Below, piece by piece: positions 1-64,000 of a stretch of DNA of 64,000 nucleotides. The stretch spans positions 94,240,001 to 94,304,000 of the forward strand of contig OZ296648.1 in NCBI GenBank assembly GCA_965655095.1, read 5' to 3'. Origin of the DNA: Haplodiscus bocki (Eukaryota). The notes under the pieces were generated by a model. The model was not told where the DNA came from. It saw nothing but the letters and a program-made list of their open reading frames with translations, and searched no databases. Both the position numbers and the translations under genes were made by a program. Each line of letters opens with the position of its first letter. Within the stretch, counting starts at the first letter, position 1.

Positions 1-1518
1 TCACTGGAGCGATTGCGAAGTGGCCTTGTTTTAGCGGGTTCGGAAGATTTTCGTCAAAACGGGATAGTGCGCCTAAAAAGTGATTTTTTGTCCTCCTGAA
101 CTCTTTTGACAACTTCTGTTTTACTATGCTCTCGATTTCATCAAAAACATCAGTGATGTAATCCTTTTGATACCTACGAGCGTTTGAGTTTTAAGCCAAA
201 TCACTCCTAGGATGTTCCTCTCAATTGTCTTTGTTTAGGACTGCAAGTTTTCGCTTTTTCCTGAAAGTTGCCTTTCTCCAACGAACAGCGAATATTACTG
301 AATAATTTGTTATGGAGAAAATCAACTTGTCCATTGTCAAAAACAATTGTAGGAAACGAAACAAAATGACTGAATCTTATCTTCATGTTGACATTGATAT
401 CAGTGTTTTTCGAAGTTTCATTTCTCCTATTTGAACCTTTTCCGTGGCAGGAAGCCTAATTGTTTGCGCGCCAAGTCAAGGTACAATTAAGGAAAATTAC
501 TCTCGGAATAGACAACAACAAAGATTGAATTGCCGTTTCCGACAGGAAGCAAACATTTTCCATTCTTTTCCTTACTCGAGGGACGCGTCCGTTCTTTCTT
601 TCGACGGAAAATGGACGAACATAATCCTTCAGAAATGGACACCAAAGTGTCTATTCCTGCGCCGACAACTCATTTTACAAATATAGCTCCTTTCTTTCAT
701 TAAAATTTCGAAAATTATTTGATGAAATATTGAACAAGTTCATGGAATATTATCAAATGTTGTCGAAAAAGACAAAATTAAAAAAAATTAAACATAATCA
801 CCACATTCATGTACATTTCATTGCTTGTCACTTCAATAACTTTTACTCCATTGGATGTGGCGAGAAACTTGTAGCTGTACTAGTTTACTCCTAATTCAGA
901 CGAGTAGCGACTAGTGGTTTCCAGAGCAGCTCCGTAGCCACTAGTAATAGCAGTTGAATTAGGCAGTCTGCGCTCAAATGAGGAGTGAATACGAAGTCAG
1001 GCCGTATTCACCACAACACTGAAGCGCGGCATACTAAGTGAAGTGGAAGTGACATCACCAGACTAGTGGCGGTGAAACACGTTTGGAACAAATTCTCACT
1101 CTGAGAGTCAATACATGGTATTTTAGTCAAGCAAGCTACTTATAGCACCGATTTAATTGAATGTACTGTATTGAAGAGCATTTACTGAAATCAGTCAAAG
1201 TATTTACACTGAAAAGGTGGATTTTTTTTATTTTAATTAAAAAATTATATTATTATAAAAATAGAACTTTTCAAGTAAAAAGACTCTGTGAGTACTTTTT
1301 TGTTCTGTAACGGTTCCGTCCTAATCTGGATCATTATGGTTTCGTATGAAATACGTACCAGTATTTATGTACTTTGGTAATAGTTACGTAAAATTTATGT
1401 ATCATTGTGTGAGTACACTAGTTAAAGGTATATACAAAAGTTTTTATTCAAAGTTTGAATGAAAGTAGAATAGTCACAGCCACTTCTGAGCATTGGATTG
1501 TCTCCTTTGCTGGTAGGT
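1..1518 (-). mobile_element. Junction copy of the Gypsy element: end of accessory ORF, LTR/leader and gag N-terminus of the next tandem unit (continues beyond the left window edge)
   Basis: Colinear homology with 12917-14432 (shared blocks cactgaagcgcggcata, ccactagt.a.tagcagttgaatta, gtttcgtatgaaatacg). Positions 1-200 translate on minus to LA*NSNARRYQKDYITDVFDEIESIVKQKLSKEFRRT, matching ORF 12816..13112. Confidence 0.85.
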
Positions 1519-2440
1519 TTTGCAAACATGCTGCGACACTCACCCTTTGTCGAAAAGACATTCCCATGCTCTTTTTTCCGTTTTTGAGTTCTTGACGGCG
1601 GCGGCATGGAGGATGGGTTTGAAGTGGAAGAAATTCGCCTGGGTTCATCGGAGTAAATTGTCCCGACATCTGAAGATGGCTCGCAGGCTTGCACTGTACT
1701 TAAATTCATCTTTGGCGTTGAGATTGAAGACAGTTTCGCATGCGCCGTAGATGGAGGCTCTCCTTCTCATTGTACTGACGCTTTGATGCTTTCACAACCG
1801 CCTTTGTAGCCAATGTGTTGAAGAGGTTAGGCGGCAAGTTCAAGTAGTTTAAACTGGGCGGACTTATGAGAACCTGCCTTCCAAAACAATACGGGATTGT
1901 TGGTTCGTTCGTGACTGATTCAATGGTCAAAATTTCTGGCTCCGGAGATGTTACGGGCGAATTTCTGATCACATCTCTGACATGGATTCCAGATAATTCC
2001 GTACAGTTAGGAACAATCAGTGTCTGGATAATCAGTGTCTGTCTTAAAGACAATCAGTGTCTGCGTGGGGTTTGTTCTCCCGACAACCGCTCCACATAGA
2101 ACACATCCTAATCACTCGACTCAGGCTAATTGGTCGAAATATGTTGGTGATATGAAGAATTACGAATCTGCTACTGCTTCTTGACGGTTGATTAAGAAAA
2201 GTGATTGAGTGTTGCGGGGAAGAATGATTCATTTTCATCAAGCGGTATATTCTTCGATTGTCCCGCGGTAAATGTTAGAGTTGACGAAGTGTGGTAATAA
2301 GCAGTAAAAAAGAAATTGAGGAGAGCTAAGCAAATTGGAAAGTGGAGATCATTGGAAGTGAGGGACACTTGAGTGTTCTTCCTCAGCGTGTCCTTGAGAT
2401 CTCATGCTGAAGTCCTTGCTGGCAGACAAAGTAATCAGTC
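1422..2440 (-). pseudogene. Frameshifted C-terminal part of an accessory Ser/Pro-rich ORF downstream of Gypsy pol (function unknown)
   Basis: Overlapping minus-strand ORFs 2044..2241, 1706..2053, 1422..1709 and 1448..1669 chain together (NEPTIPYCFGRQVLISPPSLNYLNLPPNLFNTLAT ... SSMPPPSRTQKRKK). Same orientation as pol, and its end is repeated at ~14340-14432. Confidence 0.55.
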
Positions 2441-2555
2441 TAAAATCGGATAATTCTGAATTTTATGAATAGAATTATATATCCATCATGTGATAGCCAC
2501 AATCTTCGAAAATGTATCGATAAGAAAGAATGTCAAAAAAGAGTGTCATTCTTTT

Positions 2556-3600
2556 TCAAAAGATCAGTTTGTCCCAAGCAGACACTTAGTGGGTCCTTAG
2601 AGCTGCTGTTTCTTTTTTCCACTTTGATGCATCTGAAAAGAAAGTTGCTTGCGACAGAAGCGAAGAGAGTCCAGTGGAAGGTCCAGAGCGACTTGTTGAA
2701 GAAGGTGATGTGTGTGAGACGAAGCTGGGTAGGGAGGCAGACGCGGAAGGCAATGATGTCGATGTTGGTAGCGTTGCTGATGTTGCAGTCTCCGGATACG
2801 AGTCTGAAGGATTCGCTCTGTCAAAGATGCTTCGTGGAAAAACACTGCCCAAAGGAATCTTGTCCGAGGGCATCGTTGACAGCTGTCATCTTCCACAATG
2901 GGAGTTTTTATATATTCAGCTTTTACCATTAACCGTTGTATTAGAAATTTTTTGCTGGCCAGTTATCGAATTCTGTTAGGTTAGTTATGCTGTAGGCGCT
3001 AAAACCTGAAAATGACTTCGTGAAGCTAATGTGTTTTAGTGTATGACTTTTCTGGTGATCCAGTTTTGCGTCCGATTGAGCCAGGAGTTCCTCGGACAGA
3101 CGTGGCTGGCTAGGAGTTCGATGTTGCTGCGCCAACTGGGAGGAAAATTGTGAAAAGAAGAAGAAGGCCGGCGCACTAGAGAATCCTCTCACAACTGTAC
3201 TTGGGAGTTGGTCGCTCTCTTTTCTACCTTGTAGGTTTTGATTTAGATCAGTTGCTACTTTTTTGGTCAATTTGCAGGCAATGCCGAATTTGCTTCGGAG
3301 TTTTGCGGAAAACTCGACTGGTGTTGGGACTGACGGGCACTTGGACGGGCGTCGCATAGTTCTTACCAAGAGCCCGGTACCGTTGCTTGGAGTCCCAGCA
3401 AGATGTCTTTAGGGCTGTCTGCAGTGAGAGCCGATGCCGTGCGTTGTTAGAGCAGGCGTTTGATGATGGTAATATTTGCTCTCAAATGAGGAAATTACTA
3501 GTACTGCTCCTTATTGACTCCAAGTTTCTCTACTACGTTTCTGCTTTTTAAATCACATCGTAACCCATCCTGCTGCCACTGCACTTCATGCCATTGGGCA
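2556..3600 (-). pseudogene. Decayed cargo gene B of the nested element, unknown function
   Basis: PKDILLGLQATVPGSW (~3365-3412) plus ORFs 2941..3369, 2597..2929 and 2586..2873 join across frameshifts and end in AWDKLIF* at 2556. Confidence 0.5.
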
Positions 3601-3615
3601 GCAACTTTTGTCTTT

Positions 3616-6460
3616 ATGCCGTTTCATCTCCCTAGAGAAGACATAACTTCCGAAACCTCTGATCAATACTAAGCTTTTTCGTTGAGGTTTGATTGTGCCA
3701 ATTCGTTACTTGTGTACAAGCTAATTGTTAGGTTGACAGAACTGAATGAAATACTTGATCAAATCCGTCAGAGGCCATCACAGAGCCTTCAACAAGCGCC
3801 CGAGATTACTGACACAAGTGGCGATGAATCGGACAACAGTAGGAGCTTCACGATATTTCTGTCGAAAAAGACGTTTCGCATGAAAAAGTGCAATGGGGCG
3901 GACGAGCTTGGCATTTTTTCGTCACTGGGCCAACTGGCACGGCCAATGAACCCAGCCATTTTTACTGCCAGATTTGCCGGAAAAATGTTTCGGTCTCAGT
4001 CCATGGCCATCATGAGATTTTGCGCAATTTCCAGGGAGAGGCCATCTTCCCCATGATTAGAGTTTGCGTATTCAGACACCAGGATGGCAAATTGCAGACT
4101 TCTCAGGCAGGCTGCTCAGTGAGGACGAACAGCAGCATCAGAGTAGCAAGATATGGAAGGACCCTTTAGTTGTTCGGGATCGTGATTTTCCATTCAACGA
4201 AGATTTCATTGCGAATGAGGTTGGAGTGACTGAACAGAAAATGCGACTGTTGACGAAGGTCATATCTCTCGTTCAGGTGTTGCAGGCAGGAGGGAGTTAT
4301 GCCCAAGTTTAAAAACTGTGGTCACAGTTCGTCATCACGGCCGGAAACATCAACATGGGAGCTGCATGGAACCACGATTAAGTCTTGGTGGATTCGGTGA
4401 AGTTGCCTGACATCGTTCGTGTCATTTTGAGATGTCAATTGTTGTTTTGTTTTTAGTCGATCGTGATCAATGGAATGCTGCCACAGATCTGATCACGTGC
4501 AATCGGATACACGAAGGTTCACAAAGTTCATAGCCTTGAATTCGAGGAGTGCGGTCTGGTCATCTGGGCCTCTTTACATACTTGAGACAGAAACAATTTC
4601 CGTCGTGTTGCCGTTAGTTTTCTGGACAGTATTGAGAGCGATGCCGCCCCCAAACTGTCTGTTGTTGAATCCGTGGTTGCTGCTGTCGATAACGCAGAGT
4701 CTGCAGTCGCCATTTCTGGAGAGTGTCAAAGTCTCGGTGAGACATATGTGGAGTATTTGGGTAGCTGGTACAGAGAGAGACTCGTTGACCACGCAATCTT
4801 TCTTTGCGGTTACTGAAGAGATGTCTGCACCAGTTGGCGTCGTCGGTGTTCGGTTGCTTGGACTCCTTTTCCATGACCGAATATATTTTGACTCGATTGA
4901 AGAGGCAGAACTACGTGCTTGGTTGAGGTCGCAATCCAGTGTCCGCGCGCTATCATCACAAATGAACTGCAAATGCCATTGCTGGTTGATATCGTAAACA
5001 AGGTTGTAGGTGTCTGGCCACTCATTGTGTCGTATCCCTATGAAACTGGTGAGAAAACTGATGGAGATAGGTCAGTCGTATAAAGAATTCTTGATTTTTG
5101 TTTCAAATCATCGCATTGCTGTCCTCAATGTTTTTTTTTGTTTTGGAAGAAGGGGATCACTGGATAATTTTACATCATCCAAATGGCACGGACCAAATTC
5201 TACTTTTTCCACATGATCCTTGAAATCTGCAAATCTGGCGTTTTGCATTGCTCCATTTGGCTCACGTTGGTACGTGTGAGCTCAAGATAAATTTCGATAA
5301 ATCTCGGGCAATTTCCAGTATACTCCTTGTTGATTCCCATTCTGGGCATTTCCGGTTGGCCAGGTGATGTCCATAGCATTGTCATATACATCAGTAGGGA
5401 AATTAGGAGATTTCCGTGTTACTCCCAGTTTCAGTCCCACTAGGTATGTCGAAGCATACCTCTAGCAGCACTCCCTGTTCATTCCTCAGTTTTCTGGGAT
5501 CAAGCTGGGACGTTTTTTGTATGACTCTTAGTTTGTTCAACATGCTGTGATACCGGGGGAAACTAGGAAACTTTTCGTATCATTCCTCGTTTGCTCCTCA
5601 TTCTGTGGGTGGAAGAAGTGGTTTATGACTCAGTTTATTCATTGTCGCGGTGATTTTGTTGCTCACAATTTCACTTATCTGATAACTGGGAGGGCCCACA
5701 ATTGCTATCTGGGCTTTGGAGGACTTTCAAGGCTTGTTTTGTGCTAGCTGCAGAAAATCAAAGTCAGCCTCAGCCTGCCTGTGGTTGAAAAATCTGAAAT
5801 ATATATGCTGCCCAGGCATTTGTGTTTTGCTCGCATCAACGAGGAACACGTTTTGGAGGGAAAACGGCTGGCAGCAGCCCTTCGACAAAGTGAATAGTGT
5901 GTACCTGAGGGCAGAATTCCCCAGAAACTGTCGTCAGTTCCTGAACGAATTCGTGAGCACCGTCTTATCAACAATGGCAGCACGTTCTTTGGTTGGGCAA
6001 AGCCTTAGCTGCATCTAGCCAAAAATCAGTGTCAAAGGAGACAAATAGTCGTCGTTTTACTTTTTTGGTCAGCTGACTGCCGGACAGCAAGTCGTCAATA
6101 TACACTCGAGAGCGTTGGTTTGACGTTGAGAGTGTGACTTCCTCTTTGGTTGGCGAAGGAGCTGCCCGTAATGGTGTCGGGATCATAATGATCGTTGAGG
6201 CGAGGGACGTAAAGTTTTCGAACGAGAGCCATGATTTCAGTCTCCCCAGTAGTTGTCGGACCCATTCCAGACCCGGGAAGGGAAGAAAGGGGCGTATTTC
6301 AGCCAGTCCCAGTTTGAAGAGAGAAGAAATTTACGTCGTCAGCTCTTCCCCGGCTCAACCATCAATTGGGGCTGCTCTTGAGAAGAGTTTTGCTAAGTCG
6401 GGAGCCAGAAGAAGCAACCGTGATCCAGAAGAATGCCTAAAGTTCACAGGAGGGACATAA
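3616..6460 (+). pseudogene. Decayed, spliced cargo gene A with a hAT/BED-type zinc finger (transposase-derived?)
   Basis: ATG at 3616. GT-AG introns at 3687-3731 (branch site ctaat) and 4388-4456 (ttgttttgtttttag; read-through ends in a stop). Motif FYCQICRKNVSVSVHGHHEILRNFQG, with the last His restored by a frameshift at ~4040. Coding-like sequence continues 4457-5040 and 5716-6460, interrupted by an unrelated ~5040-5715 segment. Confidence 0.55.
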
Positions 6461-6558
6461 AAAACCTAATTGTTTTAACTGTGTTGGTGGACTTTGTCTT
6501 TGTAGTTATTTGTTGTCTGAATTTAAATGCAGTAGCCGTCTTTTCGATGTAGGGAGAT

Positions 6559-6876
6559 TGAGTATAAAACGTGTCACTGTACAGGGATTATCCTCATATT
6601 ACTAGGCAAAACTTGAATTTACTCCGTAATGTATCCGGTATCAGAAATAACGAATTGTCGAAAGTGGTGCCTGGAAAGCCTTCGAGAGCATACTAGAGTC
6701 TATTAGGACGCTGTGTTGAAATCGAATTTCCAGCATCTTGCAAGTGCCAAAAATAGTTAAAATCACTCTTTAGTGCGCAACGTTTGTCTCGCAAAGACTC
6801 TTAGGAGCTTGGAAGAATGAGTAGGTAATGCGCTTATTACTTCCGTAACAGGTTCCTACGGTTACGCTGTTCGACA
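6559..6876 (+). repeat. Putative 3' LTR (~318 bp) of the nested element
   Basis: Starts TGAGTATAAAA right after a PPT-like tract and ends TCGACA at the junction with the interrupted pol. Confidence 0.5.
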
Positions 6877-9800
6877 CCCGTATCCGTTCCGTCATATAAT
6901 CCATCTGTATGAGGAAAATTCGGGAAAACTTTTTCGTATGGCTCCTGAAATGGTACTCATTTCGTCGTTTGCTGGGTCAGATTGTAATGCCATCTCTGGT
7001 GAATTGGGTTTGTTAGGACAATCTTGGTCGCTCTCAAAACTAGACTTTTCACAATCACAATCCCATATTCTGGCGTACAAATCATCTTGCTTTATGGTGG
7101 CCTCACGGTCTTGTATTCTTTCTTGTGGCGTGGTTCGTGCGTGGGGTACGGGTTGACAGTCTGTGAATTGCCGTAATCACATACGACGAAGCACTTGGGT
7201 TTTGTCTGTACCACATTTGCGAATCAATTATTTGATGTTCAGTAAAACTCTTTCAACATTGTATGGACCTGTCCATCGAAAATCTGTGAAGGGAAGTTTA
7301 CTTTCTTGATAATTTGCCTTGTGTTGTAACAAATACAAATAGTCTCTTTCTAGTTATGATGCATTTGCTTTCTTGTCATGGTGCGCTTTCTTCTTAATGT
7401 AGGCTTGCATGGTCTTCTTTCGGTGATATTGGTGGATCATTTCTGTTCAAAATTTTTTAGGTCAACTCGTAATTCTGGTGTGCTTTTGCGGTTGAATGCC
7501 CATTTCGAAATCTAGGACGTTGTATGGAATGCATCCATGAAACACAATGCTTGGTTCACAGCCAATGCTCTTGTAGTAAGTTGTGTTGTAATTCAAGACT
7601 GCAATGCTGACGTTTTTCTGACTTAATGATCTTCTCTCGCTTGTTTCAGTCTTTATTGCTTGTTTGAGTGACGTGTGTGATCGCTCAAGCATCCCAATTG
7701 TTTGCGCGTGCTTCATTGTGGCGTGTTTTAGCGTAGGGCTAAGGACATAAGTCACTTCTTTAATTTCGTGAGACACAAAGGTTGATCCCTTGTCAGAAAC
7801 GATTTTTGTTGAAAAGTAGGCGTGCTTGGTCAATATATTAAGTATAACTTTGGCAATTGTTTCTGGCATCTTGTTTAGATGTAGGGTAGGCAATTAAACA
7901 CCTGGATAACACGTCCATCGCTGTCACTACAATCTCAAAGCCAACGGATGGAGGTACCTCCGGAAAACAAAACAATTTGCATGGCGTCTTCTGGTGCTGC
8001 GGTATGTTGGTTAGGGTTTTCTCAGGGTCGGGCGCGTGAGTCTGTGACCAGTCTGTGATTCTCTGATGTATTGCTCACATAACAGGACCCACTTCTTGAT
8101 CAACTGCTTCCGATGATCAAGTAAAAGTACTTTCCTCTGTATGCAAACAATGCCTTTATGATTCCGGGATGTCTACCGCATTCTCTCTTCAGGTTCCCGA
8201 GTAGTTTGTCAACAAATTACTTGGGTTTGAGAACTTGGTAGTGTTTGACGCTATCAGTTTCTCCATAGAATTCCTGGAATAGCAGTCCATCTTTGAGAAT
8301 GACACGATCTTCATTTCTTTGTAATGCTTGTGTCGTCTATCCGTCGTTAGTAGCACCTCACCATCTGGTTGGCCAAGTGTTTCGAGTTTCAGGTTTTCCG
8401 GAAAAAGATCGACATCTGGCTCTGCTTGCATCCATGAATTTGGCTTGTTTCCGTTTATGGAGTAGGACGTAGTGTTTCAGTCGATCTTTGTGAAGTCTTT
8501 GATACTTGGCTTTATTGAGGTTGGTTCCTCAATTGATGCCCATTCTGTTGCCCTCTTTCGGGGTTGCTCTGTGTGTTCAGGGGTTGGTTCTTCAGTCTCA
8601 TTTTCACCAAATGTTTGTTTGAAGATTTTTTCTTCATCTGCAACATCCAAGGAATATATTGTCACCTCAATGGGTGTTGTTTGTACGTCCTCTCTGATTT
8701 TGAGACGGATATTCTCCATGGTTTTCAATTCTAGTCTGGAGAGAAATTTAGCTGCTTTGTTGACTGAACCAGCGATATGTCCTATTTTGAAGTTAAACTG
8801 CATGACATAAACGCTTTTGTTCCAAAAAGAAGTTGAAATAGCAATTGTCTGAAAAAAACGTATGATTGATATAATATATGTTAGGAAAATTGTCGGCTTT
8901 GATGCTTCCCACAAAAGGTGAGCAAACTCAAGAAATAGATCAAGATTTTTAAATGCGCAGGGGTGAAAACTTTTGGTCCGAATGCTACCGGTGCATAGGA
9001 TTTGCCCTTTGATTGGATCTTTTGGTCTGGATTGTCCTCGATACTGAGGGCAAAGCCCGCGTTTTTAAAGCCTTCATCCATCATGAAGACAAGTGGTTTT
9101 CCAGGAACGGGTTGAGTCAATGCTGATTGACAAAAGATACTAGGGGCTTTATTCACTGAATCAGAGTTTCTTCAATTCTGACGTGACAATGGTTGGCAAG
9201 GCTGCTTTTAAAAGCCTGTAAAAAGGTTGGTCTTCCCAACCAACCTGGGACTAAAGTTTTAGTAGTTATTTACGCATCCCAGGTAGCGCTTTAGCGCTTT
9301 TCTTGAATTGGGGAAGCTGAGTTTGTCGAGGAAGTTTTGAATTTGCCGAGCTTGCGGTCAATTTCCGTCTGGTGAAAGGGTTCTGCCTAGGAAATCATTT
9401 TGTCTGACTAGAAAATGGTACTTTTCTTTTGTCAGTTTCAATCCTGTTTTGCCCAAGTTTTTGAAGACTGCCCGGAAGTTCCGGGTAGGGTCCGTAGCAT
9501 TGTTCGCTGCAATCCCAATAACGACCATGTATTGAGCACATTGGTCAGCTTTGACAACTGGATCCAAGTAATCTCGCATGAATCTTGAAAAAACAAACAC
9601 AAACATGGTGAGACCTTCTGCAAATCTTTTGTATGCGAAAGTTCTTCCAGAGAAACTACTTGCACTGCTAGCGTTTCCACAAACCGTTAGTCCGCCGTTT
9701 GCAAACATAGATGTGCTTGGGACCAATCCCGCTTGCAGAACAGAGTTCCTCGCCAGCTGTTGTGCTACATCTGACAAAAGGCTGACTGGATGATGATTAT

Positions 9801-11443
9801 TAGTGTAATCATCTGCAAATAGATTTTTGACTTTCATGAGATCCACAAGGAGACGTAGTTTTCCGTTGGATATTCTTTGAGCAAAAATTGGACTTGCGTA
9901 CTTTGAAAAGGGCAGTACTGTGATAAATCCACATTTGCGCATAGGATCAAGGTCAACAATTAAGACTTCTTTCAGGTTGATTGGTTTTGGAAGGTTTCGG
10001 CAATTACGAGCTTGGTTATTTTGTGGTATGAGTTTCACCTTGATTTCCGTTTTCAACTCAATATCCAATCGATGTCTGGCAAAAAGGTTGTGATACTCAA
10101 CGAGAATATCTTCTAGAGCTTATTTCTCAGCTTAGCTGACCAGTGTGTTGTTCAAATGCACTCGTTCAAGTAGTTTTTTCTGATTCAGCATAGTCTATGA
10201 GATTCCATTTTTCTTTCTCCATGGATTCGTTTAATACTTTGAGGATTTGTGTCTGGATTGGGGTGTGATCCTCCTTTTTCCCAGCTTTTCCAGGTGTCGC
10301 AAACCAAAAAGTGTTGTTTTGCAGATCGGGTTTGTTTGTTCTAAGTAGCTCATTCAGGTAAGTGGCCAGATGCAAATAAGTTTTCGGAATGACGCTGATG
10401 ATTACCTAGTCCACTGGTTTGATGAATTTGGATTGCTCCGGAGTGACTACGGACAACTCGGCAATCTGTGTATTCTTTTTGATCATGTAATGTGATTCCT
10501 TTGTGTTTGTTACTCTGACTGGTACTTTTTTGTCCAAAATTGCTGACATTCAGTGTGGAAACTGCAGACTGGCTGTTTCCGTGACTTTTTCTACTGGTGT
10601 CACAGTACCTGTTGTGTTCCTTTCTGATGGGTGGTCAACAAACGCTTTGATCGTCTTCGTTGTCTTTGGTGTTATTGTTGAGGTTATGTGAAGAGCAACA
10701 GCTTGAGATTTAGCTCTTTTTTTTCACTCGCAGCGCTTTTCACTTGGTTTGTCAAGTGTGAAAGATGGACGAGGCCATGTTTAGTGTCGAAGAATACACT
10801 GTTGTTTGTCATGAAGTGCAAACTTATGATCGGCCCTGTCAACTTCTTCATCACGACAAAGTTTTCCACAAATAAATGGTATCGAATAACATGTATGAGT
10901 GTGATTGTTGTTAACGGTTTTTCTACTTGGCCGTTTGCCACCTGAATTTGGATTTTGGGAGGGTTGTTGATTTTCAAGATATTGGCGGGGGTTTGTCGTA
11001 TGATTCTGGTCATTGCAATCCAGGCCATTGTACTAACTTAAGCTCTTGAGTCAACTAGGGCATCTTTTGTGAAGTTGTTTCCGAAACCCAGAGAGCCATA
11101 CAGCATTTCTTTTTTCATTTTAGGCTTTCTAAGGAGTACAATGCTATGTACAGTTCATTTGCAATTTCATCCCCCACAAGTTTTTTTCTATCTGTGAAGT
11201 TGTAATATTGGGAGTGGGATGGTTGTCGTCTCCATTGTAATTAGCTGTCATGTCACTTTTGATTTCTTGGATCTCGGGATGTTTTTCTTGGAAGTCGTTG
11301 AGGCACCGAACTGGTATGATCCTAGTTTGGTTTTCCAGAGACTGTTTTGTTTTTTTGATGTCAGGATACGGATTTTTTAGGTCGGGTCCGTTTATTGGTG
11401 ACGTTTGTGATTCTACATCATTTTCTTGTTTCAATTCAGGCAT
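6877..11443 (-). pseudogene. pol: Ty3/Gypsy pol (protease, RT, RNase H, integrase) with many stops and frameshifts
   Basis: Protease DALVDS (~11050). RT SKYASPIFAQRISNGKLRLLVDL, with QYMVVIGI as decayed YVDD (9358..10068). RNase H PLVFMMD..AGFAL..YAPVAFG (8881..9156). Zn-binding HPGI (~8165). Integrase IVSDKGSTF..HAQTIGMLERSH..YNTTY (7462..7893). GPY/F-like RWTGPY (~7265). Domain order PR-RT-RH-INT. Confidence 0.93.
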
Positions 11444-11589
11444 CTAGGTGTTATTAAGAGTTGCAGTGTTTGAGCTGTTATGGCTAATGAATATATCAGT
11501 CTCCGGGGATTGCCAGACAGCCTCTGAGATTGGTGGAAGTTTTTTGTCGAAAAAATTTCAGTCGGTCAGTCGCAGCTCTGGAGTGAAGA

Positions 11590-13185
11590 CTTGGCATTTT
11601 TCGTTCGAATTGTGGACCGCAGCTTGAGCACCTTCCTTTTAATTGTTTTGACTGTCTTTTTGCTGGACATGGTTCTGTCCTACTGGTCTCCTGTTCCGGG
11701 GAGGCAGTCTATTAGCTGCAATGGCTCCAAAATAGCATTTCTCTGTGGAGTGGTTTGTTTTTCCACATCTTTCAAGGCAAACAACTTACAGGGTGAGAAA
11801 ACCGTTTTTAGCTTTTTTCCTGCTCTGTTATTGTTTTTGTTGCTTTTGTTGTTGTTGTTATTGTTCGGGATAGAAAAATTAGCGCTCTGGTTCCTGTTGC
11901 CGGAACTAACTTGAGTCCCATCAGCCTGTTCTTCCTGTCTTTTTAGGTGATTTCTGTAATGTCCAGGTCTTTTACAGTCGAAGCACGTTTTTTCCGGTCC
12001 GGTCTGTTGGCATTCGTGTTTGTTGTTTGTTGGCTCACAGTGTTGACGTGTAGCTCATCAAGGGCTTCCAAACCTTTGGGCTCCATTTCGTTTTCGAGGT
12101 GTGTCACAATCTGTTCATTTGTGCCATTTTCCAAATGGGACTGGTTCAACTATTTTTTCAGATGCGGAAGCATTGTAACAAACATGAATTGTTCAAAGAT
12201 GGAAAGGGCAGCTATTCCGAATGCGTCTTTGTCTAGTTTTTGAAATTCATCAAGAAAATCAACTAACTTTTGATTTGCTGGGTTGAACACAAGATTCTAA
12301 AATTTATGTTTGGCCGTTGCCATCGATTGAGATTTTATGAAATTCCCACGGAAAACTGCCAGGATTCCTGCCAATTTCTCTGGGGTTGGGCTGTTTTTGT
12401 TTTTGAATGTCTCCAGCGCACCTCCCCTCATAAGAGAGTGGAAATAATTGATTCTGTAGTCTTCAATCAGTTGGTTGTGAATCTTGAGGTTTGTCTGGAA
12501 AAGGTCATCACAAAGCTCAAACTTCTTTGACTTCCCATCAAACGTGGGCATTGTAGTGGTTAGCGACATTGGACACTAGGAAGTTCTGTGAATAATGCAA
12601 TTAAAGTTTGTAGAGTTGCTTTTGTCTGCCAACTGCTGAAGGGCCAACAAAAGTTGGTCTGCTTCGAGCGTTGAAGGGGTGTTTTCACCGGGAACATGCG
12701 GTTGACTCCCGAAGCGGTTTTTGCTTTGCCTGCCTGAAGACGTTCCAGGAGAGCAGTAGGTGATTTCTTCTTGAACTCCTGTCAACATGTCGTGTGGATA
12801 TTCTGGGTCAAATTTTCACGTAGTTTGACTCTGAGAGACAATCGCTTGAGGTTGAGGATCCCTCTGGGTGTCGTTCCCATTCGTTCTCTGGTTTGCGCCT
12901 AGTGTGCTCCGGGTGGTCACCGGAGAGGTTCCGGAGTGGCCTTGTATCAGTTGGTGCAGAAAACTTTCGTCAAAACGGGCTAGAGGGTAATTTTGGTTGC
13001 CGGTCCTTCTGAACTTTTTGAACAACTTCTCTCTTATTCTGCCCTCAAATTCATCAAAAAGTTGAGTAATATAGTCCTTTTGAGATCTGGGAGCATTCGA
13101 GTTTTGTGCCAAGTCACTCCTAGGATGTTCCTCATAATTCTCTTTTTTATGGACGTAAGTTTTCGTTTATTCCTCAGAGTTGCTT
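11590..13185 (-). pseudogene. gag: Ty3/Gypsy gag, decayed
   Basis: MPTFDGKSKKFELCDDLFQTNLK..INYFHSLMRGGAL (12297..12569). Zinc-knuckle remnant CGKTNHSTEKC (~11735-11767). Asn-rich (TTG)n tract at ~11825-11865. Confidence 0.85.
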
Positions 13186-14432
13186 TTCTCTCCGGGAAAA
13201 ATAATGAACAACAATTATTAGTGAGTCATTTTTTAGGGAGAAAGTCAACTTGTTGGCTGTCAAAAACAATTGTAGGAAACAAAACGAATAGACTGAATAT
13301 TATCTCAGTAATAGCAATGATTTTTTTGTTTTCCGAAACTTCTTTTCTCTTATAAATATGTTTTGCTTGGCGGGAAACATAAACGTTTGCATGCCAAGTA
13401 AAGGATAAAAAAGGGAAAAGTGCTCTCGGATTAAACAACATCAAAGGTTGAAATGTCGACTCTGGCAGAAAATAAAATTTTGCTTTTCGTTTTTTCCCTC
13501 ATAGGACGCGTCCTTTCAATCTTCCGACGGAAAATGCACATACTCGTTCAGAAATGGTCATCAAAGTGTATATTCCTCCACCGACATCCCAATTTACAAA
13601 AACAGCTCCTTTCTTTGATTAGAAAATGGGAAAACGTGATGAAATAATAAAGATTTTCATGAAAGATTAGCAACATTAGCAACTCTTATGGAAAATGAGA
13701 AAACAAAAAAAAACATACAAAATCACCACATTCATTTACATTTCATCACTTGTCAGTTGCTTAGTTTTTAGTCCTTTAGAAGTGAGAAGAAACTGGAAGT
13801 TTTATTAGTTTACTCCTCATTCGGACGAGTGCCGACTAGTGGTTTCCGAAGCAGTACCACAGCCACTAGTAGTAGCAGTTGAATTAAGCAGCTGTGCTCA
13901 AAATAGGAGTGAAAATGGAGTCACTTCGTACTCACCACAGCACTGAAGCGCGGCATAGTTAGTAAAGTGGAAGTGACGTCATCAGACTAGTGGTGGCGGA
14001 ACACGTAGGGAACAAATTCTCCCTCTGGGAGTCATTACACTGCAATTCATTCAAGCAGGCTACATATAGCGTCAATTCAATTGAAAGTACTACATTGAAC
14101 GGCATTTAATGAAATCAGTCAAAGTAAATTTTTTTTTATTTTTTTAAGTATTTAAATGAAAATATTAATATAAAGAAAGCACTTCGCAGTTAAAAATACT
14201 CTGTGAGTACTTGTTTGGTCCGTAACGGTTACGTCCTAAGCTGGATCAGTTTGGTTTCGTATGAAATACGGACCAGTAATTATTTAAATTGGTTATGGAT
14301 AAGTATAAGATACTTATCATACTATATGTACACTAGTTATAACTATTTAAAAAAGTTTTGAATTGAACTTTGATTGAAAGTAGAAGAGTCTCTGTTCAAT
14401 GTGAGCAATGGGGTGTCACTGTTGCTTGTAGG
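12917..14432 (-). repeat. Second copy of the junction region (end of accessory ORF, LTR/leader, gag start)
   Basis: Diverged direct repeat of 1-1518; homology stops at ...gcttgtagg 14432. Confidence 0.85.
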
Positions 14433-15559
14433 GATTGACCGCAGACTTTGCAGGTATGCTGCTATAGCGTCTTCTATTTTAAAAGGGTTTTCGCCGGAAG
14501 AATCGAGTCAGTTAAGCTAGGTGGAAGATTTTATTCAATTATGGGTTAGGACATAGAATTCCACTAGACTGATCCCTGTAAAGCCTGGAAACGGATTGCA
14601 TTGCATTGATTGGCACCGGCTCCGGACATCAGGAGACTAGATTTTTTTTCAAAACTAAAGTGCATACATGACTCGAAAAAGTTGTATGAGTTAGCGTTTG
14701 AAGACCAGTTCGTTAAGAAAAAGAAAAATTCCTTTGCAAATCTTCAACCCAAATAGCGAATGTTTTCAATTTATTGAGAAATCATCGGAAAAGATGGTAC
14801 AAAAATTATTCTAGAGTTCTGAGCTCAAGCAGCAAGGATTTCCGAGAGCACGTCAATGTTTTTGACGCTATCCGATCTGGTTCGCCCGAGAAAGTTCCGA
14901 ATTACCAGAATTGCACAACACTGGTTCTCGGATGCGATGAACATTGGATCGAAATATCCGCCTTATACCCCGGACTTCGATCAAAATGGGAAATTGAGGA
15001 CAATACTAAAAGTAGCAGGAAACAACAGCACGTGGCATGCAAAAACTTGCCTGAATTTTTCAGCAAAAGTTAGTTTAAAAAAAGATGTTTAAAATCGTCA
15101 AATTCGTGACCCGAGAAATTTGAAAATGCTTGGAAAAATAAAAAACTCCGAAAATGAACTATCCGTCATAGCCTAACTTTTTTTGTCTTGTTCTGTGTTC
15201 TTTCTGTATTTCTTCTCAGAAGAAATTGGTTACATTTTGGTACCAGGAGTTGTTTATACAAGAACAAGACAGCCAATGTTCGGCGACTTTCATATTTTGA
15301 GATAAACTGTAGAACCGGAGAGACAAAAGTGTCTTCACCCCTTGTCTGACTACTTTCCTTGGCTGCAGTATTTTTACTTTTCCGGTCGCCCGCAAGGGCT
15401 GCCAGCGCCGGCGGATTTTTTTTAAGTCGGCGGTCAATTCTTACATTTGCTGTTAGCTTTTACGCGTGCCTGAATAAACGTTTAGGAAAATGTAATGGTA
15501 TTACGAAGTCTGTAAATACAAACTAAGAAATGCGCATATGTTATGAAACTATCATATTT

Positions 15560-15936
15560 CAACATGTAATTACCTTCAAACGAGAGTACTTTAACATCGT
15601 GGAAACCAATAAAATTTTTTTGCTCGAACTTAGAGAGAAGAATTTGTGAAGAATTCGTCCACAACTTGGCCATGCTGGAAACGAACTTCAGCTTTTCTGG
15701 AATCATCCACTTGTGGCACTTTCTGTGGAAAATAAGTTTTTTTCCGACCCAGTGAATCGGCAGAACAAAAATTATTGATGGAACTTGGTGTGTTTCCAAG
15801 TCTCACTTTTCATGTTCCAAGGTTTTGTTTTAATTATTGCAAAGGTATTGGAGCAAACTAACAAAAAGAACAAACGCATCGATATTTGAGAAGCAGATTG
15901 CGTTTTTAGTTTTGGTAGGAGAGCGATATTGTCAAC
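15560..15936 (-). pseudogene. Polinton/adintovirus-type cysteine protease (adenain) remnant
   Basis: VDNIALL..NTFAIIKTKPWNMKSETW (the position of the GEHW catalytic-His motif) and C-terminal KFEQKNFIGFHDVKVLSFEGNYM. Lies directly downstream of the capsid gene. Confidence 0.7.
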
Positions 15937-15939
15937 TTT

Positions 15940-17230
15940 GATTATTTTTACAACCACGTCTTTCTTGCGAAGGGTTTTGAAGACCATCCTTTTCCCAATA
16001 CAATGACTTTTGTAACGTGCTCAAGTGCAAATCTAAACTGTAGCTCCAAAGTCAACGGTTTTTCAAAAAACTCTGGAGAATAGCAGTGTTTAATTGTTTC
16101 TTGCATTGAGGTTAAATCGTAGACCAGCACTTAATGACCTTAAAAACTAATATTGGGGATGGATGGTATGCCTTGTTGGAAACTCATTGCTTCTATTGTA
16201 ATTGTGTATGGGCAATTACTATCGAATGTGTCGTAGTTTACAGTTAGTTGCCAGTCTCTGAGTTTTGAAAATTGTCTCAGTTAGAAGATATTGTTAGAAA
16301 AAGTGGTGATCAGTCAAATAACCGGTGAAGGCAGATTTTGCAGCGATTGTAATTGCGATCCGGCGAATGTAAACCTTAACAACTGGTTTTGTCGGGCTGG
16401 ATCTAAATAGAATTTGCCAAGTTGTCCGTTTAGATTGTTTCTACGTGGACGCATGCAGACGTATCTGTTCTTTGTTTGTGATCATCATTTTTGAGAACAA
16501 TACGGCGAGTGTATAGAGAAAAAAGTCTACAACTCCAAACCTATAGCTGGGATTGCTGCCAACCATAAAATTAATTGGTCTCGCTTCTAAAAACTGTATT
16601 CTAACTTTCATATTTGGCTATAGCGAATCGATGGTTGCAAAATTTGGAGCCCCAATTTACCGTACTACATGCAGCCGTCTGGAATGATAGGCAGTTTCTG
16701 CCTTCTATAAAAATAGTCAATCAGTCGTGATTCTTGACTAATATCCGGAATCTCTTCATAGCCAAAATCTTCAGAATGCAAAACTAAGAAGTATTTTTTT
16801 CAATTGATCTGATTGGAGCGTTGATTGGTGTCAATTTTTTTTGAAATTGATAAATACCTTTAAACCTAAAAATTATTAAAGATAGTTAACCACTTTAAAG
16901 TCCGTTTTTTAAAAAAAAAACAGGCTCCGCCAAACAGGTTTCGAAAAGTTCCGTTTTTTCTTACACCTAAATCTGCACGTTTAAGGAGAAGTACAGCGAC
17001 AAAATAAATTACTCCAAACCTTTTTTCATGAAATCATAGAAAAACATTCATAAATCTCACTTCATCTTCAGTCTCAAATAAATATTGTTGCCCTTTCGAG
17101 GAAATGACATCAATTTTGAATTAGTATGATATCCTATGACACCCTTTCAATAGTTTTTTCAACACATGAATACCAAACTCAACAATCACAAACGAATTAG
17201 ATATGAACCTTTCTGAATATTCATGGAAAA
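15940..17230 (-). pseudogene. Polinton/Maverick (adintovirus) major capsid protein remnant
   Basis: Fragments in order: VLHSEDFGYEE (~16755-16787), PNMKVRIQFLEARPINFM..FGVVDFFLYT (~16510-16620), IRRIAITIAAKSAFTGY (~16315-16370), AMSFQQGIPSIP, VLVYDLTSMQETIKHCYSPEFFEKPLTLELQF..LEHVTKVIVLG (15948..16130). The 5' boundary is approximate. Confidence 0.75.
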
Positions 17231-19677
17231 TTCAATCATGTTTAAAAAGTCTAAACTCCAGGTGTTCTCATTTTGTGATTTGCTGATATCTTTGACTCAA
17301 ACTTTTTCATAGGTGTTTCAGAAAGATTTTTTTCTGTTAAAGATATCAGTTTTGCCATTGACTATTGAGAACTAAAAAACATAATTTTATATTCGGTAAC
17401 TTTTCTATGTGGAATATCAGTTTTTTGAAGTCTGTTGTTCCATTTTCGTTTATTTAGGCGGTAGCAAGCGCTTAAAAAACCGTGTCCACTGAAACAAAAA
17501 CACAAGAACCGCAGTAACTACAATCTTCACAATAGACGAAAAGAGGTTTTTGGTAACTTCAAAATAGAAACACCCGAAAGTGTTTGGACTGATAAATCTG
17601 TTTTTGGGAGGAAAATTCTACGCTTTGAAATGTGGTATGGATAACAAAACTGAAGTAAAACTGGAAAAAAATCCCTTAAACAACTAGGAAAAAGATATCT
17701 CGAAGAAAATTGTAAAGGCGTAGCTGGCGAAACAGAATAGAGTTGCCGGAGAATGGGAAAAACCTGAAAATCGAAATGACGCTGAAATCAGAGAGAAGGA
17801 CTCTGAAAAGTGATGTCGGAAAACATAAATTGCACCAAAATCATCTGGTGATGAAAGGGAACAACAAAATATCATTAAATTGTGCTTCACGGAATTAAGA
17901 CATCTACAAAAACTCATCAACTTTTATAAATCATACCACATCTACGTTGATAATTTTTGCAATTAACCCTGTAGAAAAACCATTCATCGACATATTCTTC
18001 AATAACTTGAACTTTTTCTACCCATCACTACAAATATAATACAACCTACTTGTTAACACAAGCGTAGCATCAACTAAACAGGAGGCAAAAATTTTGACCT
18101 AAAATAACGTCGACTTTTAGCGTTTTTAGTGATCGAACAGAAGAAAAGATTTTGTTCCAATTACACTTTTTTGGCAAGGTGTATCAGAAATATAAAAAAT
18201 ATGTCCAATATTCATTGTTCTATGCTCATCTTGTGTTAGAAAGCTTTTTCCAATTGCATCTTCAGTGAAAAGTCTAAACCAAGATACTATTTCTCTGTAA
18301 CCATATGAGTTATTATCTTCTGCATCTTATGATATTCTGTGGTAACAGCAGTTTTTGGGAAAAAACCGGCCAAAAAACATCACTTGAAACCAGTAGACTG
18401 TCAGCAAAAAATCTTTTTTTTTCGTTGAAGAAACCAGTTTCTCAGCTGGAAGTCAAACAATAATTAAAAACGAACATAACTACACCTTTCACCAACAAAT
18501 CCCAAAACCACAATACTTCTGACGTTGCATCTCTTACAAAGCCAAGTCATTGGGTGAATTTCAGCTCAGTTGGTCCCTTATCCAACTTTTCTGATTATCT
18601 TATCTCTGATTGTTTCGTATTTGAGGGTGCTAAAAATGGTACAAACCAACGGAAAGCCTTTATAACTCTTCCAAAGTGTTCATCAACACTACTTAAAACA
18701 TTTGCATCTTTTTCCTCACTGTTAATATTTGTTTCAAGCGCAATATAATATTTCCGTGACATTCAGTAGAAAACACCTTGAACAAGAAGTAACCTCGATT
18801 TTTTGCCGTTGCTATATAATCCTCTTTGCTGATTCTTTTTGATAACGTTCGACTCCAAAATATAAATTAAACAAACCTTTGCTATTTGTTCTATACCTGT
18901 AATTTGGACAAACATAAAGATGATGATCAAAATTTTTGAAAAATTTCGACTGTTTTAAGCGTAATGTAAGAGCTTAAAAGCCTAACAAATCAAATAGAGT
19001 TTTTTAGGCGGAGCTTGTATCAGCATCATTTGCGAAACTACTAGTAATTAAAAAGAAGGAAAGCAATGCTCCAAGATAGATATCGTCTGCAAAAACAAAA
19101 GTATCTTTTCGGGATATAGCATTAAGGTTGGAGAATAGAAATTGTCTATGGTATTGAATGCTTGTGGTGTGTAATAAATCAGTTCTAAATCTCAAAAGTC
19201 CGATCTCTTTTTGAATAAATATTAAGCTTACCATAATTTATCAAGAGTTCAACTCATGTTTCTTGCAGCAAACTTCATAAAAAATCAACTTATACCGAAA
19301 ATGGTGAAAAGTCATTTATATCTCTAGATCCTACAAAAAGTTTTGCATCCCATTCAAAATCTGCGACTTTTTGATAAGTATCTCCAACAAAAGTTACGCT
19401 GCCTTCCAACCAATTTTATGTTTCTAATTTTATTTTTGTGTACCTCGTGGTTCTTTCAAACGGAAACTCTCCTCTCTTAACTTCAAGCGTCTTTTGTTCT
19501 GCCAACACATAACGATATTTTTTCAAAGAATAAGAGACTTTTTCGCTCAGCTGAAAAAGGTTTCATTTTCGGTTAGCAAATCATTGGAGTTCAGCACTTT
19601 TCAAGAGTGAAACAAAAGTTTTTTCATCCATTTCAGATTCAAAAATCATATTGATATAGAAATACATTTTTTCTACA

Positions 19678-19877
19678 NNNNNNNNNNNNNNNNNNNNNNN
19701 NNNNNNNNNNNNNNNNNNNNNNNNNNNNNNNNNNNNNNNNNNNNNNNNNNNNNNNNNNNNNNNNNNNNNNNNNNNNNNNNNNNNNNNNNNNNNNNNNNNN
19801 NNNNNNNNNNNNNNNNNNNNNNNNNNNNNNNNNNNNNNNNNNNNNNNNNNNNNNNNNNNNNNNNNNNNNNNNNNNNN
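19678..19877. other. Assembly gap (200 N)
   Basis: Run of exactly 200 n, a round fixed size typical of a scaffolding join. Confidence 0.99.
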
Positions 19878-20916
19878 GCTCAAATTTGAAACTTGATTGG
19901 AATTAATTTAATTAAAGTGTATATTTCAACTGCAAATGCTGAATTGTCGCGTGCTTTCACTCACATAGATAAAGTGACTTCAGATGTCTTCCCAATCAGT
20001 AGTAGGTATGATATCCATAGAATATCCATTTACTCACTCGATCCAATCCTCCTTCTGAATCGAAGTTTACAACACGCTGTGAGTTCTGTGGGTTTTCAAT
20101 GGTCCTGGAAAGCATGCTCGAATTCCTTAATGCATTTGTTAAGTAATGCCTGCCCAAGCTTTAGGTAAATTTGTCTATTGAATTTATCTTCCAAGATGGA
20201 TGTATGCCCATGTCATCATCAATGTCAACTAATGGCGCACATCATTCTTTTAGAATTGAATATACAGGTTAGCTGGATTTAGGAGATATCATTTTTATGG
20301 AAAAGCTCAAAGATGATGCTTCTTCCCATAGTGAAGACCTATGAAATTTACATATGACTTGGTGGAGTGAACTGAACGACTTTAATAACTCATTTAAACT
20401 TTTCAATACCTAAACTGTGCTTGCTGCATAGAAAGCTTCGAATTCTTTTCGTTGAAACTCGGAATATCATGCGTGATTTTGAAAACTGCATCTAAAAACA
20501 ATTATCAGAAAACAAATATTGAAAATTTTAAATTTCAAAATTTTCACGATGCAATTCAAAAACTTTTATATGGTCAAAAGCCATTTTGCTGTGATTTTCA
20601 GATGAATTATTTGGGTCACATTTATCTGCAATGTGGTGTCAATGGTGAACATATAATCTATTGATTAATCAGAGCTTAAGTGTGATCAAAAGAATCACTG
20701 AGAGTGAAATAGGAGAAGTTCTTTAGCGTAACAATTGGGTAGAAATGTTTATAACGCATAGTTGGGAAACTTGGCTAATCCTTTTTATGCAGCAGTGATA
20801 AACTTCGGAAATGCTTGTATGATCTGACTGACTCTTCCATGTTTTGAAAACAATTTGCTTACAGGCATTATAAGCCCTACAATGGCTCAAAGGTCATAAA
20901 TTGATCATTTTTCTAG

Positions 20917-21539
20917 CAACGTGTGAGATCAATGGAATAAATCCTATCAGTACTTCTTGTGGTAACGACACAATTATCAGAATAGCATATTTCTGCTACA
21001 CTGACTCACTGCTGATTGAAAAACAAGCCACCAAAACGAATGTATCTGGATGTGACGTCATCAGCAGAGAAGATGGCAATGTGTTCAGTTGTCCAGATGC
21101 AAACCATCAAGTTAACCTCCTTGACTTAAAGTTTCAATACCTCCGATCTCCATCACCAACTTCCAAAACAAATGAGACGTGCGAACGAAACGATAGTTTT
21201 TGTGGAATTGACATGGAAAAGGATTCTGAGTTCATTTATATACAAAAGGAATGTTCAGAGCATCAAAAATGTCCAATTACGGCTCTAGCGTCGTCCAGCG
21301 GTTCTCTCTACGGCTGCAGAGCATCAGGTTATAACGTAACAGATATTGATGTAGTGAAGTTTTCTTACCAATTCCTCTGCCAGAATCCGGCTAATTTTAC
21401 TGTCGGCACCTACATCTTGCCCCGGACCCGTAATTGTATTGGAATGCCAGATGGATTGCATGCAGTGATATTCGACGGAAGATTCGACTACAGCCCGTGC
21501 TTCCAAAACTACACAACTTGTCGTAATGGAAGCGAACAG
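20917..21539 (+). CDS. Host gene exon: SUEL/Gal-binding lectin-like domain plus first half of a CBM14 chitin-binding domain
   Basis: Acceptor tttttctag|C (phase 1) and donor CAG|gtttga (phase 0). TCE..SCGNDTIIRIAY..IQKECSEHQKCPITA..YGC..KFSYQFLC is followed by CIGMPDGLH..PCFQNYTTCRNG. Many N-glycosylation sequons. Upstream exons not found. Confidence 0.8.
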
Positions 21540-22397
21540 GTTTGATTAAACGCTTTAAAATGATAGCGCATTGTTTCTAGGCGATATATTCTTAATGTTG
21601 AAAATTGCAGATGGGTTGTGAAGCTTCACAGTGACTGTGATGGGAACTGTTCGCTATCTGAAAAGGATGTGCAATTTATAGAAAATCCACGTCCCTCAAC
21701 AGAATGTCAAAACAGGCAGTTTATACATGGGAATATTTGATTTTAGAAAATTAGTTCGATTTTAGGGCAACCTTTTGCTTCGACCTCTCAAGGTTATGGG
21801 TCTTAGCCTCAGCGTCGTCTCAGCGTGGCCCAGTATATCATAAATTTTTCAGAATTTCCTGCAATTTTTCTCAATTTTCTGTCCCAACTAGTCAAAATTG
21901 TTCACTTTTTTTCACAACTGTTCGATTTTTTAAACTTCACTTCGGCAAAGAAAGCACAGTGAACAAAATATTATTTTTTGACTAGAGATTTCGAAGTATT
22001 CAAGTACTTTTCACTGCGAACAAAAGAAAAGTCTGACGAATTGCAAAAAAATCTTGCAGACGATTCAAGAATTCAGATTGAAAGACTGATTTGCTCCCTT
22101 TTCTACTCATAAGTTTTAACTAATTCTCATGCTGATATGTTGGTAACCCCTTACACGATTGAGGACCACCTCAGCAAGTCAAACGCTGTCATTCAAATGA
22201 ACTGGCATGTATTTATGTCATAGTAAGTCAACAAAGTGAATCGTTTGGCTCTATAATTCCTGTCCTTTGGATTATATACTTCGACAGTCGTTTCGACTGG
22301 AAACTTGGCCATTTTTCGTTCGCTGTCAGTCTTAATAGCTGAATCCAGCCTACACCCTGAGTCTATTCCATTCTACTCCTTACACTATACTCCGAGC

Positions 22398-22960
22398 TTA
22401 GAACATTCTAGTGTTAGTAGAGCATTCATTTTTTAAAATTTTGTTCAGTCTTATCTTTCTACTATTTCCTGCAACATTTTCATTTTCTGTTATCGTGGAC
22501 ATACTTTCCACCCTTTCTCTGAAAAATTGTTGTTTCTCTAAAACATTTTTTAAATTTTTCTCTGAAACTTCTCTAACCAAGCCTTCTGCATATTTTCAAA
22601 ACAGTTTGCTCTTTCTTCACTAAAATTTCCCCGTTAGCACTTTTCATTGTTTTTCTTTGATCAAAGATTTCTCTCTTTCAGAAATTTTTTTCAACTCATC
22701 TTTTTTTTCGATGACCTTATCTCTTCTGTTGTAAACAATTTTCCATTGTAGGTTTTTCCTACACTGTGGCTCCCTAATTTTCGTTTCCCAACCCGTTAGA
22801 CGTAGAGTCGGAACACGAAATTTTCTTTGCATGGCGTCTTTGAATTTCTATGCTGCTGACTTTTAAGGTGACTGTTCAAAACCTAGTTAGGATATATTGG
22901 TCAATTAGGAGAGTTCCTAGGTAGTACTGGACTCTGCTCCACGTTTCGAATTTCTCTTGA
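22398..22960 (-). mobile_element. Possible non-LTR ORF1/5' end remnant
   Basis: K/E-rich coiled-coil-like ORFs 22644..22832 and 22398..22580; no diagnostic motif. Confidence 0.25.
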
Positions 22961-24081
22961 CTTGTAAAACATGAAAATAAAGACTTAAGATAAGCATTGA
23001 TCAGACATTGTGAGCGAACGTTTATTGTTCAGAGTTTAGCAATCTTTGTCCTAAAAGTAAAATTATTGTTACCAATCCCACTTTTAAAATAAAACCTTTC
23101 ACACTGGAATAATAAATCGAATTCTTCAAGCAATATTCTGGTTGAACGCATTTCCACATTTTTAAATTCATTTTGCCAACAAGGTTTTGGTTAAACGTAA
23201 ACTTTTTCATCTTTAAAGTTGTACAACCTCATTGTATTTTGCTTTTTCAATCGTGGCTGTTGGAATTGTATATACATGTACAGCACGCCGAAATTATTTT
23301 TCTTTAATTTTCTGCACAGAATTGCTATTACAATTCTCATACTGAATCTTGAAATCTTTCCAGAACTGAAGCACTTCACTGAGAATAAAAGACTTTGACG
23401 AAATGATGATGGAGCCGAAAACTGAAACCCCACTGAAAAGAACTAAACTTTTTAGGAACATGCTCTGAAATTTAAAACTTTCATTGAAAACCCCCTCGGA
23501 TGTAATACATGCACTTTTTAGAGAAGAAGTTCCTGAATTAGCATCGGATAAAATATAAATTTGTATATGTTTCTTATTTATGAATTTTATAGAATTTTAT
23601 GATCTGGATATCACTCTAGAATTTAAGTATTATCGAGGTAAAGAAAATATGTTTTCTTTTGAGAAATGTTTAGAAGTCGCAGAAAATATCTGAGTAATCA
23701 AGTTAGGTCAAGTCAAGTTGAAAGCCTCTTCGTAGTATTAACTTTACTAAAAGTATTACCATAACACCTCTTTAAAAATGTAATACACTGTATGAAGCCA
23801 AAGTTACAGCTTCTCGTGGTGGCCCTCGAGAAGTTCGAAATCACAGAAGATTCAGTGGGACTGGATTACTTTAGTTTGTTTTTGTGTTACCTCTCCTTGG
23901 AAGTCACAATTCTTTGAACACTGTCCCAAAATGTTGACCCCAAATCTTCAGAGAAGTCCGCCCTCGATCTTTGAACTGTATGTCTCAGGAGCATGCAAAA
24001 ACGAACACAAAAATTTGACTTCTACGAACTCCATGATTTCACTCCAAATTGATCCAAACCATGTGACTGACGGAAAAGAAC

Positions 24082-24321
24082 CCGGGTTGAAACTTTGACC
24101 GAAATTTTTTCTGTAAAAAGGGGTTAACGGCGGCCAAAATTAGCCACAGAAGTGGTTATTAAACGGAAAAAAAGCGACGTTAACGGCGTTTAACCGGGGA
24201 AATAGCAGAGTTATCGGCGTGAAACCGAACAAATAGCGGCGTTAACTGCGGTTAAGCGAAAAATTAGCGGCGGTAGTTTCCGCTGCTATAGCAGGAATTT
24301 ACCGGCGAATTTTTAACCCTG
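24082..24321 (+). mobile_element. MITE-like element with an internal ~31-bp minisatellite
   Basis: TIR-like ends CCGGGTTGAAA / TTTTAACCCTG. Repeats of AAAATAGCGGCGTTAACGGCGTT.AACCGG. Reverse-complement copy at 62291-62540. Confidence 0.75.
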
Positions 24322-24544
24322 GTCTCTCGGAAAAAACGGTGACCATATTTGCCATCAATAAAATCGCAACGTCTGGATGCTTCATGCTCCCAGTTGAAAA
24401 CAACCACAGTGTTCAAAAACTTCTAAACAGGAAAAGAGCATGAACTACAGAATAATATTATTTAAAAAAATTTAAAACAATGTTATTAAAAATATTGTTG
24501 AATATATATTTGTCGGAAAATTCGAACTCGCAAATCCATTCTGT

Positions 24545-25830
24545 ACCTGCTAAACTTTTGCGTAGTCTTTGCTGGTCATGCCATGGTCACTGACACTCGC
24601 AAGGTTACCACGTGCAAATACAAAATAAAAGCCCGATCATTGCGAAAAAAAGTTCAAACATTGCCGGTTCTTCTACGAACATGTGTTTCATTCAGAAACC
24701 ATTTGAAGACTCCAGACGAAAAAAAAATTTGCCTGGGAAAACAAGCGAAGGAAACACAAGGGCCTAAAAAAAGGAAAAAACAAGGACTTTGTAACTGAGA
24801 TGAGAGGAATAAACAGCACTCAGACTAAAACTGTTGGAACTTTTGCAAGACACGAACTGAGAAGTCAAGTCTTTACATGTTCAACTTTTCTGTAGTCTTG
24901 GTTGGTCTTGACATAGTCACTGACAGTTGCAGGGCTACCACGTGCAGGCGCAAAACCAAAGCCCCATAACTGCAGAAAAAACTACAAAATTCGAAGAACC
25001 TTCTATAAGTATGGGTTTAGTTTGAAAAACCATTTGAAGATTCCACTTTAAAAAAAACTTTTATTCTTTGCACCAGAAAATAACTGACAGGAACACGATG
25101 GCCTCAACAAGGTGAAATAAACAAGCGCCTTGCAAACAGGATGACAGAAAATTAAGGAAATCTATAACTAGCACTCAGACTGCAACTGTCGGATCTTTTG
25201 CCAAACACGAACTGAAAAGTCAAAGCTTTACATTTTCAACTTTTCTGTATTCTTGGCTGAGCATGACATAGTGATTGAAACTCGCGCGATCACTGCGTGC
25301 GGGTGCAAAATCAAAGAGAAACCAATACATAAAAAATGACAAAAGTTGAAGGTTCTTCTACAAACATGTGTTTCATTCAGAAACCATTTGAAAATTTCAG
25401 ATGAAAAAAACTTGCAATTTGCATTACGAAAACCGACAGGAACACCAAAGTCCAACAAAGATGAAATAAACAAAAATATTGTGACTAAAATGAAGGAAAT
25501 CTATAAACAGCACTCAGAGTAAAACTGTCTGAACTTTAGCAGGACTCCGAGGAGAAATCAAATCTTTACATTTTCAATTTTCTGTAGTTTTGTCATAACA
25601 GCGTTACTGACTGCCTCAGGATGCCCACGAATGGTTGGAAAATCGAAGGCCCTTCATTGCTCAAAAACTTACAAAAAATGAAAGATCTTCTATAAACATC
25701 GGTTTCATTTAGAACCTATTTGAAGATTCAAGACAGAAACATGAAAAAACTTAACCTTTGCATCGAAAAACAACTCACAAGAAAACAATGGCCTAATTTT
25801 TGACACATAAGCTAAGACCTTGTAACTAGA
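24545..25830. repeat. Tandem satellite, ~330-355-bp unit, ~3.8 copies
   Basis: Recurring aacttttctgtagtcttggctgg..gtcactgaca..ccacgtgca..aaaccatttgaaga..cagcactcagact. Units start at ~24553, 24883, 25238 and 25576. Confidence 0.9.
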
Positions 25831-26002
25831 ATGAAGTAAAGAGAACAATTAGTGTGTTGACTTTTTTTCGTAAGATGAGAAAACCCAGATTGAACTGATC
25901 CCTTTTTAAGTAAGTTACCGAAATTGTCTTTACGTTACGAATTGTACCATTGCTTCCAAATTGTCGAAAATTAAAAAAAAAATGTGATAGGGAGGTGCTA
26001 CT

Positions 26003-26086
26003 GTTCATATGGTGCAGTGGTTCGGATAAAAACGCTCCGAAACCATAGGTCTTGGGTTCGAAACTTAGCCAATCGCTTTACCTTTT
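26003..26086 (+). mobile_element. tRNA-derived SINE head / tRNA pseudogene
   Basis: A box TGGTGCAGTGG (26010), B box GTTCGAAAC (26056), hairpin TTCGGA..TCCGAA, and a T-run after. No proper acceptor stem. Confidence 0.6.
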
Positions 26087-26171
26087 GTACGTTGTATACC
26101 GGAAATTACAAAAGTCTACCAAATTCCGAAACAAATTGACCTTCAATAAACCTCTAAAAAATTTAACGAAT

Positions 26172-26590
26172 CCACAGCTGACCTTTTTGAATCCCAGCAT
26201 AAGTTATGTGTTTTCTTACATTATATACTAAAGAATTTACCAAAGTACATTTTTGTAAACATCAAAATCAACTCCGTCCTATGAGTAATCTGTGCAACAT
26301 GGTCGGCGCCGACTTTGGCCATTGTTGGCTTGTTAATTTTTATACCAGCAAATATACCACAAACGCTGCTACTTTCGAAAAAAAATTTGGACGCTCGGCC
26401 CCAAATTTTATGTCATTTCTAGTAATATATCTACCGAATCGACAGTTGGCTGGTTTGAATCCCAGCATAAGCTATGTTTTCTTACAAATTTGTACCAAAT
26501 AATACACCAAAAAAGTTTTTTCAATCATCATAACCAACTGCGTCCTAAACTTCTTTTCAACCATCGGGACGGCGCCGACTTGGGCTGTTT
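26172..26590. repeat. Two-copy direct repeat (~268-bp spacing)
   Basis: ttgaatcccagcataag.tatg..ttttcttaca and cggcgccgactt occur at ~26185-26315 and ~26455-26582. Confidence 0.75.
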
Positions 26591-26605
26591 CCGAAATATT
26601 ATGAA

Positions 26606-26926
26606 TGTATCTTTTGTTAACCCCCCACCAGTAGTAACAAGAACTTTAACCCCCCCCCACCCCACACCACAGAAGTGAACTCGCTTTTGATTGGCTAAAA
26701 TTCACTGGCACGTGAGCTAAACCTTTACGAGGCTTGTTATTGCTTTCGATTCTCTGATTTTGGTGGGGGTAGTCAAATCAGTGGGGGAGGAGTTAAATCA
26801 GTGGGGGGTTTAAATCAAATGAGAGGGAGTTACATCAGTGGTGAGTAGGAGGGAGTCAGATCAGTAGGGGTGGGATGGGAGTTTATTCAGTAGAGGTGGG
26901 AGGGGAGTTAATAGAAAGGATCCACA
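26606..26926. mobile_element. MITE-like element with a G-rich internal array
   Basis: Imperfect TIRs tgtatcttttgttaacccccc / ggggagttaatagaaaggatccaca. Internal repeats (g)agt(c/t)aaatcagtggggg, about 7 copies at 26760-26910. Confidence 0.65.
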
Positions 26927-26949
26927 GGAATAGCAATCAAAACTATAGG

Positions 26950-29900
26950 TGATGGCGTGTAAGTTTCGGAACACCGTCTAAAATTTTGAGTAACGTCCAA
27001 AACTTTTTCGGAAAAATCCGTCCGTTATAAAATGGAGATAGTAATTAGTGTATCAGTTTTTCAAAATCAACAAAATGTTCATGAAATAATAGATCAAGTA
27101 CCGAAGTCAGCAAGTGAATACAGCGAGCCAATAAAAACAAAAAGGAATGAACAAAATTCAGTGAGTGTTTCAGTGACTACGTCATGAGGATCATGCCGTA
27201 TGAAAAAGCAATTCAATTCATGAAGTCCACAACACTCATCAGCCTGATTTATTCATTCAGCGCATTAATAAAAACTCCGAAGCCGGAAAAAAACGGGAAC
27301 GGTTGTTCAAAATGTCATTGACAGATTGAAAACCTAATTTGCTGATGTCGCAGAAGAGTTTGCTAGTATCTAAAGTTCTTCTTGGTGACGCCTACTTTTT
27401 GAGGGAAAAAATTTACAGTTTTTAGGAAACCGTCCAATTTTTTTGAGATCACCTAAGAAGGTTAGTGATAACGTCTAAAACGTTCTGAAAGACAGTTTAA
27501 ACTTTTGAATAACATTCTAAACTTTTGATATTAATATGCAAAACTCCTGGCGGCAACGTCCTAAATTTTGATGGATAAGATTTAATACTTTTAGCGATAG
27601 CTTTGGAAACTTGACGAATATGTCTGAATTTCTTTGGAAACTGTCCAAAAACTTTGAAATTCTTTTAAAAATTATTATCTGTAACGTCTATAGCAACCCA
27701 CTACAGTGACTAGACACTAAAGCAGAAATTTAGAGCTTCAATGATTCGAACCTTTTTGTACAGGTCGCTACCTAGCGTGCTGATCATTACACTGGGATTT
27801 CCACAATTTCCAAAAAAACGTCTAGACTTAAATACAAACTTTGTTGTTGCTATACGTTTTAAAAGTTTTGGGAGATCAGCTAAATGTTTGATTAACATCT
27901 AATTTTCTCGAAACCTATTTTCTAAAATTGCTAGTGGTAACGTCTAAAACTTTGAGGAATGGTTTTCATAAATTCTCCTTTCCCCACAATAATTCTTTTT
28001 CATTTTTCATTAAGGGTTTTTCGTCAAAAAATAAAAAGTTGATTTTCGAGGCAACTTACCATTGTTCCTAGAGAATTTTAGTTCAAACTACAGCATTTAA
28101 CGTTTCTGCTGCATTTTAGAAGGCAGAAAACATCTGAATGTAACGGGGATTGTTGTTGGGAAAAAACGTCAAATCTTGGAGGATAAAGTAAATTTTTTTA
28201 GAGAGCATCTGAAAAGAATGCAGAATCATCTGACTTTATTAGGACCAGCCAATCAAAAGTTTCGGTGAACCATGCCAAATTTCGAGTCACATTTTGAAAA
28301 TTTAAGGACTGTAGTTTTAACTTATATAAGATAAAGCGTAAAAAGTTTCGGGAGAACATCCAAGTTTCTGAGTAGCTTCCAAAAAGTTTTGGGTTGATAG
28401 AAAAACCTTTTGAGTAATGTCTATAATATTTACGGATATTGTTTAATAGTTTTCGAAAGATTAGCCTGAGAATCGATGAGCACTTTGTCCGAACATTTCA
28501 AGCAAAAGCGGCGAAATTTTTGAAAACTTTGATGTCTTTTTATGTATGAACGTCGAGCATTTTCCAGAAATATCGAACAAAATTATTCGAGTTAACATCT
28601 GAAAAATTCCGGAATACTATCTGAAATCGACATTCTTTCGACGCTTTGAATATTAACCGCTTCAGAAAACTGCTTATTAGTCCTAAAGTACCGACGCGTG
28701 AACCAAATGTTTTGATTGTAAAAGTGCAAAATTTCAGACATTATGTCTGGTATTTTTTAGAATAATTATTAAAAAATACACCTTTCGTTGAACAAGTTTT
28801 TGCGTTTTCTTAACGTTGAAGACACTCAGTCTAAAATTCGTGGGTGAAAAATCAGCGCGTTGAGGAAAACTGTTGATTCGCGAACCGTCGATGACATGCA
28901 GACAATTCTAATCTGACAAACCGTTAAAAACCCTATTTCGAACTTTCAACCCATCGAATAGTGTTCAAACTTTCGACGGCTAAATTCTTCAACACTATTC
29001 CAGGAAAAATTCGACCAAATTTTTGGAGAAGAAACAAATACTTTATGAAAGTTACCGATGTTACTTAGGAGTAACATCTAATGTTTTCAGTCTACGCTTC
29101 ACAAGAATGTCCTGGGCTTTTAAAGTGGCTTTGTTTTCGCTCCGATCTACTCAAGGTATTGTGTCAAAAAAATCAGGCACATTTTGGATTCAGAGCTGAA
29201 CGTCACGGATTACAACTCAAAAATGGGAAACATCGTGTTCTAATAAAAGGAATTGGGACTTAACTACCACTGAATGTCCCCTAAAGAATACCAAAAATGT
29301 TCAGCGGAGAATATGGCAAAAACTTATTAACAAAAGATATCATGAGACAATATACATTCTACCAAAGGGCTGTCTTTCATTTTTTCAATTTTGAAGAACG
29401 TTTTCGAAAACATTCCTGAAACTTCTGACGAACTTTTCGCGAGTAAAAGCGTCATTGAAACGATGTTTTGTGGAGAGAGTCACAATTTTCGGAAACGAAC
29501 ACACCTACCCTGTGAAGATTTGTAGACTTGCGGGTGTCACTAAAATTGACACTTCCAGAAATATTAAGATTAATTCCAAAAAAATTAGGAACATTTCTAC
29601 ATATTTTGAGGAGTAGTTTCGACAAAGAGGGCAAAAGCAATCAGAATTTTGGGAACAACTACCGATTAAATAAGCATAACCGCCTTTAAAATTTCCAAAA
29701 GTCTTTGATGTTCTCAAATACGTCTTTTTTTCAAAGATTACTATCCAAAAAGGTCGAAAAATTTGTCCAATTTTTTTAAGATTAACGTCTAAGACTTTTT
29801 TAGAAAATCTGGAGAAATATTGTACAAATTTTCTTCGTTTTGTCATGAAAGTTGAGAGAACATCAAAAACTTCAAATCATGACAAAAAATTGTGATGTTT

Positions 29901-31220
29901 TTATCTCGGAAGTTTCTATTTTGATTGTTTTCGAGCTTTGGATATTGTTCCCACAAAAACTACGCTTTTTCAGAAAAAAGAAGGAGCAATAGCCATAGCA
30001 GCGCTCTGACGTTTTCCCTTCTGTCCGAAAAGGCTCAAAGACGAAACTGCTCAAGCACTTCACGAAAACGTAGGTGTCTTAGGTTGCGAGGAGGCTCGCT
30101 CTTTGCTCAATAAGTTCATCTTTAAAAAGCTGCTTGTCGGAGGAACATTTTGAGAAATTTTTACTGAAAAATCTGAAAAGTTTGAATTTTATTTGTTTCG
30201 TATCAAAATTGCGGCTGTTTGTTCGTTCTCAAAAATGTTTTCTACGTCTTCAAACGGACAATTTTTTTCTTTCAGTAAGCGTTTCCTAGATTTTTAAAAT
30301 TGTTAGTTTTTCTCAAACATTAGGCAAAAGTTTGTCCGACATTGAGCAAAAAATTTCTCGCAAAACTAAATACAACCCTTTAAAAAATCGATAAGAGATC
30401 AAGGAAGAAACGAGAAAAACTTTAATGAATGAGATGGTTGATGAAAGCACTTTTGCAGAAAGAACCAAAAACCGTCGTAATCTATTGATGATCAAGTTCT
30501 ACCAAAGCTGGTGAGTCACATTACAAAGTTGAACTTTATCAAGTCATCAACCCGAAAAAACCATGGACAGTAATCACAGGCTTACCTGGAGAACAATTTA
30601 TCAAAATTTTAAAAGCAATCTGCATTGGTAGGCTTGAAGTTTTTTGGACTTTCCTATTATGTAGCTTTTTTTAAACCTTAGGCAAAAGTTTGTCGGACCC
30701 TGAGCAAGAGATTTTCGGTTCGTGTTGTCGAAAATGCATTCAACGTAACCACGAGAAAATTTTGGACTTTTTTCATATTATTCACCGCATTTCAGTAAAA
30801 AAAACTGGTTATCTGGTTGGTGTTTCCAAATTTTTTAAGTGTCACATTCTCAGCTAGGATTCACTTTTGAAGACGTTCAAAAGTTTTCAATTTTTTCAAA
30901 TCTTGAGTAAAGAAATTCTTTGCTAATGTTTTAAAAACTGCTTTCTGTGTTTCAAGAAAATATTTTTAGGTCGAAAAAATTGAGAAATTTATATATTCAA
31001 CAAATTTTTTGAGGTTGAACGAAAATAACATAGGTTTTTGAGCGGAAACATTTCGGCAGTGTTGTTATAATTGTATTTTACGTGGCCAAAATGCCTTTCC
31101 GTAATAGAAACGTTTTTTTAAACAATTGTAATAAGAGAATATTTTTCAGATTTTAGGTAACATTTTTCGGACTCTGAGCAAAAAATGTCCGGCAGGATGG
31201 TAGAAACCGTTCGATAAAAA
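26950..31220. repeat. Highly degenerate AT-rich repeat field
   Basis: Recurring aac(g/a)tc(t/c)aaaa motif. Block aaac.ttaggcaaaagtttgtc.gac..tgagcaa at ~30316 and ~30673, partial at ~31160. Confidence 0.45.
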
Positions 31221-32959
31221 TCCAGGGGAGGGGGTTATTTTGGTCCTGTTTTCGAACGTTGATCATGTTGACACGGAGTTGGCAAACAGGTGGCGAAAAA
31301 TTCTGCTAACTGAGGGATGATTTCCTTTTCATTATTTGTAATACCAAGGAAAAAAATAGGACCAATCGATCCAGACTTAGTAAAATCAGGAAAACATTTA
31401 AATGCATTTTATCCTTCAAGTTTTTTCCGGCCTCCCGCAGACTGAATATCATAAAATCGAAGCTATAGTAATACTAGAGACTATTGAAAACAGTTGGCTG
31501 CCCTATTATTGAGCACTCCCAAAATCTTAAAAACATGCTAAGCTGAAAAACGAACGTTTTTCGATAGGCCACATTGTAAGTACATCACGAAAACCAAGTC
31601 AACTTCAGCTCTCTGACAAAAAACTGAAAAAAACAGGTCAGAAAAGTCTATTGGTGTTCTAATCTGGAGTCTCCAAGTTTTGGAGATGCAAGAGATTGAG
31701 ATTTCTCAAAAAAATGATGCCTTTCTCAACGACGTTCAATCAACTACCAAGTTTCAGTTGAAAAGGGACCGCCTAAAATCGGATCCAGGAGATGCTCTAA
31801 CAGTTTAACTGTAGCTCATAGTTTACTTTGTCAGACACTTAGGATTCGTTTTCCAACAGATATTTTTAACAGAGGCTATCGTTCCGCCCAAGGAAAAACA
31901 TTGTCCATCCTCCCTTCTCTGTGTATACAGTAAAATGCAGACAATGGCAAAACCTGTCACGCCTCACAAAAAATTCCCGTTGCGTGAAAGCTCAAATCGT
32001 CTAATGTTAAAAACCTATTTGAATTGCCTAGTTTTTTAAAAACACTCCTTGGAGCATATAAAGAATACAGGCAAGTTTCTGAAAATTCAAGGAGTCTGCC
32101 TTTTTTTCAAAGCGCTAATGAGCCTAATTTTTCTACAAGATCCACAGTCAGTGCTGTTTTTACTATGTACTGCAAGATCTGATAAAACACCTGTAAAGCT
32201 TTATCCTGAAGAAAACCCCAAATACTTATTGAAGGCAGTGCCACAAAAAAGTCTTTTGAGTTTTTTTTCCATTGTCCAATAAAACATTGCCGACGCCATT
32301 GTTTAAGTCCATGAGCAGGTTTCGGTAAAATCTAAGTCATTCGTAGGAAAACAATTGCGAAAAAAGCAATCTTTTCGAGGAGAAAAATTCAGCCAGTTTC
32401 ACTGTTCTCGAGTTTTGCAGACATCATGTTAGAAAATTGTTGTGCTTGTCGGGCATTATGGTCCGTGATTCTGATAGTTGTCGGGTTTTATCTTTCGCAC
32501 TTAACGACTCAATACAAAAATAGCTTTTGTCGCTGAAAATCTACGGTTGCCAAATTTTTCAACCCTATCCGTTCTCATCTAAGTTAACATTAAAGAGATG
32601 ATAGTTTTGCGTGGGCTTCCACAAAAAAGTTCTAGCAATATCTCAGCTAACTTAGGAATCATTCCTTTAACACCTCAAAATCCAATAAGGAAAGCCAACC
32701 AAACTTTTCTCCGACTTTAAAAATCTGTGAGTTATATTTCGCAAACAATAGGTTTGTTCCTATGAGACACCAATAGTCGTTAGAAACGCAATTTTTCAGG
32801 AAAAAGAATGTCTTTCAAACCAAAAATTAATTTTCAGTTCCCTTGGTTTTTCACGTTATAGAAAGAATGATCTTCAATTTTGGTGGGTTTTGTATCCAGA
32901 CGCCATTTGCAAAGTTCAGACAAAGAAATTCAAGAATTTTACTATTTGTATAGGAAAAC

Positions 32960-33940
32960 AACACACAGGAACAAAAAAGATTAACAACAAAACAAAAGAC
33001 TTTGCAATAAGGATTGAAGAAATCTAAAAAGATATATTTAAAGCAATCAGACTAAAAATTTTGGATGTTTTATTAGACACGAGCTGAGATGTGAAGATTT
33101 GCATTTTCAACTATTCTGTAATCTTGGCCGGGCATACCATGGTCCTGAAACTTGCAAAGCTACTACATGCAGGTGCAAAATCAAAGCCCAGTCATTGCAG
33201 AAAAGTATTGAGAATGAAACAATTGCCAGAATTAGAGTTTCATCAAAAAACCATTTGAAGATTTTAGGCGAAAGAAAACGAAAACATTGAAATTTGTCAT
33301 TATAGCTCTGAAAAGCAGACCAAATGAGAACAAGGTTTTTTTAAAGAAAACGAACAAAACTTCCGTAACCAAAGTCAACCTAATATTAAAAAATTTGACA
33401 ATGAATTGGGATAAAGAGTTCTGGAACGTTTGACAAACTGGAGCTAAGAACTTAGATCTTTGTCTGATCCATATTTGTATCTTTTAATTCGAGCTTGTCA
33501 TAACTTAGTCACTGACACCTGCATGGTAACCACGTGCAGGTGCCGATTGAAAACCCATCACCGCGGGAATAAAAAAACTGAAAAAGATGGATCAGCTTAA
33601 GCATGCGTTTTATCTAAGGAACTGTTGAAGATTTCAGGCAACGAAAAGAACGGAAATTTTACTTTTGGTATACGTTCATTGGTGAACGTCCGCAGCAACA
33701 CAAAAGCCGAAAAACATGCAAATACAGAGGCGACCAGTGTTCTGGATTTCAAACAAAAATGAAAGAAAAACTGTAGCACCTTCATTGACTGAAACTGTCG
33801 GTCGTTTTGCAAGACTCGAATCAGAAGATGGAGCCTGTAATTGCTTAACACTTTTTGTAATCGTTCTTACTCATGACATATTCACTGTAACTATCTCTCC
33901 CACCAAGTCCAGGCCCACATTGCAAGCCCCATAGTTTTCA
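32960..33940. repeat. Diverged second cluster of the ~340-bp satellite
   Basis: tcagactaaaa..gacacgagctgaga..tgcaggtgcaaaatcaaagccc..ccatttgaagatt and gtcactgacacctgcatggtaaccacgtgcagg match 24545-25830. Confidence 0.75.
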
Positions 33941-35578
33941 ATACAATCATGACGAAATATTGCTGCAAAACCTCTGAAAAACATCACCTGGCTGAAAAAG
34001 TTTTGCGCAGGTTTTCTTGTGTCAACTGGCAATCTTGAGGCAAAACTGCCGTCTCGACCACAGCCAAAGTTTGCAAGAAGGGCGACCAGATTACAATAGT
34101 GACCAAAAACTAGATGACCGATCACTATTTTTCCAGAGCAGCCGCCGACAGCGAATCCGGGTTTTCAGGAACATCCAGAAGCAGCGTGAGCCAAACTCTG
34201 TCAAGAGAGCTTTTACCTTCATCAAAAAATTGAATATGCTTGTACTGGTGGTGGTAAGTTAACGGGAACACTCCATGAATCAGCAACCCGTTCAAAGCCC
34301 TGATGCAATCACATTGATCTAATGCTTTGGACCTGGGAGTTGCCAGGGGGACCCACTGAAGAATCGAAGGAACGAGAGTACCACCTGTTTGAATAAAGTT
34401 GAAACTTTCGTCTTTGGAGTCCAATTTTTTAATTCTCCGATAGCAAAAATTTCAGGATTTTCCTGAAACCTTCCCAAAAAAATCCGCAATTGTGTTCTTA
34501 TTTCCCTCTTTCTTTTATCTCAACAACCCATTGTTTACTGTAAAAGCCCTAAAAATTAATTTAAAACAAGATTCTGCACGAAAATCGTTGAGAAAATGTC
34601 GGAAATTTTCATGTTAGTCTCAAGTTTTGTTGATCATGCGACAGCTGCATTAAGTCCCTATCAAAGTGCAACGATAAAGTTTTCTCTTTCTCAAGTCTAA
34701 TTTTCAATCGTAATGCCGAAAATCCGAAAAAAAACTGTGCGAAGTTTGCTTTTGAACAGTCTAAACGATAAAACTGAGGTTGTTGTGGGGCCCGATTTGT
34801 TGAATAGAAACATTTGTAGAAATATAAGTACTATTTACCCACACTTATCAGTACTGGATCTGCTTAACGTTGGAAAACTCTTCAACACAAAATCAGCGCT
34901 TTTTTGAATTGCCAGCGTAACTGTACGCCCGATATAAATGATTCATTTTTAAGTTAGGCAAAACTAACTCTTTTCGAATGCGCGGTATTGTAAAAAAAGT
35001 TATTTCCGTTAGAAACCAGAAAGATTTCTATCTCTTGTACTGGCTACAGGCAATCCACCAGATCTCTGAGAATGAATTGAAGAACACTCAATTTCTAAAA
35101 CGGAGAGGAGGTTATCTTTCTTCAATTACTTCTGAAAGCCGACCCAAACAGACTAGTAAGCCAGCTAGAAGCGCTCAATTGAAGAGGATCGCCAGTTGGT
35201 CGCCATCGTAATCCCGAGCCTTTTTTCTGCTGCTACATTCGCGTCCAGACTTCATTGATTGGTTGATTGTGAAAAGCATCAGTAATTTTTGCACGCTGGC
35301 GTCCAGACTTCTTTGCCAGGTTGATATAATGAAAACAATTTGCTCACTTTTATTCCACCTCAAGGATCATGCCTTCACTTTGTTGATTGTTTGAAAACCT
35401 AACTCCTTGAAAAACTTCTTTTCACGTAACGCTGTCTAGAAAAGTCCTGTGATTGATCGTGAAAACGTAATAACAAATCAAAAAACAAACAGGTTTCAAG
35501 TTTTTCACTAGTTTTCTTTTTCGAATTTACCGTAAAAGATTGAAAAAAAAATGAATATGATGTTTAGTTTTAAAATAG

Positions 35579-38500
35579 TTGGTGCACAAAAAAAGTGAAT
35601 AAAGTTTCTTCAACTCGTGCCAAAGCGAACGCAGAGCTGGAAGTGAACGAACGGTTGCTAAAGGAAGCAGTAGATAACGCAAGAAGGACGGCACGAGTTG
35701 AAAGTATTGTTGATTGGTGTGACAAAGCAATGACCAAAGTATTTGGTAAACACGAACAACTCTACTCTTTTGCAGATGAAACCACAGATCCCAAGCATTG
35801 AAAAATGATTTAGAAAGAAAACTGAGTGACGTGATTGTGGGAAAAGGCAAAGTTATGATAAAAGCTCGTGAGTACAATGGTGGTTTTTCTCAATCAAAAA
35901 ATACCACACAATCTTCACTTGTCGCCCTTCCGGAAGTCAACTGTGCTCCTTTGACTTCCAAAATGTATGCTTCCTGAAATTCTGAGAGATTTAGCTAGCC
36001 TCAACGGCAATTCTTAGATGCAAAACTGCGACTCCAAAAGATTGAGAGACAGAACAGAAGTACGTTGGGTCTGGCTCAACAAGTGCAAGAACTTGGCCTG
36101 GTGAGACTCACGCAAGAGATACAACGCATCATTCTAGAGCATGAAAGAAAGCGAATGCATAAAAAACAAGCAATAATGCCTGCTGAACTGGAAGAAAATA
36201 ACAGTAGGGAACTGACCTATTGACGTAATTAGAACTCAGAGATGACGTGTTAGAAGCAAAGCTACCGTTGCCAGAGTTTTTTTTGAAAATGGTGCGCACT
36301 GTCAAAGTGTCAGCTATGGAAGATTGCCTGACTGGGTCACTAACGCCTCATCTTACTCAGGCTGACAAGGAAATCATTTTACTCAGGTTCAAGGCAGTTC
36401 TGTAGAATCAGAGATACGCTGAGTTCAGGTCGGATTGAAACTGAATCCGAGCCTTACATCGGCTGGAGGGTCCCCAGAGCTTCAAAGCAATCTCGAACAG
36501 TTTCTTTCAACTAGCAGAAAAGCGCACCCTGGTTCTCCACCGGGGGTTTAATTTATCATTGTGACTGGAATTAGTAGACTTGACAGGACCCCATTTTTCG
36601 TTACTGTTCTTAATCTGACTAATTCGAATCAGCTTCTATCAGTCAATGGCCAACCGAATGCTATCAACTGCAACAGTTACCAAAAACACAGATTCTGTGC
36701 CATTCATGACTGAAAAGATACCACCAGTCAAACACTCTCAAAGTTCACCGTGCCAGCCGATCATACCTGCCCGATTCCTTAAGTATGGGGATTTGCCGCA
36801 AAAACAAGAAGTTCAGCGCCAAATGTTAACGAATCTCAGTAGGCTCTCAAGAGCACCAACTAAGAGTACTGGCAACGACGCTAAACTTTCACGAGTGGTT
36901 CTTGTAACAAATGATCATACTGCTTGCTACAAAAACTCAGCCTCAGGACCGGCCATCTTAGGATATGCTGAACCAATACTTGTTTCATCAACAGCCTCAA
37001 AAAGCCTTAGAGGACCAGAGTTGTACCTGCTAAATCTTTTGTAACCACTAGACTAGCATCTGCTGTTTAGGCAGTACAAGATTTTATTCAATTGCTGGAC
37101 TTCTCAAAGAAATAACATCTGGTCGACTGGAAACTGGCCCAATAGAACGGAGATCCTCTGCAGTGGCACGGGCGATTGAACCAGTTGAAAAGTGCCACTG
37201 ACTCGACGTCACTAACAGACGTTGTTATAATGACCTATCTGAAGACATTAATGATCAGTAAGGCGAAGAAAACTATTGCTGAGTTTGCATACTGCGGAGC
37301 CAGGTACAAGGACGCTTTGGAGACACTACAGTTAAGTTTCTAGACAGCAACAGGCAGAGTGATTGCTTACTTGAACAAATCCACTTATATCCCGCGTTTG
37401 AAAATGCACAACTTTGAAAAATAGATCACATATTATGCAACCATCTCTGCTTTTGTTGGAGTCTTTCGATCATTGCACTATCATCAAGACCTACCCAATA
37501 TATCTGTGAGGCCATGCGACACGGAAGTCGCTATCAAGTTTGAAAGAAACTTGGTCCATGTATGCCATTAAGAAGAACTGGGATTGTCCGACATTATTTG
37601 CAATCAATGACTGGTTGGAAAACAATGCGAACGCCAAAAAGAGAACAAAACTGTCTTTTGAGGAACTGTAAACCGAAGTCGACAAGGTTCAGGTCACAAA
37701 AACGAAGTTCGAAATTGAAGTTTTCGGTTTAACAAGCTCAAATCAGACACATCAATGGTAGTCACGCTTGAAAATTTGCCCACTAGTTGTACCTTGTCCC
37801 TATTGTGAAGAGTAAAACCCATTGTGGCGTTGTCCGGTGTTCCGCGAGAAGACGTCTATCCAACAGCTGAAACTGGTGGCAACCAAAATTTTTTTAACGT
37901 GAATGAATGGGCAACATTCGTTCCCTAAGTGCCCAGTACCACTCAAGTGCTTGAAATACGGCTGCTGACACACTCAAATTACCTAACTCTACAAGTCCGA
38001 AAAAATGATCCCCGAATGAAGCCGCAAAAAGACTGGCGAAGCTGAAAAAGTACTCCAAACAATGTAAATGTTGATATAAACAACCGAGAAAATTGCCCCG
38101 GCTTGCTTTTTATGACGGATCTACACAAATAAGGTCAGTTTGCAATCTTTCTCTGAAGTTGAGAAAGTCAATGTCTTCTGTGATTTCGCATTCAGTCCAT
38201 CGTGGACCTCCAAAAAATTGGCTAAAAGATTGAAAGTGCAAGACTTACCTGTGAAACTTACCATTATTGGAATTTTTCAAATCAGATCATTGACACGCTG
38301 TGTTGAGATAAAGTTGAAACCGGTTCTTACGCGTGGCTCGTGGCGTCTTCTGTATTCAAGCCGTTTGTGATAAGATGATTAAACGTTGGGACCAATGTAA
38401 TTGATGCCAAATCTTTTCAAGTCCACAACCTGCAATTAGATGCGATTCCTCTGAAGATGTAGAGTTATGGAGATGTGGAGATTTTTTTGTCAGGATATGA

Positions 38501-41410
38501 TCCACTCTACTCGCCCACTGAAATTTCTTGAAACCGACCGAAAGAATACTCCAATACCCGTCCGATTACCGTTGGGTTGAGCATTGACTGGTCCACTCCA
38601 ATTGACTTCAGGTCCATCCTCACAAGCTTCGAGGCTGTTACTCAAAGAGCAACCAGTTCAATGTTATCTGAGCATCATACCGAAAAACCGAAGCACTCCG
38701 CTTTTTGTTGGAAGAGGACCCCACAACTGAAGTTGCAGCGTTTCAATCTCGCTCGCCACTTTTTCAGTCAAAAGACTCGCCGAGGTGGGGCAACTACGTT
38801 CTTCCGCAAATTGTCACAGACAACCAAAAGGAGTTTCCAGGAGGCGCAGAAAGAATCCGTAACAGAGTTTACATGATTGAATTTTTGGAGTCAATGCAAA
38901 TTGTTCAACAGGGAAACCAAAAAATCCGAGATCTTGTGAGAATGCTCATTATTAGCAAGTATCTCTCGACCAACTTTGTGATAAAATTACAAAGCGTTTT
39001 GTCTCTAATTCAACCTGATTTCAAAACACCCGAAAACGACATCAGAGTGCTAACAAATGTCCCAGGTCTCAGGTCTAATGTGAAACCATCGACTTGACAA
39101 TCTAATTGTCAGTCGTGGCACCAATCCAAATTTGAACAAAACTAATACCCGGCTAGCAATCTTCAGTCTTGTCTCGTCAGTGTACAACCCCATTGGCCTC
39201 AGTGCTGCGTACACCATGCAGGCGCGTCTTTTGTTGGAAGAATTCTGGTTATTGAACTCACAACATTGAGAGGATGACACACCCGAAGTCATTGTTCCCC
39301 AGCTTCTGGAATGGATTAAGAAAATTACCGCTTTTGGGTACAACTGTATTTCCAAGAAATTTCCTTCAACAGACCCTGTTTTTTAAGGAAAGCTCGCGAA
39401 GCGTCTTTAGCGTGGTAACTTTTCTTCAAGGCAGACTTGTAACTAGAGTAACCGACACGCAACCGAGTTGGCCTTTGTCTTTGGAAATACGCCGGTGGCA
39501 CCTATGAAAAATGTAAGCAAGCAGAATTTGGAGTGAAAAGTTGCTTCGTCGGCACTCGGACTGCAGCAGGAAAAGCAACGTGCACTTTCACTGAAAGTCA
39601 AAAGGTGCTTGTGGACTGACAATACCATCGTACTACAATGTTTTTATTCGCCTGAGAAACAGCTTGTCTTCGTTGGCAACCGTGTTAATGAAATTCTGGA
39701 ACTGACGCCAGTTGACGAATGGAATCAAGCAATGACGGCTGAAAGCACTGCGGATGCCGGCACTCGTGGATTGCCTGCCACTGCTCTGTTCGAGATCAAC
39801 TGATTGAAAGCTAATGAATTCATGAGATAGTCTAACTGACCCTTCATCCGTTGTAATGAGGTGATTATGAACATCAAATTGAGGAAGTTTGCACCCGAAA
39901 ACCGAAAATCAGGGGAAGGAGAGCCATGATATGAAAAAACTCACTGCATATGTCACCAACAATGCAACAAATTTCCAGTGGCAGAAGACAGATTTGAGGA
40001 GAAGTTTTTGCGCAGTTTGGGGTATTATTATCGATTTTGCTTTTCTGCCGACATGCAATGGTAATCAAACCAACAGTATGTTTATAACCGACCCAGAAAA
40101 ACTCTCAGAAGCCGAACGCAGAAGCCCAACAATATACATCTTGTACAAACCGATTCGTTCCCTGCAAAGAAAAAGAACTTGTTGAAGTTGTCCCTCATCA
40201 GCCAAGGTTCATTTTTGATATCTTTCCCCTTTCATTGGACCTAATGAACGACTTCATGGAACTGGCCGTACCAAGCAATTGAGAGTCGCGGCTTTTGAAG
40301 TGGAATATCGCTTTGTTGGATGGTTATCACCCTTCAGTGCGTTTTTGCTCGCAACATTTACCCAACAAACACTGCCACCAAGGTATTGAGTGTCTCAGAG
40401 CCTAGCTCTAACGCAAATTTGTCTTTTTCAAGCTGAGAACTGCTTTGAGATCAATGCAGTCTAAGAGAGTAACCTGACGCAAGCACAAAGTTGAAAAGTT
40501 CAACACGATGATGGCTGATCTCCCAAATGATCGGTTGAATTTCGAATACCCTTCCTTTGTCAGCATTGGATTCGACTACTTTATCCCGTTCTACGTGTAA
40601 ATCAAACGTTCAACGGAAAAACGATAAGGATTCTTCTTCACTTGCCTATCTACTCGCGTAGTCCGTTTCTAATCCAAATAGTTCCATCAATAGAAACCAG
40701 TAACTGTGTGATGGGAATCGATAGGTCTTTCTCCAGGTGAGGGGTTGCGAGTGAAATTGAATTCTTGAACAACATTTTCATTTGAAATCAGAAAGTTTTG
40801 ACTGAAACTGTGGCTAAAAGGGATATCGAGTGAAAATTTAATCCACCGAGTGCACTACACCACGAAATATTCTGGGAATGACTAGTGAGATTTCTTCAAC
40901 AAGTGATGGACTCGAATATTTGAAATAGAAAACTGGACGATGAAATTCTGACGACTATATTTTGTCCATTTGAACAAAGTTTAAACAGTCACCCAGTAGT
41001 TGCAGCAAGTGCCGGCGCGACTGATTTAGATATCTTGACTTCAAACATTTTGCTGCAAAGGACTATCGGCCCAATTTACCATTGAACTTGAGTTGAAATT
41101 TCAACCACCGAAAACTTTACGTACTTGCGCAAGCGTACTCCAACGCCATCTGGAATTGATGGTTGAAAGAGTATTTCCGACTCTGAATCGCCAATCCAAA
41201 TTGTCTTTTCTAGCAGATCGACACCTAGAAACCGGTGATTTATTCTGGTTCGTAGAACCTACCAGTCCGAGAATACAGAACCCTCTGGCTCGCGTTGTTA
41301 ATTAAGCTCACAGTACTGACGCCATTGCTTGGTCTGCCTGAGTTAAGATGATATCCAAAAACGTGATACGTCCTATTGTTATACTGGATCCTGTTCTACC
41401 ACCTCCCGAT
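35579..41410 (+). mobile_element. BEL/Pao LTR retrotransposon, decayed; N-terminal half of RT deleted
   Basis: gag start (35595..35801). Protease VFCDFAFSPSWTSKKLAKRL. RT tail KDSPRWGNYVL..NRVYMIEFL (decayed FYMDDF). Pao RNase H SLVSSVYNPIG..WTDNTIVLQ..VFVGNRVNEI..ADAGTRGL. Integrase GFDYF..FTCLSTR. DUF5641-like LETGDLFWFVEPTSPR..PLARV. Confidence 0.9.
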
Positions 41411-42620
41411 CCTTCGAGTAGAACTGTTTCATTGCCACGTAATTCAAACGTATCTCATCTGACTTCAAGCATTACGTAAATGCTGTTGGAAAAGCGAATT
41501 GTGAAACATTTGTGTGCGGTTCATTTTCTGTGAAAGTTTTTCCGCATCTTCTTGGGCTCGGAAGATGATACGAATGATAGAATTATATGTTTTTACAAAG
41601 ACGGATGGTCTAGAAGTACCGTGTTGCCCTGAGATTCGAAAGTGCGGGGTTCCAATCCCGCTGAAGACAAAATTACAAATTGTTCTTTTCTTATGATCTC
41701 AAATTTTTTCAGATTTTCAATAAGATGACATTGAAAAAACCTTGCTATCGATTGAAATGTTTTTTTTTTACTATTTGTGTTAAATGTTTATTTGTTCTCT
41801 TACCAGTTTGCCGATTTTTGCTGTTTTGGTTGGAATATTAGACAAAGCGGGAATCGAGAAAAAACATAGAGAGAAATATATTCTTCTGAATGCCCATTTT
41901 TACAACAAGCTGTATAAAGTTGAAGATACAGCTTTTCACTGATACTTTATTTTGTTTTGAATGAGGCTTTTGTCGGTTCCTTTTTCGCAGCGTGCCCAAG
42001 CGGTGATGCTGCTGGGTGGAAAATTGATGTGCCAACTTTTTCTTTTTTTTTAACGTTTTTGTACAAATTTGATGATTGCATTCCCTTTTTTCTCAGACAT
42101 ACGTTGTTGTTTTATTTGCGGAAGAACATCAGTTTTTTGGTCGATAAAAGGGACAAAGATAGCTATGGGTCCAGTCTTTGATTGTGCGGGTCTGAACCGT
42201 ACACAATATTCTTTGCGCGTATGGTTCTTCCTTTGGACTTCGATATCGGAGATTTCTCTATATTTGGAATGTTTCTCAGTATTTTCAACATCATGAACCC
42301 CAACAAAGTTTTACTCGGGGAAATAGTTAAAACACAGCAATTGTGCTTCCATTTGCACAGCTATTTACATACATCCATTTTTTCCGGCACACTTGCAAGA
42401 TTGAACGTTGCTTGGATAGCCATTAATTCAGCTCAACTTTTTTCAGAACATCTCTGAAAATTTAAAAAGTTTTCCTATTATTTATATTGAAGTTTGAGAC
42501 ATAGTCTTACAAAATTTTCAGTTACAAATTGCAACAACAACTAAAGAAAATTTGATTGACCTCGAAAGTTCTCATAGGTTCAAAATATGAAACGGAAAAA
42601 AAATATTTTTTACTGTGTAG

Positions 42621-45600
42621 GCAATCGAGGCCTGTGATGTTGGTCGGGGATTTCACGAAGGTAGATCGAAGCTGCAGAACTCTTCACAGCTGCTCTCTCG
42701 GACACTGAAGGTAGATTATCTTGGACTACAGCTCACACGACCCCTGATTTTTATGTAATCAGAGCCCGAGACGAAAAAGAGCTGAATGAAGAAAGAGAGA
42801 TACACATGATGGCAAGAACAGAACATACGTTCAGCAATTTGGAGCCCAACACTAATTACACCTTCTCCATAGCTGGGGTTGTGAATCGCATTGAGGGGGA
42901 GTCTAGGACTGTATGGAATGTTACCTACCCCGAAACTCCAACCGGAACCCTGAAAAGTTTGAATTCCACTGCCGCACAATTGAGCTGGAGTTTCAATCAT
43001 TCTGCTAGTTTCGTCTTAGCCGAGTTGATGTCTGTTCATTCTAACGGAAGCAAGTCTTCGATGGAGAAGTGGAAAATTTCTGTTACTGGTCGTCAGGGTG
43101 TCAAATTTATCGAAAATCTTGTTACCGGAAATTATTACGTAATGACCTTGACACTGGAAGGGTTCACTGGGTTAACTAGTTTGGAAGATTACAAAATCGA
43201 GTACAGAGCTAAACCTGCCAGTCCAGAAAATTTTACAATAGAAGATAGTGAAACTTCAATAAAGTTTTTTTGGTCTCAGCCTGGAGACTCCGATGGATGG
43301 ATATACAATGTGACTTTGGGCATGACGTCCTCTGGTTTCATTGGAAACAACGTGGCAGAATTGGTTTTGGATGAACTGGAAGCAGGGACATTGTATAGAG
43401 TGGAAATCAGGAATGTTGTTGATGGAGCAGAAAGCGAAGCAGTTCTGGTGGAGGAATCCACTATTCCTTTCCCCCCAAGACAGGGAGGGTATAGTTATAC
43501 ATTTCCAATACCGAGATTAGAATCCTCATTTTTTATTACGAACATGGGAACTATGATTACTTTTCTGGGCATCTAATAAAATTAAACGATACTGAACCTT
43601 TTATTTCAGGAATTACAGTTTCGTCCCCGTATTTGGGTTTTAATTTTAGAGTCAATTTTAACATTATAGTGGAATATGGATATAGTTACAACCTCGTCTT
43701 ACACACTGTTGCTTACGAGAAAAGAAGTGATCCAGATGTCTATACCCTCACAATACTGCCATTGAACCCAGAAACATTAAAGGTTTCGTATTTTGACACT
43801 CACTCTGCTGAACTGCAATGGAGTCTTGTTCCCCACGGCTTGGTGCATTTTTATCAACTAGAGTGGAGCGTAGACGAAGTCACAGTTGGAATGGAAAGGT
43901 TCTCAAACTCAACAACTTCAGCTGTAGTTTCAAACTTGCAACCAGGGGCCACTGTTTCATTTCAGATAAAATCATCGGTATGGAACGGTTATGGACAGAT
44001 AAGGACAAATTATTTATACAATTATGTAACCATCAGCACTCAAACATTACGACCTCTCCCACCGTTGAATTTGAGAGTTGAGTATTACGACAACGAAACT
44101 TTGACAATAACATGGGACTCACCTGAAAACTCGTCGGTTTCTGGCTTTGAAGTAACTTTTGATGGAATGACCGATACAATACATGCTAAACCAATGTATA
44201 ATAACAAGACCTGGCAGCATTTAGTACCAGGAACTTTGAACGAGGTGAATATTACTACTTTTGTGTATGGGCCCGATTCAAACCAAACATCTTCAGTTGC
44301 CACAATCACTCAGCGGCTCAAACCAAATCCGCCCTCTAACGTTCAAATAGTTTCAACTCTTTATGCATCCGCTACCATTGCGTTCGAAGCACCTCAGAAT
44401 GGAGAGTATTCGGGATTCAAAGTTCAAGTTACCTCGTTAACAGACGGTGCACTGGTCTATGGAAAAGTTGTTCCTCGTACAGTCAAAGATTCCTATTTGG
44501 TAAATATTGAAGATGTTGTTTACAGCCATTATCTGTCAATATCAGTGTCTTCGTTATCGGAAGAAGAACACAGTGACAGCTCAACAGTCATTCTACATCC
44601 GGCTCCGTCTAAATTTGTAGAAATTATTGGATTTGTAACCGACAAGTTTAATTTTTCTCTCAACCCACTGAGCAGTCCTTATACGAACGCAAACTTGTCA
44701 ATTTTACGTTTGGATATAGAAGAAAATGAAAGTACACGCAACTTCAGCGTAGGAGATTCTGTTTTCAACTTTGCGAATTTGGATCTTGGGGTGCCTTACG
44801 TTGTGGAACCGTGGTTTCTCGATGACTTCAGTTACATCAAATTTTCAGAAGATAAAATTTTACCAACGGATAGCCCGGTAACATTAGAATTGATACTAGC
44901 CGATGCAAAAACGATCATTCTGAAATGCCATCAGTTTGAAAACAATCAAATTTTTCAAGTTACAAACGGTTCGGATTCCAAGAAGGATCTCGGCCTCTTT
45001 CATAAGTTAGCAAATTTGACCCCTGCAACAAAGTACGCATTCTCAACACTTATTTCAGTGGAAGAACAAAAGTCGGAAGGTGATCCATATTTGGTGACAG
45101 CGGAATCAGTCTCACTTTTGGGTTACACATACCCTGATAATATGGAAAACTTGTCATGCTCTGCTTCTGCTTCTTCTGAATCAGATGTGAACATCAACAT
45201 TCAGTGGAATTTTCCACGAACCAATTTTTCTTCATTTGACTTCACATTTACTACAACTATAAGTTCTAACGAGGAGGTCTTGAGGAAAAAAGTCAGTCTG
45301 GCAAAATCTCTATTTGGTGACGTAGACAATTCTTTCGACTATGAATTGAATCAAACTGACATCGAATGGTTAGCGCCCGGATTGTACATTCAGTGCAGTG
45401 GTGCTGCAACTTATTTGGAGGTTGAGAGCCAAAGTCATTCAGGTAATCATTTTTATATTCCTCTTGTTGGGCCCACGCTGACTTCATTCACCATCCAGTG
45501 GAGTTTTCACAATGAGCGCACATTTGCAGAATCATTTCATATCGGCTTCCAAGATACCGAGATTGCATATAATGAAAACCTGTTTTTGCCTCAACGAAAC

Positions 45601-46794
45601 ATTTTCACCAGTTTCTTTAATTTAACATTGATCGGCTTAACTCCAGGACAACGATATGTCGTCCGTGTACGTAGTTATATAATCGATAATAACAACTACA
45701 TGCTAAGTGAATGGAGCAGCCCTCTTTACGAATCAACCTATCCTTTGGCTCCTTTGAATCCGTTGATTAATAACTGGCATCTTTCCTGGGCAAAATTAGG
45801 AGTAGTAGAAGGTTATCAAGTCAATGTGACGGACGATTTTGGAAGTACCGATAGTTTGAGCATCACAGATTCCATATATGGGAGAAAAGTATCGTTAGAC
45901 GACTTTAACAACTTGAATTTCGTGCCAGGCGGAAAGTACACTTTTGACATTTCTTCTATCAGCAATGATCTGTACAGTTTGACAACAGCAAGAATCGAAC
46001 ACATATTGCCCCCTAGTAATGTTGTGTTCACGAGAATCGAAGAAATTTTGGCTTCCGAAGTCACACTGTCTTGGAAAATTCCGGACGGTAACGTGGAGAA
46101 ATACGTTATCCTTATCATACCTCTTACAAGTGGGAAAAATCAAGAAGATTCTTTTTCAATCGAAGTTGTAGGAAAGTCCTCTAATACTACAAGAGTAGCT
46201 GGCCTAACACCCGGATCAAAGTATTTGTTTGAAATAGTTGCTTCATCCAACAATGTGAGCAGCTTGAAATCTGGCACGTTTTTCACAAATAGTCAACCTT
46301 TACTATCAACAATTGAAGTTCACTCAATTGAAGAAACAAATGCTTCCTGTTCCTGGGATTTCGTCGGAATTGTTGACAACTTTACTGTCAGCCTTCGCGA
46401 TACCGAATCACAAACCATAGCAGGGTCAGTTTCAAACATAACAGACGTAACTTTACTCTCCGTTAAATTTAAGGACTTGGCAGCCGGTGAGACTTACTCT
46501 TGCTATGTTGTCGCTGCTTCGAGCAACCGAGAGAGCGATCCGAAATTGGCAGCCTTCACCACGCATCCTTTCTCGCCTGAAGTTGACGTCACCTATCTCG
46601 GAACTAACAGCTTCTCAGCCAATTGGTCTGTACAGGCAGAGAGAAGCAAATTCGACAGTTTTAGAGCTGTTTTGACGGGATGTCGAGAGGAGCCTTTCAA
46701 TGAGGCTTTTGACACGACTGTTTTCTCTTATGTTTGGGTTAATTTGGTTCCAGGAAGTTTACGCCAATTGAACCTCTGGACAATCTCCGAAACA
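42621..46794 (+). CDS. Giant (~4.2 kb) host exon: rest of CBM14 then ~15 fibronectin type III repeats; frame breaks at ~42661 and ~43500
   Basis: Acceptor tttttactgtgtag|GCA gives AIEACDVGRGFHE, in phase with the 21539 donor. FN3 motifs LSW..Y..L.PGT.Y recur in ORFs 42806..43576 and 43633..46803 (the latter frame is open from 43495). Donor ACA|gtaagt at 46795. Confidence 0.9.
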
Positions 46795-46850
46795 GTAAGT
46801 TGAACTTAAGTTAATAATGAGTTCACTGAAAGAAATATAATATCTGCATT

Positions 46851-46927
46851 TATGTTATTATTATTATTGTTATTAATGTTATTCTTATTGTTTCTTTTAT
46901 TATTTTTAAATAATTTATATTATTATA
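46851..46927. repeat. Degenerate (TTA)n microsatellite, possibly the (TAA)n tail of the adjacent LINE
   Basis: tatgttattattattattgttattaatgttattcttatt... Confidence 0.8.
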
Positions 46928-49900
46928 GCAAAAGCTTTCAACAGGATCTATTTACATGCTGTAAAGTAGCAAGTCCCCAAGTACGCGTCTATGGAAACTC
47001 ATTCACACCCTTGACTTCTTGCATTTTTGATGCTCCAGTGTGCGTGTTGGGTTCTGGGAAGAAAGGGAGGGTAAAATTGAATTATTGCCATGTCACAGTT
47101 CCTAAGCTTAGAATATAAACTCAGACCTAAAGTTGTCCTGTAAAACATTGATCTGCTTGATTCTGATGGCTTGGTGATTTCTACATAGTAGCTAGTATGA
47201 AAAAAAAAACAAGAAAGATTCGTTTAATTGAGCTCATTATCTATAAAAAAATCAATTTGAATCTAGGTATTCCGTCTGGGGTTACTTGAGCTATGTTGAT
47301 ATGGCAGTACCAGCTCGTATTTTCTCAAACTTTAAATTTAGCGTTGCTTTTTTCATGCCCAACATGTAGAGAAAGCATCTGGAATAGAAATGAGAAGTTT
47401 TGCAGATTGCGCGATCTCAGATTGCGAGATCTCAGATCGCATCAGCTGAACAATTGTTTGAAGGTTTCTTATATAACAGTCCCCTGGCTGGCACTGGACG
47501 TTCTCGACGACTGGGAGGATGGGTGGTGCGTGTTGGGTTCGTGTCCTGAGAGCGAAGTTGATTGGTGGGTCAGTTGTCATCTTCAGAGTCTTTCAGTTTT
47601 TAGTTGTTGCTGGTGACTATTCCAAAATCTTCGAATGGGCGTCATGTCGCGTGTGAGTGCTGCAGTCTCCTGTGAATTGGCGATGCAGTCATCAAAAGTC
47701 TTTAGCTTGACAAGTTGACTTGTTACGATCAAACCTCTATAGGAAATTTGATGAGACTTAAGCCTAGACATAAAGAATACTGCATTGTATAGAACTTTAG
47801 TACATCATATCCATCTAAACTCAAAGCTTCACTGTTTTTCTTCCCTTAAGTTAAGTGGAGGTGCTTTCTCTGTTTTTTGTTTTTGTCTATTTGTTTTATC
47901 GTTTTCCATTGCTTATTTTTCCAATCTTTCTTGCTTCAATTTCAACCCAGGTGATCTTTTTTACATGTAAGCAGACAGGCGATCAAAAGACAGTATTTGT
48001 GTCACAAGCACTTTAATGAGTTGAAAATTCATTTTTTTTCGACTAAAGCAGTGTTTGGCGACTTCATTTGTGCTCTGATGACGCTGAAAGTTCCTTTCAC
48101 CATAATTTTGTGATTTCAAAAATATTTTCAATGGCCATTTCATGAAAATCGTCCCTCTCTGTAGTTGGTCTTCCAGCCTGCATGTGGTAAAGTTAGGAGA
48201 TAGAATGTACAAACAAAGACCTCTAAGTAGAAGTATCAAACAAGTTGCCAGATCTTTGCACTATGAGGAGCTCACGAACATGTACACGTCGTATGCCGGC
48301 CAGCATACATAAGGTATTGGAACAAATCGGTCGTGCCAGCTCAAGCGATTCTCAATCCACTGAGATTCACTGCTAGTTTTATCTTCTTGGAATATCGTAA
48401 TAACCATTCGCACTTTTTTCATAAGGCATGGCCAAGGTGTAAAGCGTCATTGGGTGTCTCTCCACAATGGCAATTTTCAGGACAAAAGTGCGCTAATTGC
48501 AAACAGCAGTTTCTCCTAATATCAATCTTTTGGGACTGACGCTCAAAGTAGTGTTTCAATGGCAAAAATATCTTGCGCTGTTGTCTTGTAAATATCCGTT
48601 AGTCCTCCAAGTTTCTGCTCTTTGCAAGGGAGGTCATTAGTGATTTGATGTCAGGTCAGAAGTGGTTATCCGGCAGTTGAATCTGGGAATTGCAGCTCGA
48701 TGAAAATCGATACCTCGGCAGAGAAGGTAGATTAGGCCCGTTCAATAGGACAAAATTGTTTCCACATTGCTATACAAACTGAGAGCAGCCTTTGTTAAGG
48801 CTGCTCTCAGTTAAGGATGCTCAGTATTACATCTCTCGAGTTGCGTAGAGAACTTTCTGGAATCAGGGAAACCCTTGTGCGAATCCAGATGGTGTCTTGA
48901 CTTGATCTTACTTGACAAAGACTGATTTGATCTTACTTGTTGCCTTTGTTAATCCTACAATACAGTGATATCACATTTTCAATTCATTTTTAGCTGTATC
49001 AGCGTCTTAGGGACTGCAGCCGTTAACTTTTATACAGATCAAAGTCTTCGCGGCCAGTTGATCCCTGATAATGCGACTGGTAACGAACGTGACCTTCCAA
49101 TGGCGTCGGTTGGAAATTTTTTAAAGTAGAATGTCGACCCCGAGTGAAAATTTGTTTATATGGAATGTCATACAAAGAACATCCTGTAGGAGGCATGGGT
49201 GCTCTTTTCCTGATTGCAGAGTTGAGTCAGTGTTTTTTAATATCTGTCACCGATGCAACTCGTCTCCTTTCAATTTTTAGAGGCCAATGGAAGAGCTCCT
49301 TCACAAGGACGTGGGTTGAAAGGGAGTAGTTCGGTCCAGTTTGGACGGTTTTTAATATGGGTGATAGTGTTTTACCATGTTTAGTTCTAGATCTAAGCAT
49401 CTTTTACCACATCAAAGCTGACGAGTTTCTTTGAACGTTAGTAGGCGGGAAGTAAAAAATCGGAGGACGTAAAGAAGATTTCTCGTCTTGGTACCGTAAT
49501 TGTCTTTTGAAAGATGTGGTTTGTCCAAAAGGATTTTCAAGTTTTGGCTGGCGGAAACACTTCCTCTGGGAAGATAGTTTCTTTAGGCGGCTTCGCTTCG
49601 GCTTGTTTTAGGCTGGTAGCGCCTTCTGTTTTGTTGGTAACTTGGTTTTCTCAGCTCAGCCAATTGCATGAGCAGAGTTATGACAGAAGTAGATTCGGAG
49701 AAATTGAAATCAGCCCAAAGTCTTTTTATTAGGAGATTCTTAGTTGAATCTTTCTCCTGGAGGGCTATTTTTTCTAGCTCACCTGTCAATTGTAGAGGAG
49801 TCTTCACCAGAGTGGTTTTGGAAACACTGCTTTGGATATTTCTTGATTGTTTTTTGCCGCTTCTTTTCGAGTTATTTTCCTACTGTCTTTGTCCACAGTT

Positions 49901-50603
49901 TTTCTTGCAGTTCCGTAAGAAGGTTTGTCTGCATAGAAGCACTGAATATCGGTGCTCAGTATGGATTTAATGTTTTCGTCAAAGCATTTGTGATAACATG
50001 TGCCTATCGTTACCAACGAACATGACCAATAACCATGAGAGGAGATTGCTAGAACTCTAAATGAAAGGACTTTACAGTTGTCAGACAACGGATCAGGGAA
50101 CTACCTGGATATTTTGCACACGTTTCTGCGTTTAAGCATCTCGACCATAGTTAGAGAGCTGCTTCTTTTCATTTTACCTTCTTTTTCTGTTGTTCATCTC
50201 CCCTTCTCCGCAAACATTACGGCTTCCACCAGCTCCTTCTTCCTGTTCTGTAAGAGCTATGCTAGTTAGGTTCGGCCGAGCAACACGGCAGAAAAGTCGG
50301 TGTCTTCAAAACAATACATTGGGTGTTGGCACCCTTTTTTCAAGTTATTGCATCCCCGCTCAAAAATCAAGGGTGGAAAAAAGATTCTTGTCAATTTTCT
50401 GGTCAACCAGTTTTCTCCACGAAACTTTCCTACACATGCATGACATCTCTAAAGTTAGCTCACATTGGGCTCCTTTGTACTAACCATGGAGAGGAATGGT
50501 GGTCAAGAAAATTTCGTGTTTCTTCTTCAGAACAAGATACTTTTTCGGACAGTTGGTCGTTTACCAGAAATTCCATCTTCTCCATTTTTTCTAAGTGTAA
50601 CGC

Positions 50604-51576
50604 CTGACTCAAATCTTAACAACTAACTCAAGCTTGTGCCGGTCCCCGGTCCTGGGTCTGTACTAATTTCCACTACTATAAATTCCTCTTTCTAAAGGAC
50701 TGTGTCTAAAAGTTGATCTGAAATAGCTCCATTAGATAGCTATTCCTAACTTCGAAAATTGCCATTTCCAAATCTTCTCCGAACTAGGCAATCTTGTTGA
50801 TACTAGTCCCAACTAGGACTAAAATCTTTCTTTAGCGCTCGACTATGAAAAACTGAAAGACATTTTTATCAAGATAAAACCCAATCAATTAGTGGCGTTT
50901 TTTCCAAATCTGACTGTTAAAACGACAGAATACATTGTTTACAAAACAAACAAACAAACAAACTAAGGCACGAACTTAGATTATCATAGCGTGATAAAAA
51001 GGTGGATTGTTGTTGACGGTCGAGATCAGAAACACAATGTAAGAGCCACAAACAGGTAGATGAAGATAAAACAACTCGAGATGAGAAGATGCACATGATA
51101 TTTATAAAGTTGTCATAATAAGATAAAAAATTGCTTTATTCTCTGAAATTATCTGACAAAATCAACTGAAGAAATGTCACCAATGGGTACATTGCATATA
51201 AAGAAGCACAAAGGAGCCCAGGCACTTAATGTGAATAGTAGAAACGTGATCAATGATTTGAGAGAGATAGAAGGACCAGGAATTGGGAAATCACGCTATA
51301 AAAAATCTACCTTGGATGATTAAATCTCATCAAAACAACAAGCTTCTCCTTTATACGCTATCAATTACAAGTCAAATCAACCGGTGTATCAACGATGATG
51401 AAATTTTGAAGCACCAACAGACTATGTAAAGAGTAATGAAAAGATTGATACATTAAAGAGATAAAAAGGATGAGGAAATCTTTCACGAACTCAAAAACTT
51501 AGCAGAAGACATAATGCTCAGAGACGTCCCGTAGGATGCGGAAGTTTTTTCTGTTTCCAATTGGGTTGAAACTACG
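50604..51576 (-). repeat. ~970-bp dispersed repeat, copy 1 (likely LINE 5' UTR)
   Basis: Colinear with 57260-58210 from ctgactcaaat to ..ttggg..gaaact.cg; both copies contain (AAAC)n. Confidence 0.85.
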
Positions 51577-51849
51577 CACACAGGTGTATGACACAAGAAT
51601 TGAATCTGGGGCACCTACGGATAGGTTGGAAGTACCACTTGACCTTAAATATTGGCACTTTAAAGGTCAAGGCGGGCTCAAATTTGAATATCACTATTTG
51701 ATAGAGTTTTGAGGGGTGAAATATGCTACACATTACAGTATGGATATCATCTCTTGCTTACACAATGTTAGGGTTTGTTCAGGGGTCAAAATTAAACATC
51801 AATAAACGAAAGGTTTACGTTTTCATTTGGTGTTCAGGTCTCTGTTGCC

Positions 51850-54800
51850 AACGTCGCGGCCCTGTTTTCATCTGGAAAACAATCATAAAACACTAGCGCC
51901 AACTTCCCTATGGGTCTTCGAGAAACCCCATCGGCTGACTTGATTGATGCTGACTGGATTACACCATCTTCACTAGGATACACATCAGTCATTCGCTCCG
52001 TCTTGTTCTCATGTCGCAGAAATGATTCATCGATCAGTCATAACAGGTCTGCAATTTTTAACACAAGTTCGGTGTCAGTAGCCCATTTTGATCGACATTC
52101 CACTTGGGAAGATATTCTTTCGCCCATTCTTTCAGATCATCTGATTGTATGGCTGAGCCACTTTGTACATCTTTTGGCAGTCCATGTATCTAACTGAATC
52201 TGGCATCAAGGGCTCCACTACCATAAATCGTCTAGGCAGAAAATGATTGGGCATTGATGCTGCCAGATCCTCTGGATCATGCTCACAGGCGTCAAGGGTC
52301 TGGCATTCAGCGTTGGTTCAACCAAACACATTGTCATTCTCAACACTGGCAACGTCAGGCGTCGCCATCCAAGAAACGCAAACATAGCTTTTTTGGAGAT
52401 ACGTACAAGTCTCTCCTAAATTCCCCCAAAATGTAGGAGGGTTGAATTTTCAAATGATTTGTCCACGTGCCAGTTTTTCACACACAGAGTCTTGATCCCC
52501 TCATTGAAGCTCTCTCTGAACTCTTGAGCATCCCCAATAATTTTAGTCCCGTTATTGTTGATGATTGTGTCCAGTTTAGCTATGAATCTGGAGATGGCCA
52601 TTATGCACGCATCAGTGTCTAGTCCATTCGCGACTTCTCTGTGAATTGCTCTGCTGACCAAACATGTACAAAAACAGCACCAGTGCTTTACTGGTCCACG
52701 TAATACAGTTACTTCAAATGGACCGAAAAAATGTACTCCAGTAATCTTGAAGGGATATAAATTACCTTCTACTCGTTCTTTCGGTAAATCAGCCAAACGA
52801 GGGTGAACTGTTTGCACTGACAACTCTCCACATTCTATGCACTTATATTTGATGCTGAGCAATGCAGTTTGTATTCCATTGACCCAAAATCGCCGCTGGA
52901 CCAGACTTCTCACATACTAGGTCCCTTCGCGGTGCTTGTCCTCATGCATTAGTTTCAACAGCAGAATCAGCGCAGGATGCTTGGCTGAGAAAAAATTTGG
53001 TGGTTTCAAATCGTTATTGATTGTTGCTATGCTCAGTTGACCCTTAAAATAAATCGTGTGGTTACAGTCAACAAATGGACAACGTTTTGCTAAGTCATGA
53101 TTCACTTTCTCTTAATTGTGATCTTCAAGTTTACTGAACATTTAGGCAAAGCTTTTACTTTGAGTCAGCTGCATGATCCAAGATTCAACCCTCTGACTTT
53201 CCAATGCTGTCAAAAAGCTCCGTTGCTTCGATATAGATCTAAGACATTAAACAACCCCCTTAATTTTTCTTTTGTATTTACCAAACATGGACCAATCTCT
53301 GAAGGTTTCTGTTTGATTAGTCATTAGAGCAAGGTCATCCAGCTTGGAATAAAGCCTACTTAACACATGTAGGACTGTTTTTGACACCAAAGACGTGGCT
53401 TGTAAATTCCGTGATGCCGTTTTTGTCTCAAATTTGCTTCTCCACAAGAATCTTAGCACTGTACACACTTGTGTTGGTACTCTCACTTGCAGAAAAATTG
53501 CTGCAATGTCCGCTGTCAAAACAATTTGATGAACCTCGGACCTAAAAACGATTTCCACTAAGTTTGCAAACAAATAAGACCTGTCAGCAGCTTGTCATGA
53601 CTGGACTCTCTCTCAATATTGGCTGCCGTGTTGCATACGCGTCTGACCTTTTCAGGTTTGTGTGGGTTGATAAGTGGATGATGCGGCACAAACCACTGTC
53701 TTTCGTTTTTGGTTTCATGTAGTTCGTTTTCGTCGACTTTTCAAGTATAGCTACTTTGCCTGTCAACATTGATAGTCTCCTCGTCTCTGTGCATGAAGGA
53801 CTCGTCCTGGTGCAAGCATCGTTCCAATGAATTGAATTACGAATGTGCGAAAAGATTTTCTGAATGGTGACCTTGTCTTTTGCCCAAGGTTAACTAACTT
53901 CGTAGCGACCATCCATCAGTTTTGTTATTTTCACTTAGTGCTCCAGAAAATTTTTGTCTCCTTCGGAAAGTCCACTGACATTCAGTGGTGTGGCGTATGA
54001 TTCCATGCTGAACCAGGTCTTCATTTGTGCATCCAGCCCATTGGCTTCAGCTGGAACATGACACGTTGCTGCAACCGGCAATGTTTTGGCAGGGGACCAT
54101 TAAATGTCCATTCGAATTTTGTCTTGACAGCCCACGCGTCATTACGCTTATCTTTTCTGTACGCGTCATGGGAAAACAAATAGTTGTTGTCTTGCCCCAG
54201 AACCACTTTGACCCTCGTCAGATCCATATTGTTGTCAGGCGAAGCATCCAAATGGCTATATTTCTTCTTGAAATCAATGTAAAAAGAGGATTTGTTCCCA
54301 AGTTAAAACGAAAGATGAACGCGGAACATCACTGAAAACGGGCGTTTTGGAGTTGCGACCTTAATTGTCACTCTTTCACTGGCGATTTTCTTTCTTCCAT
54401 TGATTCCAGCGATGTTGAGTGTGATTGCCTTTCCTTCGATACCCAATTGATATCTGATGACTTTGCATACAAAAGAGAGTGCCGATGCATTGTCACAAAG
54501 TGCCATCCTGTTAATGGAGTTAGCCCCACTCGAGAGGGTGATTGAAACAGTCTACGAATTTCCACTACACTATTTTGCAGTCATTGTAGCTATTTTGTTC
54601 CTTTTGAGCTTCGAAGTTTCTGTTGTCACAGTGCAAAAGTCTCTTATGACGCTGGCTGCATATTTGCCACTTACATGTACGATTGGCTTTACAGTGACCA
54701 ATACTGTGACCAGAGAATGGACAAGATCAGCAAAAATTGCTTTTTTGACAGCTCCATGTCGTTCTGACACTTCCATTTTCTTGATTGCATGACAGTGCCA

Positions 54801-56340
54801 GAGTTCGTGCTCTTCATTCATCAGAGGGCATTGAGTATTAACAAACCAACTGAAATCGCTCGTGGCTGCAAAGTTTGTGATCTTGGGTTTATCTTTTGTG
54901 GAGCTTGTTTTATCTCTGCCACCTGCAGAACCGAACAGCGAGCGTATGTCTCCGTGTACTTGAGCAATGTTCCTGAGCCATGCACTGAAGATTCTCATAT
55001 TCATGTAGTTGGCTTTGTATTTTTGCACGGACGCCAGCCATTTGTTTTTGAGGTCATTTAGTAACTTTCTGAGTGCACTGTTCAACACTGACTCTGAACT
55101 ATTGTCCATTTTGTATCCAAAATGAGTGAGCACATTGACGCATCCAGACACCACCTGGCAGGACTTCACAATCTGCATTGAATCGTTCGGTTTTATGAAA
55201 GAGTAGGCATGATTTTTCCTCAACTGCGCGTTCACAACCAACTCAGGTCTTCCAAAATCATGTTCCAAAATCTGCCAGGCCACGTGATACCTTTGACCAC
55301 AATGTCCCATGTCTTCAAATAGTTAATTTTGACACTGTCTGCTACCTCAGATTGTTCAATAGTCGCAATAAACTGACCAGATCATTCATACCTTTTTTCA
55401 AGGCTTGCCAGAGATTTTCCTTGAGACCATCTTTGGCAACTTCATTGGCACTGATATCGATGTAAAAGTTGTCAGCGTTAAGAGTACCCGAACGGTTGAT
55501 GACAACACAGGCTTCGGTTTTTGAGCTTTTACACCTTCAAAGTATGTACTACTAGGTACGAGAACAATTGAATTGAACTCCAAAAACTTGTTTGGCTTGC
55601 CATCAGTAGTGGCCCATGGTGCAGTTCTCGTCACTAGTTGTTATCGTCTAGTAACAGCCTGCTTCGATGGTCACGGCTTTTCACCTGAATAAACAGCCTG
55701 TGGTTCCTCCCCAACATTTATCCTCCCCAACATTTTTCCTCCCCAACATATGTCCTCCCCAACATTTGGTGGATTTACCCACGTACTGGTTTTACCTTCT
55801 GGAACAACACTCTAGCGCTACAAACACTACCTCCTCATGAAATCTGATCAATGATTTCCAACTTCCTATTTTTCACACACAATTTTTTTGCCGCTTAAAT
55901 TGTGCCAATTTCATAGCTTTTTTTGAGGTTCAATCTCCACTTACTGAAAATTGAAGTTCCAGCTCTCTCTGCTGGCTTTGCAGTTCCAACTCATTCTATC
56001 TTCTCTCTATTGCTGCTCTGGTTTCATCTCTCAAAACTTCCGCCTCAATTTTTGCACTCCTTTTAGAAGAGCCTAACGATGGGTTTGAACATGGCCTCTT
56101 GCCTAGTATTCCCAGAATAAAGCCAGAATTTTTCGGCGAAAAATCATTCTTCTGAAGTAAGAGGACACTAACACTGGTGATGTTCGGATTACCATCTACG
56201 GCAGCTTTAAATTCCTGTTGTTCAACTGTTGTTGGAACGCTTTTCTGTGTTGTTTGTCCATTGTTTGCATAAATTGTCGTCATCAAGGAATTATGTTGAC
56301 TTTGGTGATCTGCAGGCGAGCTCTCTTTCATCTTTTCTTC
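51850..56340 (-). mobile_element. BEL/Pao LTR retrotransposon, decayed; C-terminal RT and RNase H deleted
   Basis: gag DFGRPELVVNAQLRK..CPLMNEEHELWHC (54570..55310). Protease ALCDNAS. RT LTADIAAIFLQV..LRFLWR. Integrase FWVNGI..CIEC..LADLPKERV..GVHFFGPF..CTCLVSRAIHREV (52416..52913). Typical 3' end gaaaacagggccgcgacgt at ~51850-51868. Confidence 0.92.
55705..55765. repeat. 16-bp tandem repeat x4 within BEL gag
   Basis: tcctccccaacat repeated four times. Confidence 0.9.
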
Positions 56341-56559
56341 AGCTCCGACGGATGGATCTTTCCTTCCAAGAGGTATCTGGGCAGATGCAATTTTTGACTT
56401 TATATTTTTGTAAAGGAAATATCCAACTCTTCACCTCGCACATCTCAAGGGTTTGTCTTTCTTTTTGCGATAAGCGCATACGATCGCTCGCGCCTGGTGT
56501 GATTTCCCTACACTTTTGGTCGTCAGTTTTCTCCATCTCATCTAAAAGTTGATTGTGCC

Positions 56560-58210
56560 GTTGTACAACGTTGCAATTTTGGTAGAGCAATCCTTTTTTC
56601 GGATCAGTTCATCATTTTTTGAACCAGGTTGGTGTATTTTTTCGTATCCATCACTCAATTTGTTTTCAAGTCGACAAAAGATAAAAAAATAAGCTCGGTT
56701 CATGAAAATTACCAACTAGCTATCCAGAAAGGCACATTATATCAGGATTAGAGTTTGTCCACTGCTCGAAAATACTCTTCATGGCTTGCTGAAAATCCGA
56801 ATGCCGTGTCGAGCCTTCAATCGTTGCCTTTAGCTGCAGCATATTGTTTCTCGTTTTCTGAATGTCTTTCATTTTGGTTTCCATGCTCGCCGCTTTACTT
56901 TTTTTAATCCCGTACCCGACGCCTTCTTCTTTTGTCCCTGTGGTTGTCCGATTGCTTCATTGGACTTTTCCGCAGAAAGTGTTTTGTTAATCTCAATTAT
57001 TCTTTCATGCACGGATTCCACATGGGTTTTCCATTTGGTTCAGTTGCTGGAATCTTTCGAACCCGCATTTTATCTGTGTATCATGAAAAGTCCCCAAAAA
57101 TCCAATTTTCACTGGCGGAATCATCTTCACACAAAGTCTTGTATTACGTGAAATCCGATGCAAATTTTAGATATGCTGCAGACGCACACGTGCAAACTAT
57201 CACACTTTCAGTTTCCTGGGTTTGCACTTGTTGCCCGAGTTGGCTGACTAAATGAACAGCTGACTCAAATTTTAACAAGTGATCCAAGCTTGTGCCGGTC
57301 ATTGGTCGATCCTTTTTTCACTAATAAAAAATTCCATTTATTAAAGGATTGTATCTGTAAGTTGATGTGAAATAGCTCCTGCTGTAGAAAGCTGTTCCTA
57401 ACTTCGAATGTTGCCATCTGCAACTCTTCTCCGAACTAGACAATTTTGTTGATAATATTCCCAACTAGGACTCAAAACTATCTTTAGTGCTCAACTAAGA
57501 AGAATTGAATGACATAATTATCCAGCTGTAACACAACCGATTACTAGCATTATTCCAAATCGGACTGACTAAACGATAGAGTGCATTGTTTACATAACAA
57601 ACAAACAAAAAAAACAAACAAACCAATGAATGGAATTAGATTATTACCGCGTGAATAAAAGGTGGATTCTCGGCGGCCAAGATCAGAAAAACCATGTAGG
57701 AGCCACAAATAGGTAGATGAATGTGAAACAACTCGAGATGAAAAATGCACACAAAATCTTTAAAGTATTCAAAATATGGTAAAAGAAACGCAATTTTCTA
57801 TGAGATTATCAAACAGAATAAAATCATTAAGTGTCACGAATGGGTGTAATGAATCTAAAGAAGCGCAAAAGGGTCCAAGCGCTTGATAAACATATTGGAA
57901 ACAAGATCGATGTTTTGAGAATGACAGAGGGACCGGGAAATGGGAAACCACACTTTAAAACATCAATTTCTGATGAATAAATCTATCAAGACAACAAATT
58001 TTTCCAATTTATGCTCTCAAATACTGGTCAAATGGATCGGTTTAACAAAAAAATGAAAATTTGATACACCAACGAACTAGAGTGTTTCAGTTGTCGACTT
58101 TTTGAAGAGATGGAAAGGATGAAATTGTTCAAGAACTTAACAAAAGACATAATTCTCAGAGGCGTCCTGTAGGGCGGGATTTTTTTGTCTCTGATTGGGC
58201 GGAAACTGCG
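56560..58210 (-). mobile_element. 5' part of a second copy of the same LINE-like family (UTR repeat copy 2 plus PHD-like/coiled-coil ORF1 remnant)
   Basis: 57260-58210 repeats 50604-51576. It is followed on minus by ESVIVCTCAS..YKTLCEDDSASENWIFG (decayed PHD-like) and K/E-rich sequence. Confidence 0.45.
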
Positions 58211-58699
58211 ATTGGGGAAAAAGCCGTGGATTGTTGTTTGATTGTTTGTCAATCATAGTCTCCACTGTCTAAGTGCTGACTGCGTCTTATCTTTTTTTCA
58301 TAAGAAAGAGGCATAATTTTGCGTAGTCTAGAAGTTACTAAGCTCATATTGCTCGGCAACTTTATGTTTTTCTTGCTCTATAGTCTTCTTATTAGTTTTT
58401 GTGGTATCACTTTTGGGTGATTGTAGGCTCACTTGGAAGTGTTCGGAAGTCCCGTATTAACTTCTTTCTCGGAAAAAGTTTGTTAAAATACTTTGATGGC
58501 TTGAGGGATTGTTGCTGCAGACAAAATACGTGTCGATTGAACTTTTTGTCGACATGTTGGGCACTGAAACCACGAAAGATTGATTTTAATTTTCACATCC
58601 TGAGTTGTTGATTTTTGCCGACACTATCCCCACCCTAGAGATGGAAATTTTTTTTCGTCTCCAGGGACTGAGTAAGTCTGGCTGCATTTCTCCACGTCA

Positions 58700-60900
58700 A
58701 TTTCGCATTTTTTATAATTTTATCTTTTTTAGCTCAATTCTGTTATCATGAGCTTTGTAATTTGCCGTCTGGGTTTACAGTTTTACTTCTGCCCGTTGTA
58801 TGGTACATTAGTTCAACAGGGGGTAACACTAAAAGGCGTCAAACTCAAAAACATCACAGAGTGGTACTTTTGATTGTTTTTTCTTTTTTTTTGTGGAACT
58901 TTTGCAGAAATTTCACCCTCATTTTCTCAAAGTTGCATCTGTGGTTGTCAGAGGGACCTCAGCAGCGTATGGACTGTGATCTGAAAATACCATATGCTTT
59001 TAGATTACCTTCGTGGAATGATTGCTCAAAAAAACTTGAAACTCAGCTTGCAATGGAAAAAACATGAGGATGAGTCGTGCTGATTTCTTGTTAGCTGGAA
59101 TTGAGAAGTTTTGATCGGATCTTCCATAACCGTTCTCAGATTGTTTTTTTATTTTCCGGGTCTTGGAACACAGACTTTGGGATTTCTGCGATAACAAAAA
59201 CCGATTTGGCTCCTCCTAAAGTTTGCTCCGACTCCATATTTTTACCTGAACTCGAATGGCCAATAGTTGAAAAGTGGTTTGAGTGCCAGGATTGCTAGTT
59301 ATATCTGCTGAGTTCTTATCTTGTACGTATATCACTAGAAACAGTAATATATGAGGTGGTACGACTATCTGGATTTTTTCCGAGGCTCTATAGGTTGGTA
59401 ATTTTGAGATTTCTAACGCATTCAATTGGAGAATGTGAACTCGTTGGTCGCTACTTGAGGAAGCCAATGGGATCAAGATTTTTCTACAGACCGGTAGTAT
59501 TAAATGGAGGTTTCTGTTGTCACAAAACAAACGAAAGAAGTTGCCCCGTGTCCATTTTTCCGTAAACCCACTTCAGTCGCGGTATCTTAAAACAACTTTT
59601 TGGGCAGGCAAATTGTTGCTATTGGATTTTAGATATTTAAATGTCTGGAAGTTTTACCAAATACGTGCAGAACAGTGGCAATTTTCTTGATTGACTTTTT
59701 TTTGGTTTTCTTTAATTGTCATTGGTGATTGCAGTTTTAAAAGTCAACTCAATGTTTGTTTTTTATTGAATATGGTTTTTTTGGCGTCGCAATTTTCTCC
59801 AAATGGGTTTTTAAAGCTGCGATTGTTCACCGACTGTTCCAAATACTCAAAATGCTGCATGACGGTGGAGTTCAATTGCGCGTATGTCCATTATGAACCT
59901 ACGATTGGGATTTTCAGGACTTAACCTTTTAGCTGGTCATTCTTGTTGGAAAATCAACCAAAATTCGCCAATTTTGATCCCACTAACTTGAAAAGTGAGA
60001 AACGAGCTAGAACTGGTTCACTTACTGTGAATCAAAAATCAGAATGCGGTTATCGTCAGTTGGGGCACTTTTTGCTAGGGTCACTCAGACATGTCATAAC
60101 ATACTGTTCAACACGACAAACAGAGGTCCAAATGGGCTGAAAGTTGGTCGATTATCATTTGAGTTGATACCAACATCTAATCCAGTCCACTGGTGCATCT
60201 GATATTGTCAGTAAAAGTTAAACATGGTCAAATTTCTATTCCAATATTTGGCAAAAAATCGGCCACCGAACGCTCTAAATTTTGATGAGAACAGTTCAAA
60301 TCCATCTCGTTTGGCTTGAATTGGACTTACAGACTTTTGAATTTACACAAGGTTGGAATGTTACATCGAAATTGATGTTTTTGGTTTAGGAAACTTTCAG
60401 GTGCTATTCAATGTTTCGCCCTACTTTACACCACAAATCGTTGAAGCTCTACATATCCGGTTAAAACGTGTACAAGATGAGATCGGTCGGGCAGCATCTT
60501 TGTTCTCAAGAAACATGCTTCTTGCTTTACTGGATATGGTTTCCAGGCTCCGAAGGCTCCTTTACTTCTTACTTTGATGCTTTTTTGTTCTCTGATCTTC
60601 GTTTTCATACAACTCCCGCCAAATAGGCCGATTTGCGTCGTTTTAGCGTTTCAAAGTGGAAGCAAAGGCGATTCCTGCATAAAAATGTCGCCTTGGTCTG
60701 ACAGGCCAGGGTTACTGGATGGGAAATGCCAACTTCGCGGTCGTCAGTCTGAAAACAAGAAATTCTACAGAGATTTGAGGGTGTTTTGATTGTTGCGGTA
60801 AGAAAACGTCCCACCTGATGTTGTCTGGGGTAGCCGAAGACGATACAGCAGTTCTTCATTTTTCCACTTTTGACCCTTCTGTATCTTGAGTTTCAGGCTG
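58700..60900 (-). pseudogene. Possible env/fusion-protein-like ORF remnant of a Gypsy element
   Basis: Weak ordered resemblance only: KNCCIVFG..ATIKTP, TFLCRNRLCFHFET, ICG, VLKIPIV, FACPKS, LPVCRKILIPL. Confidence 0.25.
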
Positions 60901-62290
60901 ATTTTTGCTGTTTTTGGCTCTGTTTTTGCTCTTTGTTGATTGTTTTCTTCCGAAAAGCTTCCAAATTGTACTGGAATGAATTGAGATGGAGAAGTAGGCC
61001 TTAGAGGCCGCCCTTCAAATTTCTACGTTGGTGCTAAGACGGAATGTGATCGGACACATAACTAATCAGAAAGCTCTGGCAGAAAAACAGGAAATTTTGC
61101 CATAAGGTTGAAAAAGAGAAGGCAATTGAGTGTTTCTTACCAGGTTGCTCGAAGGACTTCTTTTGGGAAACCTCTGGATGGAATTCCAAGTTAGATGATG
61201 CTCCCGTGGGACAGTTTTGTTTCTTTGGGAAGACTGGCAAAATTCGGATCCTTTCAGACTTTCTGGTTTTAGGTTTTGCCGCAATCAATTTCAGATGTGA
61301 AACTAAGGTTTATCTAAACAAAGAGACCCTGGGAATTTTAAATAGCAAATATACATGGTAAACATTAAGAACTGGACAGCGGCTTCATTTCTAAGGATTC
61401 TTACAACACCTGCTGACCCTAAACCTTACCAGGAAAACCTACTCTACGGAACTGGGCTTCAATTGTCTTGACCTAAAAAGTGCAATTATTCTTTTTTCGT
61501 CCTTCAAATACAACTTTTTGTCAACCCCTCGGTGATCGCCAATCAAAATTACTATCTGATAGGAACTCTTGATAGTCTCTCACAGTATAGTGTAGGGCAA
61601 CAGGTCACCAAGTGCGAGAGGACGGGAAATTTCTCGAACCCCTTGAATTCCTTCGATTTTTTCCTTTGTGATTTTTTGACATTCCAGAACTTTCAGGCTC
61701 AGCCTACAAACTTAGACATTAAAATGCGGTTACTTAACCCTTATGATCGGAAACATCTACTCAGTAACTATAATGATGTTCCGTTAGTTTCACCCATAAC
61801 AATTAAAGAACAACAGGGGAAGTCTTCCTGGTCAAATTTCAGTGAGGTTTTCCTCTTGATTTTCCGGTATAGAGTGAGTTGGGCGCTGATCTGTCTTCTC
61901 CGGCCTTTGTAATACTGCATCGCCCACGTCATGCTCTGCATTCTGTGAGAGCATCCGAAAAGGGATTTCAAGATGATCGAAAATTTGACTTTTTCAAATG
62001 TTCCATCAAAAGGGTTCCAATGCATAGCGTTAAGAGCAGTGCCGCTTTCGGCCGTTGCCAGTTTGCCTGTTCTTCATTTGATTGCTGACATCAGGCAATT
62101 TCTGTGTCGATTCCCTGTAACGTCGCAATTTTCACAGATGAAACACCAAGAAACCCCTAGAAGAAGTTATACCAGTAAGTTCTCTCGTTTCGAGCAAGTG
62201 GTGCAGCAAATTATCACAATGCTACTGCTTTTGTTCTTAATGCTTGACTTGGTCATAATGGTTTGAATACCAAAGCTCGAAAACACACCC

Positions 62291-62540
62291 CAGGTCGAGT
62301 CGAACTTTTTTGGGAAAACGCCGGTATTTTTCCGGTTCAACGCCATTAACGCCGCTATTTTCCCGGTTCAACGCCGTTAACACCGCTATTTTTTCGGTTA
62401 AACGCCGTTAACGCCGCAATTTTTCCGATTCAACGCCGATAACGCCGCTATTTTTCCGGTTAATAACGGATCCTGTGGCTAATTTTGACCGCCGTTAACG
62501 CCTTATACCGGAAAAGTTTCGGCCATTATTTCGACAAGGG
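62291..62540 (-). mobile_element. MITE-like element with a 31-bp minisatellite (~5 units)
   Basis: Unit aacgccgctatttttccggttcaacgccgtt; reverse complement of 24082-24321, including the unique core tgtggctaattttg.ccgccgttaac. Confidence 0.85.
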
Positions 62541-62707
62541 ACACCGTACCCGGAAAACGGTTGGTCAAGGTCGAACAGGGCTGTGAAACTTTCTGGGTGC
62601 ATACTACCAAAAATTCTACGAACGTTTTACCCCAAAGTCTAATTTAGTAGTAGAAAATTTTGTGAAAATGCATCTCAAAAAGAAGTGAACTTTGCTGTTT
62701 TCAACAG

Positions 62708-62845
62708 GTTGCCAGTAGAAATGGAAGCTCAGTGACGCAAAGACTGTACCCAGATAACCCGATAATGGATGTCATGAGGACAAACAGCACGGCGATTGAA
62801 ATCAAATGGACGGTGGAAGGAGTTACGACTGGATTCATTTTGAAG
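62708..62845 (+). CDS. Next exon of the FN3 gene (46 codons, missed by the ORF track)
   Basis: Acceptor ctgttttcaacag|. VASRNGSSVTQRLYPDNPIMDVMRTNSTAIEIKWTVEGVTTGFILK completes the FN3 repeat cut at 46794 and starts the next one (phase 0). Probable donor AAG|gcatgt. Confidence 0.85.
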
Positions 62846-64000
62846 GCATGTTCTAAAAAATGGAATATTTGAAAAAGCAAAAATGACACTTTAGTTGCGA
62901 AAGTGTTCGATTACAACTAAGACAATCTGCAATTGAAGCAGTTCACGCGAGCTCGCTGTTATTTTAAAATAATGTCACTTGTGATGCATGATAAGTGCTC
63001 AGAGGAATTACCAGAGATATTTCAAGTTATATATATCAATCAATCTTACTTATCAATAATTAAACTTATCAATCGATATTACAAAATCCTACGGCAAAAA
63101 AGTACAAGCATTTTTGAAGAACAGACCAGAATACCCCTCAAACTAAACATCGAAAAAATTTGATGTCGTCAAAAACGAAAAACAATTGAGCAATTCTTGC
63201 AGATTTCAGTCCATACGGATATGAAGTCAACGGAAGAAGCCTTTTTTGAACAAAAAAACCCCAAAATTGATCCATTCGTGGCCAAATCACTTCTGGAATC
63301 CAATTGAAAACGTTTCCATCAAAGTGCAATACGGGAAAACTTCAATCTAAAACATAAAACACAGCTGAAAAAAAACTCATTCCAATAACGGCGGTAACTA
63401 TACCCATCAATACAATGAGTAAAAGAGAAACTGTAACCAGATTCCTTCATTTATGTCTGAACCAAATTTAAGCACCAGCTCAAAGACATGTATGCATCTC
63501 AAAAAGTTCAAGACTTTTTCTAGTCTTCGCAGGCCAGAAACACATTTCAGGCACGCACAGGGCCACCTATGAGCAGGTGCGTTAACAGGCTCCATTAACA
63601 TCTTTCAAAGCACAAAGATTACAGTATACGAAGTAGTACATCAAAAGACAGTTAACACGAAACTTGGAAAACAGACTCTTTGGTTTTCAGAAGTAATCAA
63701 AGACATTTACCACTACTTCTAAGAAAAATAGGTTGGAATACAAAAAAGACAGAAAGTAAAGTTGCATTGCTTTCCTAAAGCTTATCAATTGATATTACAA
63801 AATCATATGGCTAAAAAGTACACTGTAAAACTTGTGCCTTTACTCCACCAATTTTAACATTCAAGTTGCTTTGAGTTTTTTTATGTAGCCCGATAAGATC
63901 CGTTTTTAAGTTGTTTCCTCTTTAGATTTAAGTGACAACGGCCAGTTCCCGATAATTTTGATGGTAGTGAAGATTTTTTCAGCGAGCTATGTTTTCTCGA

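Follow-up and report, generated by a model that had tools for sequence, protein, structure and literature searches.

The region analysed here raises the question of which element carries the genes at its left end and of where those genes came from. For this 64,000-nucleotide stretch of Haplodiscus bocki DNA (the window), the original prediction had proposed an LTR retrotransposon equipped with an accessory module, a pair of divergent genes. This broad idea was upheld by the gene order in the window and in a related locus (L001), but the LTR, the orientation, the second gene, the first intron and the position of the promoter were all wrong. Paired LTRs, a gag CCHC knuckle, the RT-RH-IN order and a GPY motif identify window positions 1 to about 14.47 kb as a Ty3/Gypsy element, that is, a decayed LTR retrotransposon of about 14 kb that lies on the minus strand and encloses the cargo region (cf. 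Table 1). Comparison of the two repeats (1-1522 and 12917-14437) revealed 1154 identical bases among 1494 aligned (77.2%; K2P 0.27). The window copy is old and decayed, with stops and frameshifts. The right-hand LTR copy has TA at 14466, as opposed to TG at 1538 in the window and at 3670 in L001, and beyond 14523 the contig depth drops to single-copy level. No inner LTR boundary was visible with contigs aligned over 12600-14800. The best candidate for CA-TGG, i.e. the end of the 5' LTR followed by the primer-binding site, lies inside gag (1879 in L001; about 12788, decayed, in the window), while upstream of gag no conserved CA-TGG was found in either sequence, and the window contained no tRNA genes to match.

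This orientation bears directly on the original prediction. As gag, RT and integrase are all encoded on the minus strand, the larger cargo gene (gene A), which had been placed in the sense of the LTR, is antisense to the element. The stretch 6559-6876, which had been taken for the LTR, follows pol; no second copy of it was found in the window or in seven related loci (best blastn E 0.27), and it was never paired in any of them. A plus-strand element that ends in this LTR, keeps sense introns by packaging unspliced RNA and carries a gene B on the minus strand (3600-2556) could be read from 6551-6876, where a few purines stand in front of a TG...CA stretch, but the lack of a second copy of 6559-6876, the minus-strand gag-pol, the presence of the real LTR pair elsewhere and the closed frames of gene B in the related locus L007 leave this explanation with next to no probability. 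With gene A being antisense, the argument for packaging of unspliced RNA falls as well.

In the window, the RVT_1 profile matched positions 9358-10119 (E 5.7e-6), and the pol segment 7162-8936 was 70% identical at the nucleotide level to L001, in which pol contains RT_RNaseH, Integrase_H2C2, rve and Integrase_p58_C domains and gag contains DUF1759, Retrotrans_gag and zf-CCHC. Similarity to pol extends down to 6916, leaving 56 codons of L001 pol to be placed below; at its extreme tail it is not significant (103 of 500 shuffles), and the pol stop at about 6750-6770 is an extrapolated one. Of 8,000 candidates scored against L001 gag, 3,583 matched at E <= 0.001, many of them full-length, and by this sequence count the Gypsy family carrying a gag of the L001 type is abundant. 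Resemblance of gag and pol, and the LTR-rich and AT-rich genomes reported in PMC9911081, tentatively suggested an acoel flatworm as the host. No relatives of gene A, gag or pol were present among viral contigs, and Rfam gave no matches at E <= 1 for L001 and L007. Troyka and Kuafuorterviruses, as presented in the accessible parts of PMC12440569 and PMC11673190, resemble the element in being animal LTR elements with a Gypsy-like domain order. Membership in Troyka was rejected: the available portion of its description gives LTRs of 100-400 bp with CG termini, a knuckle of the form CX2CX8-10HX4C and no GPY/F (PMC12440569), and in the present element the LTRs exceed 1.5 kb and start with TG, the knuckle is CX2CX4HX4C and a GPY motif is present.

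Table 1. Features of the Gypsy element and its cargo in the window (coordinates on the forward strand).
Feature	Position	Strand	Observations
3' LTR	1..1538, continues past the left edge of the window	-	TG start at 1538; PPT-TG junction common to L001 (3670); similarity to right-hand copy ends at 1538
PPT (purine-rich tract)	1539..1552	-	immediately upstream of 3' LTR, within the gene C frame; cleaner in L001
Gene C	~1460..2135, ends mapped from L001, approximate	-	intronless acidic/Ser-Pro-rich ORF, sense; decayed in the window; crosses PPT; last ~26 codons in 3' LTR
Spacer between divergent starts	2136..2529 (~400 bp)	.	non-coding; putative internal promoter region
Gene A exon 1 (acidic N-terminus)	2530..2899	+	ATG aligned with L007 start; plus frame stop-free in L007, pN/pS 0.48; 2-3 stops in each of the three minus frames
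Gene A exon 2	3040..3206, boundaries less certain	+	
Gene A exon 3	3278..3468	+	donor GT in the window and 3/3 relatives; pN/pS 0.91
Gene A exon 4	3552..3668	+	flanking AG in 3/3 and GT in 5/5 relatives, decayed in the window; pN/pS 0.50
Gene A exon 5	3740..4387	+	K/R-rich patch, CxxC...H...H BED-like zinc finger, then helical region; 3 stops and frameshifts in the window copy
Gene A intron 5	4388..4456	+	GT-AG intact in the window; GT/AG in 6/6 relatives covering the position
Gene A exon 6	4457..5077	+	predicted RNase-H-like core, then helices; pN/pS 0.18-0.46
Gene A exon 7	5147..5228	+	AG in 4/4 and GT in 3/3 relatives
Gene A exon 8 fused to C-terminal tail	5659..6460	+	tblastn match up to aa 880; C-terminal match score 81, 0/500 shuffles
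Gap between converging gene A and pol ends	6461..6915	.	includes extrapolated pol tail and the previously proposed LTR
pol (RT, RNase H, integrase with GPY motif)	6916..11130, upstream end approximate	-	numerous stops and frameshifts
gag	11500..13190	-	CX2CX4HX4C knuckle; decayed; first ~90+ codons within repeated region
5' LTR	12917..14466	-	outer end 14466; inner end at or below 12917

The cargo had been predicted to lie between pol and the 3' LTR, and this is where it was found in the window and in L001, with the order pol(-)/A(+)/C(-)/LTR; L007 has the order C/spacer/A. Linkage of gene A to pol was seen in 2 of 8 loci, i.e. in both that are long enough, five being too short and L007 ending before pol. 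We are highly confident of the overall architecture, namely a minus-strand Gypsy element in which pol is separated from the 3' LTR by an antisense, multi-intron gene A and a sense gene C. The remnant of gene A spans 2530-6460 on the plus strand and is thus larger than the gene predicted originally (3616-6460), whose strand and end were correct, but whose start was not. In L001, nine predicted exons separated by eight GT-AG introns join into a single 1,177-codon frame that is interrupted by one stop, and the window copy is without about 600 nt of this model (roughly aa 890-1050). As for gene B, its two open frames carry 6 and 2 stops in L007, where the plus-strand exon model is open; it was discarded as an antisense shadow of the first exons of gene A.

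One of the two introns that had been predicted, intron 5 in Table 1, proved to be conserved and, to the extent that DNA sequence can tell, real; its identity with L001 was 26-36%, compared with 51-68% in the flanking exons. The other (3687-3731) has neither end aligned with GT/AG in L007, and the conserved intron nearby is 3669-3739. When splice sites were defined by L001, their dinucleotides were intact at all 32 aligned positions in L002-L007, of which L003 and L004 are near-identical. The full-length genomic RNA of the element is gene A read backwards, in which the introns stay unspliced and survive every round of reverse transcription. Gene A thus keeps its introns because it is antisense to the element, and, the genomic RNA being the other strand, no Rev-like export of unspliced transcripts is required for them. 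Analysis of exons 5, 6 and 8, which are stop-free in every relative where aligned, gave pN of 0.14-0.36 versus pS of 0.67-0.86 with saturated synonymous sites (the L003/L004 pair set aside), and pN/pS ratios of 0.18-0.46. Selection is weak on exons 2-3, and none was demonstrated for exon 3 (pN/pS 0.91). Judging from these substitution ratios, about 700 amino acids of the gene A protein are kept under purifying selection in related copies.

The true divergent partner of gene A is gene C, which encodes a protein of 239 aa in L001. Its tblastn match in the window covers 2119-1632 (45-48% identity, E 5e-24), and in L007 it is stop-free, 66% identical over 173 aa and has a pN/pS of 0.46. No membrane segment was detected in it (maximum 19-residue hydropathy 0.55), so it is not an env-like third sense ORF, and Pfam returned nothing under E 0.5. 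The bidirectional promoter had been expected near 3600; the head-to-head spacer is instead at about 2135-2530. The core of this spacer is 93% identical between L001 and L007, and the flanking genes are 60-72% identical. Within it, at about 2362-2397, lies a conserved inverted repeat with a hairpin z of -1.8 to -2.6, in which the window copy carries two both-sided changes. Summed contig depth at 80% identity, which does not represent copy number, was 219 at 4001-4500 (within exons 5-8) versus 101,151 over RT, and many family members may either be without gene A or carry a diverged one.

The origin of gene A was addressed with protein models and profile comparisons. The CxxC...H...H motif is invariant in all eight proteins compared. 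The Atlas leads for exon 5 were zf-BED (0.84) and ZBED RNase-like (0.83), and that for the C-terminal part was a Dimer_Tnp_hAT cluster (0.89) with this family on 22% of its members; the leads follow the hAT order, with zf-BED N-terminal and Dimer_Tnp_hAT near the C-terminus, and all hAT-family rows are under 0.9. The model of exon 6 (pLDDT 56.7) consists of a three-strand meander, helix, strand, helix and strand, followed by helices. When this model was submitted to Foldseek, the hAT transposase Hermes filled ranks 1-8 of 350,542 chains (best E 3.9e-3), and it was first again for a longer model of exons 5-6 with the intron read through (pLDDT 41.0, E 0.051), both E-values being short of 0.001. 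Hermes (PDB 8edg, 8sjd, 4d1q) and gene A also have a similar predicted domain order, whereas identity is 10-14% with weak E-values, no conserved catalytic aspartates were seen in gene A, and gene A adds a long acidic N-terminus and a basic Ser/Pro tail. These models suggest that gene A probably descends from a hAT DNA transposase.

Alternatively, gene A might be unrelated to hAT and have been captured from the host as an orphan zinc-finger protein whose alpha/beta fold is generic. No significant sequence match was obtained: Pfam gave no hAT, zf-BED or Dimer_Tnp_hAT match for gene A, a PDB sequence search gave nothing meaningful, and none of 1,037 candidates was a homolog of window 4052-4840. 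Furthermore, Hermes was absent from the top 50 rows of VIA-align with both models, the best rows being ribosomal proteins, SRP9/14 and kinases (Z 5-6). However, the leading position of Hermes in Foldseek, also for the longer model, and the fact that the Atlas leads of separate exons are hAT parts in the right order make an orphan origin unlikely.

If gene A is of hAT origin, its protein is very probably catalytically dead, as the alignment of four relatives indicates. In these, the end of strand 1 shows no conserved Asp, strand 4 is followed by no Asp at all, and CxxH is absent, with the DDE placement based on predicted strands and known hAT positions. For Hermes, the portion of PMC6027215 available lists D180, D248, R318, W319 and E572 as key residues. 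The original prediction had also named a TIR-bounded hAT transposon as the opposing case; the search for TIRs around the cargo was negative (the best inverted self-matches had E 0.31 in window 1501-7000 and 0.39 in L001), though the gene itself looks hAT-derived. With no conserved DDE triad, no CxxH and no TIRs, gene A was rejected as an active hAT DNA transposon. Nested insertions are common and introns are frequent in hAT genes, and one could imagine an ordinary hAT transposon that was inserted in one Gypsy copy and then amplified as a passenger, or that still encodes an active transposase. Yet gene A has an identical position in lineages with saturated synonymous sites and its protein is under selection, which, along with the lack of TIRs and of conserved catalytic aspartates, renders such a passenger very unlikely.

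We hypothesize that a captured hAT transposase, its catalytic residues likely lost, now acts as a nuclear DNA-binding regulator of its Gypsy element; the chances of this whole reading seem to us about even, and the narrower claim that the gene A protein regulates its own element is equally balanced. A promoter of its own within the conserved spacer would drive gene A, whose transcript would then be spliced. The protein would reach the nucleus by means of the K/R patch and bind DNA with its BED-like finger, set on the scaffold of the former transposase; candidate sites are the spacer inverted repeat or the LTR. With its acidic N-terminus (18% D/E), the protein might then switch the element on or protect it against silencing. 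Retroviral nef/bel are placed across PPT and U3, and gene C, located in the same way, could be a second, disordered accessory factor.

The dead transposase might instead serve integration, through chromatin tethering of the pre-integration complex, nuclear import or target choice. The whole predicted scaffold has been retained, and about 700 aa under selection is more than a simple activator needs; in addition, gene A has a K/R patch, and plant antisense ORFs have been proposed for nuclear import (PMC7264820). However, nothing inherent brings the product of an antisense gene with a separate spliced mRNA into the Gag particle, and an N-terminus this rich in D/E suits transcriptional activation, so that we consider a role in integration rather unlikely. 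It is highly improbable that the protein targets other elements, binding hAT ends or poisoning hAT oligomers and thereby suppressing rival DNA transposons. Its DNA-binding and predicted dimerisation parts are retained and dominant-negative transposase derivatives are known, but no target element was found, and the divergence evident from the lack of a hAT family match argues against mixing with living hAT subunits.

Going back to the regulator of its own element, it is possible, though we lean somewhat against it, that in an abundant (probably animal) Gypsy lineage a class I element domesticated a class II enzyme, and that one conserved spacer drives both a spliced dead hAT regulator and its nef-like, U3-overlapping partner. 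If true, a cassette like that of complex retroviruses would have been made from a DNA transposon, and an antisense accessory gene would have a traceable origin. If gene A is hAT-derived, a transposase would have been domesticated by another mobile element and not by the host. A plausible ancestor of known structure makes both origin and function testable with respect to DNA target, dimerisation and loss of catalysis.

The ZBED family consists of domesticated hAT proteins. DAYSLEEPER/SLEEPER, a domesticated hAT as well, combines an NLS and a BED finger with a hAT scaffold without transposition residues, according to the accessible part of PMC3499209. SLEEPER and ZBED proteins are similar to gene A in having a K/R patch beside a BED-type finger, a hAT scaffold, lost transposition residues and no flanking TIRs, but they are host-domesticated and fixed at one locus, whereas the apparent host of gene A is a retrotransposon that carries it along.

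In plant Gypsy elements, antisense ORFs in the stretch from pol to the 3' LTR are reported in the available sections of PMC7264820 and PMC11963269 for maize Grande (gene23), rice RIRE2, Silene Retand (TRP28/PF04195) and PvRetro13; they do not resemble other TEs, and where they came from is mostly unknown (PMC7264820). These elements and the present one have in common a long region between pol and the 3' LTR, an antisense gene and a proposed regulatory role, and gene23 has an internal promoter of its own, its product being nuclear. In contrast to them, the present element gave no TRP28 match and its gene A points to hAT, has the intron number and length given above and has a sense partner, gene C, that overlaps PPT and U3. 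Boty (brtn) of Botrytis/Sclerotinia (PMC7264820) is a non-plant Gypsy element with an antisense extra gene at the same position. Gene A encodes a large BED-finger/RNase-H-like protein. An LTR element with a hAT-derived gene was not found in print, subscription journals and Repbase being outside the search. Antisense cargo is already known from plant and fungal Gypsy elements; here it has a plausible hAT origin. Multi-exon genes such as gene A are liable to be annotated as host genes in these genomes.

A repeat search of the window recovered two direct repeats separated by 12.9 kb, and their alignment gave 1154 identical bases out of 1494 (K2P 0.27). Between them, all on the minus strand, lie a decayed gag whose knuckle reads CX2CX4HX4C, a reverse transcriptase (Pfam RVT_1, E = 5.7e-6), RNase H and integrase. 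A related 11.8-kb contig (L001), whose gag and pol frames are open and contain the expected Pfam domains, is collinear with the window across pol, the plus-strand multi-exon gene A, the minus-strand gene C and the LTR. The left and right copies in the window cease to resemble each other where a minus-strand purine tract is followed by TG, whereas L001 still matches the left copy beyond this point, into gene C. The strand of gag-pol, the purine tract and the breakpoints therefore place the element on the minus strand, so that 2450-6876, which the original prediction had assigned to a plus-strand element, is its pol-to-3' LTR region. Linkage of pol and gene A was seen at two loci; in L001, units may have been merged through a collapsed LTR. 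In each of the two window copies the repeated region takes in at least the first 90 gag codons. One possibility is an LTR of about 1.7 kb with the gag start inside it and the primer site within gag, a Ty1-like arrangement; the other is that the elements are tandem units with a common LTR. A candidate primer site was noted within gag, and an H-M-V-T-G-like unit occurs at the gag/repeat spot in 2-4 copies in 32 of 120 gag relatives. Troyka was compared as a possible class of element and excluded.

Coordinates of features in the window and in related contigs
Feature	Window	Related contig	Strand	Remark
Direct repeats	1-1522; 12917-14437			
Purine tract and TG	1538	L001 3670	minus	right-side similarity end, 14466
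Gag codons within repeat	1-270; 12917-13190	L001 1879-2266		
Candidate primer site	~12788	L001 1879		CA-TGG
Gene A	2530-6460	L001 4719-9092	plus	nine exons in L001
Conserved gene A introns	3669-3739; 4388-4456		plus	
Gene C		L001	minus	239 aa; sense, intronless ORF; true divergent partner of gene A
Spacer core		L001 4420-4680; L007 642-903		
Spacer inverted repeat	2362-2397			arms ~12 bp, loop 8 nt
Second LTR pair	50591-51576; 57248-58210			73% identical, 6.65 kb apart
DUF1759 gag-like ORF	54570-55322		minus	with second LTR pair
Overlapping open frames	42665-46803		plus	303 and 1,102 codons
Repeat arrays	24479-25814; 32889-33929			units ~330-370 bp, 60-88% identity
31-bp tandem repeat	62317-62461			inverted copy, 24107-24275

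No second occurrence of the LTR originally proposed at 6559-6876 turned up in the window or in the seven related loci (best E 0.27). Since pol similarity extends to 6916 and 56 L001 pol codons are still unplaced, part of this segment is probably the pol tail; that tail, when tested directly for similarity, gave no significant match. Summed contig depth was 998 over 6501-7000 vs 69,204 over 501-1000, which speaks weakly against an LTR here, since such depth does not equal copy number. The depth data also suggest that gene A may be missing or diverged in many family members.

A query with 3843-4169 gave three protein clusters among 21 candidates, with 14 proteins in total, whose alignment led to six metagenome loci (from 227 pattern matches) and one genome-contig locus (from 45). 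In L001, eight GT-AG introns of 67-204 nt are predicted, and the spliced model is a single 1,177-codon frame interrupted by one stop. Across ten splice sites defined on L001, GT/AG was kept at all 32 covered positions in the other six loci (L002-L007, L003 and L004 being nearly identical). The window copy is degraded: 8 of 14 mapped splice sites are canonical, exons 5, 6 and 8 carry three, two and three stops besides frameshifts, and about 600 nt are absent near the 3' end. Over all pairs except L003/L004, these exons showed pN of 0.14-0.36 and pS of 0.67-0.86, and intron 5 was only 26-36% identical, which indicates that long-term selection acts on the protein of the predicted splicing. Of the two introns first reported in the window, 4388-4456 proved to be a conserved gene A intron, and the conserved intron at the place of the other (3687-3731) has different ends. 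The divergent gene B predicted at 3600-2556 was rejected as a shadow of gene A exons, its two minus-strand ORFs carrying six and two stops in L007, a 2.3-kb contig in which exons 1-5 form a spliced open plus-strand frame of 332-340 codons. In exon 1 the plus frame is stop-free with the lowest pN/pS (0.48), and each of the three minus frames is broken by 2-3 stops. Exon 4 likewise favors the plus frame (0.50), and exons 2 and 3 discriminate less (0.66 and 0.91).

The gene A protein has an acidic N-terminus (18% D/E), a K/R patch and a globular core and ends in a basic Ser/Pro tail; its CxxC...H...H finger is invariant across the aligned proteins. The exon 6 model (pLDDT 56.7) shows an RNase-H-like strand/helix order followed by a helical region, and Foldseek placed chains of the Hermes hAT transposase at ranks 1-8 of 350,542 (best E 3.9e-3); Hermes again ranked first (E 0.051) for a model of exons 5-6 that was of lower quality. 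ESM Atlas pointed to zf-BED (0.84) and a ZBED RNase-like domain (0.83) in the N-terminal part and to Dimer_Tnp_hAT (0.89) in exon 8. No row among these hAT leads passed its own threshold. We consider it probable that gene A descends from a hAT transposase. That it is a non-hAT orphan seems rather improbable: sequence searches against Pfam and the PDB gave no hits and the VIA-align top 50 held other alpha/beta folds (Z 5-6) and no Hermes, but the Foldseek and ESM Atlas leads speak against it. Hermes requires D180, D248, R318, W319 and E572 (excerpt of PMC6027215). In four aligned gene A relatives, with residues placed partly from established hAT motif positions, we found no conserved aspartate at the end of strand 1, no aspartate after strand 4 and no CxxH, and no TIRs flank gene A. 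It was therefore rejected as an active hAT, though it may still be hAT-derived; given these absences, a passenger or active hAT is very unlikely.

Gene C is acidic and Ser/Pro-rich, shares 66% (L007) and 45-48% (window) identity with L001, and has a pN/pS of 0.46. It was rejected as env because no membrane segment was found in it, and its frame crosses the purine tract and enters U3. The starts of genes A and C are 408-425 nt apart, and the spacer core is 93% identical between L001 and L007 vs 60-72% for the flanking genes. This putative promoter region gave no clear coding signal and no Rfam match. Its inverted repeat, compared across three sequences, has changed in both arms at two places in the window copy and may be an RNA hairpin or a DNA palindrome.

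Genomic RNA would start in the right LTR and run leftwards, reading gene A backwards, so that the introns would be hidden from the spliceosome and copied intact. The puzzle of sense introns retained through packaged unspliced RNA thus dissolves. The original observation is confirmed in part, and the original reading as an element with an accessory module finds partial support only with its orientation reversed. Gene A itself would be expressed from a separate antisense mRNA starting in the spacer, as demonstrated for maize Grande gene23 (PMC7264820). Antisense genes at this position are known from Grande, RIRE2, Retand, PvRetro13 and the fungal Boty (PMC7264820; excerpt of PMC11963269); they lack similarity to other TEs and are mostly of unknown origin (PMC7264820). 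Literature searches listed no open-licence paper on an LTR element that carries a gene derived from a hAT. The layout of the gene A product resembles that of domesticated SLEEPER proteins, with an NLS, BED finger and hAT scaffold and the transposition residues gone (excerpt of PMC3499209). As its most likely role, to which we give about an even chance, the product would bind the element's own DNA and then activate the element or shield it from silencing. Help with integration is unlikely, and suppression of other hATs is the least credible role.

Elsewhere in the window, a second, old LTR pair accompanies a gag-like ORF, and two long open frames with fibronectin type III repeats, in which introns are not evident, are probably a host gene. 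Repeat arrays and a tandem repeat were also noted. L007, a piece of an intron-containing eukaryotic retrotransposon, is filed in a bacterial MAG titled Candidatus Poribacteria and is likely a binning contaminant.
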